Assembly: GCA_036004525.1 (NCBI GenBank) | Contig: DASYRJ010000033.1 | Coordinates: 6,266-70,265, forward strand | Direction: 5' to 3' | Origin: Gemmatimonadales bacterium | GTDB lineage: Bacteria; Gemmatimonadota; Gemmatimonadetes; Gemmatimonadales; GWC2-71-9 | Length of the DNA stretch: 64,000 nucleotides | In this document: piece after piece, positions 1-64,000 of the stretch | How positions within the stretch are numbered: the stretch's first letter is position 1 | How the letters are laid out: every line of letters starts with the position of its first letter | Position numbers and translations under genes: made by a program | The notes under the pieces: generated by a model | What the model was told of the DNA's origin: nothing | Databases searched by the model: none | The model's input: only the letters and a program-made list of their open reading frames with translations

Positions 1-486
1 ACCGATTCCAGCTACCACGACTACCGGTTGGAGGTCGAGTACCGCTTCGCCGGGGCGCCGGGGAACGCCGGCGTGTTGGTGCACGCGTCGACGCCGCGCG
101 CGCTGTACCGGATGTTCCCGCGCTCCGTCGAGGTACAGATGGAGCACGGTAACGCCGGCGATTTCTGGTGTATCCTGGAAGACATCCATGTTCCCGACAT
201 GGAACGCCGGCGTGGACCACCGGCGCAGTGGGGGACCACCGAGGGCAAGGCGCGGCGCATCCGCAACCTGACCGACGATTCCGAGAAGCCGGTCGGCGCG
301 TGGAACACCATGGTCATCGAGGCCGTGGGCCGCTCGATCAGAGTCTGGGTCAACGGCGACCTGGTGAATGACGGGTCGGACGCGACCGCCGATCGCGGCC
401 GGATCGCGTTGCAGTCGGAAGGGTCCGAGGTCGAGTTCCGGAAGCTCTTGCTGACCCCGATCAGCACGCTGACCACCCCGCGTTGA
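1..486 (+). CDS. DUF1080 / 3-keto-disaccharide hydrolase-like protein, C-terminal part (5' end lies outside the window)
   Basis: The frame is open from base 1 (TDSSYHDYRLEVEYRF...). The C-terminal motifs WNTMVIEAVG..IRVWVNG and GRIALQSEGSEVEFRKLLL resemble the paralog at 49706-50476 (HWLNGRKIVEF, GHIVLQDHGDEVYFRNIKV). Confidence 0.6.
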   Translation, partial: TDSSYHDYRLEVEYRFAGAPGNAGVLVHASTPRALYRMFPRSVEVQMEHGNAGDFWCILEDIHVPDMERRRGPPAQWGTTEGKARRIRNLTDDSEKPVGAWNTMVIEAVGRSIRVWVNGDLVNDGSDATADRGRIALQSEGSEVEFRKLLLTPISTLTTPR

Positions 487-504
487 GTCGGAGAGGCTAG
501 ACCT

Positions 505-915
505 ATGCGAAACCTTCCTCTTGCGATCGCCCTCGCCACCAGCAGCATGCTGGCATGCACCGACCCCACCGGGCCTCGCCTCGTCGCCTTCGAGCGCCTG
601 CAAAACCCGAACCCGCCTCCTACCCCTCAGGTCTTCGGAGTGGACGGGCAGGTGATCATCCAGGCGAGCTTCCCGACGCCGTGCGAGCCCTACGATGCCA
701 CGGCCGCCGTGAGCGTCGACCGCGGCGTTTTTCGGCTGATCGTGCACGGCGACGCCACCGGCGGATGTCCCCTGGACGTCGTCGGGACGTTTTTCTACCG
801 GGCGACGATCGGTGATCCTCCGGTCGGGTCGTACGCCGTTCGCGCAATTCACACCTACGCGGACGCTGCGTGGCCGGCAGACAGTGTCGACTTCGGGACG
901 GTGGTCCTCCCCTGA
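505..915 (+). CDS. Small hypothetical lipoprotein
   Basis: 136-aa ORF with a signal peptide and lipobox (LATSSMLAC). I recognise no domain. Confidence 0.45.
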   Translation: MRNLPLAIALATSSMLACTDPTGPRLVAFERLQNPNPPPTPQVFGVDGQVIIQASFPTPCEPYDATAAVSVDRGVFRLIVHGDATGGCPLDVVGTFFYRATIGDPPVGSYAVRAIHTYADAAWPADSVDFGTVVLP

Positions 916-1030
916 ATATTGGGCGCCGCTACCGCCGGTGAAGGTTGTCGCGACGTCCCTGCTGATCGTCATCTTCGAGACGATCGGCGACGGCTACTTC
1001 GTGCCCATCCGCGAGGAGTGAGATGGCATC

Positions 1031-2143
1031 ATGTCGAAGGTGAGAATCGGGATCGTCGGCTCACGCTTTCAGGCGGATTGCGTCGCGGGGGCGGCGAAAG
1101 CCGTACCGGAGGAAGCAGAAGTCGTGGCCGCGGCCTCGCCGACCAAGGGACACGCGGCCGGCTTCGCGAAGCGGCACGGGATCCCGCGCGCGTATACCGA
1201 CTACCGCGAGCTCCTGCGCGATCCTGACGTCGAGATGATCTGGATCACGGCGCCCAATCGGCTGCACGCACCGATCGCCATCGACGCCGCCAAGGCCGGG
1301 AAGCACGTCGTGTGCGAGAAACCGCTGTGCCTGACGATCGAGGAAGCCGATGCGATGATCGACGCCTGCCGCACGGCGGGCGTGCTGCTCCTCTACGCCG
1401 AGGAGCTGTTCTTTGCGCCGAAGTATGTGAAGGCGAAGCAGATGGCGGACGAGGGCGCATTCGGTCGCGTGCATCTGGTAAAGCAGGGCGAGAAGCACTC
1501 CGGTCCGCACGCGGAGTGGTTCTGGGACGTGGAGCAGTCGGGAGGCGGCGCGGTCATGGACCTGGGGTGCCATGGGGTCGCATTCTGCTGGTGGTTCCTC
1601 GGCAAGCCGCAGATCACGAGTGTCTACTGTCAGATGGCGACGCAAGTGCACCAACAGCGCACGCAGGGTGACGACGAGGCGGTGACGATCATGGAATTCG
1701 ACACCGGCGCCATCGGCATGGTCGAGAGCAGTTGGAACCGGCCCGGCGGGATGGACGATTGCATCGAGGTGTTCGGCGACAAGGGACAGACCTACGCCGA
1801 CCTCCTCATGGGCAACGCCCTGCCGACGTACTCAGACGTCGGATTCGGCTACGCCGTGGAAAAGGCTGCGACGACCAGAGGCTGGACGTATCCCGTGTTC
1901 GAGGAGCACTGGAACTACGGGTTCCCGCAGGAGCTGCGACACTTCGCCCGCTGCGTGCGCGGCAAGGAGACGCCCATCTCCGACGGCGAGACGGGACGCG
2001 TGGTGCAAGAGGTGCTCTATGCCGCCTACGCGTCGGCCGGACTCGGCCGGAAGGTCATGCTGCCCTTCCGCCCGACAGGCATCGCGAAGCCGATTGACCT
2101 GTGGAAGAAGATGAGGGTCACGTCAGACGGGTGCGGATCTTGA
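1031..2143 (+). CDS. Gfo/Idh/MocA family oxidoreductase (cytoplasmic)
   Basis: N-terminal Rossmann motif [10 protein letters not shown]..., EKPL motif ([10 protein letters not shown]), and the typical C-terminal alpha/beta domain. 370 aa. Confidence 0.85.
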
Positions 2144-2558
2144 TCTCCGAGGTGAGCGTCCGGTGGACCGGACAACGGTCCGCGATCTCCCGTAACTTGG
2201 CGCGCTGGTCTTCCGAAAGCTGACCGCCGAGCGAGATCTCCCGCTCGATGACGTCCAGCAATCCCTGCTTCGTCTCGCAGTCGGCGCAGTCCTCGGCGTG
2301 TATTCTGAAATGCCGCAGCCGCACGCTTACGTCACTCAGCGGCCAGCGGTTCCGTCGCGCATACAGCGCGATGGTCATCGACGTTCAGGATCCGAGCGCC
2401 GCCAGCAGCAGGTCGTAGGGGCCGGGGCCCGTATCGGTGCCGCCGTCGGCCACGGGCTCGTCGGCCACGAGGCGATGGCGACCGGCCCTGATCTCCTGGG
2501 CGAACCCCGCCGCGCTCCCGCGCACCAGTACTACGCCCGGCTCCAGCGTCTCGTCCAT
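2118..2558 (-). CDS. OsmC-family peroxiredoxin-like protein with an in-frame TGA (2385-2387) at the first catalytic Cys position; candidate selenoprotein, otherwise a pseudogene
   Basis: The tail of ORF 2385..3497 ([10 protein letters not shown]...[11 protein letters not shown]) and ORF 2118..2378 (MTIALYARR...DRCPVHRTL) share a frame and are separated only by TGA-ACG-TCG. The joined product is 146 codons. The CPV resolving-Cys motif is present, and GGAG lies 9 nt before ATG 2558. Confidence 0.55.
2352..2374 (-). promoter_or_regulatory. Candidate SECIS-like hairpin downstream of the in-frame UGA
   Basis: mRNA CC-a-UCGCGC [UGUAU] GCGCGA-c-GG. The stem starts 11 nt after the UGA, and the apical loop contains GU 19 nt after the UGA. 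Confidence 0.3.
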
Positions 2559-2596
2559 CCCAAGGCTCCGCGTTGGGGACCCCTTCGCCGCGGTGC

Positions 2597-4039
2597 TTAG
2601 TGCAGCAGGCCGAGCGTCTTCAGGTAGTCGGCCACGATGTAGGCGGGCAGCGCAAAAATGATCTTGCCCTGCGACTCCCCCTGGCCGCCGTACAGCACGG
2701 CGATCACCCGGCCTTCGCGATCGAAGATGGGGCTCCCCGACGAACCGGGCGCGCCGTATCCATCCACCTGAACGACGGCCGTCAACACCTTGCTCACGGT
2801 GCCGACGGTGAGGGTGGGCTCGGCGATGGGGCGCTGGCCGACCGCCTCCATCGGCAGGTCGAACCCCAGCGGATAGCCGATGATGGCGACCGGGTCGCCG
2901 CGCTCGATCCCCTGCCGCGAGCGGGCGAGGGCCGTGACCCGCGGCGTCCCGCCCTTGATCCGCACCCGCAGCACGCCGACGTCGGTCTCCGGGGAGACGC
3001 CGACCAGCTCGCCGGGCCAGGCCTGCACGCTCCCCGAAAAGATCACCGCGATGCGGCGAGGCGTGCGCGTGCCGTCCTCGCCCAGCAGGACGTGCTTGTT
3101 GGTCACCAGGGTGCCGTTCGAGTCCACCGCGAACGCGGTGCCGCTGAACCGCTCCCCGTCCGAGAACTCGACGATCACGATCGCCACCGCGTCCTGGTTG
3201 TTGTGGGAGATGGCGCGGTAGTCCACGCCCCCCCCCACGGCGCCCATCAGGGCGCGCTGGCGGCGCTCGGCGTCGTCGAGCTGGTTGCGCAGGCGCGCCA
3301 TGGACGTCGCGTCGCCGCCCGAGCCGGCCAGCTCGCGCCGCAGGCGCGCCGTCTCGGCCTGCGACTCGGCGAGCGCGTCGCGCACCCCCCGCAACTCCGA
3401 CTGAAAGCGCGCCGACAACTGTTGCGCGGAGTGCACCAGGCTGTCGGCGCGCGCCTGCAGCCGGATCAGCTCGCGGGCCCGCTGGCGCGCCTCCCACTGC
3501 AGCCAGCCGAAGGCCCCCGCGGTCACGATGAGTAACCCGATGAGCACCTTGGTGGTCCGGCGCAGCTGCGCCACTTCGATCGCGATCCGCACCGCGGTGC
3601 TGGAGCGGCGGGGCGGGGGAGGGGGCGCGGGCGGGGCAGCGGGCGTGGCACGGAACAGCTCGCGGGGCGTCGAGGCACGTTGCGCCATCCCCTCGGCGGC
3701 AGTCATCGCCGCCTGCTCGCCCGACTCGCCGGCGATCGCGTGGAACTCGAGTGCCGGTCCGGTCGGGCCGAAGCCAATCACGTCGCCGTCCTGCAGGATC
3801 GTGTCGCCGTCGATGCGCCGGCCGTTCACGAAGGTACCGTTGCGGCTGCCGAGGTCCTGCAACACGAACCCCTCCGCCTTGCGCACGATGGCCGCGTGGC
3901 GCGACGACACGTCGAGATCGCGCTCGGTGTCGAAGCGGACGTCGGAGAGGGGATGGCGGCCGAGGCCGATGTAGGCCTTCCGGAAGGCCTCGACTTGCCC
4001 GGCGCGGGCGCCCGACAGGAACCGGAACTGAGCTTTCAC
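2597..4039 (-). CDS. FHA domain - TM helix - coiled coil - trypsin-like (S1) serine protease fusion protein
   Basis: The GTG start overlaps the PP2C stop (GTGA). FHA motifs: GRHPLSDVRF, SRHAAI, DLGSRNGTFVNG. TM helix: VLIGLLIVTAGAFGWLQW. Heptad-rich segment follows. Protease triad contexts: TNKHVL, DVGVLRV, GAPGSSGSPIF. Confidence 0.8.
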   Translation of the reverse strand: MKAQFRFLSGARAGQVEAFRKAYIGLGRHPLSDVRFDTERDLDVSSRHAAIVRKAEGFVLQDLGSRNGTFVNGRRIDGDTILQDGDVIGFGPTGPALEFHAIAGESGEQAAMTAAEGMAQRASTPRELFRATPAAPPAPPPPPRRSSTAVRIAIEVAQLRRTTKVLIGLLIVTAGAFGWLQWEARQRARELIRLQARADSLVHSAQQLSARFQSELRGVRDALAESQAETARLRRELAGSGGDATSMARLRNQLDDAERRQRALMGAVGGGVDYRAISHNNQDAVAIVIVEFSDGERFSGTAFAVDSNGTLVTNKHVLLGEDGTRTPRRIAVIFSGSVQAWPGELVGVSPETDVGVLRVRIKGGTPRVTALARSRQGIERGDPVAIIGYPLGFDLPMEAVGQRPIAEPTLTVGTVSKVLTAVVQVDGYGAPGSSGSPIFDREGRVIAVLYGGQGESQGKIIFALPAYIVADYLKTLGLLH

Positions 4040-5076
4040 CCGTTCCGCGTGAGGTACCAGAGGAGGGCGGCCGCCGCGGCGAGCATGGCGAGCACGGCCG
4101 TGAGCAGCCGGCCGCGGGCCTCCTTCGCGGGCACCGGCGCCCGGCTCCCCTTGTACACGGGGACCGGCTCGGTGCTCGTCTCGGTGTCGATCAACGGATA
4201 CACCTGGTGCCCGACGGCCTCGTGCTCCCCGGAGGACCGCAGGCCCTCGCCGTCGAACCGAGCGATGACGACCGTGATGTTGTCGGGGCCGCCGCGCGCG
4301 TTGGCGAGCGCGATGAGCTTGTCGCACGCGGCGCCGAGCTCCCGCCCCCCTCCCTCACTGACGATCTGCGCGATCTCTTCCTTCTTCACCTGGCCCGAGA
4401 GGCCGTCGGAGCAGAGCACCAGGATGTCCCCGCGCCGCACCTCCTGGTGCGTCAGGTCGACTTTGACCTTGGGGTCGGGGCCGAGCGCCTGGAGGATGAT
4501 GTTGCGTCGCTCGCTGTGGGCGGCCTCTTCCTCGGTCAGCTCGCCGGCCTCGACGAGCCGCTGCATCAGCGACTGGTCCTTGGTGAGCTGGTGGGCCTCG
4601 CCGTGGCGGACGAGATAGGCGCGGCTGTCGCCCACCTGCGTGAGATAGAGATGGTCGGCGAGCACGCCGGCGGCCGTCGTGGTCGTGCCCATCCCGCGCA
4701 CCTCGGGATGCGCCTTGGCGTGCGCGTGGATGCTGGCGTTGGCGACCTCGACCGCCTCCTTGAGGCGGTAGGCGAAGCGCTGCGGCGTCGGCTCGTGCTC
4801 TGCGTTCCACGTCTTGGTGAGGTGCTGGTAAATCGTCTCCGTCGCCATCTGGCTCGCCAGCTCCCCGGCCGCGGCCCCACCCATCCCGTCGGCGACGACG
4901 AACAGCGTGCCGCGGTCGCCCAGGTCGTGCTGGCGCACCTGGGGCTGCAGCGAGGCATCCTGCCGGCTCAGGTCTGCGACGAGGAAGCGGTCCTCGTTGT
5001 GGTCCCGCGTCCGGCCCAGGTCGGTCTTGCCGAAGACCTGGACCCGGATGGCCTTGGGAGAGGAGCGTCCGAACAT
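4036..5076 (-). CDS. PP2C-family Ser/Thr phosphatase with C-terminal TM anchor
   Basis: Motifs GRTRDHNEDRF, VVADGMGG, LCSDGL, GGPDNITVV. C-terminal hydrophobic helix LLTAVLAMLAAAAALLWYL. Start taken at MFGRSS (ATG 5076), just after the kinase stop. Confidence 0.85.
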   Translation of the reverse strand: MFGRSSPKAIRVQVFGKTDLGRTRDHNEDRFLVADLSRQDASLQPQVRQHDLGDRGTLFVVADGMGGAAAGELASQMATETIYQHLTKTWNAEHEPTPQRFAYRLKEAVEVANASIHAHAKAHPEVRGMGTTTTAAGVLADHLYLTQVGDSRAYLVRHGEAHQLTKDQSLMQRLVEAGELTEEEAAHSERRNIILQALGPDPKVKVDLTHQEVRRGDILVLCSDGLSGQVKKEEIAQIVSEGGGRELGAACDKLIALANARGGPDNITVVIARFDGEGLRSSGEHEAVGHQVYPLIDTETSTEPVPVYKGSRAPVPAKEARGRLLTAVLAMLAAAAALLWYLTRNG

Positions 5077-5081
5077 GTCGC

Positions 5082-6641
5082 CTAGGACCCCAACGCGTGA
5101 ACGACGTTTTGACACGACGTGAGCGCCGCGTTGAGGCCGAGCCCGGTGCGAGCCCATTGCAGCGCCGAAGTCCGATTCCCCAGATCCTGCTCCGCCTGGG
5201 CGATCATGCACGCCGCGAAGGCGCGCTCGCCAACGGCGACCCCGGCCGTATTGAACACCTTCGTCGCCGAGTCTCGTTTGATCACCGAGGGACTCTCGAT
5301 CAAGCCATCGAGGATGTCGCCCGCCCGAGCCGGGTCGATGCCGGTCCGCGGGGGCGGGGGTCTCCGCGTTCCCGTGTCTCGGTTCGCCAGCGTCGTGACC
5401 GTGTGAGCCTTCTGAGAATCCCCAGTCTGCATGTTCGCCGGGTTCCCCGCTGTGTTCTGGAGCACGGCGGGGATCGAGTCTGGGCCCCCGGTCTTCGCCC
5501 CGCCGCCCTGCAAGATCACGGCGGCCGCGCCACCCAGCCCCACCACGGCCACGATCCCGGCGATGACCGGCACGCGCGACCGTCTCTTGGGCGCCGCGGG
5601 CTTCGCCACCTCGAGCAGTTGAGTTTTGGCGTCGACGCCGCTCCCTCCCCGGGTCTGGGGAACGACGGCGGTACGGCCGCGGTCCACGCCGGCAGCGGCG
5701 CCGGCGTCGGCCGCGAACTTCGCCACCGTCTGGTAGCGATCCACCGGCGTCCGGCTGAGCGCGGTGTCCAGCACGGCCTGGAGCCCCGCGGGGAACCGCA
5801 GGTCGGGGCGCGCCTGGGCGAGCGGCGTGGGCTCGTCGGTGAGCCGCTTGATCATCGTCTCCTGGACCGTCGTCGCCTCGAACGGCAGCTTGCCGGCGAG
5901 CATGCGATAGAACACGAGCGCCAACGAGTAGAGGTCGCTGCGCCCGTCGAGCTTGTCTCCCGAGAGCTGCTCGGGGCTCATGAATTCCGGCGTCCCCACC
6001 ACGAGTCCGGTCTTCGTGACCTTCTGGCCCGACTCGTCGCCCCCCTCCCCCCCCACCGCCTTGGCGATCCCGAAGTCCACCACCTTCACGACGTCGGCGC
6101 CGTCCTTCCGGCGGGCGAGCATGATGTTGTCGGGCTTCAGGTCGCGGTGGACGATGCCGAGGTCGTGCGCCGCCTGGAGCGCGTCGGCCACCTGGCTGAA
6201 GATGTGAACGGCGCGCGGCACCGGGAGAACGCCCTCCCGCTCCAGCAGGTCGGTGAGCGGCTCCCCCTCGATGAACTCCATCGCCAGATAGATGATGCCA
6301 TCGGCCGTCTCGCCGAAGTCGTAGATGGCGCAGACGTTCGGATGCGTGATGCGGCTCGCGTTCGCGGCCTCGCGGTTGAACCGGGCCACGGCGTCGGGGT
6401 CGTGCACCATCGAGGGGTTCATCACCTTGATGGCGCTGCGCCGGCCCATCTTCACGTGCTCGGCGAGGTACACCTGGCCCATCCCGCCCTCGCCCAGCTT
6501 CTTGAGCACGTGGTAGCGGTCGGCCACCACCTGGCCCACCAGGTTGGAGGCGGGTGCGGCCGCCCGCAGCGTCTGCCCGTCGTTGGGACAGAACTTCACG
6601 TCGTCGGCGTACTCGGTCGAGCAGACGGGGCAGATTTTCAC
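5082..6641 (-). CDS. Ser/Thr protein kinase with N-terminal zinc ribbon, TM helix and C-terminal extracytoplasmic domain
   Basis: CPVC..x..CPNDG zinc ribbon. Hanks kinase motifs GEGGMGQVY, AIKV, HRDLKPDN, DFGIAK, SPEQ. TM helix VIAGIVAVVGLGGAAAVIL. Confidence 0.9.
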   Translation of the reverse strand: MKICPVCSTEYADDVKFCPNDGQTLRAAAPASNLVGQVVADRYHVLKKLGEGGMGQVYLAEHVKMGRRSAIKVMNPSMVHDPDAVARFNREAANASRITHPNVCAIYDFGETADGIIYLAMEFIEGEPLTDLLEREGVLPVPRAVHIFSQVADALQAAHDLGIVHRDLKPDNIMLARRKDGADVVKVVDFGIAKAVGGEGGDESGQKVTKTGLVVGTPEFMSPEQLSGDKLDGRSDLYSLALVFYRMLAGKLPFEATTVQETMIKRLTDEPTPLAQARPDLRFPAGLQAVLDTALSRTPVDRYQTVAKFAADAGAAAGVDRGRTAVVPQTRGGSGVDAKTQLLEVAKPAAPKRRSRVPVIAGIVAVVGLGGAAAVILQGGGAKTGGPDSIPAVLQNTAGNPANMQTGDSQKAHTVTTLANRDTGTRRPPPPRTGIDPARAGDILDGLIESPSVIKRDSATKVFNTAGVAVGERAFAACMIAQAEQDLGNRTSALQWARTGLGLNAALTSCQNVVHALGS

Positions 6642-7642
6642 GACGGCAGCTCGACGCGCAGGAGTTTATCGCCGGCCATGATCCGCGACCCGTGCCGCAA
6701 CACCATGGCCCCGCGGGCCGCGATCGCGACGCCGTTCCGGCTGTGATCGTCGAGCAGGACGAAGTCGGCGTCCTCGGAGCGGACCGTAGCGTGCTGCGCG
6801 CTCATCGACGGGTCGTACGGGAAGATCCAGTCGCCGCGCTCGCGTCCGATGTGGACGTCGCGCCCGGGCGACAGCTGAATCATGTCGCGCGAGCTGCCGT
6901 CGGACCGGAGCTGCGTGAGGCTCGCGATGTCGGCGCTCGGGACCAGGCTTCCCATGCGCCGGGTCGCGTCCGCATCGGGCGCGTGGGGCCCCGGATACCC
7001 GAGCCGGCGGAACCGGATCACCTGCGACCCGATCAGCACCAGGTCGCCGTCCACCAGGCGGTAGGGTTCTTCGAGGAACACCCACGTCCCGTTCCGGCTC
7101 CCCAGGTCGCGCACTTCCAGACGGCCCTCCTCCCACGACACCTTGGCGTGCAGCGGCGAGAGAAAGGCGTCATCCGGGAACCGGATGTCCCCTTCCTGGC
7201 GCCCGATCGTCGTGGACGCGTGCTTGCGCTCGAACCGCTTCACTTCCTTGCCGGCATCGTCCAGCAGGACCAGGGTGAGCGAGTAGTCACCGCGTTTATC
7301 CGGGGTGAGGCGGGAGGGCGCTCCCGTGCCCGCCGCGACGTCGCCGAGCGGGGCGCCGCAGGTGGCGCAGAACCGGGTTCCCGGCGTGACCGGCGAGGCG
7401 CAGCGCGAGCAGGTGGGGCCCGAGCCGGGCGCCGTGAGCCGGCGGCCGCAGTGCGGGCAAAACGGCAGCTGATCGCTGGCGGGCGAGCCGCAGAACGGAC
7501 AGGCGGGAGACTTCCCCGGCGGGGTCGAGATGGGCGGGTCCGCCAGACCTATCGCGGCAGCTTTCGTCAGGGGTTTTCCGCAGTCGGCGCAAAACTGCGC
7601 GCCGGCCTCATTTTGGCGGCCGCAGAAGGTGCAGGCGCTCAC
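6638..7642 (-). CDS. Triple zinc-ribbon / double FHA domain protein
   Basis: The GTG start lies upstream, and the stop overlaps the kinase start (ATGA). Three CxxC-N-CxxC ribbons (CTFCG..CADCG; CPFCG..CPHCG; CSRC..CATCG). Two FHA cores (GRQEGDIRF..LGSRNGTWV; GRERGDWIF..DHSRNGVAI). Confidence 0.85.
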   Translation of the reverse strand: MSACTFCGRQNEAGAQFCADCGKPLTKAAAIGLADPPISTPPGKSPACPFCGSPASDQLPFCPHCGRRLTAPGSGPTCSRCASPVTPGTRFCATCGAPLGDVAAGTGAPSRLTPDKRGDYSLTLVLLDDAGKEVKRFERKHASTTIGRQEGDIRFPDDAFLSPLHAKVSWEEGRLEVRDLGSRNGTWVFLEEPYRLVDGDLVLIGSQVIRFRRLGYPGPHAPDADATRRMGSLVPSADIASLTQLRSDGSSRDMIQLSPGRDVHIGRERGDWIFPYDPSMSAQHATVRSEDADFVLLDDHSRNGVAIAARGAMVLRHGSRIMAGDKLLRVELPS

Positions 7643-7751
7643 GCGCGGGGGTGCTCCACGAGGCGCATAAAGTAAGGTAGGCCAATCTATTGGGGAAACT
7701 CACGCGTCGAAAGGGGCTGCGGCTTCTGACGCAGCGCGAACCTCCCTCGTC

Positions 7752-7781
7752 TCGAACCGCGCTCCGTGGCCAGCGTATAAT
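7752..7781 (+). promoter_or_regulatory. Candidate sigma70-type promoter (perfect TATAAT at 7776-7781) giving a near-leaderless transcript for the GWxTD-like gene
   Basis: TATAAT is an exact match in a 70% GC background and sits 10 nt before ATG 7792. A weak -35 (TCGAAC) lies 18 nt upstream. Confidence 0.3.
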
Positions 7782-7791
7782 GAGGCGAGGT

Positions 7792-10106
7792 ATGTCCCGC
7801 GCGCTCCGCATCGTCCTCGCCGTGCTCGCCGGCGCCGCCGTCCCGCTGGCCGGCCAGTCCCCTGCCGATCGAGCGGCGCTCGGGGCGCTGCGCGACTCGC
7901 TCGCGGGCGTGCAGGACAGCGTCGCGCTGAAGCAGCTCGAGGCCTCGACCATCGTCGTCGCGAGGCAGCGCCGCGACGATCCCCTCATCCACCTGCGCCT
8001 CGGTTTCATCGCCTACCGGCTCGGCGAGCTGACCACCACCAAATCCCACTACGACGACGGCGCGGGGGAATTCGAGTGGGCGACCGAGCTGCGGCCCGAT
8101 TGGCCCTACCCCTGGTACGGGTTGGGATTAGCGGAGCTGGCGATCGGCGAGCACTCGGTGCTCGCGATCGAGAACCTCCGTCAGATGCTCGGCAAGGATT
8201 ACCTCTCGAAGGCGGCGAAGGCGTTTGCGCGCGCGACGGAGGCCGACCCGGCCTTCGCCTCCGCGGTGGTCGACCTCGCGAACACCGCGCTCACCCAGCG
8301 CATCCGCCCCCGGCTCGACGTCGCGCTCGGCGCCGTGCGCCTTGCCGCGGCGTCGCCGGCGGGACGGCACGCCGAGGTACAGCTGGTGCGCGGGCGGGTG
8401 GAGCGCGAGGCGGGCGAGGCCGACTCCGCGCTCGCGGGGTTCACCACCTACCTCGGAGTCGGCGGCGACTCGGGGGTGGGTCTGCTCGAGCTGGCGCGCA
8501 CGTACTACTTTGCCCGCCGCCCGGGGGACGGCTGGCGCGCGTACTTCGCCGGCGCGCGCACCGCCACCTCGGCGCCCGCGCTCACCCTGTACCGCACCGA
8601 CCTCTCCTGGATCGCCGACTCCGCCGAGCTGGCGGCGTTCGACGCCCTCCCCGACCCGGCGACGCGGGTGCGCTGGCTGGAGGAGTTCTGGACGCGGCGC
8701 GACGTGGTCGAGGCACGCGACGTGGGCGAGCGCCTAGCGGAGCACTACCGCCGTTGGTTCTATGCCCGGCGCAGTTTCCGGCTCGTCAGCCGGCACCGGC
8801 ACTACGACATCACCGAGGTCTACCGCCCCAAACAGGTCGAGTTCGATGACCGGGGCGTGATTTACCTGCGCCACGGCGAGCCCGACCGGCGCGCGCGGTT
8901 CACCTGCCCCGAGATCGACCAACCCAACGGCGACGGCTGCGCGGCGAACGAGAGCTGGCTGTACCACCGCGACGCGGGAGCGGGGGGGGGGGGGAGGGGG
9001 GGGACCTGATCTTCCACTTCGCGGCGCGCGGCGACGTGCAGGACTTCAAGCTCGTCGAGAGTCTCGTGGACGTGCTGGGGTTGAGCCGCGCGGTGCGGGC
9101 GGAGGCGCTGGTGGATCCCCAGGTCTCGGAGCTGTACGCGACGCGCGACCAGTTCGGCTCATTGTACGGGCGCGTGGGCCACAGCCCGCGCCCTCCCGCC
9201 GGTCAGCTGGCGCGCGACCGCGCCCTGGGCCGCCGCAGCATCGCCCTCGGTACGACGAGCGACAGCTATGCGCAGCGGTTCGAGCAGTCGCTGGACGTCG
9301 TGGCGAGCGAATTCGTGGTCGGCGGGAAGGGGGCCGAGGGCGGCCAGACGCTCCACGTCGTCTTCGCCATCCCGGGCGACCGGCTCGCGGGCGAGCCCGC
9401 CGCCGACGGCCTGCGCTATTACCCGCTCCGCTTCCGGCTCCTGGTGTCCGACACCGCCGACCACGTGATCGCGCGGCTCGACACGCTGCGCGTGTTCGCC
9501 GCGCGGCAGGCGGTGCGCGGAGGCGCGTATCTCGTCGGACGGCTCGCGCTGCCGGTGCCGCCGGGCACCTACCGCTACCGCCTCTTGGTCGTGACCCCCG
9601 ACGGCACCGCGGGCGACCTGGTGCGGTACGACTCGCTCGCGGTCGACGCGCTGGGCGGCGCGGGGGGCGCAGGGGGAGGGGGGGGGGCGCGATTCGCGGT
9701 GAGCGACGTGGTCGTGGGACGGGAGGGCTCGGGGCTGGTGTGGGCGCCTCCCGGCGACACGGTGCGCCTCAATCCGCTGAACCGGTTCCCCGAGGGGAGC
9801 GCCGCCGAGTTGTATTACGAGATCTACGGGCTGACGCGCGGCGCCCCGTATCACACCGTCGTGCGGCTCGAGCGCGAGGGCGGCCGCTCGGTGTTCGGCG
9901 CGATCGGCCGCCTGTTCGGCGGCGGCCGCGCGCCCGTCCTGCTCGAGTTCGACGCCGCCGCCGACGGGCCCGTCACGCGCGTGCACCGCGCGGTGGAGCT
10001 GCGCGACGTGACGAAAGGCACGTACCGTCTCACGGTGGTCATCACCGATCCCGCGAGCGGCGCCGGCGTCACGCGCGCGCGCCGTTTTCAAGTCGTGGCG
10101 CGTTAG
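7792..10106 (+). pseudogene. Secreted TPR-like / GWxTD-family protein interrupted by a frameshift in a G13 homopolymer (two ORFs: 7792-9009 and ~9006-10106)
   Basis: Signal peptide MSRALRIVLAVLAGAAVPLAG. GWxTD-type block: FWTRRD..EHYRRWFYARRSF..FDDRGVIYLRHGEPD..ESWLYH. The sequence continues in the adjacent frame directly after the G tract (DLIFHFAARGDVQDFKLV...). Confidence 0.55.
8982..9003 (+). repeat. Homopolymeric tract G13-A-G8 at the frameshift point
   Basis: Direct count: G 8982-8994, A 8995, G 8996-9003. A single-G change in tract length would restore one ~770-codon frame. Confidence 0.9.
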
Positions 10107-10110
10107 TCGG

Positions 10111-10140
10111 TTGACACCCGCTCCGACGCGGGCCTAAGTT
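10111..10140 (+). promoter_or_regulatory. Candidate sigma70-type promoter for the second kinase gene
   Basis: TTGACA (10111-10116), an 18-nt spacer, then TAAGTT (10135-10140). GGAG and the TTG start at 10165 follow. Confidence 0.35.
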
Positions 10141-10164
10141 TGACCGGCTCCCTCGGAGACGGGC

Positions 10165-12024
<1,860 letters not shown>

Positions 12025-12687
12025 GCCGCAGCATTCACCCCACCGCATTCATCGCCCCGACCGCCGTCGTGCTGGGGGACGTGACGCTCGGGCCCCGGGC
12101 GAGCGTGTGGTACCAGGCGGTGCTGCGGGGCGACATGGCGCCGATCGTGATCGGCGAGGCGACCAATATTCAGGACGGCACGATCGTGCACGTGGACGAG
12201 GACACACCCGCCCTCATCGGCGCGCGCGTGGGCGTCGGGCACCGCGTCATCCTCCACGGCTGCACCGTCGAGGACGACTGCCTCATCGGGATGGGCAGCG
12301 TGCTGCTGAACGGGGCGCACATCGGCACGGGCAGCGTGGTCGGAGCGGGGGCGGTGCTGCCGGAAGGGCTTCGAGTCCCGCCGGGGTCGCTCGTGCTGGG
12401 CGTGCCCGGGCGCGTGGTGCGGGCGGTGGACGACGCGCTGCGGGCGCGGATTCGGGGGACCTGGGAGCACTACGTCGCGGAGGCCGAGCGGCATCGCGCC
12501 GGGACGTTCCCGCTCGAGCGACCAACTTTGTGATGTGAATAGTCAAGGGCCCTCGCGCGGGCGCGACTTGCTGCGAGACTTGCCCGGTCTCACTCGCGCG
12601 CATACCTTGACCTCTCGCGTTCCGTTAACTTCATCCATTGCACCTGTCAGTAGTGAGATCGCTCTCACCGCAGAGGGACGAGCCAGC

Positions 12688-15162
12688 ATGACCACTGCCA
12701 CGCCCAAAGGCAAGCTCGATCTGAGCGCCAACGCCCTCACCGTTCTGGAGCGCCGGTACCTCGTGAAGGACGATCGCGGGGCGCCGGCGGAGTCGCCCGA
12801 GGATCTGTTCTGGCGGGTGGCTCGGACCGTCGCGGCCCCCGACCGGACGTACGGCGCCTCCGACCGCGCGACGCAAGGCCTCGCCGAGGCGTTTTTCGAG
12901 CTGATGGCCACCCGGGTGTGGATGCCGAACTCCCCGACCCTGATGAACGCCGGCCGGCCGCTCGGCCAGCTGTCGGCCTGCTTCGTGCTCCCGGTCGAGG
13001 ACGCGCTCTCCAACGGCCGCTCGGGCATCTACGACACGCTCCGCGCCATGGCCCTGGTGCACCAGTCGGGGGGCGGGACCGGGTTCTCCTTCTCCCGCCT
13101 GCGGCCCAAGAACGACGTCGTCCGCTCGACCATGGGAGTCGCCTCGGGCCCCGTGTCGTTCATGAAGCTGTACGACGCGTCGACCGACGTCGTGAAGCAG
13201 GGCGGCACCCGCCGCGGCGCCAACATGGGCATCCTGCGCGTGGACCACCCCGACGTGCTGGAGTTCATCACCTGCAAGGACGACCTCACGCAGGTCACGA
13301 ACTTCAACATCTCCGTGGCCGTGACCGATGCCTTCATGGCCGCCCTCGAAGCGGGCACGGCGTATGATCTTATCCACCCGCGCACCGGCAAGGTCGTGGG
13401 GCAGCTCGACGCGCGGGAGGTGTTCCGCAAGATCGTGCACGGCGCGTGGAAGACGGGCGAGCCGGGCGTGTTCTTCATCGACCGGGCGAACCACTACAAC
13501 CCGGTGCCGCACCTTGGCAGCTACGAGGCCACCAACCCGTGCGGCGAGCAGCCGCTGCTCCCCAACGACGTCTGCAACCTCGGCTCCATCAACGTCGGCC
13601 TGTTCGTGCGGGACGGCGGGGTGGACTGGGAGCGCCTACGCACCGCGGTCCACCTGTGCACGCACTTCCTCGACAACGTCATCGACGCCAACAAGTACCC
13701 GCTCGAGGAGATCGACCTCCTCGCCAAGCGGATCCGGCGCATCGGCCTGGGGATCATGGGCTGGGCGGATCTGCTGGTGCGCCTCGGCATCCCCTACAAC
13801 TCCGAGGAGGGGGTCGTGCTGGGCCGGCGCCTGATGGCGTTCATCGACGAGGAGGCCAAGGTGGCGTCGGAGCGCCTGGCGGAGCAGCGTGGCGTGTTCG
13901 CCGAGTGGGAGGGCTCGATCTGGGGGCCCGACGCGACCTGCGCGCGGGACGCCCGCGGGGAGCGCGTCCGCCCGATGCGCCGGCTGCGCAACTGCAACCT
14001 GACGACGGTGGCGCCTACCGGCACGATTTCCATCATCGCCGGCTGCTCCTCCGGGATCGAGCCCCTGTTCGCGGTGGCCTTCATGCGCAACCAGGCCGGC
14101 GTCCTGATGCCGGACGTGAACGAGGAGTTCGTCGCGATCGCCCGGCGCGAGGGATGGTACTCCGAGGCGCTGATGCAGCAGATCGCCGAAGCGGGCCACA
14201 TCCACTTCGACGCGGTCCCGGCGCCATGGCAGCGCGTCTTCGTTACCGCGCACGACGTGACGCCCGAATGGCACATCCGGATGCAGGCCGCGTTCCAGGA
14301 GTTCACCGACTCGGCCATCTCCAAGACCTGCAATTTCCCGAACGCCGCCACCGAGGACGACGTCGAGCAGATCTACCGCCTGGCCTTCCGCCTCGGCTGC
14401 AAGGGCGTGACGGTGTACCGGGACGGCGCGCGCGAGAACCAGGTGCTCTCGACCGGGACGACCGCGAAGAAGGTGCAGGGGCAGGGAGCGGGGCAGGGGC
14501 AGGACCTGCTCGCCGAGGCGCTGGGACGCATCGCGGAGCTCGAAACCGAGCTGGCGCGGACCCGGGCCCAGCTGCATGACGTCGAGGCCGAGAACCTCCA
14601 GCGGCGCGCCAAACGGTCGCGCCCCGACCTCCTCAAGGGCTCCACGCGCCGGGTCGAGACGCCGCTCGGCACCATGTACGTCACCATCACCGAAGACGAC
14701 AAGGGCCAGCCGTTCGAGGTCTTCATCTCCCTCGGCAAGGCAGGCGGCGCGCTCATGGCCGACGTGGAGGCCGTGGGCCGGCTCATCTCCCTCGCGCTAC
14801 GCTCGGGGATCCCCCTCAAGGAGATCTACCGCCAGCTGCGCGGCATCTCGTCGGACCGCGCCGTGGGCCTGGGTCCGAACAAGGTCCTCTCGGTCCCCGA
14901 CGCCATCGGCATCGCGTTCGAAAAGTGGATGCAGGACAAGCAGGGAGTGCAGCAGGACCTGCTCGGTGTGGCGCCGCGGGAGGTGGTCGATGGGGGGGGG
15001 GGCGGGGGCGGGGGCGGGGGCGGGGGCGCCGAAGCGGGCCTGCGCGTGGGCCGCGGTCCCGAGCAGGACTTCATGGGGGCCTGCCCCGACTGCGGCTCCC
15101 AGCTGGCGTTCATCGAGGGGTGCGCCAAGTGCCACGTGTGCGGGTTCTCCGAGTGTGGGTGA
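12688..15162 (+). CDS. nrdJ: Class II (adenosylcobalamin-dependent) ribonucleotide reductase
   Basis: LTVLERRYL, MPNSPTLMNAG, SACFVLPV, GGGTGFSFSRLRP, NPCGEQPL, poly-Gly linker, and a C-terminal CPDCG..CAKCHVCG zinc tail. ATG 12688 has GAGGGA 11 nt upstream. Confidence 0.9.
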   Translation: MTTATPKGKLDLSANALTVLERRYLVKDDRGAPAESPEDLFWRVARTVAAPDRTYGASDRATQGLAEAFFELMATRVWMPNSPTLMNAGRPLGQLSACFVLPVEDALSNGRSGIYDTLRAMALVHQSGGGTGFSFSRLRPKNDVVRSTMGVASGPVSFMKLYDASTDVVKQGGTRRGANMGILRVDHPDVLEFITCKDDLTQVTNFNISVAVTDAFMAALEAGTAYDLIHPRTGKVVGQLDAREVFRKIVHGAWKTGEPGVFFIDRANHYNPVPHLGSYEATNPCGEQPLLPNDVCNLGSINVGLFVRDGGVDWERLRTAVHLCTHFLDNVIDANKYPLEEIDLLAKRIRRIGLGIMGWADLLVRLGIPYNSEEGVVLGRRLMAFIDEEAKVASERLAEQRGVFAEWEGSIWGPDATCARDARGERVRPMRRLRNCNLTTVAPTGTISIIAGCSSGIEPLFAVAFMRNQAGVLMPDVNEEFVAIARREGWYSEALMQQIAEAGHIHFDAVPAPWQRVFVTAHDVTPEWHIRMQAAFQEFTDSAISKTCNFPNAATEDDVEQIYRLAFRLGCKGVTVYRDGARENQVLSTGTTAKKVQGQGAGQGQDLLAEALGRIAELETELARTRAQLHDVEAENLQRRAKRSRPDLLKGSTRRVETPLGTMYVTITEDDKGQPFEVFISLGKAGGALMADVEAVGRLISLALRSGIPLKEIYRQLRGISSDRAVGLGPNKVLSVPDAIGIAFEKWMQDKQGVQQDLLGVAPREVVDGGGGGGGGGGGGAEAGLRVGRGPEQDFMGACPDCGSQLAFIEGCAKCHVCGFSECG
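14992..15027 (+). repeat. G11-C-(GGGGGC)4 microsatellite encoding the poly-Gly linker of NrdJ
   Basis: Direct reading. Translated as GGGGGGGGGGGG. Confidence 0.9.
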
Positions 15163-15228
15163 GGCGACCGGCGCCCGTGTGACAGTTGTCACGCCACCCC
15201 CCGAGCGGCGAGCTTAGTGTAGAGACCT

Positions 15229-15612
15229 ATGGATCCTCGCCCGATCACTCCCACGCGCCTGCAGGTGAAGGGATGGGCCCGCGTCGGCCCGGCGGGCGCG
15301 CACACGTTGCGCCGCGGGGCGTGGTATCCCGTCGTGCGAATCTCCTCGAGCAACATCGTGGTGCTCGACGTCAACCGGCACAACATCCCCGTCGACCGCC
15401 GCTTCCTCGAGATCCGCTATCATCCCCCGGAGCGCTGGACCATCGTCAAGTGCGAGCCGCGGGTGTTCGAGAAACTGGGCCGCACGTTCCCGCTGACGTA
15501 TGCCGTCTGCCCGAGCTGCCGGCACCGCCAGGGCTTCGAAGCCCGCATCGACCAGATGACGTGCGACAAATGCCACAAAGAGGCGGGGCTCGCGTGGGAC
15601 GAGCTGTCATAG
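15229..15612 (+). CDS. Small Zn-ribbon protein of unknown function (paralog 1)
   Basis: 127 aa. Shares LRRGAWYP, PPERW, TYAVCPSC..x..CDKC with the ORF at 16384-16746. Confidence 0.6.
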   Translation: MDPRPITPTRLQVKGWARVGPAGAHTLRRGAWYPVVRISSSNIVVLDVNRHNIPVDRRFLEIRYHPPERWTIVKCEPRVFEKLGRTFPLTYAVCPSCRHRQGFEARIDQMTCDKCHKEAGLAWDELS

Positions 15613-15665
15613 ACCAACCGCGGACCGGCAAAAGCTAGACGCGCAGACGCACCGCGGAAAACAGG

Positions 15666-15703
15666 AAGCCGGGATCAGGAGATGCTTGTCCTGATCCCGG
15701 CTT
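15666..15703. terminator. Bidirectional intrinsic terminator between convergent genes
   Basis: Perfect 15-bp stem AAGCCGGGATCAGGA / TCCTGATCCCGGCTT with an 8-nt loop. TTTT runs lie on the 3' side in both orientations. Confidence 0.7.
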
Positions 15704-15757
15704 TTGACTGTTCACCGCGATGCGTCTGTGCGTCTAGTCGTTGCATTGCCGCGCCGT

Positions 15758-16345
15758 TCAGAGCAGCACGACTTGATCTCCCACTTCGACCGTCCCCGCC
15801 CCCTCACCCACGCAGTAGAATCCCCGCATTCCCCCATCGAGAAACTGCAGGTGTGACTTGAGGACGTCCGCCTCCACCCGGCCGCCCAGCGCCCAGCCGG
15901 TGAACGGGCGGCACGGGTGGGCGACCTGGAGCACGCGCAAACGCACCCGTTCTCCGTTCTCCCTCCCGTCGGTGGCGACGACGGCGACGCCGCCGGCGAG
16001 GTCCTCGTAGGTGAAGGAGCGGTCGGTGGCGACGATGATGTTTTCTCCCGCGCACCCCAGCACGATCCGGTCGCCGAAGTGGTCCCGCATCGCGGCGTAA
16101 TGGGACGTGAACCCGACCGATACGCCGTGCAGGCCGTCCTCGTTCTTGGTCTGGGGATGGGCCCGATGATGGACGTCCACCAGCCACCCGCCATCGGGCC
16201 CCGCGCCCAACACGCCGTCCGGTGTCACGGCAAGGTGCGAGACGGTGAGGAGGGGACCGGGGTCGTAGACGCGGTCCGGCTTGTCCCCGGTCTTGAGCGA
16301 GGAGCGCTGGATCTGCAGCCGAGCGATCGTTCCGATCGTGCGCAT
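15758..16345 (-). CDS. MOSC (beta-barrel) domain protein
   Basis: 195 aa with a MOSC-like layout and a conserved Cys context (VLQVAHPCRPF). Confidence 0.65.
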   Translation of the reverse strand: MRTIGTIARLQIQRSSLKTGDKPDRVYDPGPLLTVSHLAVTPDGVLGAGPDGGWLVDVHHRAHPQTKNEDGLHGVSVGFTSHYAAMRDHFGDRIVLGCAGENIIVATDRSFTYEDLAGGVAVVATDGRENGERVRLRVLQVAHPCRPFTGWALGGRVEADVLKSHLQFLDGGMRGFYCVGEGAGTVEVGDQVVLL

Positions 16346-16383
16346 AACGGAATTTAAGCGTTTGTGCTACATTGGGCCCCCTC

Positions 16384-16746
16384 ATGAACCGTCCGCTGCG
16401 CTGGGCCCGGTGCCTCGACAATGTGGCGGACGTCCTCCGCCGCGGCGCCTGGTATCCCATCCTGGAGGAAACGCCGGACGGCAAAGTCGTGCTCGAGGTG
16501 CGCCACCGGCCCGTCCGGCTGAGCCGTGTGGACGTGCAGATTCGCGAGACCCCACCCGACCGCTGGAGCGTCGTCACCCGCACGGGCGTCCTCCGTCCCA
16601 CCCTCGGGGGAGGGCAGGACGTGATCACCACGTACGCCGTCTGTCCCGCCTGCTACGAGCGCCAGGATTACGAAGGGAAGCCCCTCACCCTCAAGTGCAC
16701 GCGCTGCGGCCGGGTGTCGGAAGTCGACTGGTCGCAGACCTGCTGA
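16384..16746 (+). CDS. Small Zn-ribbon protein of unknown function (paralog 2)
   Basis: Contains LRRGAWYP, PPDRW, TYAVCPAC..x..CTRC. ATG 16384 was chosen by alignment with paralog 1; the track uses TTG 16372. Confidence 0.6.
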   Translation: MNRPLRWARCLDNVADVLRRGAWYPILEETPDGKVVLEVRHRPVRLSRVDVQIRETPPDRWSVVTRTGVLRPTLGGGQDVITTYAVCPACYERQDYEGKPLTLKCTRCGRVSEVDWSQTC

Positions 16747-16748
16747 CG

Positions 16749-16773
16749 CGGCCCTTGCCACGAGGGCCGTTTG
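16749..16773 (+). terminator. Intrinsic terminator after paralog 2
   Basis: CGGCCCT-tgccacg-AGGGCCG hairpin followed by TTTG. Confidence 0.45.
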
Positions 16774-16810
16774 ATATTAGTATGTTAACTATCAACATGT
16801 TAACATTCAC
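16771..16810. promoter_or_regulatory. AT-rich promoter/operator region with overlapping palindromes upstream of the MarR gene
   Basis: TTGATATTAGTATGTTAACTATCAACATGTTAACATTC. It contains ATGTTAAC twice and the palindromes ATGTTAACAT and AACATGTT. This is the lowest-GC stretch of the neighbourhood. Confidence 0.45.
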
Positions 16811-16838
16811 CCCGACGCCGGCCGAGGCCTGATTCCCG

Positions 16839-17300
16839 ATGGCCGATCGCGCCGAGCTATCGCTCCAGCTCACCGAGGCCGTCGCCGCTGCCCACCAGGC
16901 GATCCAACGGGCTGGGGACCGCGCGTTTCGCGCGTTCGGGCTGTCGCACCGGGCGCACGCGGTCGTGGCGGCGGTGGACCAGGGCGGCCCTGATGGGGCC
17001 CGTCCCAGCGACATCGCCCGCCAGTTGAGCGTGTCGCGCGCCGCGGCCACCACGTTCATCCAGCGCCTCGAGGCCAAGGGCCTGGTCGAGACGACGACCG
17101 ACCCCGAAGACGACCGCGGAGTGCGCGTGACCCTCACACGCCACGGCCTGGAGGTGTTGCTGCGCGTCGGGCAACTCGAGCGGCGCCTGGCGGCCCGCAC
17201 GATCGAAGGGATCCCGGCTTCGGCGATGGCGCGCACCATCCATGTGCTGCAGGAATTCCGGCAGCGGCTCGACCAGAAACAGCTCGAGGTGGTGCGCTGA
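16839..17300 (+). CDS. MarR family transcriptional regulator
   Basis: 153 aa with a winged-helix region (PSDIARQLSVSRAATTFIQRLEAKGLVETTTDPEDDRGVRVTLT). Confidence 0.85.
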   Translation: MADRAELSLQLTEAVAAAHQAIQRAGDRAFRAFGLSHRAHAVVAAVDQGGPDGARPSDIARQLSVSRAAATTFIQRLEAKGLVETTTDPEDDRGVRVTLTRHGLEVLLRVGQLERRLAARTIEGIPASAMARTIHVLQEFRQRLDQKQLEVVR

Positions 17301-17495
17301 GCCGCGCGTACCCGCGTATACGGATGTGCGAATCTTTATGCACCGTCGCCGACCGCCGGCGGCAAGCGGCCGGCATCTCACACGTGGCTTGAAGTGCACG
17401 CCATATCCGGCCCGGGAGCAACGCGTTAGCCTCGCGCGAGTGCCGCCGATTTGAGTGCCGCGCGCCGCCGTTTCCCACACGGTGCGGCAGACCAC

Positions 17496-17533
17496 TTTTC
17501 CACATCTCCCGGGCGCCAGGGAATTGTGGAAAA
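17496..17533. promoter_or_regulatory. Inverted repeat TTTTCCACA-N20-TGTGGAAAA in the long pyk 5' region
   Basis: Perfect 9-bp arms with an inner TCCC/GGGA pairing. A related direct copy TTTCCCACA sits at 17471. Confidence 0.3.
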
Positions 17534-17602
17534 CTCCCCTTGCGACACCCAAGAAGGGTGGCGGAGCTATCTTCTGCGACTCCGAGCCATGAGACCCAGC
17601 GC

Positions 17603-19003
17603 ATGATACGCCGGACCAAGATTGTGGCGACGCTCGGCCCCGCCAGCGGGACCGAAGCGGTGATCTCCGCCCTGCTCGACGCCGGCGTCAACGTCGTCCG
17701 GGTCAACGCGTCCCACGGCACGCCGGAGATTCGGGCGGGTTGGATCGCCGCCGTGCGCCGCGTGGCGGAGGCGAAGGGCCTCCCGGTGGCCGTGCTGCTC
17801 GATCTGCAAGGCCCCCGGATTCGTGTGGGCGACCTGCCGGCGCCGCGGGAGCTCGAGCCGGACCAGACCGTCGTCTTCGCTCCCGAAGACGTGGCGCGGG
17901 GGGACGAGCTGCCCACCACCTACGCACGCTTGGCCGACGACGCACGCGTCGGCGCCCGCATCTTGCTGAACGACGGGTTGCTGTCGGTGGAGGTGACGGC
18001 GGTGGACCCGCCGCGGGTCCGCGCTCGCGTCGTGGACGGCGGCACGCTGACGGCCCACAAGGGGATGAACCTGCCCGGTGTGCACGTCTCCGCGCCCGCC
18101 CTCACTGACAAGGACCGCGAGGACGCCCTGGACGGCGTGCGCAACGGCGTGGACTACCTGGGCCTGTCGTTCGTCCGGCGGGCGGAGGACCTCGCCGAGC
18201 TGCGGGGGCTCGTTCCCGCCGGCGTGAAGCTCGTGGCGAAGATCGAGAAGGCGGCCGCCCTCGACGACCTGGAGCGGATCCTCGCGGCCTGCGATGCGGT
18301 GATGGTCGCCCGGGGCGACCTGGGCGTGGAGTTGCCGTTCGAACAGGTGCCCCTCGTCCAGAAGCGTCTGATCCGCGAGGCGAACCGGCACGGCAGGCCG
18401 GTCATCACCGCGACCCAGATGCTCGAGTCCATGATCCAGCATCCCCGGCCCACGCGGGCCGAGGCGTCCGACGTGGCCAACGCGATTCTCGACGGGACCG
18501 ACGCGGTGATGCTCTCCGCCGAAACGGCCGCGGGGGCATACCCCGTCGAAGCCGTGCGCGCCATGGACCGGATTATTCGGGAGATGGAGCGACATTCCAC
18601 GGGGCGGGAGGACCAACGCCGCGTGGCGCCGCGCGAGGAGGTCATGGTCGAGGATGCCATCGCGTGGGGGACGCACGCCGTGGCCCGTTTGCTCAAGACG
18701 CCGCTCATCGTCACGCTCACCAAGGGGGGATTCACGTCCCGCAAGGTGGCGGCGCTGCGGCCGCCCGTCCCGATCCTGGCGGTCACGACGGAGCCCGCGA
18801 CCTACCGCCAGCTGGCGCTGGTGTGGGGCGTGCTGCCGGTGCTGGTGGACCGCGTGCCGAGTTACGACGCGATGCTCGCGGTGGTGCGCGATCTCATTCT
18901 CAAGCGTGAGTTCGCGAAGCCGGGCGACAAGATTGTGATGACGGCCGGCGTGCCCTGGGAGGTGTCCGGCAGCACGAACCTCATCAAGGTCGAGGAAGTG
19001 TGA
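17603..19003 (+). CDS. pyk: Pyruvate kinase
   Basis: MIRRTKIVATLGPAS, NVVRVNASHG, VLLDLQGPRIR, MVARGDLGVE, TATQMLESM, DAVMLSAETA. Confidence 0.9.
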   Translation: MIRRTKIVATLGPASGTEAVISALLDAGVNVVRVNASHGTPEIRAGWIAAVRRVAEAKGLPVAVLLDLQGPRIRVGDLPAPRELEPDQTVVFAPEDVARGDELPTTYARLADDARVGARILLNDGLLSVEVTAVDPPRVRARVVDGGTLTAHKGMNLPGVHVSAPALTDKDREDALDGVRNGVDYLGLSFVRRAEDLAELRGLVPAGVKLVAKIEKAAALDDLERILAACDAVMVARGDLGVELPFEQVPLVQKRLIREANRHGRPVITATQMLESMIQHPRPTRAEASDVANAILDGTDAVMLSAETAAGAYPVEAVRAMDRIIREMERHSTGREDQRRVAPREEVMVEDAIAWGTHAVARLLKTPLIVTLTKGGFTSRKVAALRPPVPILAVTTEPATYRQLALVWGVLPVLVDRVPSYDAMLAVVRDLILKREFAKPGDKIVMTAGVPWEVSGSTNLIKVEEV

Positions 19004-19004
19004 C

Positions 19005-19787
19005 GTGCGGCTGACCTTCCTCGGGACGGGCACTTCGTTCGGCGTCCCGCAGATCGGCTGCCAGTGCCGCACCTGTACCTCGACCGACCCCCGCGACCGG
19101 CGCAGCCGCACCGCGGCGCTGATCGAAACACGCGGCAAGCGCCTGCTCATCGACACGCCTCCCGAGCTGCGGCTCCAGCTGGTGGCGGCCGGTGTGGATC
19201 GCCTGGATGCCGTGCTCTACACCCATGCCCACGCCGACCACGTCCATGGCGTCGACGACCTGCGGGCGATCTCGGTGCGGCAAGGCGCAGGCCTGCCCGC
19301 CTACGGTCCCGCCGAGACGATGGCGGAGCTGGTCGCGAGGTTTCGCTACATCTTCGATCCGGCGATCGTGGCGGCCGCCGGCACCAGCAAGCCGGAGCTG
19401 ATTGCCCACGCGCTGGAGCCGGGGCGGAGCGTGCTGGTGGCCGGCGTGCCGGTGCTGGCCCTGCGGTTGCCGCACGGTGACCACAGCGTCTTCGGCTACC
19501 GGGTCGGGCCCATCGCCTACCTGACCGACGTCAAAGCGATCCCGCCCGAAGCGGCCGGCGAGCTGGCGGGGCTCGACGTGCTGGTGCTGAATGCCCTGCT
19601 GCCGCGGCCACACCCGCTGCACCTCTCGATCCCCGAGGCGGTGTCCGCGGCGCAGCGAATCGGGGCGCGCCGCACCTTTCTCACGCATCTGACGCACGAC
19701 GCGCCGCACGCCGACCTTGCGGCGCAGCTGCCCCGCGGCATCGCGCCAGCGTACGACGGGCTGGTCATCGAGGTGGACGGGGCCTAA
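19005..19787 (+). CDS. MBL-fold metallo-hydrolase (PhnP-like)
   Basis: GTG start 1 nt after the pyk stop. LTFLGTGTSFGVPQIGC, HAHADHVHG. Confidence 0.8.
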   Translation: MRLTFLGTGTSFGVPQIGCQCRTCTSTDPRDRRSRTAALIETRGKRLLIDTPPELRLQLVAAGVDRLDAVLYTHAHADHVHGVDDLRAISVRQGAGLPAYGPAETMAELVARFRYIFDPAIVAAAGTSKPELIAHALEPGRSVLVAGVPVLALRLPHGDHSVFGYRVGPIAYLTDVKAIPPEAAGELAGLDVLVLNALLPRPHPLHLSIPEAVSAAQRIGARRTFLTHLTHDAPHADLAAQLPRGIAPAYDGLVIEVDGA

Positions 19788-19810
19788 ATTGCTCCGGCAG
19801 GGAGGCTTAC

Positions 19811-21142
19811 GTGAGCAAGCAGAGCGCTGATGTAGACCAGCTGGTGCGTCAGGCGGTATTCGGGACCGCGGACGAGAAGGAGCGGGCTCGCTGGCAGATC
19901 TGGGAGATGGGCCAGCGCGCGGGCGTCCGGCCCGCCTCGATCCACGAGCTGTATCTGGCCCGGGGCCGGGGTGAGGTGCCGCCCTTCACGACCCCCGCGA
20001 TCAACGTCCGCGTGATGGCGTACGACACCGGCCGCGCGATTTTCCGGGCCGCCCGGCGGCTCGACGTGGGGGCGGTGATCTGCGAGATCGCCCGCAGCGA
20101 GATCGCCTACACCGACCAGCGGCCCGCGGAGTACGTCGCAGTGATGACCGCGGCCGCGCTGCGCGAGGGGTTCGTCGGGCCGCTCTTTGTCCAGGGCGAC
20201 CACGTGCAGGTGAATGCCAAGAAGTACGCCGCCGATCCGGAGGCCGAGCTGGGAGCGTTGCGGACGCTCATCGAAGAGGAGCTGCACGCCGGGTTCTACA
20301 ACATCGACGTGGACACCTCCACGTTGGTGGACCTCTCCAAGCCCAACCTGGACGAGCAGCAGCGCGACAACTACGAGCGCGCCGCGCAGTTCACCCAGTT
20401 CATCCGGGAGCGCGAGCCGGACGGCGTCACCGTCTCCGTGGGCGCCGAGATCGGTGAGGTCGGCGGCAAGAACTCCGACGTCCACGAGCTGCAGGCCTTC
20501 ATGGACGGGTACAACCGGACGCTCAAGCAGCTCGGCGGGTACGTCGGGATCTCGAAGATCTCGGTCCAGACGGGGACGAGCCACGGGGGCGTGGTCCTGC
20601 CCGACGGCTCGATCGCCAAGGTGCAGCTCGATCTCGAGGCCCTGAAGGCGCTGTCGCGCGACGCGCGCGCCAAGTACGGCTTGGGTGGCGCGGTGCAGCA
20701 CGGCGCCTCGACGTTGCCGGCCGACGCGTTCGGCAGCTTCCCCGCGTGCGAGGCGGTGGAAATCCATCTCGCCACCAACTTCCAGAACATCGTCCTCGAC
20801 CACCCCAAGTTGCCGGCGGACGTGCGCCGCGAGATCAACGACTGGGTCAAGGTCGAGTGCAAGGACGAGTGGAAGAAGGGGGACACCGAGGAGCAGTTCA
20901 TCTACAAGAGCCGCAAGAAGGCGATCGCCCCCTTCAAGCGGCGGCTGTGGGACCTCCCGGCCGAGGTGCGGGCGGCGATCGGCGCCGACCTCGAGAAGAT
21001 GTTCGCGTTCCTGTTCGAGCAGCTGCGCGTGCAGGGGACCCGCGCGGCCACGGACCGCTACGTCAAGCCGCCGCTCGATTCGCATCCCGCGCCGCGCGCC
21101 GCCCTGGTCGCCGCGCCGGACGACGCGGAGGCGGGCGAATGA
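19811..21142 (+). CDS. Class II fructose/ketose-bisphosphate aldolase family protein (long form)
   Basis: GGGAGG RBS plus GTG start. TPAINVR, FVQGDHVQV, FYNIDVDTS, GAEIGEVGG, SVQTGTSHGG, AVQHGASTLP. Confidence 0.8.
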   Translation: MSKQSADVDQLVRQAVFGTADEKERARWQIWEMGQRAGVRPASIHELYLARGRGEVPPFTTPAINVRVMAYDTGRAIFRAARRLDVGAVICEIARSEIAYTDQRPAEYVAVMTAAALREGFVGPLFVQGDHVQVNAKKYAADPEAELGALRTLIEEELHAGFYNIDVDTSTLVDLSKPNLDEQQRDNYERAAQFTQFIREREPDGVTVSVGAEIGEVGGKNSDVHELQAFMDGYNRTLKQLGGYVGISKISVQTGTSHGGVVLPDGSIAKVQLDLEALKALSRDARAKYGLGGAVQHGASTLPADAFGSFPACEAVEIHLATNFQNIVLDHPKLPADVRREINDWVKVECKDEWKKGDTEEQFIYKSRKKAIAPFKRRLWDLPAEVRAAIGADLEKMFAFLFEQLRVQGTRAATDRYVKPPLDSHPAPRAALVAAPDDAEAGE

Positions 21143-21495
21143 GCGAACGGGGCGGAGGGGGCGGGGGCGGGGGCGGGGGCGGATCGGGGTTCGGCGGCTT
21201 CCTGCTCGGCGTGGCGGTGGGGGCGGTCGTGGGCCTGTTGTTCGCCCCGGAAACGGGCGAGGGGACACGGCACAAGCTGTCGCGCCGGCTGCGCGACCTG
21301 CGCGACGCCGCCGAAGAAAAGGCGGAGGAGGTGCGCGGCCTGCTCGACGCCGAGCCGGACGAGGGCGCGGAGCCGCGCTCCACCCGCGAAGAGCTGACCC
21401 GGCGCCTCGAGGCCGCACGGCGCCGGCGCCGCCGCCCGCCCGGCGCGGCGGAGGGGGCGTCGGAGCATGAGGAGGAGGACGAGCCCGTCGCGTGA
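21139..21495 (+). CDS. YtxH-domain protein with poly-Gly N-terminus
   Basis: ATGA overlap with the aldolase stop. GFLLGVAVGAVVGLLFAPETGEGTRHKL, then a charged helical tail. Confidence 0.65.
   Translation: MSERGGGGGGGGGGGSGFGGFLLGVAVGAVVGLLFAPETGEGTRHKLSRRLRDLRDAAEEKAEEVRGLLDAEPDEGAEPRSTREELTRRLEAARRRRRRPPGAAEGASEHEEEDEPVA
21157..21180 (+). repeat. (GGGGGC)4 microsatellite in the YtxH gene
   Basis: Direct reading. Same hexamer unit as in nrdJ. Confidence 0.9.
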
Positions 21496-22349
21496 AGGGC
21501 GAGGGCGGCTGGCACCGATCGGTGACCGGCGTGGTGCGCCGCACCCTCGAAGCGGCCTTCGAAGACAACATCCCCTTTCTCGCCAGCGCGCTCTCGTTCG
21601 ACCTGCTGCTCACGGCCATCCCTTTCGTCGGGCTCGCGCTCGCCGTCGTGGGTTATCTCGCGCAGCACCAGATCACGACGCATCAGGTGGACGTGCACGA
21701 GCTGCTGGCGCGCTTCCTGCCCGCGGCGGCCAGCGACGCGGATGCGTTCGGTCCCGTCGAGCAGGCGCTGAGCCGCGTGGTGGCGCAACGCGCGCGCCTG
21801 ACGCTGTTCGCGGTGCCCCTGTTCTTGTGGTTCTCGACGCGCCTGTTCGGCGGCCTGCGCGCCGCCCTGAACGAGGTGTTCGACACCGACGAGCGCCGCC
21901 CCTGGCCCGTCGCCAAGCTGCTCGATTTGGCGATGGTGCTCGCCACCGGGGCGCTGCTCGTCGCCAACGCCGTGCTCTCCGCCGTCGGCGGCGGCAAGGA
22001 CTCGTTCGTCTGGCGCTTCGGCGCCGAGCTTGCGGCGCTGGGCTTCGGGACCCTGCTGTTCTTCGTCATCTTCAAGTTCCTGCCGAGCCGGCGCATCTAC
22101 TGGCGCACCGGGCTCGTCGCGTCGGTGTTCTGCGCCGTCGGATTCGAGATCGCGAAACGGTTGTACGCCCTGTACGTGACCCGATTCGCCACGTTCGATC
22201 GCGTCGCCTCCGACGCGAACGTCGTCGGCTTCCTGCTGTTCCTGCTGTGGATCTACTACACGGCCTACGTCTTCCTCCTGGGGGGCGAAGTGGCGGAGAC
22301 CTACGACCTGATGCGGATGCGGCGCCAACAGCGGGTGCGGCTCGGATGA
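21492..22349 (+). CDS. YihY/BrkB family membrane protein
   Basis: GTGA overlap with the YtxH stop. ASALSFDLLLTAIP, multiple TM segments, C-terminal YYTAYVFLLGGEV. Confidence 0.8.
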   Translation: MKGEGGWHRSVTGVVRRTLEAAFEDNIPFLASALSFDLLLTAIPFVGLALAVVGYLAQHQITTHQVDVHELLARFLPAAASDADAFGPVEQALSRVVAQRARLTLFAVPLFLWFSTRLFGGLRAALNEVFDTDERRPWPVAKLLDLAMVLATGALLVANAVLSAVGGGKDSFVWRFGAELAALGFGTLLFFVIFKFLPSRRIYWRTGLVASVFCAVGFEIAKRLYALYVTRFATFDRVASDANVVGFLLFLLWIYYTAYVFLLGGEVAETYDLMRMRRQQRVRLG

Positions 22350-22444
22350 GGGTTCCGATCGACCTGCGCGCCGTCACCCACCTCGACGTGAGTCGGTCGG
22401 ACGTGGAGCGCGCCGTGCGGCTCATTGCGGAGGCGCTGCGGTGA
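22346..22444 (+). other. 32-codon ORF resembling only the extreme C-terminus of low-specificity L-threonine aldolase (remnant or micro-ORF)
   Basis: MRVPIDLRAVTHLDVSRSDVERAVRLIAEALR resembles the aldolase C-terminal pattern ..VRLVTH.DVSR.D.E.A. It has an ATGA overlap upstream and a GTGA overlap downstream. Confidence 0.35.
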
Positions 22445-22473
22445 CCACCCAACCTGAGCCCCGGCCTCAGCCC

Positions 22474-23904
22474 ATGCCCATGGCCCGGGCCATCCTCTGG
22501 AACCCCATGAGCCACGAGGGAGGGCCCGGAGCCCGCGTGTCGGGGCGCGCGCCCTACCCGGTGTTCTTCCAGCAAGAGGCCGTGGTGGCGCTGCAAGAAC
22601 ACCTGAAGGCGTCGCCGGAGCAGGCGATCTTCGGCTTCCTGGCGGGGGACGTGTTTCGCGATCCCGAAGCCGGCGTGCTGTACGCCGTGATCGACAAGAC
22701 GCTGCGTTTGAACCAGGCGATCTACGGGGACAAAACCGAGGTGGTCGTGGCGCGGCTGTGGGACCGCATGCAAGAGCAGCTGGCGCGCGCCTCGGGCCGC
22801 CTGCTGGGCTGGTATCACAGCCACCCGGGACACGACCTGTCGCTCTCGACCCACGACGTCGAGACGCACGAGAAGTATTTCACCGACCCGTGGCACGTGG
22901 CGGTGCTGGTGGCCGCGCAGGCCGAAGGGGTCGTGGGTGCGTTCTTCCGCTCGAGCGCCACGGCGTCGTGGGCCGAGACGCCCCTGCCGTTCTACGAGCT
23001 GCTGCAGCCCGACTCGATCCGCAGCGACGGCAAGAAACGGTCGTTCGTCACCTGGAAGAACTACAAGGCGTACAATCCGGTCAGCGCGAAGCGGCCGTCC
23101 GGTTCGGCTGCGGCGCCGCCCCCCCCGGCCCCCCCGCCCCCCCCGCCCCCGCCCCCGCCCCCGCCCCCCCCCCAGCATCCTCCGGCGGCCGCGGCGGCCG
23201 CAGACGATCTGCCCCTGATCCGTACCAGTGCCGACGACGAGCCCGCTCCTCACGCGACGCGGCCGGCGGCGCCGGTGTTCGTCCCCGACGAGCCGCCTGC
23301 GCGGCGCCCATCGCCGCCACCTCCCCCTCATCCTCCTCGTTCTCCGGAGTCGCGGGCGCCGCGGCGGACGCCGGCTCCATCGTTCAAGCTGCTGGACCAG
23401 AAGCCCTCCGCCCGGCGTCGCGGGCGCCGGAGACGCGGACGCTGGCTCACCCGGCTCGTACTGCTGCTGATCGTTGGGGGGGCGGCAGCGGCCGGCTACT
23501 GGTACTTCGTCCTGGGACAGCGGCCGGTTGCGATCCCGGCCGTCGTGCAGCGGCTGTTGGACCGCGTGAAGCCCGCCGGGACGTCTCCGCCCACCCGCCC
23601 GACGGCGCGCGCCCCCCGGTCTGACACGGCGTTCGCGCGATTCGACCGGCTGAGCGACACCCTGTTCCGCGCGGTCCGCAATTACAACGATCGCGCCGTG
23701 ATGTTCGCGAACCGGCAGATCGACTGCGCCGCTCTCGCGCGCGGACTCGTCGCGATCGAGAACCTGTGGATCACCTACAACGACGAGCGGCGGGGCAAGG
23801 TCGCATCGTTCGATGCGCGCCGCGCCGCCCGCGACCAGACGCTGTACGCCGGCGTGGACTCGGTCGAGGGCCAGTTCGAGCGGTCGCGTTGCCGCCGGCC
23901 GTGA
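22474..23904 (+). CDS. Membrane-anchored JAMM/MPN+ metalloprotease-like protein, cassette copy A (alternative start GTG 22441)
   Basis: E motif PEQAIFGFLAGD. JAMM motif GWYHSHPGHDLSLSTHD (HxHx7SxxD). Poly-Pro linker. TM helix LVLLLIVGGAAAAGYWYFVL. Conserved C-terminal domain ending CRRP. The N-terminus MPMARAILWNP aligns with copy B. Confidence 0.7.
   Translation: MPMARAILWNPMSHEGGPGARVSGRAPYPVFFQQEAVVALQEHLKASPEQAIFGFLAGDVFRDPEAGVLYAVIDKTLRLNQAIYGDKTEVVVARLWDRMQEQLARASGRLLGWYHSHPGHDLSLSTHDVETHEKYFTDPWHVAVLVAAQAEGVVGAFFRSSATASWAETPLPFYELLQPDSIRSDGKKRSFVTWKNYKAYNPVSAKRPSGSAAAPPPPAPPPPPPPPPPPPPPQHPPAAAAAADDLPLIRTSADDEPAPHATRPAAPVFVPDEPPARRPSPPPPPHPPRSPESRAPRRTPAPSFKLLDQKPSARRRGRRRRGRWLTRLVLLLIVGGAAAAGYWYFVLGQRPVAIPAVVQRLLDRVKPAGTSPPTRPTARAPRSDTAFARFDRLSDTLFRAVRNYNDRAVMFANRQIDCAALARGLVAIENLWITYNDERRGKVASFDARRAARDQTLYAGVDSVEGQFERSRCRRP
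23119..23173 (+). repeat. C-rich (CCCCCG)n-type microsatellite encoding poly-Pro
   Basis: C8GGC7GC8GC5GC5GC5GC10 read directly. It is the complement of the GGGGGC unit seen elsewhere. Confidence 0.9.
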
Positions 23905-24878
23905 CCTTGCTCGTCGCGGTGCTGCTGGCGAGCCAGGGACTCGCGCCGCTCCGCAAGAGCGACCTGGTGCGGCTACTTTCCGGCTCCGCCATGACGCAGC
24001 AGGAGATCGCCGAGTTGGTGCGCCGCAACTGTCTCACCTTCGATGCGACCGAGCGAGACCGCCAGGACTTGCGCCGGTTGGGTGCGGAGGCCGTGTTGCT
24101 GAGCGCCGTGGATGGGTGTGCGCGCCGGGAGGCGGCGCGGGCCGCGCCGCGTCCTCCCGCCCCCCCACCTTCCGCTGCGCGCGTCGCGCCCCCCCGCCCC
24201 CAGTCCAGGCCTCCTCCCGTTCCCTCCGCGACGTCGCCTCCGGTGATCCGGATCGCGGCGGAGCGGAGCGGCTTCGTCGCCGGGGCGGGGCAGCGCGGGC
24301 CGGCGGGTACCCGGCTCCCGCGGGCGCTCGTCTTCGAGGCCCGCGATTCGGCCGGCTCGCCGGTCGTGGGGCAGACGGTGGAGCTCGTCGCCGTCAACGC
24401 GCGGGTGGAGCCCACCACCGCCGTGACGGATGCGGCCGGACGCGTTCAAGTGGGCGTGACGCTGGGGCAGCGGGTGGGATTCGCCACGGTGATCGTCGCG
24501 GTGGGTGTGATCGAGAAGCAGGCGGCGTTCGCCGTGGCGGTGGGACCCGCGGCGCAGCTCGTCGTGGCGTGTCGCGGCGCGACCCTCGCGGGCCGCGCCG
24601 TGCTGCGCCCCGACACGGTGGTGGGGCTGCGCGTGACCGCGCAGGACGCGTACGCGAACGCGGCACCCCTCACGGGCCTGCGGGCGGCGGTGGCGGACGC
24701 GCGGATCTTCCGCGTGCTGCGGATCGCCGAGGACAGTGGCGGTGGGGAGGGGACCGTGACCCTGAAACCCGATCAACCGGGCACGACCAGCCTGGCGGTG
24801 ATCGCGAACGGGCTGCGGCAGTACCTGACGCTGACCGTGCTGCCGCGAGGCGCCCGCGAGCCGGCGGATTGCCCCTAA
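23901..24878 (+). CDS. Secreted protein: conserved ~55-aa Cys-containing N-domain, Pro-rich linker, Ig-like (Big_1/invasin-type) repeats; cassette copy A
   Basis: The GTG start lies inside the stop of the upstream gene (GTGA). Signal peptide TLLVAVLLASQG. LRKSDLVRLL..EIAELVRRNCLTF..LGAEAVLLSAVDGC. Repeats such as VTDAAGRVQVGVTLGQRVGFATVIV. Confidence 0.65.
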   Translation: MTLLVAVLLASQGLAPLRKSDLVRLLSGSAMTQQEIAELVRRNCLTFDATERDRQDLRRLGAEAVLLSAVDGCARREAARAAPRPPAPPPSAARVAPPRPQSRPPPVPSATSPPVIRIAAERSGFVAGAGQRGPAGTRLPRALVFEARDSAGSPVVGQTVELVAVNARVEPTTAVTDAAGRVQVGVTLGQRVGFATVIVAVGVIEKQAAFAVAVGPAAQLVVACRGATLAGRAVLRPDTVVGLRVTAQDAYANAAPLTGLRAAVADARIFRVLRIAEDSGGGEGTVTLKPDQPGTTSLAVIANGLRQYLTLTVLPRGAREPADCP

Positions 24879-24904
24879 AGCACCGCGGCGCCGCTGTCAC
24901 AGGG

Positions 24905-24932
24905 TTGAAACAGTTGTGTGGGCCGTTGCAAT
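24905..24932 (+). promoter_or_regulatory. Candidate sigma70-type promoter for cassette copy B
   Basis: TTGAAA, a 16-nt spacer, then TGCAAT, in the 300-bp gap between the cassettes. Confidence 0.25.
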
Positions 24933-25181
24933 CGAGAGTCATCGGATCGCGGCCCTCAAGGGTTGCCCCTACTCCCCCCGACCGGTCTAACTGCCCCACG
25001 ATAAGCGACTTGCCCTGCGCCCGTCCGACGCCCGCAGCACGTGCCCGCGGCGAGGAAGTTGCGTGCGCAAAGGGCGATGGACGTCGTCCGGGGCATCCCC
25101 GTGAGGCATCGCGTCCCCGACGCGACCCTTTCGCTGACCGGCGTCATTCCCGCCCGCGGCGGGGATTACGTCGAACGGCCC

Positions 25182-26288
25182 ATGCCCGTCGCCTCCGCCG
25201 TTTTCTGGACGCCGATCGGCCAGCCGGGAGCCGACCCCACCTATCCGATCATGATCACCCGCGCCGCGCTCGCCGCCGTTCACGCCCAGCTCGCGGCGCG
25301 GTCGGAGGGCGCAGCGTCGGTCGGGTTTTTGGTCGGTGGGCTGTATCTGTCTCCCGAGACGCGCATCCCATACATCATCGTGGAGTCTACGATCGACATG
25401 CCGTGGTCGATCGGCGGTGATCATCTGAAGTCCGCGCTACTCCAGGGCCGCGATATCGCGCTCCAAGAACTGCAGCCGGGGGAACAACTCCTGGGTTGGT
25501 ACCACTGCCATACCGCGCTGCGCGCCCGGCTCTCCGCCCCGGACGTGGAGGCCCACCTCGCCTGCTTCGAGGAGCCGTGGCACGTCGCGCTGGTCGTCGC
25601 ACGGGGCCTCGATGTCACGGGGGGCGTCTTTCGTACCGGGTTGGACGGGACGAGGTCCAACGAGTACTTGCCTTTCTACGAGTTGCCCGAGCCGGCGGGA
25701 CGCGGTGCGAACAGCGACACCGGATTGCCCTGGGCAAACTACCGGCCGCAGGCGCTGGCCCTCTCTCTGGAGGGCGTGGCGCAGCCCGCCGGTGCTCCGC
25801 CGCCGCGCGTGTTCCTGCCCGAGGATGCTGAAGTCGACGATGCCGAGGTCGAGGCGAAGGCGCTCCCGGCGCGCCCGCTCGCCCGCCTGGCGAGTCCTTG
25901 GGTGCTGGCCCTGGCGGCGGCCGGGGTGCTGTTCGGGGCGTACCGAGCGCTCGCGTCGGGCAGGGGAGGCGGGGGAGGCGCGGCCGCGGTCGAGGGAAAC
26001 GCCGTGACACCGGATCGGGTCCAACGCCTCGCCGACAGTACGGCCTTTGCCGTCGCCGCGTTCGGGATCCGCGCGCGCCTGTTCGACGGCCGCAAGATGG
26101 CGTGCGCCGATCTGGGGCGGGGCCTGGTCGAGGTGGAGGATCGGTGGACGGCGTACAGCGCCGCGCGGGGCGTGGCCGGGGGAGCGGGAACGCTCGACGC
26201 GGCGCAGGTGGTGAGGGATCGTCGCTTGCATGCCGACGTGAACGCGGTCGAAGATCGGTTCGCGAGCACGGGGTGCCCGCGGCCATGA
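25182..26288 (+). CDS. Membrane-anchored JAMM/MPN+ metalloprotease-like protein, cassette copy B
   Basis: MPVASAVFWTP.. E motif SEGAASVGFLVGG. GWYHCHTALRARLSAPD (HxHx7SxxD retained). TM helix WVLALAAAGVLFGAY. C-terminal domain paralogous to copy A, ending CPRP. Confidence 0.65.
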   Translation: MPVASAVFWTPIGQPGADPTYPIMITRAALAAVHAQLAARSEGAASVGFLVGGLYLSPETRIPYIIVESTIDMPWSIGGDHLKSALLQGRDIALQELQPGEQLLGWYHCHTALRARLSAPDVEAHLACFEEPWHVALVVARGLDVTGGVFRTGLDGTRSNEYLPFYELPEPAGRGANSDTGLPWANYRPQALALSLEGVAQPAGAPPPRVFLPEDAEVDDAEVEAKALPARPLARLASPWVLALAAAGVLFGAYRALASGRGGGGGAAAVEGNAVTPDRVQRLADSTAFAVAAFGIRARLFDGRKMACADLGRGLVEVEDRWTAYSAARGVAGGAGTLDAAQVVRDRRLHADVNAVEDRFASTGCPRP

Positions 26289-27829
26289 ACGCCTGGCGTC
26301 ACGGGATGCGGGCGGTGGTGCTTCTGGGCGCGCTCGCCGGCGTCGCGTCGGCCCAGCGCGGCGCGCCCCTCCTCAAGACGGATCTGATCGAGCTGCTCTC
26401 GAGCCCGGTGATCCCCGGCCGGGAGATCGCCGACCTGGTGCGCCGCAACTGCCTGGCGTTCCGCCCGACCCAGCGCGATCTCGCGGACTTCCGGAGCCTC
26501 GGCGCATCGGCCGATCTCGTGGCGAGCATCGCCGGATGTGCGGCGCCGCCGCCGGCGGGTGTCGTGGAGAGCGCTCGCCCCGTCGCGGCACCGGCCGCGT
26601 CCGCGCCCGCGACGCTGCAGGTCGTGGTGCGCCAGCGGCGCATCGTCGCCGCGGCCGGCGGCCAGGAGCGCCTGGTGGTGCTCGCGGCGCAGGGCGGGAT
26701 GCCGCAAGCAGGCGTGGCGATCGTGCTGCGGGGCAGTGGGAGCATCGAGGGCGGCTCCGGCCGCGACGTTACGGTCGCCACGGACGACAGCGGATTTGCC
26801 GTCTTCTCGCTGAACGTGGGCCGGCGTCTCGCCACGTACCGCCTCGAGGTCGCGCCGGCGTCCGGGGGGACGTTGCCGGGCCGGCCGGTTGTCGAGCTTG
26901 TCGTACGGCCCGGCCCCCCCGCGTCGGTGTACGCCGAGCCGCGGGAGGTGGTGTTCGACCAGGGACTGGACTCCATCGTGCCGGTCCTCGCGACGGTTCG
27001 CGATTCGATCGGCCATCCCGTGGCCGGGGAGCCGGTCGTGCTGGGGGGCAATCCGGAGGGCGCGGGCTTCCGGCCCGACACCGGCGTGACCGATTCGCTC
27101 GGGCGCGCGCGGCTGTTCCTCGCCTGGGGCGGCGTCCGCCGGGGTGGAACGCTCCAGATCAGGGTGCGCGGGCGCCAACTCGCCTGGGTGGACGTGATCG
27201 TGGGGACGCCGGTGCTTGCAGGCGCCACCGGCTTCCTGCCGACGCCGCTGTCGGGCGGCGCGGTCCACACCGACCTCGGCGCGCCCCTCGTGTTCGAGGC
27301 GCGCACGCGGCTCGGTCGTCCGGCCGTGGGGCGCCCCGTGTCGTTCCGCGCCCTGAACGCGACCGTGTCGCCGGCCACGGCGAACACCGACGCGGACGGG
27401 CGGGCGCGCGTCGAGGTCACGCTGGGGGATCGAGTGGGCCCTGCGGTGATCGTGGCGACGATCGATTCCATCGAGAAACAGGTGACCCTGCAGGTCGAGC
27501 CCGGGCCTCCGACGGAGTTGATCCTGGAGCGCAACGGCGCTCGCGTGGACGGCCGTTGGCTGACGGTGGGGCTCGATTCGACGTTCGTGCTCCGCGTGCG
27601 GGCGCGGGACGCGGACGGCAACTCGATGGGGGTAGCGAGCCTCGCGCGCATGTTGCGCGCGACGCCGTTCGACTCGCGGATTCCGATCGCGCATCTCGTC
27701 AGCATCCAGGAAGAACCGTCGGCGGTGGCCCTCACGTTCCGGGCGATCCGGCCCGGTCGCGCCAACGTCAAGCTGCGCACGGCCGACATCAGCACCTTCG
27801 TGTGGCTGGAGGTCGTGCAGGTGCGCTAG
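26285..27829 (+). CDS. Secreted protein: conserved N-domain, linker, about four Ig-like (Big_1-type) repeats; cassette copy B
   Basis: ATGA overlap with the upstream stop. Signal peptide MRAVVLLGALAGVASA. LLKTDLIELL..EIADLVRRNCLAF..LGASADLVASIAGC. Repeats such as NTDADGRARVEVTLGDRVGPAVIVA. Confidence 0.7.
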   Translation: MNAWRHGMRAVVLLGALAGVASAQRGAPLLKTDLIELLSSPVIPGREIADLVRRNCLAFRPTQRDLADFRSLGASADLVASIAGCAAPPPAGVVESARPVAAPAASAPATLQVVVRQRRIVAAAGGQERLVVLAAQGGMPQAGVAIVLRGSGSIEGGSGRDVTVATDDSGFAVFSLNVGRRLATYRLEVAPASGGTLPGRPVVELVVRPGPPASVYAEPREVVFDQGLDSIVPVLATVRDSIGHPVAGEPVVLGGNPEGAGFRPDTGVTDSLGRARLFLAWGGVRRGGTLQIRVRGRQLAWVDVIVGTPVLAGATGFLPTPLSGGAVHTDLGAPLVFEARTRLGRPAVGRPVSFRALNATVSPATANTDADGRARVEVTLGDRVGPAVIVATIDSIEKQVTLQVEPGPPTELILERNGARVDGRWLTVGLDSTFVLRVRARDADGNSMGVASLARMLRATPFDSRIPIAHLVSIQEEPSAVALTFRAIRPGRANVKLRTADISTFVWLEVVQVR

Positions 27830-27869
27830 CCCGCTTGGCGCGGCTCCCTCCCCGGAGTATCTTTCCCTC

Positions 27870-27970
27870 GCCCCAGGTCCGCAGGCTTTCCGCTCGTGAA
27901 TCGCGTCAGGCCCCCGCAGGGAGCAGCGCTAAGCGATGCCGGGATTCGTTGCGGGGAGCCTGGGGCATTT
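27870..27970 (+). ncRNA. ffs: Probable signal recognition particle RNA (small 4.5S type)
   Basis: Closing helix GCCCCAGG (27870-27877) / CCTGGGGC (27959-27966). Domain IV-like core GCGUCAGG-CCC..GGG-AGCAGCGC and GCCGGGAU match the E. coli 4.5S motifs GGUCAGGUCC..GGAAGCAGCC and GCCGGGAU. It sits immediately upstream of dnaX, as in many bacteria. Ends are approximate. Confidence 0.6.
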
Positions 27971-27971
27971 T

Positions 27972-28012
27972 ACGTGCGGCGTGAAGCACGCCGCACGCCC
28001 CACGCCGCACGT
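27972..28012 (+). promoter_or_regulatory. Stem-loop with two alternative 3' arms between ffs and dnaX
   Basis: ACGTGCGGCGTG can pair with CACGCCGCACG (27987-27997) or with the second copy CACGCCGCACGT (28001-28012). Confidence 0.3.
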
Positions 28013-28028
28013 CATTAGATTCCCCTCC

Positions 28029-29681
28029 ATGATTGCCTTGGCTCGCAAATACCGCCCCAAGCAGTTCGCCGACCTCATCGTCCAGGACCACGTCGCGGCG
28101 GCGCTGCGGGGCGCCGTGGCGTCGGACCGCGTCGCGCACGGCTACCTGTTCGCCGGTCCGCGCGGGGTGGGGAAGACGACTGCGGCGCGCATCCTCGCGA
28201 TGGCGTTGAATTGCGAGCGGCGCACGCCCGCCGGCGAGCCCGACGGCGAATGCGATTCGTGCCGCCGCATCTGGAACGGCGCCGCGAACCTCGACGTGGT
28301 GGAGCTCGACGCCGCGTCGAACCGCGGCGTGGACGACGCCCGCGACCTGCGCGAGCGCGCGATGTATGCCGCGAGCGGTGAGTCGCGGTCCAAGGTCTAC
28401 ATCGTCGACGAAGCCCACATGCTGACGCGCGAGGCGTGGAACGCGCTCCTCAAGATTCTCGAGGAGCCGCCGCCGCGCGTGGTGTTCGTCTTCGCCACCA
28501 CCGAGCCGCAAAAGATCGCCCAGACCGCGGCGCCGATTCTGTCGCGCCTCCAGCGCTTCGACTTCCGGCGCATCGGCCCGCACGCGATCGTGGCGCGGCT
28601 CCGGGACGTGCTGCAGGCGGAGCGCCTGGCCGCGGACGACGACGCGCTCCATCTCATCGCCAAGAGCGCCGACGGTGGGATGCGCGACGGCCTGTCGCTG
28701 CTCGATCAGGTCCTGTCCTTCGGCGAGGGACCCGTCACCGCGGCGCGGGTGCGCGAGGTGCTCGGCCTCATCCCGGACGACCTGTACGGCGAGATGCTGC
28801 GCCTCATCGCCGAGGCGGACGCCCCCGCCGTGTTTCCCCTCGTGGACCGCCTCGTCGAATCCGGCGCCGACCTGGGTGAGTTCGTGAGCGGGGCGGGCGA
28901 GACGTTGCGCGCCTTGCTGCTCGCCGGCGTGGGAGGGCAGCCCGAGGGGTTGACCGAGGGCATGCAGGACGTGATTCGCCGGCACGGTTCCCGCCTTCCG
29001 CCTCCCGACGTCCTCCGCCTCCTCACGATTCTCGGCGAGTCCGAGGAGCGGATCCGTCGCGGCGGCAACACCCGCCTCGCCGTCGAAGTCCTCCTGTTGC
29101 GGTGGGCGATGGCGGACCGGACGGTGGAGCTGGGGCAGGTGTTGCAGGCGCTCGGGCAGGGGACCGGGGACCGGGGCCAGGGGCTGAGCGAGCCGCCGTC
29201 CGCGCGTGCTCCGAACCCCCCGCCGCAGCTCCGCGATTCCGTCCCGTCGGTGCCGGTCCCCGGTCCCCAGGCCCCAGGCCCCGCCTCCAAGGGTCCCCTC
29301 TCCCTCGACCACCTCCGCGCCGCCTGGCCCCAGATCGTCTCCGACGCCCGCGCCAGGACGCCGCTCCTCGGGAGCCTGCTCGCCGAAGCCGAAGTCACGG
29401 CAGTCGCCGGGACCACGGTGACGCTGCGGCCGGGGACGGCCGGCCATGCCGAGGGGCTCGAGCGCCAGCGCGACCAGATCGGGCAGCTCATCGGGCGCTA
29501 CGTGACGGATCCTGTCCGGGTCACCGTGACCGGGCCGCCCGGGGAGCGGGGCGCGGCGCCGGAGCGGCCCGTGCGCCTGACGGAGGAGCGCGCCAACGCG
29601 GAGCGCCTCCGGGCGCTGCGTGCCAAAGACGCCGGTCTGAACGCGGCGGTCGATGCCCTGGATTTGGAGCTGCTCGAGTAG
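28029..29681 (+). CDS. dnaX: DNA polymerase III subunit gamma/tau
   Basis: ARKYRPKQFADL, GPRGVGKTT, four-Cys zinc module CERRTPAGEPDGECDSCRRI, YIVDEAHML, SRLQRF. Confidence 0.9.
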   Translation: MIALARKYRPKQFADLIVQDHVAAALRGAVASDRVAHGYLFAGPRGVGKTTAARILAMALNCERRTPAGEPDGECDSCRRIWNGAANLDVVELDAASNRGVDDARDLRERAMYAASGESRSKVYIVDEAHMLTREAWNALLKILEEPPPRVVFVFATTEPQKIAQTAAPILSRLQRFDFRRIGPHAIVARLRDVLQAERLAADDDALHLIAKSADGGMRDGLSLLDQVLSFGEGPVTAARVREVLGLIPDDLYGEMLRLIAEADAPAVFPLVDRLVESGADLGEFVSGAGETLRALLLAGVGGQPEGLTEGMQDVIRRHGSRLPPPDVLRLLTILGESEERIRRGGNTRLAVEVLLLRWAMADRTVELGQVLQALGQGTGDRGQGLSEPPSARAPNPPPQLRDSVPSVPVPGPQAPGPASKGPLSLDHLRAAWPQIVSDARARTPLLGSLLAEAEVTAVAGTTVTLRPGTAGHAEGLERQRDQIGQLIGRYVTDPVRVTVTGPPGERGAAPERPVRLTEERANAERLRALRAKDAGLNAAVDALDLELLE

Positions 29682-29718
29682 CTTGCCACCCATTCCGGCG
29701 AGGGGTAACTTTCGACGT

Positions 29719-30039
29719 ATGGCGGATTTATCCAGCCTGCTCCAGCTGAGCCAGCAGATGCAGGGGCGGTTGTCGGAGATTCAATCGCAGCTGGCGCAGC
29801 AGACGGTGACGGTGTCGGCCGGTGGGGGGATGGTGCAGGCCACCGCCGACGGGCGCGGGCAGATTCGCGCCATCAAAATCGACCCCCAGGCGGTCAGCCA
29901 GGGCGACGTCGAGATGCTGGAGGATCTCGTGCTCGCCGCGGTGGCGGAGGCGCAGAAGCGCGCGTCCGAGCTGTACCAGGCGGAGGTGCGGAAGCTGGCG
30001 TCGGGCCTGCCGTTCCCGTTTCAGTTGCCGCCGCCGTAG
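29719..30039 (+). CDS. ybaB: YbaB/EbfC nucleoid-associated protein
   Basis: 106 aa. QQMQGRLSEIQSQL..GGGMVQATADGRGQIRAIKIDP..DVEMLEDLVLAAV. Confidence 0.85.
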   Translation: MADLSSLLQLSQQMQGRLSEIQSQLAQQTVTVSAGGGMVQATADGRGQIRAIKIDPQAVSQGDVEMLEDLVLAAVAEAQKRASELYQAEVRKLASGLPFPFQLPPP

Positions 30040-30047
30040 GACACGCC

Positions 30048-30650
30048 GTGTCGGCCATCGAGGAGCTCGTGGCGGAGCTCGCCAAGCTCCCCGGCATCGG
30101 GCGGAAGACGGCGCAGCGGCTCACGTTTTACCTGCTGAAGCAGCCCGCCGAGGCGGCGGAGCGGTTGGCGGAGGCCCTGCGGCGCGTCCGTGGGCAGGTC
30201 ACCGCCTGCGGGGTGTGCGGGAACCTCGCGGAGGAGGACCCGTGCCCCATCTGCCGCGATCCGCGCCGCGACGCCGCCCTGTTGTGCGTGGTGGAGGAGT
30301 CGGCCGACGTCGGGGCGATCGAACGCGCCGGCCGCTACCGCGGCCGATACCATGTACTGGGCGGCCGGATCTCGCCCCTGGATGGCGTGGGTCCGGATGA
30401 TCTGCATGTGGACCGCTTGCTCGCGCGGTTGGGGAACGGCTCCGGCGTCCGCGAGGTGATCGTGGCGACCAATCCCTCGATGGAGGGAGAAGCCACCGCG
30501 ACGTACCTGCAGCAGGTGCTGCGGCCGACCGGCGTGCGCGTCACGCGGATCGCGCGCGGCCTGCCCGTGGGCGGCGACCTCGAGTACGCCGACGCGGTTA
30601 CCATCGCCCAGGCCCTGGCGGCGCGGCGCGACATGTCCGAGACCGAGTGA
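30048..30650 (+). CDS. recR: Recombination protein RecR
   Basis: LPGIGRKTAQRL, C4 zinc finger CGVCGN..CPIC, Toprim segment. Confidence 0.9.
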   Translation: MSAIEELVAELAKLPGIGRKTAQRLTFYLLKQPAEAAERLAEALRRVRGQVTACGVCGNLAEEDPCPICRDPRRDAALLCVVEESADVGAIERAGRYRGRYHVLGGRISPLDGVGPDDLHVDRLLARLGNGSGVREVIVATNPSMEGEATATYLQQVLRPTGVRVTRIARGLPVGGDLEYADAVTIAQALAARRDMSETE

Positions 30651-30662
30651 GCGAGGAGGCGC

Positions 30663-31148
30663 ATGGCGGGGGCGGCGAGCTGGTCGTTTAACGAGAACGA
30701 CTTCAAGCAGATTCAGGCCCACCTGCAGGCGTTCCTCCGGGACTGCAACGCCCGCTGCGCCCTGCTCGTGGACCGGAACGGCCAGCTCGTCGCCACGGTG
30801 GGGGAGACGCCGCAGTTCGACCCCACAGCGTTCGCCTCGCTCACCGCCGCCGACTTCAGCGCCAACGACCAGCTCGCCAAGATGATCGGCGAGCCGGAAT
30901 TCGCGTCGCTCGTCCACCAGGGCGAGCGCGAATCCATGTATCTCGCCGACGTCGCGAAACGCGTCATTCTCGTGGTGCTGTTCGATCAGCGCGCCACGCT
31001 CGGCCTCGTGAAGATCAAGGCCAGGGGCGTGGTGGAGAATCTCAACAAGGTGTTCGAGGAGATGTTCAATCGGGTGGGTGCCGGGCCGACCCAGAAGAAG
31101 GGTCTGCTCGAAGGGGCGGAAGACGAAATTGACAAACTCTTCGGGTAA
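30663..31148 (+). CDS. mglB: Roadblock/LC7 domain protein, MglB-like GTPase-activating protein
   Basis: Collinear similarity to Myxococcus MglB (LVDRNGQLVATVG, SLTAADFSAN, LGLVKIK). It lies directly upstream of mglA. Confidence 0.8.
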   Translation: MAGAASWSFNENDFKQIQAHLQAFLRDCNARCALLVDRNGQLVATVGETPQFDPTAFASLTAADFSANDQLAKMIGEPEFASLVHQGERESMYLADVAKRVILVVLFDQRATLGLVKIKARGVVENLNKVFEEMFNRVGAGPTQKKGLLEGAEDEIDKLFG

Positions 31149-31160
31149 GGGGACGCGCCC

Positions 31161-31835
31161 ATGTCGATGATCAACTACGCGTCCCGCGAGATCAACTGCA
31201 AGCTCGTGTACTACGGGCCCGGCCTCGGCGGCAAAACGACCAACCTGGAGCACATCTACGGGAAGGTCTCGCCCAACACGCGCGGCAAGATGATCTCGCT
31301 CGCCACCGAGACCGAGCGCACCCTCTTCTTCGACTTTCTCCCCGTGGACCTGGGCACGATCCGGGGCTTCAAGACGCGGTTCCACCTCTACACCGTGCCC
31401 GGCCAGGTGTACTACAACGCGAGCCGCAAGCTCATCCTGAAGGGCGTGGACGGCATCGTGTTCGTGGCCGACAGCCAGATCGAGCGGATGGAAGCGAACG
31501 TCGAATCGATGCAGAACCTGTACGACAACATGGCCGAATACGGCTACGACCTCACCAAGATCCCGTTCGTGATCCAGTACAACAAGCGGGACCTCCCCAA
31601 CGCCGCCCCGATCAGGGAGCTCCAGGCCGCGCTCAATCCGGGGTGGCCGATCGAAGACGCCGCGCAGCAGAAGGTGACCCCCGACCCCGCGCACCCGGGC
31701 GAGAACCTGATCGAGAAGGCCGGCGCCGAGTGGGTCGGCCACGCGGCCTACCACGAGGCCGTGGCGGTGCGCGGGGACGGCGTGTTCGACACGCTGAAGG
31801 CGGTCAGCAAGTTGGTTCTGAAGACCCTGAGCTGA
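31161..31835 (+). CDS. mglA: MglA-type Ras-like GTPase with ~30-aa C-terminal insertion
   Basis: [67 protein letters not shown] are nearly identical to Myxococcus MglA. An extra segment [37 protein letters not shown] is present. Confidence 0.9.
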
Positions 31836-31849
31836 AAGGCGCCGGTCCC

Positions 31850-32491
31850 GTGCGCTGGACCCTGCCGAACATCATCACCCTGGCCCGCATCTGCCTCACG
31901 CCGGTCATCGCGCTGCTCCCGTTCATCGAAGGGCTCTGGCCGAAGGTGATCGCGTTCGTGATCTTCCTCGTCGCGGCGTTTTCCGACGCCGTGGACGGCT
32001 GGCTCGCGCGCCGCTACAACACCGTGAGCGAGCTGGGCCAGCTCCTCGATCCCATCGCCGACAAGCTGCTGCTGTTCGCCACCCTGATCCCGATCTTCTG
32101 GATCACCCGGCATCCGACGATCCTCGTGGATTACCGCATCCCCTGGTGGGGGAGCTTCCCGGTCTGGGTCGCGCTGTTGCTCGTGGGACGCGAGGTGCTG
32201 ATCACCGCATTCCGCTTTTTTGCGCGACGGCGCGGCGTCGTGATCCCGGCGGTGGGCGCGGGAAAGGCCAAGGCGCTGGTGCAGAACATCTTCATCGGCG
32301 CCACGATCGCGTGGTTCGCCTGGAAGGACGCCATCGCCGCCCACAAGTTTGCCGGGACGTTCCGCAACTTCTGGGACCAGTTCCACGGGATCTTCGTGGC
32401 CGTGACGCTGGCCGGCGCGATCGTGCTGACCGTGTACTCCCTCGGCGTCTACCTGTACCGCTACCGGGCCCTCTTCACCGCCGGCAAGTGA
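31850..32491 (+). CDS. pgsA: CDP-alcohol phosphatidyltransferase (PgsA-like)
   Basis: GTG start. Motif DAVDGWLARR..x..G..LDPIADK. Multiple TM helices. Confidence 0.75.
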   Translation: MRWTLPNIITLARICLTPVIALLPFIEGLWPKVIAFVIFLVAAFSDAVDGWLARRYNTVSELGQLLDPIADKLLLFATLIPIFWITRHPTILVDYRIPWWGSFPVWVALLLVGREVLITAFRFFARRRGVVIPAVGAGKAKALVQNIFIGATIAWFAWKDAIAAHKFAGTFRNFWDQFHGIFVAVTLAGAIVLTVYSLGVYLYRYRALFTAGK

Positions 32492-33738
32492 AGCTCGAGG
32501 TCGTCACCATCGGCACCGAGCTGGTGCTGGGCCTCACGCCCGACACCAATGCCGCGGAGCTGGGCCGGGGCCTCGCCGCCGCCGGGGCCGAGGTCGCGCG
32601 CCACGTCGCCGTCCCCGACCGTCCCGACGCGATCCGCGCCGCCGTGGCCGAGGCGCTCGCGCGGACGGGCTTCGTCGTCGCCACCGGCGGCCTGGGCCCG
32701 ACGCGCGACGACATCACCAAGCACGCCGTCGCCGCCCTGTTCGGGATGCCGCTCCGGCTGAACGAGGAAGTGCTCCGCACCCTCGAGGCCCGGTTCCGCC
32801 GCCTCGGCCGACCCATGCCGGCGGTGAACCGCAGCCAGGCGGAAGTCCCCGAAGGCGCCACCGTGCTGCCGAACCCACGGGGCACCGCCCCGGGGTTGTG
32901 GCTCGAGGACGGGCAGGGTCGCGTCGCCGTCTTGCTGCCCGGCGTACCGTCCGAAATGCGCGGGCTGCTGGTCGAGGAAGTGCTGCCCCGCCTGGTGCGG
33001 CGCGCCGGCGACCCCACGCGCGTCGTCCTGTCACGGATGCTCCGGACGACCGGCGTCCCCGAGTCGGCGCTGGCGGAGCGGATCGGGCCGATCGAAGAGG
33101 CGATCGCGCCCCTCACCCTGGCCTACCTGCCTTCAGTGGACGGCGTGGACCTGCGGGTGACGGCGTGGGCGCTGCCGCGGCAGGACGCCGAGCGGCAGCT
33201 CGCCGCCGCCGTCGAGAACCTCCGCGGGCGCCTCGGCGACCACTGCTACGGGGAAGATGGCGCCGATCTCGCCGCGGTCGTGCTGGAGGTGCTGCGCGCG
33301 CGCGGCGGCAGGCTCGCGGTGGGAGAGTCGTGCACCGGCGGGCTGCTCGCGGGGCGCCTGACCGCCATCCCCGGGGCATCGGACGTCTTCGTCGGCGGCA
33401 TCGTGGCGTACGACGACGCGGTCAAGACCGAGCTGCTCGACGTGCCGCGGGCGACGATCGAGGCGCACGGCGCCGTCTCCGAGGAAACCGTTCGCGCCAT
33501 GGCCGAGGGCGCCCAGCGCCGCTTCGAATCCTGGGCCGCGCTGGCGGTCACGGGGATTGCGGGGCCGACGGGCGGGACGACGGACAAACCGGTGGGCACG
33601 GTCTGGCTCGCGGCGCGGCTCGGCGCCGAGACGCGCGCCCTGAGGCGCGTCTTCCCCGGGGACCGCGCCGAGATCCGGGCCCGCTCGGCGCAGGCGGCGC
33701 TCGATCTGCTGCGCCGCCTGCTGCACGAGTCCCCGTGA
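32488..33738 (+). CDS. cinA: CinA family protein (competence/damage-inducible; MoCF-binding domain plus nicotinamide-nucleotide amidase domain)
   Basis: GTGA overlap. VKLEVVTIGTELVLG, TGGLGPTRDDIT, C-terminal ESCTGGLLAGRLT..GASDVF. Confidence 0.85.
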   Translation: MKLEVVTIGTELVLGLTPDTNAAELGRGLAAAGAEVARHVAVPDRPDAIRAAVAEALARTGFVVATGGLGPTRDDITKHAVAALFGMPLRLNEEVLRTLEARFRRLGRPMPAVNRSQAEVPEGATVLPNPRGTAPGLWLEDGQGRVAVLLPGVPSEMRGLLVEEVLPRLVRRAGDPTRVVLSRMLRTTGVPESALAERIGPIEEAIAPLTLAYLPSVDGVDLRVTAWALPRQDAERQLAAAVENLRGRLGDHCYGEDGADLAAVVLEVLRARGGRLAVGESCTGGLLAGRLTAIPGASDVFVGGIVAYDDAVKTELLDVPRATIEAHGAVSEETVRAMAEGAQRRFESWAALAVTGIAGPTGGTTDKPVGTVWLAARLGAETRALRRVFPGDRAEIRARSAQAALDLLRRLLHESP

Positions 33739-34571
33739 ACCGCTTCAACGCCCCCGACGGGACTCCCCTCGTCTTCGACGCGTACGAGCTCCCGTCATCC
33801 TCTCCGGGCCCCAGAGCGGCCGTGCTCTTCCTGCACGGCTGGTCGGACCACGCCGGCCGGTGGACGGCGACGGCCCGGCGGTTGCGCGACGCCGGCTTCG
33901 CCGCCTACCTCCTCGACCAACGCGGCCACGGGCGCTCGGGCGGCCGGCGCGGCCACCTGTCGCGCTTCAGCCAGCTGCTCGGCGACCTCCAGGCATTCCG
34001 GCGCGCGGTGCGCCTCGGGACCACCGCACCGCAAGTGCTGGTCGGCCACTCGTTCGGCGCGCTGGTCGTGCTGCGCTATCTCGAGACCCAGCCGGGCGAC
34101 CCGCCGGCCGCTGCGGTGGTATCGAGCCCGTGGCTCGGTCTCGCGACGCCCGCGCCGGCGTGGAAGCGCCTCGTCGCGCGGCTCCTGGCCGACCTGTGGC
34201 CCACCCTGACCTTGCGCGCCGGCGTGGACGCAGACCACCTCTCCCGCGACCCGGCGGTCAACGCCGCGTGGGCGGCGGACCCCGCGTGCCACGACGTGAT
34301 GACGCCGGGCGCGTGGGCCGAGATTCGGTGGGCACAACGCGCCGTCGTCGCGGATGGCCGGCGCATCGACTGTCCGCTGCTCTTCCTCCTCGCGGGAGAG
34401 GATCGCGTCGCGGACGCACACCTGGCGCGCGCCTTTGCCGACGGGCTCAAGGCAGGGGGCGCCGTCGAAATGCGCTGGTACGCGGAAATGCACCACGAGG
34501 TGCTGAACGACCCCCAGGGGAAGCGCGTCGTCGCGGATGTGGTGGAGTTCCTGGGGAGGCGGGGGCTGTGA
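33735..34571 (+). CDS. Alpha/beta hydrolase (lysophospholipase / monoacylglycerol-lipase-like)
   Basis: GTGA overlap. LFLHGWSDHAGRW, nucleophile elbow VGHSFGA, C-terminal HHEVLND. Confidence 0.8.
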   Translation: MNRFNAPDGTPLVFDAYELPSSSPGPRAAVLFLHGWSDHAGRWTATARRLRDAGFAAYLLDQRGHGRSGGRRGHLSRFSQLLGDLQAFRRAVRLGTTAPQVLVGHSFGALVVLRYLETQPGDPPAAAVVSSPWLGLATPAPAWKRLVARLLADLWPTLTLRAGVDADHLSRDPAVNAAWAADPACHDVMTPGAWAEIRWAQRAVVADGRRIDCPLLFLLAGEDRVADAHLARAFADGLKAGGAVEMRWYAEMHHEVLNDPQGKRVVADVVEFLGRRGL

Positions 34572-34808
34572 ACCGAGGTTGGAACTGAGCCATCTCGTGC
34601 TCCGTTATGTCCGTGGCTTGAATCCTTTAAGGACCCGCGTATTGGCCGAGCCGGCGCTTCAGCGCACGGACCGGGCGGACCTCGACACGTTCTTTGCATC
34701 GGTCTATCTTGTTGCCAAACCGAAAGTTCCGGTGCCGCACCTGACCCGCTGACTCCGCCAAAACGGCGGGCTTCAGGCGGCACGCTGGTTGCTAACCCAG
34801 CGGAGACC

Positions 34809-35417
34809 ATGACCGACAGGAAGCACCGTCCCACCGAACCGGAGCCCATGGAGCCGGTGGGTGATGCCGGGGAGGAGGCCGCCGCCGCCCCGCCCCCCCC
34901 GGGCGCCGAGGCGCTCCCCGTCGAGCCGCCCGATCAGGCGATCGCGCGGCTGGAGGGGGAGCTGGCGGCGCTCCAGGACAAGTACCTCCGGCTTGCCGCC
35001 GAGTACGACAATTTCCGCAAGCGCACGACGAAGGAGCGTGCCGACGCCTGGATGCGGGCGCAGGCGGAGGTGGTGCAACGGCTGGTGGACGGGCTCGACG
35101 ACCTGGCGCGGTTCGCGCACGTGGACCCGGCGCAGACCGACGCCAAGACGATCCACGACGGCGTGGACCTGGTGGAGCGCAAGCTGTGGAAGGAGCTGGA
35201 AGCCCTCGGGGTGACCCGCGTAGATCAGATTGGCGTGCCGTTCGATCCCAATCTCCACGAGGCGGTGACGACGCAGCCGGCCGATCACCCGGCCAAGGAC
35301 CATACCGTCGGCGCCGTGCTCCAGGCGGGCTACCGGTTGCGCGATGCGTTGCTCCGGCCGGCGCGCGTCGTGGTGCTGCAGTGGCAGGGGATCGACCGGC
35401 CGATGGCTGACAGCTGA
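34809..35417 (+). CDS. grpE: Nucleotide exchange factor GrpE
   Basis: LRLAAEYDNFRKR, DLARF, FDPNLHEAV. Confidence 0.9.
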   Translation: MTDRKHRPTEPEPMEPVGDAGEEAAAAPPPPGAEALPVEPPDQAIARLEGELAALQDKYLRLAAEYDNFRKRTTKERADAWMRAQAEVVQRLVDGLDDLARFAHVDPAQTDAKTIHDGVDLVERKLWKELEALGVTRVDQIGVPFDPNLHEAVTTQPADHPAKDHTVGAVLQAGYRLRDALLRPARVVVLQWQGIDRPMADS

Positions 35418-36529
35418 TGGCTCAACAGCGCGATTACTACCAGGTGCTCGGCGTCGCCGAGACCGCCACGACCGACGAGATCAAGAAGGCGTTTCGCCGG
35501 CTGGCGAAGCAGCACCATCCCGACCGCAATCCCAACAATCCGCAGGCGGCCGAGCGTTTCAAGGAGATCAACGAGGCGCACGACGTGCTCAGCGACGCCG
35601 ACAAGCGCCGGAAATACGATCAGCTGCGCCGGTACGGGGCGTTCGCGGGAACAGGGGCAGGCGGATGGCGCGGTCCCACGGCCGGTGACGCCGACAGCGG
35701 CGTGGACTTCGACCTCTCCGACTTGGGCTCGTTCGGGGGTCTGGGCGACCTGTTCTCCTCGATTTTCGGGCGCCGCGGGGGGGCCGGGGGGGGGGGTGGG
35801 GGGGGGGCGGCCACCCGCGAGCCGGAGATCGAGGAGATCGAGACGACGGTGTCGATCCCGTTCCGGACGGCGGCGCTGGGCGGGAAAGTGCCCATCACGC
35901 TGACCATGTCGGAGGTGTGCCCCACCTGCGGCGGGAAGGGTGCGGCGCCCGGGGCGACGATCTCGACGTGTCCCGAGTGCAAGGGGCGCGGCACGATCTC
36001 GTTCGGGCAAGGCGGGTTCGCGGTGAACCGGCCCTGCCCCGTGTGCCGCGGGAAGGGCACCGTTCCGTCCCAACGCTGTGGCACCTGCCAGGGCAGCGGG
36101 GAGGTGCGGGTCGAGAAACGGATCAACGTCACCATCCCCGCGGGCACGGACGAAGGAACGAAGGTGCGCCTCAAGGGGCAGGGCCCCAAGGGCAAGGGCG
36201 ACGTCGTGGTGGAGATCCGCATCGAGCCCGACCGCTTTTTCCGGCGCGACGGGCTGGACGTGATCTGCGTCGTCCCGATCAACCTCGCTCAGGCGATGCT
36301 CGGCTCGCGCATCAAGGTGAAGACGCTCGACGGCAAGCGCGTGGTGCTCAAGGTGCCGTCCGGCACGCAGCACGGGCAGAAGTTCCGGATTCCGGGGCAG
36401 GGGATCGAAAAGAACGGGCGCCGCGGCGACCAGTACGTCGAGGTGCACGTCGAAATCCCCGAGCACCTCACGGCGGAGCAAGAGGAAGCGATCCGGGCGT
36501 TTGCCGACAAGACGGGGCTGAAATACTAG
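35417..36529 (+). CDS. dnaJ: Molecular chaperone DnaJ
   Basis: TGATG junction with grpE. J domain DYYQVLGV..HHPDRN. G-rich region. Four CxxCxGxG zinc motifs. Confidence 0.9.
   Translation: MAQQRDYYQVLGVAETATTDEIKKAFRRLAKQHHPDRNPNNPQAAERFKEINEAHDVLSDADKRRKYDQLRRYGAFAGTGAGGWRGPTAGDADSGVDFDLSDLGSFGGLGDLFSSIFGRRGGAGGGGGGGAATREPEIEEIETTVSIPFRTAALGGKVPITLTMSEVCPTCGGKGAAPGATISTCPECKGRGTISFGQGGFAVNRPCPVCRGKGTVPSQRCGTCQGSGEVRVEKRINVTIPAGTDEGTKVRLKGQGPKGKGDVVVEIRIEPDRFFRRDGLDVICVVPINLAQAMLGSRIKVKTLDGKRVVLKVPSGTQHGQKFRIPGQGIEKNGRRGDQYVEVHVEIPEHLTAEQEEAIRAFADKTGLKY
35777..35810 (+). repeat. G7-CC-G11-T-G10 tracts in the DnaJ G-rich linker
   Basis: Direct reading. Encodes GGAGGGGGGGAA. Confidence 0.85.
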
Positions 36530-37536
36530 AATACCAGCACAACCTTCCCGACGTTGCGTCGCTCGTGAATGTAGTGGTGGGCGCCTGCGGCGTCCGCCAG
36601 CGGGAAGGTGCGGCCCACTCGGGGCGTGAGCTTCCCCTCCCGCGCGTACCCGAGTAGCGCCGCGATCTGCGGCTCGAGCAACGCCCGCTCATTCCAGAGA
36701 TGGCCCAGGTTCACGCCGGCCACGCTCCGGTTGTCGTCCATGAGCGCGCGCGGGCCGAAGCGCGGAAAGCGGAGCACCCGCCAGAGCGTTTTCACCAGGT
36801 TCCGCCCCGATCCCTCGGAAAGCGCCGACGCGCCGTAGCACACCAACCGGCCGGCCGGCGCGAGCAGCCGGTAGCCGTGCCGCCACGAGTCGCCGCCCAC
36901 GGCGTCGAGCACGACGTCCACGCCATTTGGCGCGACGGCACGGACGGCCTCGAACCAGCGCGGGTCCCGGCTGTCGAGGGGCTCGACGCCGTACTGGCGC
37001 AGGATATCGTGCTTGCCCGTGGACGCCAGCCCGAGCACTCGGAAACCCAGCAGGCGCCCCAGCTCCGCGACGGCGAGCCCCACTCCACCGGCGGCGGCGT
37101 GTACGAGCACCGTCTCGCCGCGCTGAGCGGCGGCCACGCGGACGAGCATGTGGTGTGCGGTGAGATACACGACCGGGAAGGCGGCTCCCTGCTCGAAGCT
37201 CCATCCCGTTGGAAGCGGGAACGCGGCGGCGGCGGGGACGACCACGAGCTCGCTCTGGCCGCCGAACTTCGTCGTGGCGACGACCAGTTCCCCGCGGCGC
37301 AGCGTCGTGACCCCGTCGCCCACGGCGTCGACCGCGCCCGCCACCTCGTAGCCGACGGTACAGGGGGGGCGCGGGGCGTCGGGGTAGAGCCCTTGGCGGG
37401 CGAGGAGATCGGAGAAGTTGACGCCGGCGGCGTGCACGCGGATCCGCACGGTACCGGGCTCGACGGGCGGGTCCGGCGCCTGCCGCACCTCCAGGACTTC
37501 GGGAGGGCCGTAGCGCGGGATGACGAGCTGCTTCAC
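36526..37536 (-). CDS. Zinc-type alcohol dehydrogenase-like quinone oxidoreductase
   Basis: MDR fold. VRIRVHAAGVNFSDL, VLVHAAAGGVGLAV. 336 aa. Confidence 0.85.
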   Translation of the reverse strand: MKQLVIPRYGPPEVLEVRQAPDPPVEPGTVRIRVHAAGVNFSDLLARQGLYPDAPRPPCTVGYEVAGAVDAVGDGVTTLRRGELVVATTKFGGQSELVVVPAAAAFPLPTGWSFEQGAAFPVVYLTAHHMLVRVAAAQRGETVLVHAAAGGVGLAVAELGRLLGFRVLGLASTGKHDILRQYGVEPLDSRDPRWFEAVRAVAPNGVDVVLDAVGGDSWRHGYRLLAPAGRLVCYGASALSEGSGRNLVKTLWRVLRFPRFGPRALMDDNRSVAGVNLGHLWNERALLEPQIAALLGYAREGKLTPRVGRTFPLADAAGAHHYIHERRNVGKVVLVF

Positions 37537-38969
37537 GTGCGCAAGGCCGCCCGCATCGCGAGCGCGCTCGCCGGGCAGGCCCCGCGCAGCTCCGCCGAGC
37601 GCTCCAGCGCCGGGTCCATCTCCTTCCGGTCGATCCGCTGGAAGCCGAACCGTGGAAAGAAGTCTCCCGCCGTCGTGGTCAGCAGGTAGACGTTCTCGAC
37701 GCCGCGCGCGACGGCCAGCTCGAGCGCCGCTTCGGTGAGCCGGTGACCCAGTCCCTCGCCCCGTCGCCTGGGGTCAACGGCCACCGACCGCAGCAGGCCC
37801 GCCCTGCCGTAGACCTCGACCGCCGCGCACCCCACGATCCCGCCGGCGTCCCGCGCGACAAGCGTGGTCGCCAGATGGTCCGCGAGCCCATCCGTGGGGA
37901 GCTTGCTCTGTTCGAGCAGCGCGACGATCTCCGGCAGGTCGCGGCTGGTCGCCGGAGCGATGCGGCTCGGGATGCAAGACGCGGGATGCGGGATGCGTTG
38001 CAGCTCGTGCTGCAGCGTTTCCCTCAGGCCGTCCTCGAGCGGACGCACCCTGAATCCCAGCTCCTGCTGGGCCTTCTCGCTGCTCGCGAGGTAGGTGACC
38101 CCGGCAGCGATCCGCAACGTCTCAGCGCTGTAGGTCTGGGGCAGGGGGACCACCCTTTCCACCACGCCGGCCGCCGCCGCCATCGCGCGCAGCAGCATCG
38201 CCGGCGGACGGAGCCGTGGAGGGCGGATCCCGGTGATGCGCTCCGCGATTTCCAGAGCCTCCTCGAGCGTGTGCGGGGGGCCCGCGAGGATATAGCTCTC
38301 GCCGGGGCGTCCCTTCTCCATGGCGAGCACGTGCCCGTGCGCCGTGTCGTCCACATGGCCCCAGCAGAACGCGGCGCCGTGCGGCCGGATGGGCAGGTTG
38401 CGCTTCAGGTACTGGCGCAGCAGGTTGCCGATCACACTCGGATCGCCCGGGCCGTACACGACGCCCGGCAGGACGATCACGAGCGGCAGCCCGTCCCGCA
38501 TCATCGGCAGCGCGACCTGGTAGTGGGCCGCCCACTTGGTTCGATCGTACTCGGAGAGCCAGGGGCCGTCGAAGCGATAGGACTCGTCGCCGACCCAGCC
38601 GTGGGTGTCGGAGAAGACGGCAACGGTGCTGGTGTACACCCCTTTCGGGATGTGCAGCTCGCGCATCAGCTCGAGGACGTGGCGGGTGCCCTGCACGTTG
38701 ATCCGTTCGGCGTCGCCGCGGGCCCGCGCGGGCCCGCCGATCTTGTACCAGGCGGCCAGATGGAAGACGCCGTCCACGCCGTGCATCGGCGTGCGCATGG
38801 AATCCTTGTCCGTGATGTCGCCGGTATGGAGCGAGGCGCCGAGGGCGGCGAGTTCCGAGGCGTGGGCGGGGGAGCGGACCAGGGCGCGGACCTCGTGGCC
38901 GGCGGCGCGGAGCTGGCGCACCAGCCGCCCGCCGATGAACCCGGTCGCCCCGGTCACGAAGTAGCGCAT
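37533..38969 (-). CDS. Fusion protein: NAD-dependent epimerase/dehydratase (SDR) N-domain plus GNAT acetyltransferase (ArsN2-like) C-domain
   Basis: MRYFVTGATGFIGGRL, YxxxK region (YDRTKWAAH). C-terminal RRRGEGLGHRL GNAT motif A and an ACPASALAM tail. Confidence 0.8.
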   Translation of the reverse strand: MRYFVTGATGFIGGRLVRQLRAAGHEVRALVRSPAHASELAALGASLHTGDITDKDSMRTPMHGVDGVFHLAAWYKIGGPARARGDAERINVQGTRHVLELMRELHIPKGVYTSTVAVFSDTHGWVGDESYRFDGPWLSEYDRTKWAAHYQVALPMMRDGLPLVIVLPGVVYGPGDPSVIGNLLRQYLKRNLPIRPHGAAFCWGHVDDTAHGHVLAMEKGRPGESYILAGPPHTLEEALEIAERITGIRPPRLRPPAMLLRAMAAAAGVVERVVPLPQTYSAETLRIAAGVTYLASSEKAQQELGFRVRPLEDGLRETLQHELQRIPHPASCIPSRIAPATSRDLPEIVALLEQSKLPTDGLADHLATTLVARDAGGIVGCAAVEVYGRAGLLRSVAVDPRRRGEGLGHRLTEAALELAVARGVENVYLLTTTAGDFFPRFGFQRIDRKEMDPALERSAELRGACPASALAMRAALRT

Positions 38970-39045
38970 CGGCGTAAGCTAGCTAGTTTGGAACACATGG
39001 CGCCCTTGGCGTCTGAGCGTCTCGGCGCCTCGGCGTCTAGTCTTT

Positions 39046-39118
39046 TGGGGTGTAGGTCAACTGGCAGACCGCCCGGCTGTTAACCGGGAAGTTGGAGGTT
39101 CGAGTCCTCCCGCCCCAG
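39046..39118 (+). tRNA. tRNA-Asn (anticodon GUU)
   Basis: Hand-folded cloverleaf. Acceptor TGGGGTG/CGCCCCA. D arm GGTC-AACTGGCA-GACC. Anticodon arm CCCGG-CTGTTAA-CCGGG. T arm GGAGG-TTCGAGT-CCTCC. Discriminator G. No CCA is encoded. Confidence 0.85.
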
Positions 39119-39120
39119 TC

Positions 39121-40278
39121 TCACCCACCCGTCGCGGGCGTGATCCGCACCATCACCACGCCGTGCGCGGGAACGGTCGCATTGAAGCGGCCCGTGACCG
39201 TGCCGACGTCGGTGTGCGTCCAGAGATCCCGCACCCGCGCGGGGCCGCTGATGCCGATCGCCCGCCAGGAAGCGGCGATCACCGTTTGTAGGCCCGATCG
39301 GTTGAGCAGCACGACGGCGCGCGAGCCGTCGGCCAGCGGCTTCGACCACACCTGGAGATCGATCCCGGGTTCCTGGACCAGCATCCCCTGCACGCCGAGC
39401 GAGTCCTGGTCCACCGCGATCACCTCTTTGTTAGCGAGGATCTCGCGAGTCGCGGGTGGCATCGCGCGGACGTCGTTCCCCGCCATGAGCGGCGCGGCCA
39501 TCACGGCCCAGAGACTGAAGTGGGCGCGGTACTCGTCGTCGGTCATCCCGCCGTTGCCCACCTCCAGCATGTCGGGATCGTTCCACGCGCCCGGACGGGC
39601 GGCGAGCGCATACTGGCTCGAGAGATCGAGGATGGCGATCATGCTGGCCCAGCGGTCGCCGATGTCGCCGGTAGTGCGCCACAGATTGCCGGTGCGCGGG
39701 CCCCACTCCCACGGGTGGTTCGAGCCCCATTCGCAGATGCTGAAGACGATGGGCCGGCCCGCCTTGGCGAGCGCGTCACGGAACTTGGCGTACTGCGTGG
39801 GCCCGTCGAGCCCCTCCGAGTTGCACCAGTCCTCCTTCACGTAATCGACGCCCCATTCCGCGAACGTGCGGGCGTCGATCTCCTCGGAGCCGTAGGTGCC
39901 CGGGCGGCCCTGACAGGTGCGACGCCCGGCGTCGGTGTAGATCCCGAACTTGAGTCCCTTGGCATGGACGTAATCGGCGAGCGGCTTGATGCCGCCCGGG
40001 AATCGGGCCGAGTCGGCCACGAGGCGGCCGGCGCGGTCGCGCGCCACCTGCCAGCAGTCGTCGATGACGACGTACTGGTAGCCTGCGTCGCGCATTCCGC
40101 TCGCGACCAGCGCGTCGGCGGTCTCCCTGATCAGCTGGGCGCTCACGTCGCAGTGGAAATGGTTCCAGCTGTTCCATCCCATCGGGGGCGTGCGGGCCAG
40201 GCCGTTGTCGAGTGCGGGGCGGCCCTCAAAGGAGAGGGCGAGGGCGAGGCAGAGTAGCGTCGGGAATCGCGCGGACAT
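39121..40278 (-). CDS. GH27 alpha-galactosidase (secreted)
   Basis: Signal peptide. LARTPPMGWNSWNHF, YVVIDDCW, DYVKEDWC. Confidence 0.85.
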   Translation of the reverse strand: MSARFPTLLCLALALSFEGRPALDNGLARTPPMGWNSWNHFHCDVSAQLIRETADALVASGMRDAGYQYVVIDDCWQVARDRAGRLVADSARFPGGIKPLADYVHAKGLKFGIYTDAGRRTCQGRPGTYGSEEIDARTFAEWGVDYVKEDWCNSEGLDGPTQYAKFRDALAKAGRPIVFSICEWGSNHPWEWGPRTGNLWRTTGDIGDRWASMIAILDLSSQYALAARPGAWNDPDMLEVGNGGMTDDEYRAHFSLWAVMAAPLMAGNDVRAMPPATREILANKEVIAVDQDSLGVQGMLVQEPGIDLQVWSKPLADGSRAVVLLNRSGLQTVIAASWRAIGISGPARVRDLWTHTDVGTVTGRFNATVPAHGVVMVRITPATGG

Positions 40279-40546
40279 GGCCGGGCTTGAACGTGAGGTC
40301 CACGTGACGCGGCCGCAAGACGCACGTGCTTGTTGGGGAGGGTGTGGCGTTTGTTCAGCAGGTGTCGCGTCCGCGCCACTCGCGGCCGCGGCCTACACCG
40401 ATCCGTCGCTGGTGATCCACTTCACAGCCGGAAGGCTTCAGTCGGAAACGGGGGGCACGCGGTTTGCCGCGACCTCTCACCGCAGCAAGCTCCCGAGTCT
40501 AGCCAGCCGCTTCATCCACGCCGTCACCCCTTGCCCGGGGGGTTTC

Positions 40547-43500
40547 ATGACACGCTCCGTCGTTCTATTCGCTTTCACTTTGGTGGCGGTCCCGATGGCT
40601 CGCGCCCAGGACGCGGGCACGATTGCCGGGACAGTCAAGGGTCGCGAGACCGGCGCTCCCTTGCCCGGCGCCAGCGTCACGGTCCTCGGGACGCGGTTCG
40701 GCACCAACACCGGGCCGGACGGCCGGTACACCATCGCCGGCGTCCCCGCCGGCAGCTACCGCGTGCGGGCCCGATTCATCGGCTACAAGACCCTGGACGA
40801 CAGCGCCGTCGTCGTGGTCGCGGGCCAGGTGACCACCGCCGACTTCCAGCTCGCCGCGCAGGCGATCGAGCTGCAAGCGGTCGTGGCCGTCGGCTACGGC
40901 ACGCAGACGAAGGCGACGTTGACGGGGGCGGTCAGCGCCGCCCCGGGCGAGGAGCTCGAGGCGGTGCCCACCGTCAACGTGGCGAACACGCTCGCCGGCA
41001 AGCTGCCGGGGGTGATCACGATCAACCAGAGCGGCGAGCCCGGGTACGACGGGGCGACGATCCGGATCCGGGGCAGTCACACCCTGAACAACAACGACGC
41101 GCTCGTCGTCATCGACGGCGTCCCCGATCGTGCCGGCGGCCTGGAGCGGCTCGACCCGCGGGAGATCGAAAGCATCAGCGTCCTGAAGGACGCCACGGCG
41201 GCCATCTACGGCTCACGCGCGGCCAACGGCGTCATCCTGATCACGACGAAGCGCGGGGAGGGCACGGCCCCGAAGGTCACGGCGAGCTTCAACCAGGGCG
41301 TGATCCACCCCACGCGGCTTCCCCAGATGGCCGACGCAGCGACGTACATGACGATGCTCAACGAGATCGACTTGTACCGGAACCGGACCCCACGCTACTC
41401 CGAGGACCTGATCCAGAAATTCCGGGAAGGCGCCGACCCCTGGCTGTACCCGAACACCGACTGGTTCGGCGAGGTCATCAAGCCCATCTCGCTGCAGAGT
41501 GTGGGACATGTGGCCCTCACCGGCGGCGCCGACCGGATCGGGTACTATCTCTCCCTGGGCGGTCTGACGGAGGACGGCTATTACCGGAACAGCGGGACCC
41601 GGTACAACCAGTACAGCTTCCGGAGCAACATCGACGGCCGGCTGAGCCAAAACGTCAGCGTGCAGTTCGACGTCTCCGGACGCCTCGAGGACCGCAACTT
41701 CCCGGCCCGAAGCGCGGGCTCGATCTTCCGGGCGCTCATACGCGGCAAGCCGAACCTCCCGGGGTATTGGCCCAACGGGCTCCCCGGACCCGACATCGAG
41801 TTCGGCGACAATCCCGTGGTGACGTCGACGCAGGCGACGGGATACGACAACGACGAGCGGTATTACCTGCAGGGCAACCTGCGCGTGGACCTGAAGGTGC
41901 CGTGGGTGAGCGGCCTGACGCTCCGCTACAATGGGGCCTACGACCTGCGCATGTTGAACCGGAAGTCGTGGCGGACCCCTTGGACGCTGTACACCTGGGA
42001 CGGGACGCGCGGCGCGGACAGCCAGCCGGTGCTGAAGCCTGCGACGCGGGGCTACAGCGCGCCCGAGCTCACCGACTATGACCAGCAGTCCACCGGTATC
42101 CTGCTGAACTTGATCGCGGAATACCGGCGGAACATCGGCGAGCACACCGTCGGCATCCTGGGCGGCATCGAACGACAGAAGGCGGACAGCGCGTATTTCA
42201 GCGCTTTCCGGAAGAACTTCATCTCGGACCAGCTCGACGAGATCTTCGCCGGCGGCGATGCTGAAAAGACCAACGACGGCCGCGCCTACGTTGGAGCGCG
42301 GCAGAACTACTTCACCCGCCTCAACTACGCCTTCCGGGACAAGTACCTGCTCCAGTTCGTCGGGCGCTCCGACGGGTCGTATATCTTCGCGAAGGATACG
42401 CGCTTCGGCTTCTTCCCGGGCGTCTCGGCGGGATGGCGTATCTCGGAAGAGCCCTTCTTCCGCGACCACGTGCCGCTCTTCAACGAGCTGAAGCTGCGGG
42501 CGTCGTGGGGCAAGACCGGCAACGACCGGATCGAAGAATGGCAGTACTTGGCCACCTATGGATTCGGCGGCGGTTATGTCTTCGGCGGCGACCGGGAAGT
42601 GAAGAGCATCTTCCCCACCCGGACCCCCAATCCCGCGGTGACCTGGGAGGTCGCGACCCAGCGCGACCTCGGTCTCGAGGGCATCCTGTTCGACAACCGG
42701 CTCTCGTTTGTATTCGACGTCTTCAAAGAGCAGCGGAACAACATTCTCCTGCGCCGGAACGCCTCGGTGCCTCGGACCACCGGGCTGAGCCTGCCGCGCG
42801 AGAACATCGGCGTGGTCTCGAGCTGGGGCTACGACGGATCGCTCACCTGGCGGCAGCGGCTGGCGAGCGGCGTGTCCTACGATGTGACGTTCACCGGCGG
42901 CTATGCCCAGAACAAGATCCTGTTCTGGGACGAGCCCCCGGGAGCGCCGCCGTGGCAGCGTTCGACGGGCCACCGGATGAACACCGGCCTGTATTACCGG
43001 GCGATCGGCGTGTTCAAGGACCAGGCCGCCGTGGACGCCTACCCCCACTGGGACGGAGCGCGCCCGGGCGACATCATCTTCGAGGACGTGAACCACGACG
43101 GCCGGATCAACGGAGACGACCGCGTCCGTAACGATAGGAACGGCGATCCCACCTTCACCGGCGGCCTCAAGCTCGGCGCGCAAGCGAGGAGTTTCGAGGT
43201 CACCGTGTTCTTCCAGGCCGCCTTCGATGCCGTGCAGTACTTCCGGACGGAATCCGGCGACATCGGCAACTTCACCCGGGAATTCGCCGAACATCGTTGG
43301 ACGCCGGAGCATCCGAGCGACAAATACCCGCGAACGTTCAACCGGCTCGACGAGTACTGGGTCGCGAACGCGAACACCTATTTCCTGCGCGATGCGAGCT
43401 ACATCCGCCTGAAGTCCGTCGAGGTCGGGTACCGGCTGCCGGATCGCCTGGCGCGCGCCATGGGTGTGGGGAACATGCGGATATACGCCAGCGGATACAA

Positions 43501-43612
43501 TCTCTTCTTGTGGGACCAGTTCAAGGTGGTGGACCCCGAGACGCGGGACTCACAGGGCCAGTACTACCCCCAGCAGCGCGTCATCAACATCGGCGCGTCT
43601 GCCGGGTTCTAA
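40547..43612 (+). CDS. SusC/RagA-type TonB-dependent outer-membrane transporter
   Basis: Signal peptide. Carboxypeptidase-regulatory-like domain (GTIAGTVKG..TGAPLPGASV). Plug region (IRIRGSHTLNNNDALVVIDG..VLKDATAAIYGSRAANGVILITTKRG). C-terminal barrel ending NIGASAGF. Confidence 0.9.
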   Translation: MTRSVVLFAFTLVAVPMARAQDAGTIAGTVKGRETGAPLPGASVTVLGTRFGTNTGPDGRYTIAGVPAGSYRVRARFIGYKTLDDSAVVVVAGQVTTADFQLAAQAIELQAVVAVGYGTQTKATLTGAVSAAPGEELEAVPTVNVANTLAGKLPGVITINQSGEPGYDGATIRIRGSHTLNNNDALVVIDGVPDRAGGLERLDPREIESISVLKDATAAIYGSRAANGVILITTKRGEGTAPKVTASFNQGVIHPTRLPQMADAATYMTMLNEIDLYRNRTPRYSEDLIQKFREGADPWLYPNTDWFGEVIKPISLQSVGHVALTGGADRIGYYLSLGGLTEDGYYRNSGTRYNQYSFRSNIDGRLSQNVSVQFDVSGRLEDRNFPARSAGSIFRALIRGKPNLPGYWPNGLPGPDIEFGDNPVVTSTQATGYDNDERYYLQGNLRVDLKVPWVSGLTLRYNGAYDLRMLNRKSWRTPWTLYTWDGTRGADSQPVLKPATRGYSAPELTDYDQQSTGILLNLIAEYRRNIGEHTVGILGGIERQKADSAYFSAFRKNFISDQLDEIFAGGDAEKTNDGRAYVGARQNYFTRLNYAFRDKYLLQFVGRSDGSYIFAKDTRFGFFPGVSAGWRISEEPFFRDHVPLFNELKLRASWGKTGNDRIEEWQYLATYGFGGGYVFGGDREVKSIFPTRTPNPAVTWEVATQRDLGLEGILFDNRLSFVFDVFKEQRNNILLRRNASVPRTTGLSLPRENIGVVSSWGYDGSLTWRQRLASGVSYDVTFTGGYAQNKILFWDEPPGAPPWQRSTGHRMNTGLYYRAIGVFKDQAAVDAYPHWDGARPGDIIFEDVNHDGRINGDDRVRNDRNGDPTFTGGLKLGAQARSFEVTVFFQAAFDAVQYFRTESGDIGNFTREFAEHRWTPEHPSDKYPRTFNRLDEYWVANANTYFLRDASYIRLKSVEVGYRLPDRLARAMGVGNMRIYASGYNLFLWDQFKVVDPETRDSQGQYYPQQRVINIGASAGF

Positions 43613-43626
43613 CGGGGACAACGACC

Positions 43627-45426
43627 ATGAGACTCCACATCCGCAGGACCTTGACGGCGGCGCTCGTTCTCCTCGGACTCACGGGCTGCAACGGGATCCT
43701 CGACCTGAGCCCGAAGGATCAGCTGTCGGACCAGGCCGTCTTTAACGACCCCAATCTGGCCGAAGCCTTCCTGAACGACATTTATCGGGGCTTGGGGCAC
43801 GGGCTCTACGAGATCATGTTGAGCTCCATCAGCGACGAGTCGCATTTCATCCACAACTACAACACCGAACCGGTCGTGCAGTCGCTCATCACCTCGAGCG
43901 ACCGGGGCGCCATCGACGACGACCGGTTCAATCACTTCGACTGGAACGATAACTACTCCCGCATCCGGCAGGCGAACATCTTCCTCAGTCACATCGACGC
44001 GACTGACTTCGACCCGGCATGGAAGCAGCGGATGAAGGGAGAAGCGTTCTTCCTGCGGGCGTACTTCTACCACAACCTGATGCGGATGTACGGCGGCGTG
44101 CCGCTGATCACGAAGGTCTACGGCCTGAACGAGGACTATCAGGTCGCGCGGAACAGCTTCAAGGAGACGGTCGACTTCGTCGTCGCCGATGCCGACTCCG
44201 CAGCCGCCCTGCTGCCGCTCGTGCACACCGCCAGCAACCTCGGCCGCGCGACCAAAGGGGCCGCACTGGCGCTCAAGGCGCGGGTGCTGCTCTACGCGGC
44301 GAGCGACCTGTACAACGTGAACCCCAGCGGCCAGCCGGAGACGGGGTATACCAGCCCGCAGGATCGTACCGCCCTCTGGAGGGCCGCGAAGAACGCCGCC
44401 AAGGCGGTGATGGACCTCGGGATCTACAGCCTGTTCCGGCCCGCCCCGGCGAGCCCGCAGGAGGCGGCCAAGAACTACGCCGACCTGTTCCTGCAGCAGA
44501 CCAGCCCGGAAGCGATCATGAGCCGCTTCTTCCTGACCAGCCGGGGCGGGGCCGACGGCTACCATCCCGGCCGGGACAACGGCCCGAACGGCTACCACAC
44601 CTGGGGCGGGAATACGCCGATCCAGAATCTGGTGGACGACTATCGCATGGCTGACGGCTCGAAGTTCGACTGGGCCAACCCCGTGGAAGCCGCGGCGCCC
44701 TACGCGAACCGGGATCCTCGGTTCTATGGATCCATCCTGTTCGATGGCGCCCAATGGCGGGAGCGTCCCACCGACGTGAAGGCGCTCGACCCGTACGGCA
44801 TCATCCAGGGGTTCCGGGAGCTCAAGGTCCCCGACTCAACGGCGGTGGGCGGCTTCCGCGTGGTGGGCGGCCTCGATACGCGCGACGGCCCGATCGAGGA
44901 CTGGAACGGCAGCTACTCCGGCTACTACATCCGGAAGTTCATCGATCCGTCCTACAACGCCCAGTTCACCAGGCAGCAGGTGCCGTGGATTTTCTTCCGG
45001 TACGCCGAGATCCTGTTCCATTACGCCGAGGCATCGATCGAGCTGGGGGAACTGGGAGACGCGCTCGGCGTCCTGAACCAGATCCGGCGCCGCGCCGGCA
45101 TGCCGGAGTTCTCGACCAGCCTCGATCAGGCGACCCTGCGGGATGAATACCGCAACGAGCGGCGTGTCGAGATGGCGTTCGAAGAGCAGCGCTTCTTCGA
45201 CGTGCGCCGCTGGATGATCGCGCCCCAGGTGCTGAGCAAGAACGCCGTCGGCATCAACATCTTCCTCGAGGGTGATAACCGGATCGACCGGTCGACCTGG
45301 CGGAACTACCGCTACGACACGCTGAAGATCCAGGACCGGGCATGGAACGACAAGATGTACTTCATGCCGATTCACCGGGACGAGTTGAACCGCAACAGCC
45401 AGCTCAGGCAGAATCCTGGATACTAG
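43627..45426 (+). CDS. SusD/RagB family lipoprotein
   Basis: Lipobox LLGLTGC. RAYFYHNLMRMYGGVPL. C-terminal NPGY. Confidence 0.85.
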   Translation: MRLHIRRTLTAALVLLGLTGCNGILDLSPKDQLSDQAVFNDPNLAEAFLNDIYRGLGHGLYEIMLSSISDESHFIHNYNTEPVVQSLITSSDRGAIDDDRFNHFDWNDNYSRIRQANIFLSHIDATDFDPAWKQRMKGEAFFLRAYFYHNLMRMYGGVPLITKVYGLNEDYQVARNSFKETVDFVVADADSAAALLPLVHTASNLGRATKGAALALKARVLLYAASDLYNVNPSGQPETGYTSPQDRTALWRAAKNAAKAVMDLGIYSLFRPAPASPQEAAKNYADLFLQQTSPEAIMSRFFLTSRGGADGYHPGRDNGPNGYHTWGGNTPIQNLVDDYRMADGSKFDWANPVEAAAPYANRDPRFYGSILFDGAQWRERPTDVKALDPYGIIQGFRELKVPDSTAVGGFRVVGGLDTRDGPIEDWNGSYSGYYIRKFIDPSYNAQFTRQQVPWIFFRYAEILFHYAEASIELGELGDALGVLNQIRRRAGMPEFSTSLDQATLRDEYRNERRVEMAFEEQRFFDVRRWMIAPQVLSKNAVGINIFLEGDNRIDRSTWRNYRYDTLKIQDRAWNDKMYFMPIHRDELNRNSQLRQNPGY

Positions 45427-45444
45427 GGCTACAGGAGGAAAGCG

Positions 45445-45936
45445 ATGAGCAGCAAAGGGCTGGGGGAGATCGGGCTCGCGCTGCTGATCGGCTGCGGCGG
45501 CGGCACGGCGCGCCAGGACGCTCCGGCGCCCGACGAAGGGGCGGGGGCGGCGGGCGTCGCCGTGGGCTACGGCACCAAGGCGCCCGAAGAGGTGGCGGGG
45601 TCGGTGGCGTCCTTGTCGCCCGAGGACGCGGACGCCCGCGTGGCGCGGGTCGTGGACATGCTGGAGGGGCGCGTGGCGGGCCTCGCCGTGATCCGGCTGC
45701 CCAACGGGGAGGTCTCCCTGCGGATCCGCGGCGAGCACTCGACCAGCGGGGACAACGAGCCCCTGCTCGTGATCGACGGCGTGCCTGTGCGGGGCGCGAT
45801 CGGGGCCGCGCTCGCCGGCCTCGCCCCGCGCGACATCGCGCGGATCGACGTCTTGAAGGACGCCGGGTCCACCGCGATCTACGGCATGCAGGGCGCCAAC
45901 GGCGTGATCCTCATCACGACCCGGCGGGGCCGCTAG
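45445..45936 (+). CDS. Stand-alone TonB-dependent-receptor plug-fragment lipoprotein 1
   Basis: Lipobox LLIGC. VAVGYGT..LRIRGEHSTSGDNEPLLVIDGVP..VLKDAGSTAIYGMQGANGVILITTRRG aligns with the N-terminal plug region of the adjacent SusC. No barrel is present. Confidence 0.65.
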   Translation: MSSKGLGEIGLALLIGCGGGTARQDAPAPDEGAGAAGVAVGYGTKAPEEVAGSVASLSPEDADARVARVVDMLEGRVAGLAVIRLPNGEVSLRIRGEHSTSGDNEPLLVIDGVPVRGAIGAALAGLAPRDIARIDVLKDAGSTAIYGMQGANGVILITTRRGR

Positions 45937-45949
45937 GCTGGCGCGTGCG

Positions 45950-46393
45950 ATGAACCCGCACCATGCTTCCCGCCTGGCCGTCGCCGGCGCGCTCGCCTGC
46001 GGGGGGACGGCCGTGCCGCCGCCGGGGAGTTCCACGCCCGGGACCGCCGCCGTGACCACGATCGTCCCGAGCGAGACCGATGCGCGGGTACCGCGGGTGG
46101 AAGAGATGCTGCGCGGCGTGCCGGGTCTCGAGGTGACGCGGCTGCCGAACGGGAACTATCAGCTGCGCATCCGGGGCCCGCGCAGCATCAGAGGGAACCC
46201 GGGCGACGACAATCCGTTGCTCGTGATCGACGGGATTCCGATCCCGAACGAATCCATCGGCAGCATGCTGGCCGACCTGGCGCCGCGCGACGTCGCGCGG
46301 ATCGAGGTGCTCAAGGATGCATCGGCGACGAGTATGTACGGATCACGCGGCGCCAACGGCGTGATCGTGATTACCACCAAGCGGGCACGATAG
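45950..46393 (+). CDS. Stand-alone TonB-dependent-receptor plug-fragment lipoprotein 2 (paralog)
   Basis: Lipobox GALAC. LRIRGPRSIRGNPGDDNPLLVIDGIP..VLKDASATSMYGSRGANGVIVITTKR. Confidence 0.65.
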   Translation: MNPHHASRLAVAGALACGGTAVPPPGSSTPGTAAVTTIVPSETDARVPRVEEMLRGVPGLEVTRLPNGNYQLRIRGPRSIRGNPGDDNPLLVIDGIPIPNESIGSMLADLAPRDVARIEVLKDASATSMYGSRGANGVIVITTKRAR

Positions 46394-46404
46394 GAGGGAT
46401 CGTC

Positions 46405-47001
46405 ATGACGTCTCGCATCAGTCGGCTGGTGGCGGCCGCGGCGCTGCTCTGCGCCGCTCCCGCGGCGGCACAGGGGGCCGGCGGGGCCGGCGCCGTCGAA
46501 GTCGGCGCGTTCGCGCGCCGCACGCATTTCGACAACAGCCTGGGGATGAAGAGCACCATCGGGGTGGGTGGATGGGCATCGGTCGCCATCCGGCCCGGGC
46601 TCGCGTTCGAGCTGGACCTCTCCCACACGTCCGCCGACTACAAGAGCGGGAGCGGCTCGGCGACCTACACGCCGATGCACGCCCGGCTGGTCGGGACGTT
46701 CACGGCCGGCCCACGGGTGGAGGCCGCGTTGGGCGGGGGGTACGTGCACAACTCGTACGGGGGCTCGCTGGACGCGAGCGACGGCGGCTTGTCCGCGCTC
46801 CTGGGCCTGCGCTACCAGGCGACCAACCGGGTGTGGATGCGGCTCGGCCTCGACCTCGACGTCATGTTCCACCCGTCGAGCGACAGTCCATTCGTGTTTT
46901 ACACGGGTAACTGGGCCCTCACGCTCGGCGCCGCCGCGCGGTTGCACGGCGGCGGAGGCGGGGGCGCCGCGTCGTCACAGTCGGTAGGTCTGCTTCGCTA
47001 G
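46405..47001 (+). CDS. Small outer-membrane beta-barrel protein (OmpA-barrel/porin-like)
   Basis: Signal peptide LLCAAPAAAQG. Alternating amphipathic strands (AFELDLSHT, ALLGLRYQA, WMRLGLDLDVMF, WALTLGAAARL). The 3' end overlaps convergent uxaC by 27 nt. Confidence 0.55.
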   Translation: MTSRISRLVAAAALLCAAPAAAQGAGGAGAVEVGAFARRTHFDNSLGMKSTIGVGGWASVAIRPGLAFELDLSHTSADYKSGSGSATYTPMHARLVGTFTAGPRVEAALGGGYVHNSYGGSLDASDGGLSALLGLRYQATNRVWMRLGLDLDVMFHPSSDSPFVFYTGNWALTLGAAARLHGGGGGGAASSQSVGLLR

Positions 47002-48432
47002 ATCGTACGCGAGCGCGCGCGCCATCGGGCGCGCGTCGCTCTCGTCGATCACGTGGCGCGCCACCAGCCCCGCCAGATAGTTGGCATCCATGCGCCGCGC
47101 CAGGTCGTGCCGCGCCGGGATCGAGCAAAACGCCCGCGTGTCGTCGTTGAACCCCGCCGTCTTGTAGATCCCCGCCGTCTCCGTCGTCCGCTCGCGGAAC
47201 CGCCGCATTCCTTCCATCGAATCGAAGAACCACCACGGCGGCCCGAGCCGGACCGCCGGATAATGCCCCGCGAGCGGCGCCAGCTCCCGGCTGTAGGTGG
47301 ACTCATCGAGGGTGAAGAGCACCAGGGAGAGCCGCGCGTCGTTGCCGTAGGCGTTCAGCAGCGGGCGCAGGTTGCGCGTGAATTCGGTGGCGACGGGCAT
47401 GTCGCCGCCCCGGTCGGGACCGAACCGCTCGAACACCAGGCGGTTGTGGTCGCGCAGCGCGCCGGCATGGATCTGCATCACCAACCCGTCCTCCAGCGAC
47501 AGCCGGGCCATCTCCATGAGGAGATGCGCCGTGAAGCGGCGCTCGTCGGCGGGCGTGACTTCGCCCTGGCACGCCAGGTGAAACAGGCGCTCCGCCTCCT
47601 CGCCCCCCCCCTCGAGGGCCCCGGTAAACGGCTCGAGCACGGCGTGGTCGGTCGCCGTGGCGCCCAGGCTCTTGAAATAGGCCCGGCGATCGGCCAGCGC
47701 CCGCACGAACCCGACGTAGTCGCGCACCGGCTCACCGTCGGCACGCCCCAGGGCGTCCAGCGCTTTGGACCAGCCGCGCGCCGCGATCCGAAACAGGGCG
47801 TCCGGCCGGAAGGTCGGGACCACGCGCCCCTTCCATCCCGATTCGCGGATCGCCCGGTGGTGGTCGAGCATGTCGCTCGCCGCATCGGTCGTGGCCAACA
47901 CCTCGATGTTGAAGCGCTCGAACAGGGCCCGCGGGCGGAACTCGGGCGAGCGGAGCTTCTCCCGGATTTCGTCGTAGATGCGCGGCGCCGTTTCGCCCGA
48001 CAACCGGGTGCCGATGCCGAAGACCTCGTGCAGCTCGTAATCGAGCCAGGCGCCGGTCGGCGTGCCGTGAAACAGGTGGTAATGGTCCGCGAAGCGCTGC
48101 CACACCTTGCAGGGATCGGCCTCCACCGGGGCGCCGTCGCGGCGCGGGACGCCCAGCGCCTCGAGCGGGACGCCGTGCGCGTACAACAGTCTCAGGATGT
48201 AGTGGTCGGGCTGAACGATGAGCGCCGCCGGCTCGGGGAAGGGTGTGTCCTCCGCCAGGATGCGGGGATCGACGTGGCCGTGCGGGGAGATGATAGGCAG
48301 GCCGCGCGTCTCCTCGTACAGCGCGCGCGCGACCCGACGAACCGAAGGGTCGGGATCGAAGCAGCGATCCTCGGAGAGGACGCCGGCGTCTAGACGGCCG
48401 GCGTCCAGCCCGGAGCGTACTCGCGTTGCCAC
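46975..48432 (-). CDS. uxaC: Uronate (glucuronate) isomerase
   Basis: RRVARALYEETRGLPIISPHGHVDP.., IVQPDHYILRLL, and family-typical length. The start is uncertain: GTG 48432 or CTG 48408, with no ATG near the conserved N-terminus. Confidence 0.8.
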   Translation of the reverse strand: MATRVRSGLDAGRLDAGVLSEDRCFDPDPSVRRVARALYEETRGLPIISPHGHVDPRILAEDTPFPEPAALIVQPDHYILRLLYAHGVPLEALGVPRRDGAPVEADPCKVWQRFADHYHLFHGTPTGAWLDYELHEVFGIGTRLSGETAPRIYDEIREKLRSPEFRPRALFERFNIEVLATTDAASDMLDHHRAIRESGWKGRVVPTFRPDALFRIAARGWSKALDALGRADGEPVRDYVGFVRALADRRAYFKSLGATATDHAVLEPFTGALEGGGEEAERLFHLACQGEVTPADERRFTAHLLMEMARLSLEDGLVMQIHAGALRDHNRLVFERFGPDRGGDMPVATEFTRNLRPLLNAYGNDARLSLVLFTLDESTYSRELAPLAGHYPAVRLGPPWWFFDSMEGMRRFRERTTETAGIYKTAGFNDDTRAFCSIPARHDLARRMDANYLAGLVARHVIDESDARPMARALAYDLAKQTYRL

Positions 48433-49709
48433 AAGGCCATGGCCTGTTCGTCGCCCTGAATGTGCCCGGACTGGGGGTCGGTGCGGAGCGCCCGGCCGGT
48501 CCACTGCGCGATATTGCCGAGGTGACACAGCAGCACGCTCTTCGCCCCCTCCGCGATCGGCTGGGTCACCGGCGCGCCCGTGCGGATCGCCTCGACAAAA
48601 TTCGCGATGTGGAGCGTGGTGAGCAGGTCGTCCCCGCTCGGCGCCAGGGGATCGGCGACCGCGGGCGCGATCGATTCCTTCACGACCTTGCGGTCCAGAT
48701 CGTACACCGTGTAGCCGTCCTGGTCCATCACGACCGTCCCGGTCGTCCCGTGCACGATGGTGCCGCGGCCGCGATTCTCCGTGGGGAACGGATTGCAGCT
48801 CAAGCCCTGCCACACGATCGCACGCTGACCCTCGAACTCGAAGCCGGCTTCCTGGGTATCGGTGAACTCCCAATCGTCTTCGAAATGATACCGACCGCCC
48901 ACCGACGTCACGCGCACGGGGTAGTCGACACCCAGGGCCCAGCGGGCGACGTCGATCTCGTGGGTCCCGTTGTTGCAGATCTCGCCGGTGCCCCAGCGCC
49001 GGAACCAATGCCAGTTGTAGTGGATGACGTTGTCCCGGTACGGCGTGCGGGGCGCCGGTCCCTGCCACAGCTCGTAGTCTAGGCCCGACGGGACGGGCAC
49101 GGCCTTGCCGCGGCCGATCGAGCGGCGCCGGTTCGCGTACCAGGCACGGGCCAGATAGGGACGTCCGATCGCCCCTTCCCGGACAGCCTGGACCGCCTCC
49201 TGGGCGCGGGGGGAAGACCGGCGCTGCGTGCCCATCTGGACCACGCGCTTGGCCTTGCGCTGCGCCTCCACCAGCAGCTCGCCTTCGCGCGGATTGTGGC
49301 CGCAGGGCTTCTCGACGTACACGTGTTTGCCCGCCGAGAGCGCCAGGATCGCCGCGGGCGCGTGCCAATGGTCGGGGGCGGCGATCACCAGCGCGTCGAT
49401 CGTCTTGTCCTCGAGGGCGCGGCGGAAGTCGACCAGCCCCTTGGGGGGGGCGCCTTTCGCCTGGGCTGTGCCGACGGCCGCCACGCCCTTGGCGAGCACC
49501 TGCGCATCCACGTCGCACACACAGGCGACTTCGGTGTTGGGCGTCTTGGCGAACACGCGGGCGAGGACGGTGCCGCGGCCGTTCAGGCCCATGACCGCGA
49601 CGACCACCTTCTCGGCCGGCGAGCCGCGGAGCGCGAGCAAGGGTGCGCGGGCGGCCGCGAGCCCGAGGCCCGTCGCCGAGACGGTCTTCACGAAGTGGCG
49701 GCGCTTCAC
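48390..49709 (-). CDS. Gfo/Idh/MocA oxidoreductase with Tat signal (periplasmic)
   Basis: VKRRHFVKTVSATGLGLAAA twin-arginine leader. VAVMGLNGRG Rossmann motif. YVEKPCGH. Confidence 0.85.
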   Translation of the reverse strand: MKRRHFVKTVSATGLGLAAARAPLLALRGSPAEKVVVAVMGLNGRGTVLARVFAKTPNTEVACVCDVDAQVLAKGVAAVGTAQAKGAPPKGLVDFRRALEDKTIDALVIAAPDHWHAPAAILALSAGKHVYVEKPCGHNPREGELLVEAQRKAKRVVQMGTQRRSSPRAQEAVQAVREGAIGRPYLARAWYANRRRSIGRGKAVPVPSGLDYELWQGPAPRTPYRDNVIHYNWHWFRRWGTGEICNNGTHEIDVARWALGVDYPVRVTSVGGRYHFEDDWEFTDTQEAGFEFEGQRAIVWQGLSCNPFPTENRGRGTIVHGTTGTVVMDQDGYTVYDLDRKVVKESIAPAVADPLAPSGDDLLTTLHIANFVEAIRTGAPVTQPIAEGAKSVLLCHLGNIAQWTGRALRTDPQSGHIQGDEQAMALWQREYAPGWTPAV

Positions 49710-50476
49710 AGCGGTCTCACTTTGATGTTGCGGAAATAGACCTCATCGCCGTGATCCTGCAAGACGATGTGTCCCCGGCGGCGGTCGGCAAAGCCGGGGA
49801 TCGAGCGGTACTTGCTCTTCGCGAGGAGGGAGTCCATGCGCGCGGTGCCCAAATCGAACTCGACGATCTTCCGGCCGTTGAGCCAGTGCTCCCCGTGGTT
49901 GCCGCGGAAGATGACGGCGGCCCGGTTCCATTCGCCCACGGGACGCAGCTGCTTCGCGTCGCTCGGCGCGATCAGGTCGTACAACGCGCCGGAGCGGTGG
50001 GTGGGCAGCTTCCCGTCCTCGTGCCGATCGTCGTCGATCATCTGGTACTCGAACCCCAGGGCCGAGTGGTTCGGAGCGATGGCGCCGCGGGCGACGGCCG
50101 TGGGGGTCATCGCGCCGTTCTGGGCGATCGACATTTCCTCGGAGACGTTGTACTTGACGCCGCTGTTCGCCCCCGGCGTAACCTTCCACTCCCAGGTCAG
50201 CTCGAGGTCTCCGAACGTCTCCACGGTCATCAGGTCGCCGCCGTTGAGGGGTCGCCCGTCTGCGACCCGGGGGATGTCGCCGCTCGCGATCTTCTTGATG
50301 GCGCCGTCCACCACGACCCAGTGCCCGGTCGGCACGGTGTCGTAGCCCAGCCCGCGCCAGCCGGCCAGCGTGCGTCCATCGAACAACAGCTGCCAGCCGG
50401 CGGCACGTTCGGGGGCGGTCAGTTCATTGGGCCCGCTCGTTTGGAAAGCGAGGACGAGGATGAGTGGCGTGATCAT
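49706..50476 (-). CDS. DUF1080 / 3-keto-disaccharide hydrolase-like protein (secreted)
   Basis: ATGA overlap with the MFS stop. GWQLLFDGRTLAGWRG, FGDLELTWEWKV, ANSGVKY, HIVLQDHGDEVYFRNIKV. Confidence 0.8.
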   Translation of the reverse strand: MITPLILVLAFQTSGPNELTAPERAAGWQLLFDGRTLAGWRGLGYDTVPTGHWVVVDGAIKKIASGDIPRVADGRPLNGGDLMTVETFGDLELTWEWKVTPGANSGVKYNVSEEMSIAQNGAMTPTAVARGAIAPNHSALGFEYQMIDDDRHEDGKLPTHRSGALYDLIAPSDAKQLRPVGEWNRAAVIFRGNHGEHWLNGRKIVEFDLGTARMDSLLAKSKYRSIPGFADRRRGHIVLQDHGDEVYFRNIKVRPL

Positions 50477-51768
50477 GGCGTCTCCTTCAGCCGGGCGGGC
50501 TCGAGCCTCGGGGCGAGAATGTGGATGATCGTCCAGGCGGTCACGTAGGCGAGCCCGCAGACAATGAAGATGGGTGTGTAGTCGTTCCCGTTGGCGTCGA
50601 GGATGCGGCCGGTGACGCGCTGGAACGCCCAGCCGCCGATGCCGCCGGCGAACGCCCCGATACCGACCACCGAGCCCACCGCCGCGCGCGGGAACATGTC
50701 GCTGGCCAGCGTATAGACGTTGGCGGACCACGCCTGGTGCGCCGCGGCGGCGACGCTGACGATCAGGACGGCGGTCCACATGCTCCCCGCCAGGGGCGCC
50801 AGGACCGTGGGCAATATCAGGAGCGCCATGGCGAGCATGGCAGTTTTGCGCGCCCGGTTGACCGTCCAGCCCCGCTTGATCAGCGCGCTCGAGAGCCACC
50901 CACCGCCCACCGAGCCTACGTCCGCGATCACATACACGACGATGAGCGGCAGCGCGACCTGCGCCAACTTGATGCCGTACTTGGCGTCCAGAAACTTCGG
51001 CAGCCAGTACAGATAGAACCACCACACCGGATCGGCCAGCAGCTTCCCGACGGCGAACGCCCAGGTCTGGCGATGGGTCAGGAGGTGGGCCCAGGGCACG
51101 CCGGCCACCGGCGCGTCCGGCGGATCGCTCAGGATGTGCGCGCGCTCGGCCTCCGACACGCGCGGATGCTGCTCGGGGTTCCGGTACACGGCCAGCCAGA
51201 AGACCAGCCACAGGAAGCCGAGTGAGCCCGTCGCGATGAAGGCCCACTGCCAGCCCCAGGTCAGCGCGATCCAGGGGACGATGAGCGGCGTGAGGATCGC
51301 GCCCGTGTTCGTGCCGGCGTTGAAGATGCCGGTCGCGAGCGCCCGTTCGCGCTTCGGGAACCACTCGGCGACGGTCTTGATCGCGCCGGGAAAATTGGCC
51401 GACTCGGCGACGCCCAGGAACGCCCGCGCGGCGGAGAACGCGGCGGTGGTGCGGGCAAAGGCGTGCGCCATGGCCGCCAGGCTCCACGCGACGACCGCCG
51501 CCGCGAACCCGCGCCGCACGCCGATCCGGTCGAACAGCCGCCCGGCCGCGAGGAAGGCGAACGCGTAGGGCAGGCTGAACCACGACACGACGTCGCCGTA
51601 CGCGGCCTCGGACCACCCGAGTTCGCGTTGCAGCGTCGGCGCCAGAATACCGAGCACCTGCCGGTCCACGTAATTGATCGTGGTGACGACGAACAGCAGG
51701 GCGCAGATCGTCCAGCGGTACCCGAAGAGGCGGGTACGGACCGGCGCCGGAGCGGCGGTCCACGTCAC
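50473..51768 (-). CDS. MFS transporter, hexuronate transporter (ExuT)-like
   Basis: 12 predicted TM segments. INYVDRQVLG. GRLFDRIGVRRG loop motif. Confidence 0.8.
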   Translation of the reverse strand: MTWTAAPAPVRTRLFGYRWTICALLFVVTTINYVDRQVLGILAPTLQRELGWSEAAYGDVVSWFSLPYAFAFLAAGRLFDRIGVRRGFAAAVVAWSLAAMAHAFARTTAAFSAARAFLGVAESANFPGAIKTVAEWFPKRERALATGIFNAGTNTGAILTPLIVPWIALTWGWQWAFIATGSLGFLWLVFWLAVYRNPEQHPRVSEAERAHILSDPPDAPVAGVPWAHLLTHRQTWAFAVGKLLADPVWWFYLYWLPKFLDAKYGIKLAQVALPLIVVYVIADVGSVGGGWLSSALIKRGWTVNRARKTAMLAMALLILPTVLAPLAGSMWTAVLIVSVAAAAHQAWSANVYTLASDMFPRAAVGSVVGIGAFAGGIGGWAFQRVTGRILDANGNDYTPIFIVCGLAYVTAWTIIHILAPRLEPARLKETP

Positions 51769-53327
51769 AACGTCACGCCTTCCTTCCAGATGGCGATCTC
51801 GCGATAGCCGTGCTTCTCGTTGTTGGCCAGCTCCCGTCCCGAGGCCACGTCGAGGATCAATGCGAACAGGTCATCGGCGAGCCGGTCCATGGTGGCCGAG
51901 CCGTCGAGCAGCGCCCCGGCGTTGAGATCGATCCAGTGCGGTTTCTTCTCGGCGATCGCGGTGTTGGACGAGATCTTGAGCGTCGGCACCGGAAAGCCGA
52001 GCGGGGTGCCACGGCCCGTCGTGAAGAGGAGCAGCGTCGCGCCGCTCGCGACCAGCGCCGTCGACGACACGCCGTCGTTGCCCGGCGACTCGAGCAGCGC
52101 CAACCCTCCCGCCCGCATCACCGCCGGCTCGCCGTAGCGCAGTACGTGAGTCACCGGCGCCCGGCCGCCCTTCTGGATCGCGCCCAGCGATTTCTCCTCG
52201 AGCGTGGTCAGGCCCCCTGCGACGTTGCCCGGCGACGGGTTCTCGTAGATCGGCTGCCCGTGGCGCAGGAAGTATCCCTTGAAATCGTTGACCAGCGCGA
52301 CGATGCCCTCGAACACGCGCTCATCGGCCGCCCGGTTCATCAGCACCCGTTCGGCGCCGAACATCTCCGGGACCTCGGTGAGGATCACGCCGCCGCCCAG
52401 CGCCGTCAGCCGGTCGGCGATGCGCCCGACGAGGGGATTGGCCGTGATGCCGCTCAACCCGTCCGACCCGCCGCACTTGTGGCCGAGGATCAGATCGGCG
52501 GCGGAACACTCCTCGCGCCGGTCGCGCTCCATCACGGCGACGAGCTGCCCCAGGGCCTCGAGCCCCGCCTCGACTTCGTCCGTGACGTCCTGCGAGTTGA
52601 AGAACCGGAGCCGCTCGCGCTCGACGTTCCCCGCGAGGTGGACCAGCTCGTCCATCTGATTGTTCTCGCAGCCGAGGCCGAGTACCAGGACCGCGCCGGC
52701 GTTCGGGTGGCGCATCAGGCCGGCCAGGGCGCGCTGCGTGTTGCGGAGATCGTCGCCGAGCTGGCCGCAGCCGTAGGGGTGCGAGAAGCTGTACACCCCG
52801 TCGATCCGGCTGCCGAACAGCGCCGCGCCCTCGCGGGCGATCCGCTCCGCCGCATGGTTCACGCAGCCGACGGTGTTGAGGATCCACACCTCGTTGCGCG
52901 TGCCCACGCGGCCGTTGGCGCGGCGGTACCCCATGAACGTCGCCCTCACCCCCTGGCCCCCGCTCCCCTTCGCTGCGCTCAGGGCAGGCTCTTCGGGAGA
53001 GGGGGAACGTGGGGGTGAGGACGGCTCGTATGTGTACTCCAGCACCCCTTCCAGGCACGTCTTGAGATTGTGCGAATGGACCCAGGCGCCGGGGGCGATC
53101 GCGGCGGTGGCGGCCCCGATCGGGAAGCCGTACTTGACGACCACTTCGCCCCGCGCGAGCGCGCGCAGCGCGACCTTATGGCCGGCGGGGACGTCCTCCA
53201 GGAGGGGTAACGCGCGCGTTGCCCCTGCCCCCTCGACCACGACCTCGCTCCCCGCGGTGAGCGCCCGAATCGCCACCGCGACGTCGTCCGCCGGGTGGAT
53301 TTTGAGCGCCTGTGCGGCCACGCTCAC
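51765..53327 (-). CDS. uxaA: Altronate/galactarate dehydratase family (UxaA-like) with an extra repeat-derived linker segment
   Basis: SAF N-domain (IHPADDVAVAI, AGHKVAL). TFMGYRRANGRVGTRNEVWI, GCVN, HPYGCGQ, LGCE. Insert SSPPRSPSPEEPALSAAKGSGGQGVRA. Confidence 0.85.
   Translation of the reverse strand: MSVAAQALKIHPADDVAVAIRALTAGSEVVVEGAGATRALPLLEDVPAGHKVALRALARGEVVVKYGFPIGAATAAIAPGAWVHSHNLKTCLEGVLEYTYEPSSPPRSPSPEEPALSAAKGSGGQGVRATFMGYRRANGRVGTRNEVWILNTVGCVNHAAERIAREGAALFGSRIDGVYSFSHPYGCGQLGDDLRNTQRALAGLMRHPNAGAVLVLGLGCENNQMDELVHLAGNVERERLRFFNSQDVTDEVEAGLEALGQLVAVMERDRREECSAADLILGHKCGGSDGLSGITANPLVGRIADRLTALGGGVILTEVPEMFGAERVLMNRAADERVFEGIVALVNDFKGYFLRHGQPIYENPSPGNVAGGLTTLEEKSLGAIQKGGRAPVTHVLRYGEPAVMRAGGLALLESPGNDGVSSTALVASGATLLLFTTGRGTPLGFPVPTLKISSNTAIAEKKPHWIDLNAGALLDGSATMDRLADDLFALILDVASGRELANNEKHGYREIAIWKEGVTL
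52944..53020. repeat. GC-rich nested palindromic repeat, copy 1 (inside uxaA)
   Basis: CCTCACCCCC-TGG-CCCCCGCTCCC-[27 nt]-GGGAGAGGGGG-AACGT-GGGGGTGAGG. Confidence 0.8.
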
Positions 53328-54379
53328 CGGGTGAAGTCCCGGTAGTACGTCTCGATCTGGTCCGGTGTGGCGGTGCGGGAAAGGATCAGCACACGATAGC
53401 GGAACGTGGTGGACTGTCCCCGCGCGAGCCGGAAGTTCAGCTCCTCCTTCCCGTTCGTGAACACCTTGCGGCCGAGCGGGTTGGCGGCGAACAGACCGTA
53501 GCCGCGCGCGTGCCAGTACGTCGGGAACCCGACATTCTGCGGGTGGTCCAGGATGGCGAGGGTCACGGGCTCACCCTCCACGGTGCCGGTGAGCATCGTC
53601 CAGCGACCGCGCGTGCCCCACACGGAGTCGCCCTCGAGGCCTTCGGAGCTGCGATAGCGGCCGGTGACGCCGTCGTTGTTGAGCATCGGCACCGTCGTGG
53701 CGTGGCCGGCGGCGTCGGTAAACACCTCGGGCGTATTGGACGGCTGCTCGAGCGCCCGCGCCACGCGCATGCCGATCAGCCCTTCCTTGTTGTCGGTGAA
53801 GGTCACGGGACCTCCGACGGCCGTGAGCGTCGTGATGCGGTCGACCTCGCGCAGGCCTTCGGCCGCACGGAAGATGAAGCGCGTGTCCTCGCGCAGCAGC
53901 GCCTTGCCCTGGGAGTCGACCCACTCCGCCGTCACGTCGAGCGTGCCTTCTCCCTCACCGCTGTGGACGCGGCGCACCGAGCGCTGGACGATGGTCCCCA
54001 TCTTGTCCGCGCGCGCCGGGGGGATGGCGTCGGAGTTGTTCCAGAAATCGAGCCCGCCGACGTCCCCGTGGTTGAACCACAGACCGACTTGATGCGGGTG
54101 ATCCACGCGCTCGCCGGGCCTGGGCTCGAGGGGCCAGCCGCGCGTGACCACCACCCCAGACGCCGCCCGCAGCGGGTAGAGCGTGGGCTTCTTGAGCGTC
54201 GTCGGCCAGATGTACGACGTAAAGGGTTTGCCGTCGACCGTGACGTCGACGCGGCGGTCGGCCTCGCGTGCCACGACGTCTACGCGAGGCTGCCTCACCC
54301 CCTGACCCCCTCTCGACTCCGTGGAGAGGGGGAACAAGGGGACGAGAGTCACGCACAGCAGCAACCAAGCCTTGCGCAT
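53324..54379 (-). CDS. PmoA-family / DUF6807-like secreted protein
   Basis: Signal peptide. DHPHQVGLWFNHGDVGGLDFWN motif. It neighbours Gfo/Idh/MocA genes, as I recall is typical of this family. Confidence 0.6.
   Translation of the reverse strand: MRKAWLLLCVTLVPLFPLSTESRGGQGVRQPRVDVVAREADRRVDVTVDGKPFTSYIWPTTLKKPTLYPLRAASGVVVTRGWPLEPRPGERVDHPHQVGLWFNHGDVGGLDFWNNSDAIPPARADKMGTIVQRSVRRVHSGEGEGTLDVTAEWVDSQGKALLREDTRFIFRAAEGLREVDRITTLTAVGGPVTFTDNKEGLIGMRVARALEQPSNTPEVFTDAAGHATTVPMLNNDGVTGRYRSSEGLEGDSVWGTRGRWTMLTGTVEGEPVTLAILDHPQNVGFPTYWHARGYGLFAANPLGRKVFTNGKEELNFRLARGQSTTFRYRVLILSRTATPDQIETYYRDFTR
54293..54348. repeat. GC-rich nested palindromic repeat, copy 2 (inside the PmoA-like gene, signal-peptide region)
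   Basis: CCTCACCCCC-TGA-CCCCCTCTC-[9 nt]-GAGAGGGGG-AACAA-GGGGACGAGAG. Confidence 0.75.
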
Positions 54380-54386
54380 GTGTGCC

Positions 54387-55727
54387 TCAACCCATCACGA
54401 TGTCTTGCTTGCCGTCGTCGAACGTAACCTTCCGTCCGGTGTGGATCGCGGCGACCGTCATGCACAGCGCCACGGAATGACTGTAGCCGGCGTCAATGGA
54501 CGCGTTGGGCTGCTTGCGCGAGCGCACGCACTCCATCCAGTTCCGCACGTTGGCGGTGGTGGACGAGTCGCCCCCCGTGTTCGCCGCGGTCTCCGTCGGC
54601 GCCACCTCGGACAGCTTCATCGTGGGCAGCTGATTGGCCTTCATGCCCATCTCCGCCGCGTAGCGCTCGGTGAGCCCGCCGTTGGGGGAGATCTCGTTCG
54701 TGTCGAGGTTCAGCATGCCGGCGTTCGAGTAGTACAGCTCCTTGGTGCCGCCGGCCCCGTTGGTCATGCGCGACGCGTACACGACCTGGAAGCCCTTTGA
54801 GGGATCGTCCAGCGGCCCGTACTCGAACACGATCGTGGCGGTGTCCCAGTTCTTGCGGCCGTCCTTCCACAGGTAGACGCCGCCGTTGGCCACGACGCTG
54901 CGGGGATGCGGGAAGCCCGTGAACCAGTGCACGGTGTCGATCTGGTGCACCATCCACTGGTCGGGGATGCCGGACGAGTACGGCCAGAAGAGCCGGTACT
55001 CGAGGTACTTGCGCGGATCCCACGCCTCGTACGGCATGTAGGCGAGGAAGCGCTTCCAATCGGTGTCCGTTTCCTTGATGGTGGAGACGAGCTGGGGCCG
55101 GCGCCAGCGGCCCGGCTGGTTCACGTTCCACGTCATCTCGGCCATGACGATATCGCCGAACTTGCCCGACCGGATGAACTCGTTGGCGGCCTGGTAATTG
55201 GCGGCGCTGCGGCGCTGGGTGCCGATCTGCACGACGCGGTCGGACTTCTTCACCGCGTCGCGGATCGCGACGGCCTGGTCCATGCTGTGCGCCAGCGGCT
55301 TCTCGATGTAGGCGTCCTTCCCGGCCCCGATCGCCTCGACGCCGTGGTAGGCGTGCAGGAAATCGGGGGTCGAGATCATCACGGCATCGGTCAGCTTCGC
55401 GGCGTACATCTCCTCGTTGTTGCGGAACGCGCGCGGCTTCGCGCCCATCACGCGCTCGATCTCCGCTACGCCCTCGTCGCGCCGCCGGTTCCAGATGTCC
55501 GACACGGCGACGATCTCGAAGTTGAGCGCGGGGCCGGCCGCCTTGAACGCGGGGAGCAGGGCCTGCCGGAACCGGTCGGAGAAGCCGACGATCCCGACCC
55601 GCACGCGGTCGTTCGCGCCCAGGATCCTGGCATAACCGGCGGCGGGCAGCGAGCTGAGGGCGGCGCCGGCGACGCCGGCTGCGGTACGCTTCACGAAGTC
55701 GCGCCGGGGCATTTTGCGTTTGGACAT
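54387..55727 (-). CDS. Gfo/Idh/MocA oxidoreductase with Tat signal (periplasmic)
   Basis: MPRRDFVKRTAAGVAGAAL leader. VGIVGFSDRF. YIEKPLAH. Confidence 0.85.
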   Translation of the reverse strand: MSKRKMPRRDFVKRTAAGVAGAALSSLPAAGYARILGANDRVRVGIVGFSDRFRQALLPAFKAAGPALNFEIVAVSDIWNRRRDEGVAEIERVMGAKPRAFRNNEEMYAAKLTDAVMISTPDFLHAYHGVEAIGAGKDAYIEKPLAHSMDQAVAIRDAVKKSDRVVQIGTQRRSAANYQAANEFIRSGKFGDIVMAEMTWNVNQPGRWRRPQLVSTIKETDTDWKRFLAYMPYEAWDPRKYLEYRLFWPYSSGIPDQWMVHQIDTVHWFTGFPHPRSVVANGGVYLWKDGRKNWDTATIVFEYGPLDDPSKGFQVVYASRMTNGAGGTKELYYSNAGMLNLDTNEISPNGGLTERYAAEMGMKANQLPTMKLSEVAPTETAANTGGDSSTTANVRNWMECVRSRKQPNASIDAGYSHSVALCMTVAAIHTGRKVTFDDGKQDIVMG

Positions 55728-55764
55728 CTCCCCTCCTCTATGAGTAGTGGACGCTGCATGTCGG

Positions 55765-56643
55765 TCAACCCGCCGCTCCCGCCCTGCGGCGGCCGGCGGC
55801 GGCGAGCCCGGCGATCACGCCGCGCATGTAGGCGAACGACCGCTGCATTCCCGGCGACGGGTCGTCGGCGTCGATCTCGTACTCGAGGTTGACGTACCCC
55901 GCGTAGCGGATCGCCTGGAGCTGCTGGAAGATCGCGGCGATGGGCATCGCGCCCTCGCCGACGATGCACTGGCTCCCTTTCGCGGTCAGGTCGCGCAGAT
56001 CCTTGGCGTGCATGTCCAGCAGCCGGGGCCCGGCATCCGCGATCGCACGCACGACGTCGGTGCCCGTCCGCGCGGTGTGACCGATGTCGATGCACAACCC
56101 CATGCGGGCGTCCATCGTCCGGACCTGCTTCAGCACATCGTACGGGGACGGGAAGCGCTTGTCCTCCGGACCGTGGTTGTGAATCGCGACCTTGATGTCG
56201 TACTCCCGGGCGAGCCGCTCGATGCGTGGCAGGATGGGGGGGTCCGCCGTCGCGACGATGAGCGGCATCCCGGCGCCCCTGGCGTAGTCGAAGTACTTCC
56301 GCACGCCCGCATCGGTATCCTGGTCGAAGGTGATCGTGCCGCCGCCCACGATCTCGAGGCCGGCGGCCTCGATCTCGCGCCGCGCGGCGGCCAGCTCGTC
56401 CGCCGACAGCTCGTACGGCAGGTGCACGGACTTGAGGTTGATATACCGCGTCCCGAGCGCTTTGACCATCTCGATGGCCTGCGCGCGCGTGAACTTGCGG
56501 AGCGAGTAGCTGGCCACGCCGAGCTGGATCTCCCCGCCACGTTCCCCCTCTCCACGTAGTGGAGAGGGGGCCAGGGGGTGAGGCACGAGGACCGCCGCCA
56601 CGCCCGCGGCGCTCGTCGCCAGAAAGGTCCGGCGGTCGGGCAC
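55765..56643 (-). CDS. Xylose-isomerase-like TIM-barrel protein (sugar phosphate isomerase/epimerase family) with Tat signal
   Basis: GTG start gives VPDRRTFLATSAAGVAAV. IQLGVASYSL, VAIHNHG, CIDIGH, VNLEYE. Confidence 0.8.
   Translation of the reverse strand: MPDRRTFLATSAAGVAAVLVPHPLAPSPLRGEGERGGEIQLGVASYSLRKFTRAQAIEMVKALGTRYINLKSVHLPYELSADELAAARREIEAAGLEIVGGGTITFDQDTDAGVRKYFDYARGAGMPLIVATADPPILPRIERLAREYDIKVAIHNHGPEDKRFPSPYDVLKQVRTMDARMGLCIDIGHTARTGTDVVRAIADAGPRLLDMHAKDLRDLTAKGSQCIVGEGAMPIAAIFQQLQAIRYAGYVNLEYEIDADDPSPGMQRSFAYMRGVIAGLAAAGRRRAGAAG
56530..56583. repeat. GC-rich nested palindromic repeat, copy 3 (inside the TIM-barrel gene just after the Tat signal; opposite orientation)
   Basis: The reverse complement reads CCTCACCCCC-TGG-CCCCCTCTCC-[7 nt]-GGAGAGGGGG-AACGT-GGCGGGGAG. 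Confidence 0.75.
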
Positions 56644-56645
56644 GC

Positions 56646-58292
56646 TCAGTATCCCGGGTTCTGCGGGTAGACGTTGCTCGTCCGGTCGATCTGTCGCTGC
56701 GGGATCGGCCGCAGCACGTGGAACGGCTTGATACTGTTCGAGCCCGTGGACTCCATCCAGTTGTATGCCTTCACGCGGGCCAGCAGGGTGTGTGTGCGCA
56801 CCAGGTCGAACCATCGCTGCATCTCGCCCGCCAGCTCCCGCGCCCGCTCGTTGAGAACCTCGGAGAGGGTGAACTGGGCAGGCGTCAACTCCATCTCCAG
56901 CTCGTGCCCGGGAATAGCGGCGCGCCGCCGCACCGCGTTGATGTACGGGAGCCCCTCCGCCGCCCGGCCGTCCCGCAGGAGCGCTTCGGCGGCGATCAAG
57001 TAGGTATCGGCCAGCCGCGCCACGAAGAAGTCACGAGAGCCGCGCTCGTCGTTGACGCTGAGGCGGAAGGGGTCGTGAAACTTGTTCAGCGACGGGAATA
57101 TCTTGTTGAAATACGACTTCGGGGTGTAGACGCGGTACGGCTTGGTTCGTGCCAATACCGTGTCGGCATCCGTCGGCGAGATGTAGACCGCGGTGTCGCC
57201 GAGCCGGAACTTGGGGACGCCCAGCGAGTCTCTCGGGATCGTCGCTGCGTTGTTGCTGTACCAGACGCGCGTGAACTGCGCGTCGTAGCGCGAGTCCTTG
57301 GTCCGGTCGTACAGGTTCAAGAAGAAGGTCGTGGGACGGAAGCGTTTGAACGGGCGGCCGTTGGCGATGTCGCGCGTCATCCCGGGGAGCACGTCGTATT
57401 CCGCCAGGAAGTACAGGTGCCCCTTGTTCCCGTTCCCCGTGGTGAGGGGATCGGGGGTGAACTGGACCGACCAGATGACCTCCCCGTTCCGCTCGTTGGC
57501 GAAGTCGAACACGTCCTTGAACCGCGACAACAAGGTGTACTGCCCGGAGTTGATGACCCGCTGCGCGTAATCGGCGGCGTTCGCGAAGTCGCCGGCCGCG
57601 AGCTTCGCGGCTTCGTCGGCGGTGGAGTCGGCGTCGCGGATGCGCGTCAAGTACACCTTGGCCAGCAGGTGCTGCGCCGCGCCCTTCGTCGCCCGCCCGT
57701 AGTCCTTCGCGACCGCCGGCAGGTTGGCCTCCGCATAGCGCAGGTCGCTGATGATCGCCTCGTACACCGAGTCGACGGGCGCCCGGGCCGCCTCGGTGCT
57801 GGGCGTGAGCGTCGGGTGCAGGCTGAGCGTTATGGGCCCGAACATCTGCACCAGGTCGAAGTAATAGAGGGCTCGCAAGAAGCGCAATTCGCCCACGCGC
57901 TGGGCCTTGAGCGTCGAATCGATCTGGACGAGCGGGGCCTGGTCGATCGCCGTGTTGGCGGTGTTGATCGCCCGATAGAAGTCGCCCCAGGTGTCCTGGA
58001 AGAACGACTCGGTGGGGTTCAACCCCGCCGTGTAATCGTTGATCACCTTGTGGCTCCCGTCGGACCCCTTGGTGTAGATGTCGGTCCCGAACTCGGTCAC
58101 CGTGAAGCCGCGCTCCTGCGCGTAGAAGCTGCGCAGCGGCTCGTAGGTGGCGTTGACGAGCGCGTTGAACGCCGCGGGCGTGCCGTACGCGCCGGGCGTG
58201 AGTCCGCTGATGGGGTCTTCATTCAGGTCCACGCAGCCGGGAAGGGCGGCCAGCAGTGCGGCGCCCAGCATCATGGCAGTGTGCTTGGTCAT
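56646..58292 (-). CDS. SusD/RagB family lipoprotein
   Basis: Lipobox LAALPGC. FLRALYYFDLVQMFGPI. C-terminal QNPGY. Confidence 0.85.
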   Translation of the reverse strand: MTKHTAMMLGAALLAALPGCVDLNEDPISGLTPGAYGTPAAFNALVNATYEPLRSFYAQERGFTVTEFGTDIYTKGSDGSHKVINDYTAGLNPTESFFQDTWGDFYRAINTANTAIDQAPLVQIDSTLKAQRVGELRFLRALYYFDLVQMFGPITLSLHPTLTPSTEAARAPVDSVYEAIISDLRYAEANLPAVAKDYGRATKGAAQHLLAKVYLTRIRDADSTADEAAKLAAGDFANAADYAQRVINSGQYTLLSRFKDVFDFANERNGEVIWSVQFTPDPLTTGNGNKGHLYFLAEYDVLPGMTRDIANGRPFKRFRPTTFFLNLYDRTKDSRYDAQFTRVWYSNNAATIPRDSLGVPKFRLGDTAVYISPTDADTVLARTKPYRVYTPKSYFNKIFPSLNKFHDPFRLSVNDERGSRDFFVARLADTYLIAAEALLRDGRAAEGLPYINAVRRRAAIPGHELEMELTPAQFTLSEVLNERARELAGEMQRWFDLVRTHTLLARVKAYNWMESTGSNSIKPFHVLRPIPQRQIDRTSNVYPQNPGY

Positions 58293-58308
58293 GGCTGTCT
58301 CTCCGCCT

Positions 58309-61300
58309 CTAGATGCCCAGGGTGACGCCCATCATCACCGTCCGGTAGCTCGGCACGCCGGGATTGGTGCGGGACTCGGGGTCCAGCCCCTTGAACTTGG
58401 TGAACAGGAACGGATCGAGCGCCGTCGCGTAGATCCGCAAGGACCGGGCACGAAACAGGCCTGCGCGGCCATCGGGCACGGTATACCCGACGGTGATGTT
58501 GCGGACACGGACGAACGATCCTTCCTCGTAGCCCCGCGCGTCGCCGTACAGCGGGAATTCCTGGTCGGCGTTGGGTCGGGGATCGGTGTTGGACGGGTTG
58601 GTCGGGGTCCAGTAGTCCGTGAGGATGTTGTTGTAACGGCCGAAGAGCTGGTTCTGGCCGGTGCGGAACTCGTCGTGCACCATGAAGTCCAGCCGCGCGA
58701 CCGCCATGACCGACAGGTCGATCCCCTTCCAGTCGAGCCGGCTCGTCAGGCTCCCCGTCCAGCGGGGGAAGGGCGTGCCGAGAATGACGCGGTCCGCGCC
58801 GTCGATCTTGCCGTCGCCGCGCCACTGTCCGGTGACGCTGTCGTAGACCGTCGGCTGGTCGACCACGCGAATCTGTCCGGGTTTCTGCGCGTACCCCAGG
58901 GCGGTGAGCGAGTCCTGATGCTGCCAAATGCCGGCGAACTGGTAGTCGTAGTACACGTCGATCGGCTGACCCACGAACCAGCCGTTGCCGATGTCGCGCT
59001 GCAAGCCGCTCGACAGCCGGACGATCCGGTTGCGATTCGAGGCCCCGTTGACGTCGACGTTCCAGCGCAGCCCATGCCAGTCCTGGACGAGCAGCGTGGA
59101 GAAGGCCACCTCGATGCCGGTGTTGCGCGTCGCCCCGACGTTCTCGAGAATGCTCGAATAGCCGGTGGTCGGCGGGAGCTGCCGCTCCATGATCAGGTCG
59201 CGGGTGTCGGCGCGGTAGTAGTCCACCGATCCCGACAGGCGGTTGTTCAGCGCCGTGAACTCGAGCCCCACGTCCATTTGGCCGGTCCGCTCCCACTTCA
59301 AGTTCGGGTTGGGCAGCCGGCCGGGCCGGTAGCCGACGGCCGCCTGACCGGCGAAGGAGTAGATCGTCCGGGTCAATGAGCCCTCGGTCTGATAGGGACT
59401 GATCGACGTGTTTCCGGTGACCCCGTAGCTGGCGCGCAGCTTCAGGTCGGAGAAGATCCGGGTGCGCCGCACGAGGTCTTCCTCGGACAGGCGCCACGCG
59501 ACGGCGACCGAGGGAAACAGCCCGTACTTCCGCCCGGGCGCCAAGCGCGAGGATCCGTCCCGGCGCGTGGTCACGGTAAACAGATAGCGGTCTTTGAGCG
59601 TGTAGTTGACGCGCGCCATCACGGACAGGAGTGACCACTCCTCCAGGCTGCTGTAGGGGGGGTCGACGTTGGTGGCCGACCCGATGTCGTAGAACAGTTG
59701 ATGCTCGTTGGCCACCCCGGTGACGTGCACCGTGTCGTCTTCGGTTCGCTGCTGCTGGATACTGTACAGGAGCGTGGTCGTGAGCCGATGGTCGTTGCCG
59801 AGCCGTCCGTGGAAGGTGAGGATATTGTCCAGCGTGTAGGCGAACGTCCGACTTTGCCACAATCCCGCGTCGGCGCCGCTCCCCTGCATCGCCTGCGTCT
59901 CGGCGCCGCGGAACACGCCCCGGCGATAGAACGTGAGGTCGGGGCCGAAGTTCAGGCGCCAGTTCAGCGCCGGCGCCAGATCGTAGTCGGCGAACAGCGT
60001 GCCGAACACCCGGGTGCGCTGGCGTTCGTCCATCCAATTCCGAATGTCGGAGAGCGGGTTGACCCGCTGCCCGTCGGGCGTGGGCTTGAACAGGATCTTG
60101 CCGGTGCTGTCGTAGGGCACGCCCAGGGGATTGTTGCCGAGCGCCTCACTGTAGACGCCATCGCCGCGGCCCAGGTTCTGGTCGGTGCGGATCAGGGACG
60201 TCGAGCTGCCGACCCGCAGCCGCGGGTTCAGCTCGTGGTCGAAGTTCAGGCGCATCGACCGCCGCCTGAAGTCCTGCGCGGTGATGATCCCATCCTGCTG
60301 CAGCTGGCCCAGCGTGAGGGCGAATCGGGTCCGCTCGTCGCCGCCCGTCACGCCCACCTCGTTGCTGACCTGCATGCCCTCCCGCAGCACGAGGCTCTGC
60401 CAGTCGGTCGAGAGCCCCGCCCGCATCGCCGCCAGCTCCTGGGGCCAGAACAGCTTGGCGTCGCCCGAGTCACAGACCGCGACGGTGCTCGGACACTTGT
60501 AGTTTCCCGTGGTCCGGTTCGCTTCCCGCTTGTGCTCGGCGAACTCCGGGCCGTTCATCATCCGGACGCGCCGCACCGGCTCCTGATAGCCGGCGTACGT
60601 GTCGTAGGTGATGTTGGTCGTCCCCGCCCGGCCCTGCCGGCTGGTGATGAGCACCACGCCGTTCGCCCCGCGCGAGCCGTAGATCGCCGTGGCCGACGCG
60701 TCCTTCAGCACCTCGATCGACTCGATGTCCCTCGGATTCAGATCGCCGATGCCCCCGGACATCGGAATGCCGTCGAGCACGTAGAGCGGATCGTTCGACG
60801 CGTTGAGGGACCGCGTCCCCCGCAGGCGGACGCGCACGCCGTCGCCGGGCTTGTTGCCGGTCGTCACGATGTCCACGCCGGGCACGCGCCCTTTGATCGC
60901 CTCGATGGCGTTCACCTTGGGCACCTCGTGCACGTCGTTCCCACCCACCGACGCCACCGATCCCGTGATGTCGCGGCGCACCTGCGTGCCGTAGCCGATG
61001 ACGACCACTTCCTGCAGCGCGACGGCCAGCTGCTGCAGACGGAAGTCCGCGGTCACGGTCTGCCCCGCCGTCACGACCACGTTCGGGACTTGCCAGAGTC
61101 CGTAGCCGATGAGTTGGGCCTGCACACGGTATGTCCCGGACGGCACGCCGCGGATCGTGTACCGGCCGTCAGGGCCGGCCTCCGCACCGAGCTTCGTGCC
61201 GACCACGGCTACCTGAGCGCCCTGCAGCGGCGTCCCGGTGGCCTGGTCCTGCACCATCCCGGTAATCGTGCCCCTGGCACCTGTGGTGTCCTGAGCGAGG

Positions 61301-61386
61301 GCGGTCTGGATTGGTACCAGAGCGAGCAGCGGTAAGAGAAGCGAGAGACGGAACGGAGCGACTGGGGACGACGTGGAGGCGGACAT
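58309..61386 (-). CDS. SusC/RagA-type TonB-dependent outer-membrane transporter
   Basis: Start at MSASTSS... Signal peptide ..IQTALAQD. GTITGMVQDQATGTPLQGAQV. VRLRGTRSLNASNDPLYVLDGIP..VLKDASATAIYGSRGANGVVLITSRQG. C-terminus MMGVTLGI. Confidence 0.9.
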   Translation of the reverse strand: MSASTSSPVAPFRLSLLLPLLALVPIQTALAQDTTGARGTITGMVQDQATGTPLQGAQVAVVGTKLGAEAGPDGRYTIRGVPSGTYRVQAQLIGYGLWQVPNVVVTAGQTVTADFRLQQLAVALQEVVVIGYGTQVRRDITGSVASVGGNDVHEVPKVNAIEAIKGRVPGVDIVTTGNKPGDGVRVRLRGTRSLNASNDPLYVLDGIPMSGGIGDLNPRDIESIEVLKDASATAIYGSRGANGVVLITSRQGRAGTTNITYDTYAGYQEPVRRVRMMNGPEFAEHKREANRTTGNYKCPSTVAVCDSGDAKLFWPQELAAMRAGLSTDWQSLVLREGMQVSNEVGVTGGDERTRFALTLGQLQQDGIITAQDFRRRSMRLNFDHELNPRLRVGSSTSLIRTDQNLGRGDGVYSEALGNNPLGVPYDSTGKILFKPTPDGQRVNPLSDIRNWMDERQRTRVFGTLFADYDLAPALNWRLNFGPDLTFYRRGVFRGAETQAMQGSGADAGLWQSRTFAYTLDNILTFHGRLGNDHRLTTTLLYSIQQQRTEDDTVHVTGVANEHQLFYDIGSATNVDPPYSSLEEWSLLSVMARVNYTLKDRYLFTVTTRRDGSSRLAPGRKYGLFPSVAVAWRLSEEDLVRRTRIFSDLKLRASYGVTGNTSISPYQTEGSLTRTIYSFAGQAAVGYRPGRLPNPNLKWERTGQMDVGLEFTALNNRLSGSVDYYRADTRDLIMERQLPPTTGYSSILENVGATRNTGIEVAFSTLLVQDWHGLRWNVDVNGASNRNRIVRLSSGLQRDIGNGWFVGQPIDVYYDYQFAGIWQHQDSLTALGYAQKPGQIRVVDQPTVYDSVTGQWRGDGKIDGADRVILGTPFPRWTGSLTSRLDWKGIDLSVMAVARLDFMVHDEFRTGQNQLFGRYNNILTDYWTPTNPSNTDPRPNADQEFPLYGDARGYEEGSFVRVRNITVGYTVPDGRAGLFRARSLRIYATALDPFLFTKFKGLDPESRTNPGVPSYRTVMMGVTLGI

Positions 61387-61576
61387 GGAACGACACCCCC
61401 GAGCGGCGTGACGGCCAACAAGCCACATGGGATCCTCCGAGTGGGCGCACTTCTCGTCTCGTTGGGGCGCGCAAAGCTCATGCCCTCACTGGTCGTCAGT
61501 GGTCGTCGCCAAGTGATTGGTGCGCCGATGTACCGGCGCGCACCGCTGCGCCGTCCAGGTGTCCGGTGTGGCGTGA

Positions 61577-62884
61577 GTGCAGCAGCGAGGTGCATGGACG
61601 CAACACCACCTTGCCGCCGCCGCCATCAGCGCGATCTTCAGCGTCATGCTCGCTGCCCTCGTCGCGTTTTCTCTCGGCTGTGCCGCGCAATCATCGCTCG
61701 ACAACGCACCCGGTGCCGCGGCGTCCGCGCACCCGGCCCCCCCGAGGGTCTACTCGTTGCGCGCGGACGCGTTGGAGCGGGCAAAACAACGGATCCACGG
61801 CGGCGGCGCGAGCATGACGGCGTACGAGCGGCTCGTGGGCGAGGCCGACGCGGCGCTCCAGGCCGGCCCGTTCTCGGTGATGGACAAACATCGCGTCCCG
61901 CCCAGCGGCGACCGTCACGATTACGTGAGCATGGGCCCGTACTGGTGGCCCGATTCCAGCAAGCCGAACGGCCTGCCGTACATCCGTCGCGACGGCGAGC
62001 GCAATCCCGAGATCGCGAGCGACTACGACGCGCCGCGGTTCGGCGCGCTGACGGGCGCGGTCACGACGCTCTCGCTCGCCTATTACTTCACCGACGACGA
62101 GAAGTACGCGGCGCGGGCGGCGCTCCTGCTGCGCGTGTGGTTCCTCGATCCCGCCACGCGCATGCATCCGCACCTGCGGTACGGGCAGCGCATTCCGGGC
62201 ATCACCGAAGGCCGCGCGGCGGGGATCATCGAGACCCGGCGGCTCGTGGATATCGTCGACGCCATCGGCATGCTCGAGCGCTCGCCGGCCTGGACCGACG
62301 CGGACGCCCGGGGCATGCGCGCCTGGATGGCCGCGTACCGCGAGTGGCTGCTGACGAGCCAGATCGGGAAAGACGAGCAGCGCGCCCGGAACAACCACGG
62401 CAGCTGGTACGACGCGCAGGTCGCGGCGCTCGCCCTGTTCACCGGCGACACGGCGCTGGCGCGGTCCACGATCGAGGCGAGCAAGACGCGCCGCATCGCC
62501 ACGCAGGTCACCCCGGATGGACGGCAGCCCTACGAGCTGGCCCGCACGCGGTCGCTCGGATACAGCGTCATGAACCTCGAGGCCCTGTGCCGGCTGGCGG
62601 AGCTGGGGCGGCACGTGGGCGTGGACCTCTGGTCGTACGAGTCGCCGGGCGGTGGAAGCATTCGCAAGGCGCTGGACTACGTGGCACCCTACGCCGACAC
62701 GACGCGGAAGTGGCCCGGCCTCGAGATCGCGCGGAATGCGCCGGATTTTCTGGTGCTCATGCTCGAGCGTGCCCGCATCGCGTACGGCGATGAGTACGGA
62801 GACCTGTTGCGCAAGATTCCGCGAGACCTGGTCCTATCGCACCGGGCGCAGTTACTCTATCCGGATCCGAACCCTGCGCCCTAG
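61577..62884 (+). CDS. Alginate-lyase-family (PF05426-like) polysaccharide lyase lipoprotein
   Basis: Lipobox FSLGC. PSGDRHDYVSMGPYWWPD..NGLPYIRRDGERNPE, NNHGSWYDAQV. Confidence 0.65.
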   Translation: MQQRGAWTQHHLAAAAISAIFSVMLAALVAFSLGCAAQSSLDNAPGAAASAHPAPPRVYSLRADALERAKQRIHGGGASMTAYERLVGEADAALQAGPFSVMDKHRVPPSGDRHDYVSMGPYWWPDSSKPNGLPYIRRDGERNPEIASDYDAPRFGALTGAVTTLSLAYYFTDDEKYAARAALLLRVWFLDPATRMHPHLRYGQRIPGITEGRAAGIIETRRLVDIVDAIGMLERSPAWTDADARGMRAWMAAYREWLLTSQIGKDEQRARNNHGSWYDAQVAALALFTGDTALARSTIEASKTRRIATQVTPDGRQPYELARTRSLGYSVMNLEALCRLAELGRHVGVDLWSYESPGGGSIRKALDYVAPYADTTRKWPGLEIARNAPDFLVLMLERARIAYGDEYGDLLRKIPRDLVLSHRAQLLYPDPNPAP

Positions 62885-62888
62885 GCCC

Positions 62889-63470
62889 ATGACCCCGCCT
62901 GTACCCGACGCGCCACATATGATCGACCGGCGCGAGGCGCTGCGGCGCGCCACCCTCATCTTGGGCGGCGTGCTCTCGGCGCCCCTGGCTGCCGGTGTCC
63001 TCGCCGGCTGCGAGGCGCGCCGCGCCCCGGCTGGAGCGTGGCAGCCCCGCGCGCTTACCGCGGACCAGGCGGAGCTGGTCGCGACGATCGCCGAGCACAT
63101 CCTGCCCGAGACCGACACGCCGGGGGCCCGCGCCGTCGGAGTGCACCGCTTCATCGACGCGATGCTCGCCGAGGCGTACCCGGCCGAGGAGCGACGGCGC
63201 TTCCTGGCCGGGCTCGAGGGACTGGACGACCAGGCGCGCCGCGCGCACGGTCGTGCTTTCGCCGCGTGTGCGGGGCAGGAGCAGTTCGCCCTACTCGACG
63301 TGCTGGACCGGGAGGCGCAGCCCTTCGTTCGTACCGTGAAGGAGCTGACGCTCATCGGCTACTACACCTCGGAGGCGGGCGCCACGCGCGAGCTGCGGCA
63401 CGTCCCGGTCCCGGGCCGTTTCGAGGGATGCGTCCCCCTGACCCAGATCGGCCGGGCGTGGGCGGTGTGA
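62889..63470 (+). CDS. Gluconate 2-dehydrogenase subunit 3 family protein (Tat signal)
   Basis: IDRREALRRATLILGG, LPETDTPGA, LIGYYTSE. It lies directly upstream of a GMC oxidoreductase. Confidence 0.65.
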   Translation: MTPPVPDAPHMIDRREALRRATLILGGVLSAPLAAGVLAGCEARRAPAGAWQPRALTADQAELVATIAEHILPETDTPGARAVGVHRFIDAMLAEAYPAEERRRFLAGLEGLDDQARRAHGRAFAACAGQEQFALLDVLDREAQPFVRTVKELTLIGYYTSEAGATRELRHVPVPGRFEGCVPLTQIGRAWAV

Positions 63471-64000
63471 ACGAACCGTACGACGCCATCGTCATCGGCT
63501 CCGGCATCACCGGCGGCTGGGCCGCCAAGGAGCTGTGCGAGCAGGGGCTGGGGACCCTCGTGCTCGAGCGCGGGCGGCACGTGGAGCACGGCAAGGACTA
63601 CGTCACCGAGTGGTGGCAGCCCTGGCAATTCGCCCACCGCGGCCGCGGCGAGCCGGAGCTGTACGAGCGCGACTACCCGATCCAGAGCAAGAACTACGCG
63701 TTCGGCGAGGCGACCCGGCACTTCTTCGTGAGCGACCGGGAGCACCCCTACGTCACGCCGGAGGACAAGCCGTTCCGCTGGATTCGCGGCTATCAGCTCG
63801 GCGGGCGCAGCCTCATCTGGGGCCGGGCCTCGTGGCGTTGGAGCGACCTCGACTTCGAGGCCAATCTGCGCGACGGGCACGGCGTCGATTGGCCCATCCG
63901 GTACCGGGACCTCGCGCCCTGGTACGCGTACGTGGAGCGGTTCGTCGGCGTGAGCGGCGAGCGGCTCGGCCTGCCGCATCTCCCCGACGGCGAGCTCCTG
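63467..64000 (+). CDS. GMC family FAD-dependent oxidoreductase, N-terminal part (3' end lies outside the window)
   Basis: This ORF is not in the track because it has no stop in the window. GTGA overlap with the upstream stop. My translation reads VNEPYDAIVIGSGITGGWAAKELCEQGLGTLVLERG.. and WIRGYQLGGRSLIWG. Confidence 0.75.
   Translation, partial: MNEPYDAIVIGSGITGGWAAKELCEQGLGTLVLERGRHVEHGKDYVTEWWQPWQFAHRGRGEPELYERDYPIQSKNYAFGEATRHFFVSDREHPYVTPEDKPFRWIRGYQLGGRSLIWGRASWRWSDLDFEANLRDGHGVDWPIRYRDLAPWYAYVERFVGVSGERLGLPHLPDGELL

Follow-up and report, generated by a model that had tools for sequence, protein, structure and literature searches.

How did three related G/C-rich palindromes come to lie, in frame, within three genes of one gene string? 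The initial annotation of the 64-kb stretch of Gemmatimonadales DNA analyzed here (the window) had placed such elements at 52944-53020, 54293-54348, and 56530-56583, and on re-reading, the exact coordinates and sequences match that description. Allowing up to three mismatches, the 23-mer GGAGAGGGGGYCAGGGGGTGAGG matches the window at exactly these three sites, with no matches in 100 dinucleotide-preserving shuffles; the arm sequences GGAGAGGGGG and GGGGGTGAGG each have four exact matches across the window, all within the three elements. A 40-nt three-arm pattern, for which no window matches are expected, matches copy 2 with one mismatch and copy 3 with none.

Host genes and the three copies

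The host genes belong to a co-directional, minus-strand gene string at 50473..61428, in which ORFs and Pfam matches identify SusC (58309-61428), SusD (56646-58292), a xylose-isomerase-like TIM-barrel gene with a Tat leader (55765..56643; GTG start at 56641-56643), an element-free Gfo/Idh/MocA gene with a Tat leader (54387-55727), a DUF6807 gene (PF14100, 'PmoA-like'; 53324..54379, 351 aa), uxaA of the altronate dehydratase family (51765..53327, 520 aa), and an MFS transporter (50473-51768). The genes overlap by 4 nt or lie very close together, which suggests a single operon, one for sugar/uronate utilization; the string is syntenic in three related contigs (L001, L137, and L138).

Copy 1 (52944..53020) is a long-loop, four-arm variant. 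It reads in the canonical (triplex-motif) direction on the minus strand, the sense of the uxaA mRNA. On the plus strand it reads CCTCACCCCC (52944-52953), TGG (52954-52956), CCCCCGCTCC (52957-52966), a 29-nt loop (52967-52995), GGAGAGGGGG (52996-53005), AACGT (53006-53010), and GGGGGTGAGG (53011-53020). It encodes UxaA residues ~102-129, SSPPRSPSPEEPALSAAKGSGGQGVRA, in the linker flanked by the SAF domain (residues 14-89) on one side and the catalytic domains GD_AH_second (133-265) and GD_AH_C (277-519) on the other. Alignment of 120 UxaA homologs, an approach that had been proposed at the outset, is consistent with an insertion: distant orthologs have a short, element-free linker, and the solved homolog PDB 6u7l is gapped across query residues 109-129.

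Copy 2 (54293..54348) also has the minus strand as its canonical strand, the sense of the DUF6807 mRNA, and consists of the three-arm unit TTCCCCCTCTCC-ACGGAGT-CGAGAGGGGG-TCA-GGGGGTGAGG (54293-54335, minus strand) and a degenerate fourth arm (54336-54348). Its peptide, TLVPLFPLSTESRGGQGVRQ (residues ~11-30), spans the end of a signal-peptide-like N-terminus, with hydrophobic residues upstream and the DUF6807 domain (residues 43-346) downstream. The N-terminus MRKAW... is kept in L001, L137, and L138, and the upstream ATG is therefore the real start.

Copy 3 (56530..56583) is a perfect three-arm unit with its canonical strand on the plus strand, antisense to the TIM-barrel gene; it is complementary to copy 2 at 86% over 57 nt. 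A CGTT and degenerate fourth arm (56530-56543) precede the Y arm (56544-56553), the loop ACGTAGT (56554-56560), the R arm (56561-56570), the spacer CCA (56571-56573), and the third arm (56574-56583). Read from the minus strand it encodes VPHPLAPSPLRGEGERGGE (residues ~20-38), immediately past the Tat leader; Pfam places TAT_signal at residues 4-22 and identifies AP_endonuc_2, and in four genomes the reading frames over this site show the leader (DRRTFL...) before the element and the barrel (IQLGVASYSL..., from residue 60) after it.

The peptides quoted in the initial annotation are thus correct, and the Pfam domain positions agree with its placements in the UxaA linker, at the signal-peptide end, and after the Tat leader. 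Its description of a nested palindrome applies in full to copy 1 only; copies 2 and 3 have only a degenerate fourth arm (GGGGACGAGAG and GGCGGGGAGA), and the unit conserved in the family has three arms. The proposal that each copy is translated in its own register likewise stands in part: copies 1 and 2 are translated from one strand, agree in register for the R and third arms (peptide GGQGVR), and differ in the Y arm only, because their loop lengths differ, and copy 3 is translated from the opposite strand. All three ORFs are intact across the elements, which must therefore be read through. RNA folding, also suggested in the annotation, predicts strong mRNA hairpins for either orientation of the element, at -55.3 kcal/mol for copy 1 (z -3.8), -37.9 kcal/mol for copy 2 (z -3.3), and -37.9 kcal/mol for copy 3 (z -3.8).

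Low-complexity peptides in linkers could be the product of protein-level selection, with a Pro/Gly/Arg linker or peptide motif arising by convergence and the DNA palindrome being incidental. However, one DNA sequence, translated from either strand and in several frames, gives unrelated peptides such as GGQGVR, PHPLAPSP, SPPDPLS, ERGPGGE, and LTPWPPL, and identical element DNA is found within AT-rich intergenic flanks and across many phyla. The strand and frame diversity identifies a repeat acting at the DNA level, not a selected peptide; it already refutes convergent low-complexity similarity, the alternative raised with the initial description, and we consider selection on the peptide extremely improbable.

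The repeat unit and its known relatives

What is conserved across genomes is (C)GTT-CCCCCTCTCC-loop-GGAGAGGGGG-YCA-GGGGGTGAGG, with a variable leading C/G. The repeat is ~43-77 nt long and ~80% G+C, and consists of a G/C hairpin and, after it, a purine third arm that is a mirror image of the hairpin's own purine arm, with predicted G.G, A.A, and T.A triads. Among bases outside the search pattern, the AGG completing the third arm is present in 98-99% of copies and the TT preceding the Y arm in 63-77%; the 5′ tag is weakly conserved (C 40%, G 46%, T 77%, T/C 93%). Loop 1 is 3-9 nt long, or 29 nt in one subfamily that has 106 matches in 42 flank contexts in metagenomes. The long-loop search pattern constrained the R arm over its first 4 nt only and left the Y and third arms free, and 79 of 104 units (about three quarters) have perfect Watson-Crick pairing and third-arm triads. 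The long loop of copy 1 (AGCCTGCCCTGAGCGYAGCGAAGG) is found again at another site in L137. One frame always contains a stop (TGA), four frames are open in >90% of 224 units, and the encoded peptides are low-complexity and rich in Pro, Ser, Gly, and Arg.

The repeat family is not new: in both its three-arm architecture and its 8-nt arm core, the window element agrees with BoxC/PIT/TM_ECO, which Holder et al. (2015, PMC4666352) describe in E. coli and other Proteobacteria as an intrastrand-triplex motif and Kaplan et al. (2016, PMC5100583) interpret as a G-quadruplex-hairpin switch. Of the known families, BoxC/PIT is the closest fit. Both have a pyrimidine arm, a loop, a purine arm, a 3-nt loop, and a mirrored second purine arm, as in the listed TM_ECO sequence CCCTCTCCC-TGT-GGGAGAGGG-CCG-GGGTGAGGG (PMC4666352), and the cores CCCTCTCC, GGAGAGGG, and GGGTGAGG are common to both, with equal A and T positions. 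Both are dispersed multicopy repeats with frequent inverted pairs and no known transposase, and a further likeness is the variability of their loci from strain to strain, TM loci being hypervariable between E. coli strains (PMC4666352). They differ in the 3-nt loop (CCG or TTA in TM_ECO, YCA here), in the arms (9 nt in TM_ECO and 10 nt here, with two G:C gained at the inner end and one lost at the outer end), and in loop 1 (3-6 nt in TM_ECO); with its 10-nt arms and other loops, the present element does not match the strict published TM_ECO pattern. Whereas all 23 TM_ECO copies in E. coli K-12 are intergenic (PMC4666352), the present element is in frame in three window genes and in many elsewhere, and it resides in Gemmatimonadota and many other phyla rather than in Proteobacteria. 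For the E. coli motif, triplex formation was unseen on double-stranded DNA or in vivo (PMC4666352).

CGTC-tagged REPs, which include Rickettsia RPE-4 and RPE-6 and Neisseria dRS3 (Di Nocera et al. 2013, PMC3733652), resemble the present element in their small G/C hairpin, short 5′ tag (here CGTT or TGTT), tail abutting the stem (a CCA-type 3′ tail; here YCA), and in-frame linker copies within genes, and a dedicated transposase is known for neither. However, the stems in these families are 8-9 bp long and open with two A:T pairs, the loops measure 4-5 nt, and a third arm is lacking, whereas the present element combines 10-bp stems of pure G/C and loops of 7 or 29 nt with a conserved third arm of 10 nt past the tail. 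In-frame, intragenic REP-type repeats outside Rickettsia are already known, having been described in linkers (PMC3733652). The likeness to Rickettsia palindromic elements (RPEs) drawn in the initial annotation is borne out as an analogy by the reading of both strands and the varied genomic contexts: RPEs too are selfish palindromes translated in frame at fold-compatible positions in many unrelated functional genes. As summarized in PMC10969869, RPE-1 and its relatives (Ogata et al. 2000, 2002) are Rickettsia elements of ~150 bp, a description that sets them apart from the shorter, three-arm, cross-phylum unit seen here. ERIC/RU-1, RU-2, and RU-3, intragenic in enterobacteria (Delihas 2007, PMC2759123), as well as RUP and NEMIS, are also small mobile repeats with open frames and in-frame host fusions, but they are longer and MITE-like, at 100-170 bp, are bounded by terminal inverted repeats, and are unrelated in sequence.

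Dispersal across genomes

At least 120 genome stretches, from ~10 phylum-level groups by record titles, contain an exact 20-mer of the element; represented among the matches listed are Gemmatimonadota, Acidobacteriota, Chloroflexota, Bacteroidota, Planctomycetota, Myxococcota, Armatimonadota, and others. The 20-mer is also present in 14 viral contigs, phage included. Most copies are intergenic, and in-frame genic copies are a minority; their hosts include AcrB-type pumps, PNKP, HemN, an amino-acid permease, a phage portal, a MetRS linker, aldehyde dehydrogenase, BlaR1-HEAT, FecR, and CN_hydrolase. The ORF test for these other genomes is a heuristic in GC-rich DNA; 13 of 16 proteins checked against Pfam have family matches.

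The data are mostly metagenome assemblies, in which misassemblies can gather at repeats, and chimeric joins or faulty binning could in principle have created the pattern. However, the ORFs are intact over all three elements, independent assemblies agree (contig L002 is 99.4% identical to the window over 7.7 kb, in addition to the three syntenic contigs), and the element is found in isolates, in the complete genome of Herpetosiphon aurantiacus DSM 785 (Chloroflexota) and in Hymenobacter strains (Bacteroidota); the probability of an artefact is next to nil.

With near-identical copies in many phyla and in phage contigs, the element evidently moves horizontally. No recurrent neighbor gene or transposase was found across 134 pattern-hit loci (L003-L136), and a search for target-site duplications, raised as a possibility in the annotation, found none, so we infer mobility solely from dispersal. 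No Rfam family was found for the element.

Occupancy and turnover at the orthologous sites

In five related operons the three sites are filled wherever the fetched contig covers them, with variation in repeat family and copy number. Elements occupy these three sites also in relatives whose UxaA is 75-99% identical; the insertions are therefore not lineage-specific, and the clustering of three copies, although real, reflects inherited occupancy of the operon rather than a recent burst. The same element, in the same orientation and position, is present in the window, L001, L002, L140, and at least nine more orthologs. A GTAG-type REP (GTAGGGGCGCAGCATGCTGCGCCCCTAC, peptide VGAQHAAPL), dispersed among the fetched loci, fills the orthologous DUF6807 and UxaA sites in relatives. 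GTAG REPs and REPINs are mobilized by RAYT transposases; unlike them, the present element has a third arm but no GTAG tag, and its surroundings showed no RAYT. At the DNA level, half-overwritten palindromes are found in L001, L245, and L246, and as these composite sites retain one arm of an earlier occupant, newer elements entered sites that were already filled. GTAG REPs within other palindromes have been described (PMC3733652).

Occupants of the UxaA linker, of varied families and orientations, are interspersed on the protein tree, and the linker is the sole obviously permissive spot in UxaA, as might be expected if insertion were random and independent in each lineage, with neither inheritance nor targeting, and copies survived in a few permissive spots only. 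However, a ~30-nt target would have been hit at least four to five times with tens of kb of flanking DNA, intergenic included, left nearly copy-free; this, the retained arms, and the shared orientation and position make such a history quite improbable.

We consider it probable that a dispersed, BoxC-like non-coding repeat landed in permissive junctions, was inherited, and has been unstable since. Copies would have landed in an ancestor of this Gemmatimonadales group at three junctions of one operon, namely the linker between the UxaA domains and the points where signal peptide meets mature protein in the DUF6807 protein and the Tat-exported TIM barrel, all of which may tolerate any flexible peptide. 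With four to five of the six frames of the unit free of stops, the insertions would be translated through and the frame held by purifying selection. The sites would have been inherited since then yet are unstable: unit number, loop variant, and even repeat family shift between close relatives, with incoming palindromes overwriting half of a resident one. We infer that the turnover results from structure-provoked instability (a hairpin or triplex at replication), that new palindromes insert preferentially into old ones, and that the element is selfish and non-adaptive.

Outside the three in-ORF sites, copies are nearly absent from the window and the ~20-kb orthologous loci, the sole one being intergenic in L138; such scarcity is odd for a random inserter, and a site-specific reason or a function is possible. 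The elements could be domesticated and kept because they are useful, with hairpins that pause ribosomes past a signal peptide or between domains and so aid Sec/Tat targeting or cotranslational folding, or that stabilize segments of the polycistronic mRNA. This would fit with the siting of all three at domain or signal-peptide boundaries, with the continued filling of these sites in every related operon examined (where the contig covers them) as the occupant changes, and with the high stability of the predicted hairpins (-38 to -55 kcal/mol) in both orientations. A filter for permissive sites would yield the same positions, however; the UxaA linker is short and repeat-free in a distant Longimicrobiaceae-like clade, the adjacent Tat-exported Gfo/Idh/MocA protein has no element in four genomes, and element-bearing genes elsewhere are mutually unrelated, with most copies lying between genes. 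Holder et al. report no functional link of TM_ECO to flanking genes (PMC4666352), and earlier E. coli work, in the form in which that paper cites it, describes PIT elements as lacking promoter or terminator activity. Domestication therefore seems unlikely to us.

As relatives have palindromic repeats of this family or others in the same linkers, "extragenic" repeats can persist and turn over within working proteins, far beyond Rickettsia. Between the window and its 99.4% identical contig, two of the five uxaA substitutions fall within the 77-nt element and one lies at its edge.

The three copies and the BoxC/PIT motif

Direct reading confirmed the sequences that the initial annotation had placed at 52944-53020 (copy 1, in uxaA), 54293-54348 (copy 2, in the DUF6807 gene), and 56530-56583 (copy 3, in the TIM-barrel gene). 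Aligned, the three share a common block CCTCACCCCCTGRCCCCCKCTC...GGAGAGGGGGAAC, and a 57-nt stretch of copy 2 is 86% complementary to copy 3. Within the 64-kb window, every exact match to GGAGAGGGGG, and likewise to GGGGGTGAGG, lies inside one of these elements; a search with the 23-mer GGAGAGGGGGYCAGGGGGTGAGG, allowing up to three mismatches, returned exactly the three copies, with no match in 100 dinucleotide-preserving shuffles of the window, and a 40-nt three-arm pattern for which no match is expected found copies 2 and 3.

The canonical strand coincides with the mRNA in copies 1 and 2 and is antisense in copy 3; it reads (G)TT-CCCCCTCTCC-ACGTAGT-GGAGAGGGGG-CCA-GGGGGTGAGG, such that a pyrimidine (Y) arm is followed by loop 1, a purine (R) arm, the trinucleotide YCA, and a third, purine arm. 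The nested four-arm palindrome initially proposed as the consensus holds for copy 1, where the outer fourth arm is intact, and does not hold for copies 2 and 3, where it is not. The stems are 10 bp of G/C only, with loops of 7, 7, and 29 nt (the longest being in copy 1) and heads of CGTT, TGTT, and CGTT, and YCA directly follows the R arm in all three. Copy 3 has 10/10 Watson-Crick pairs and 10/10 allowed triads, and copies 1 and 2 have one R-arm mismatch each. Predicted mRNA folds are -55.3, -37.9, and -37.9 kcal/mol for copies 1, 2, and 3, respectively (z about -3.3 to -3.8), and a search of 52500-57000 against Rfam with a relaxed cutoff returned nothing beyond chance miRNA-like hairpins (E >= 0.26, scores far under gathering thresholds).

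A full-text search with the arm sequences led to the G/C-rich intrastrand triplex motif of Holder et al. 2015 (PMC4666352), earlier named BoxC and PIT. The published pattern of its E. coli form (TM_ECO) is CCCTCNCCC-N3-6-GGGNGAGGG-N3-GGGNGAGGG, as in the example CCCTCTCCC-TGT-GGGAGAGGG-CCG-GGGTGAGGG; single strands form a stable triplex in vitro by CD and NMR, all 23 of the 23 copies in E. coli K-12 are intergenic, and the loci are hypervariable (PMC4666352). The same motif has also been read as a G-quadruplex-hairpin switch (Kaplan et al. 2016, PMC5100583). BoxC/PIT-type motifs have so far been described as strictly intergenic and studied chiefly in Proteobacteria, with G/C-rich triplex motifs counted in Cyanobacteria too.

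The window element has the same three-arm order as TM_ECO (a class II purine motif with G.G:C, A.A:T, and T.A:T triads), the two have the 8-nt cores CCCTCTCC, GGAGAGGG, and GGGTGAGG in common, and a relaxed core pattern matches copy 3. The reversed third arm GGAGTGGGGG mirrors the purine arm GGAGAGGGGG, and the resulting A.A and T.A triads match those of E. coli. Each arm, however, is 10 nt long, compared with 9 nt in TM_ECO, and the strict TM_ECO regular expression has no match in the window or in any related or matching locus; we therefore regard the element as a variant of the BoxC/PIT kind and not a literal member. Multicopy dispersal with unrelated flanks is common to both, whereas in placement they differ, as all three window copies are inside open reading frames. 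Judged by sequence, the element belongs with the BoxC/PIT kind, as a three-arm repeat that is dispersed; the structure predicted for it is the hairpin, at -38 to -55 kcal/mol as RNA.

Among units with the 29-nt loop of copy 1 (the long-loop subfamily), found with a pattern that, within the arms, specified just the leading 4 nt of R and left Y and the third arm free, 79 of 104 (about three quarters) have perfect triads. At four of these loci (L193, L197, L234, and L189) the innermost triad is changed in all partners, Y from C to T, R from G to A, and the third from G to A. Such joint changes (C:G.G to T:A.A), seen in few variants, hint weakly at a three-way constraint of triplex type.

By analogy, the element would work like the Rickettsia palindromic elements (RPEs) and the intragenic REPs of Di Nocera et al. 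2013 (PMC3733652). RPEs are palindromic repeats in frame in functional genes, which the window elements resemble in their intact frames, although the two are set apart by description, RPEs being about 150 bp and described in Rickettsia (PMC10969869), and the unit here 43-77 nt and about 80% G+C. CGTC-tagged REPs carry an unpaired terminal CGTC, TGTC, or CCTC tag; the head of the present family is a weak CGTY (C 0.40, G 0.46, T 0.77, T/C 0.93). CGTC-tagged REPs also have an 8-9 bp stem starting with two A:T pairs and a 4-5 nt loop, neither of which the element shows, while their short unpaired CCA-type 3' tail is matched by YCA (ACA is also found in its place in the long-loop subfamily). The element is not a GTAG REP, which as part of the REP/RAYT (REPIN) system is defined by a GTAG tag and a RAYT gene, since the window element has no GTAG. 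Nor is it a MITE, which has terminal inverted repeats and a target-site duplication, as the usual three-arm unit lacks terminal inverted repeats and the flanking direct repeats do not exceed in length those of shifted controls.

In-frame copies in coding genes

The host genes lie in a tightly packed minus-strand string coding for SusC, SusD, the TIM barrel, Gfo/Idh/MocA, DUF6807, UxaA, and MFS proteins. Copy 1 accounts for residues about 102-129 of UxaA. Pfam puts the SAF domain before this segment (14-89) and the second domain after it (133-265), and the alignment to the solved homolog 6u7l has gaps across this stretch; together these place the insert in the interdomain linker. In the TIM-barrel protein a twin-arginine leader (DRRTFL...) is upstream of copy 3 and the barrel downstream, and copy 3 must therefore be read through. 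The DUF6807 protein, for which an exact-protein look-up gave no record, has an N-terminus (MRKAW...) kept in relatives and a domain starting at residue 43. In-frame insertion into coding genes, as first claimed from the sequence, is thus borne out in that the frames are intact across the elements and the flanking domains would require read-through. The peptides quoted in the initial annotation are correct on conceptual translation (SPSPEEPALSAAKGSGGQGVR, FPLSTESRGGQGVR, and PHPLAPSPLRGEGER in the three host proteins). The statement that each copy is translated in a different register survives in part: copy 3 is read from the other strand, and copies 1 and 2 are on the same strand, with a GGQGVR register common to the 3' halves.

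The host operon (50473-61428) is kept in three related operons (L001, L137, and L138) and includes genes for SusC/SusD, periplasmic (Tat) TIM-barrel and Gfo/Idh/MocA proteins, DUF6807, UxaA, MFS, a 3-keto-disaccharide hydrolase, and UxaC, a gene set that suggests uronate or glycoside utilisation. The recorded gene calls in two of these (L137:6659-6816 and L138:6487-6662) begin the TIM-barrel gene only after the repeat array, and an intact in-frame Tat leader is thereby lost; N-terminal repeats of this sort probably cause systematic misannotation of start sites.

Copies in other genes were sought with a spanning-ORF test (at least 60 codons on each side, GC3 > GC1 > GC2), by which 28 of the 151 aligned matches to a conserved 20-mer are in long coding-like ORFs, with all five stop-free frames used; of the 35 long-loop contexts that could be tested, 16 are genic. 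Among 224 units, one reading frame always has a TGA and four are open in >90%, and because four frames are mostly open, insertions are frequently tolerated. A stricter and cruder GC3-based ORF test with 210-nt flanks, which misclassifies copies near gene starts (window copy 3 included) and was replaced by the spanning-ORF test and Pfam, put at least 75 of 131 matches outside any open frame, and the family as a whole is therefore still mainly intergenic.

Pfam recognised families in 13 of 16 element-bearing ORFs, the domains mostly flanking or spanning the element; these hosts include a polynucleotide kinase-phosphatase, HemN, an amino-acid permease, and a phage portal protein. Two AcrB-type RND pumps from different phyla, one in Hymenobacter mellowenesis M29 (L077, with two inverted units) and one in an Armatimonadota MAG (L126), carry the element in the same inter-half loop, at ACR_tran positions about 485-500. 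In a methionyl-tRNA synthetase, an essential enzyme, a long-loop element is in frame between the catalytic and anticodon-binding domains (L195:6349-8013), and other long-loop hosts from soil metagenomes are an aldehyde dehydrogenase (L161:8264-9751), a BlaR1-HEAT protein (L209:6322-8385), FecR (L143:276-1343), and a CN_hydrolase (L242:2117-3595). A triplex-type repeat in frame in genes is new when set against its invariably intergenic placement in E. coli K-12.

Dispersal and the conserved unit

The exact 20-mer CACCCCCTGRCCCCCTCTCC is present in 14 viral contigs and, among species-representative genomes, in at least 120 stretches. By record titles, the matches listed include Gemmatimonadales, Thermoanaerobaculia, Holophagales, Chloroflexota (among them the complete genome of Herpetosiphon aurantiacus DSM 785), Hymenobacter isolates, Planctomycetota, Myxococcales, Armatimonadota, Desulfamplus, SAR324, and others, as well as single contigs of MAGs labelled Nomurabacteria, Leptospirales, Ruminococcus, and Bacteroidaceae, with the label taken at face value. 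The spread of a triplex-type repeat over phyla and into phage contigs is likewise new. When the 151 matches are aligned in register, their flanks are unrelated except for a short head, (C)GT[T/C], and the AGG finishing the third arm is present in 98-99% of copies, though it lies outside the search pattern; the conserved unit is therefore the three arms. Across the family, loop 1 usually measures 3-9 nt, and a minority of units form, as copy 1 does, a complete nested palindrome of four arms. Some copies have AT-rich flanks (for example, L037), and the sequence must therefore be kept by something besides host base composition.

The loop of copy 1 is longer by 24 bases than that of its ortholog in L001, and the loop sequence AGCCTGCCCTGAGCGYAGCGAAGG recurs in another gene, at the TIM-barrel site of L137. 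A metagenome scan for long-loop units gave 106 matches in 42 distinct flank contexts, and the long loop marks a subfamily, not a private insertion.

The viral contigs are from IMG/VR (L003-L016), and in two of them (L007 and L014) the 20-mer is in frame near the C-terminus of the phage portal protein; phages could act as carriers of the element between hosts. An all-against-all BLASTP comparison of 1567 coding-like ORFs from 134 loci (L003-L136), examined for a recurrent neighbour gene or transposase, found that only phage genes of viral contigs and generic families recur. An RND pump was considered as a linked gene and rejected, the element being inside the pump in two of the four loci with a pump nearby and merely beside it in the other two. 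We also considered Shine-Dalgarno mimicry by GGGGGTGA and dropped the idea because copies within ORFs have no orientation bias (15 same, 13 opposite). The resemblance lies in potential pairing, including a single G-U, of the 16S rRNA 3' end (UCACCUCC) with GGGGGUGA at 56574-56581 of the window and with the third arms of the other copies.

A near-identical BoxC/PIT-type element is thus found across many phyla and phages, frequently in frame in real genes, some of them essential. Its sequence is conserved almost exactly across phyla, with no known mobilising enzyme.

Occupancy of orthologous sites

The nearest UxaA homologs are labelled Gemmatimonadales, and five related operons were compared (L001, L002, L137, L138, and L139/L140). 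The ortholog comparison proposed in the initial annotation found all three sites filled, in frame, in every relative whose contig reaches them. The junctions that hold the element in frame in the three window genes are repeat-bearing in relatives as well. The TIM-barrel site has 1 to 3 units in relatives, and the DUF6807 site holds either the element, in one to several units, or, beside a leftover third arm, a GTAG-type REP, GTAGGGGCGCAGCATGCTGCGCCCCTAC (peptide VGAQHAAPL). In the UxaA linker the triplex-type element is present in the window, L001, L002, and L140, with both orientations seen among orthologs, a GTAG REP occupies L137 (10250-10340), and two other palindromes, palindrome 3 (GAACGCGGAA...TTCCGCGTTC) and palindrome 4 (CGTCGGGGGCTCCC...GGGAGCCCCCGACG), occupy L138 (10280-10420) and L139 (1270-1340). 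Among 120 UxaA homologs (including P0002-P0075), nearly all members of the Gemmatimonadales clade have a repeat-derived peptide, with the types interspersed on the protein tree; a Longimicrobiaceae-like sister clade has a short, repeat-free linker. These alignments show that the sites are inherited yet turn over, and orthologous coding sites with conserved yet changing occupancy are also new.

Several sites are composites. A GTAG REP is joined to the right arm of palindrome 4 at L245:1290-1360 and to a triplex-element third arm at the DUF6807 site of L001 (8990-9040), and the UxaA linker of L246 has the left arm of palindrome 4 with palindrome 3 (the L247 linker was also examined). In this half-overwriting the newcomer replaces one arm and the loop and leaves the other arm, always in frame, a pattern suggesting that an extruded hairpin was either inserted into or repaired. 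Stems like palindrome 4 are present in six viral contigs and, among the loci examined, only at the UxaA site, and palindrome 3 has no match in viral contigs; dispersal was shown for the triplex-type element and the GTAG REP, and palindromes 3 and 4 are candidate repeat families. Apart from the three sites, copies are almost absent from the 64-kb window and from the orthologous loci, each about 20 kb long, the exception being an intergenic copy in L138, and the neighbouring Tat-exported Gfo/Idh/MocA protein has none in the window or in the relatives compared. Window positions 46474-54142 are 99.4% identical to L002 (JGI Ga0376052_0013318, a soil metagenome) over 7669 nt with no gaps; two of the five uxaA substitutions lie inside the 77-nt element and one at its edge, a small-number hint of a raised mutation rate.

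We propose that the element is probably selfish DNA tolerated at permissive junctions, where its hairpin or triplex potential would destabilise the sites, in keeping with the hypervariable E. coli TM loci (PMC4666352), and where resident palindromes would attract, or be overwritten by, incoming ones. There are precedents for REPs within other palindromes and for intragenic REPs in flexible linkers (PMC3733652). Alternatively, the hairpins may be of use by making translation pause at the edges of signal peptides and domains, although a selection filter predicts the same element positions, so that the same evidence serves both readings, and the repeat-free clade and the unrelated host genes elsewhere both speak against a general function of the hairpins. 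If the element is tolerated selfish DNA, RPE-like selfish DNA in proteins would extend to free-living soil bacteria. The elements are a natural supply of linker and signal-peptide variation.

We also entertain, as an unlikely extension, that palindromic and triplex repeats are self-renewing landing pads in the coding sequences of these soil bacteria, or, in a stronger version, that the hairpins have been recruited to pause translation at the boundaries of signal peptides and domains. A resident structure-forming repeat would provoke breakage or draw the next repeat, and the newcomer would overwrite half of the resident, so that protein linkers would be rewritten continually with the frame kept, in hosts including the essential methionyl-tRNA synthetase. 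Three junctions with changing occupants offer a concrete system for asking whether structure-forming repeats provoke instability or attract each other in coding DNA.

The window has other repeats. Runs of G5C/C5G units with long G or C homopolymer-like tracts are found at 9655-9689, 14983-15030, 21148-21183, 23107-23173, and 35771-35806; they would read as poly-Gly or poly-Pro in some reading frames and are unrelated to the palindromic element. Three regions, at 40877-41256, 45550-46403, and 60629-61005, have stretches of about 50-150 nt in common that are 70-80% similar; SusC/TonB-dependent receptor paralogs with a conserved N-terminal part are the probable source, which suggests that the window has several polysaccharide-utilisation-like loci.
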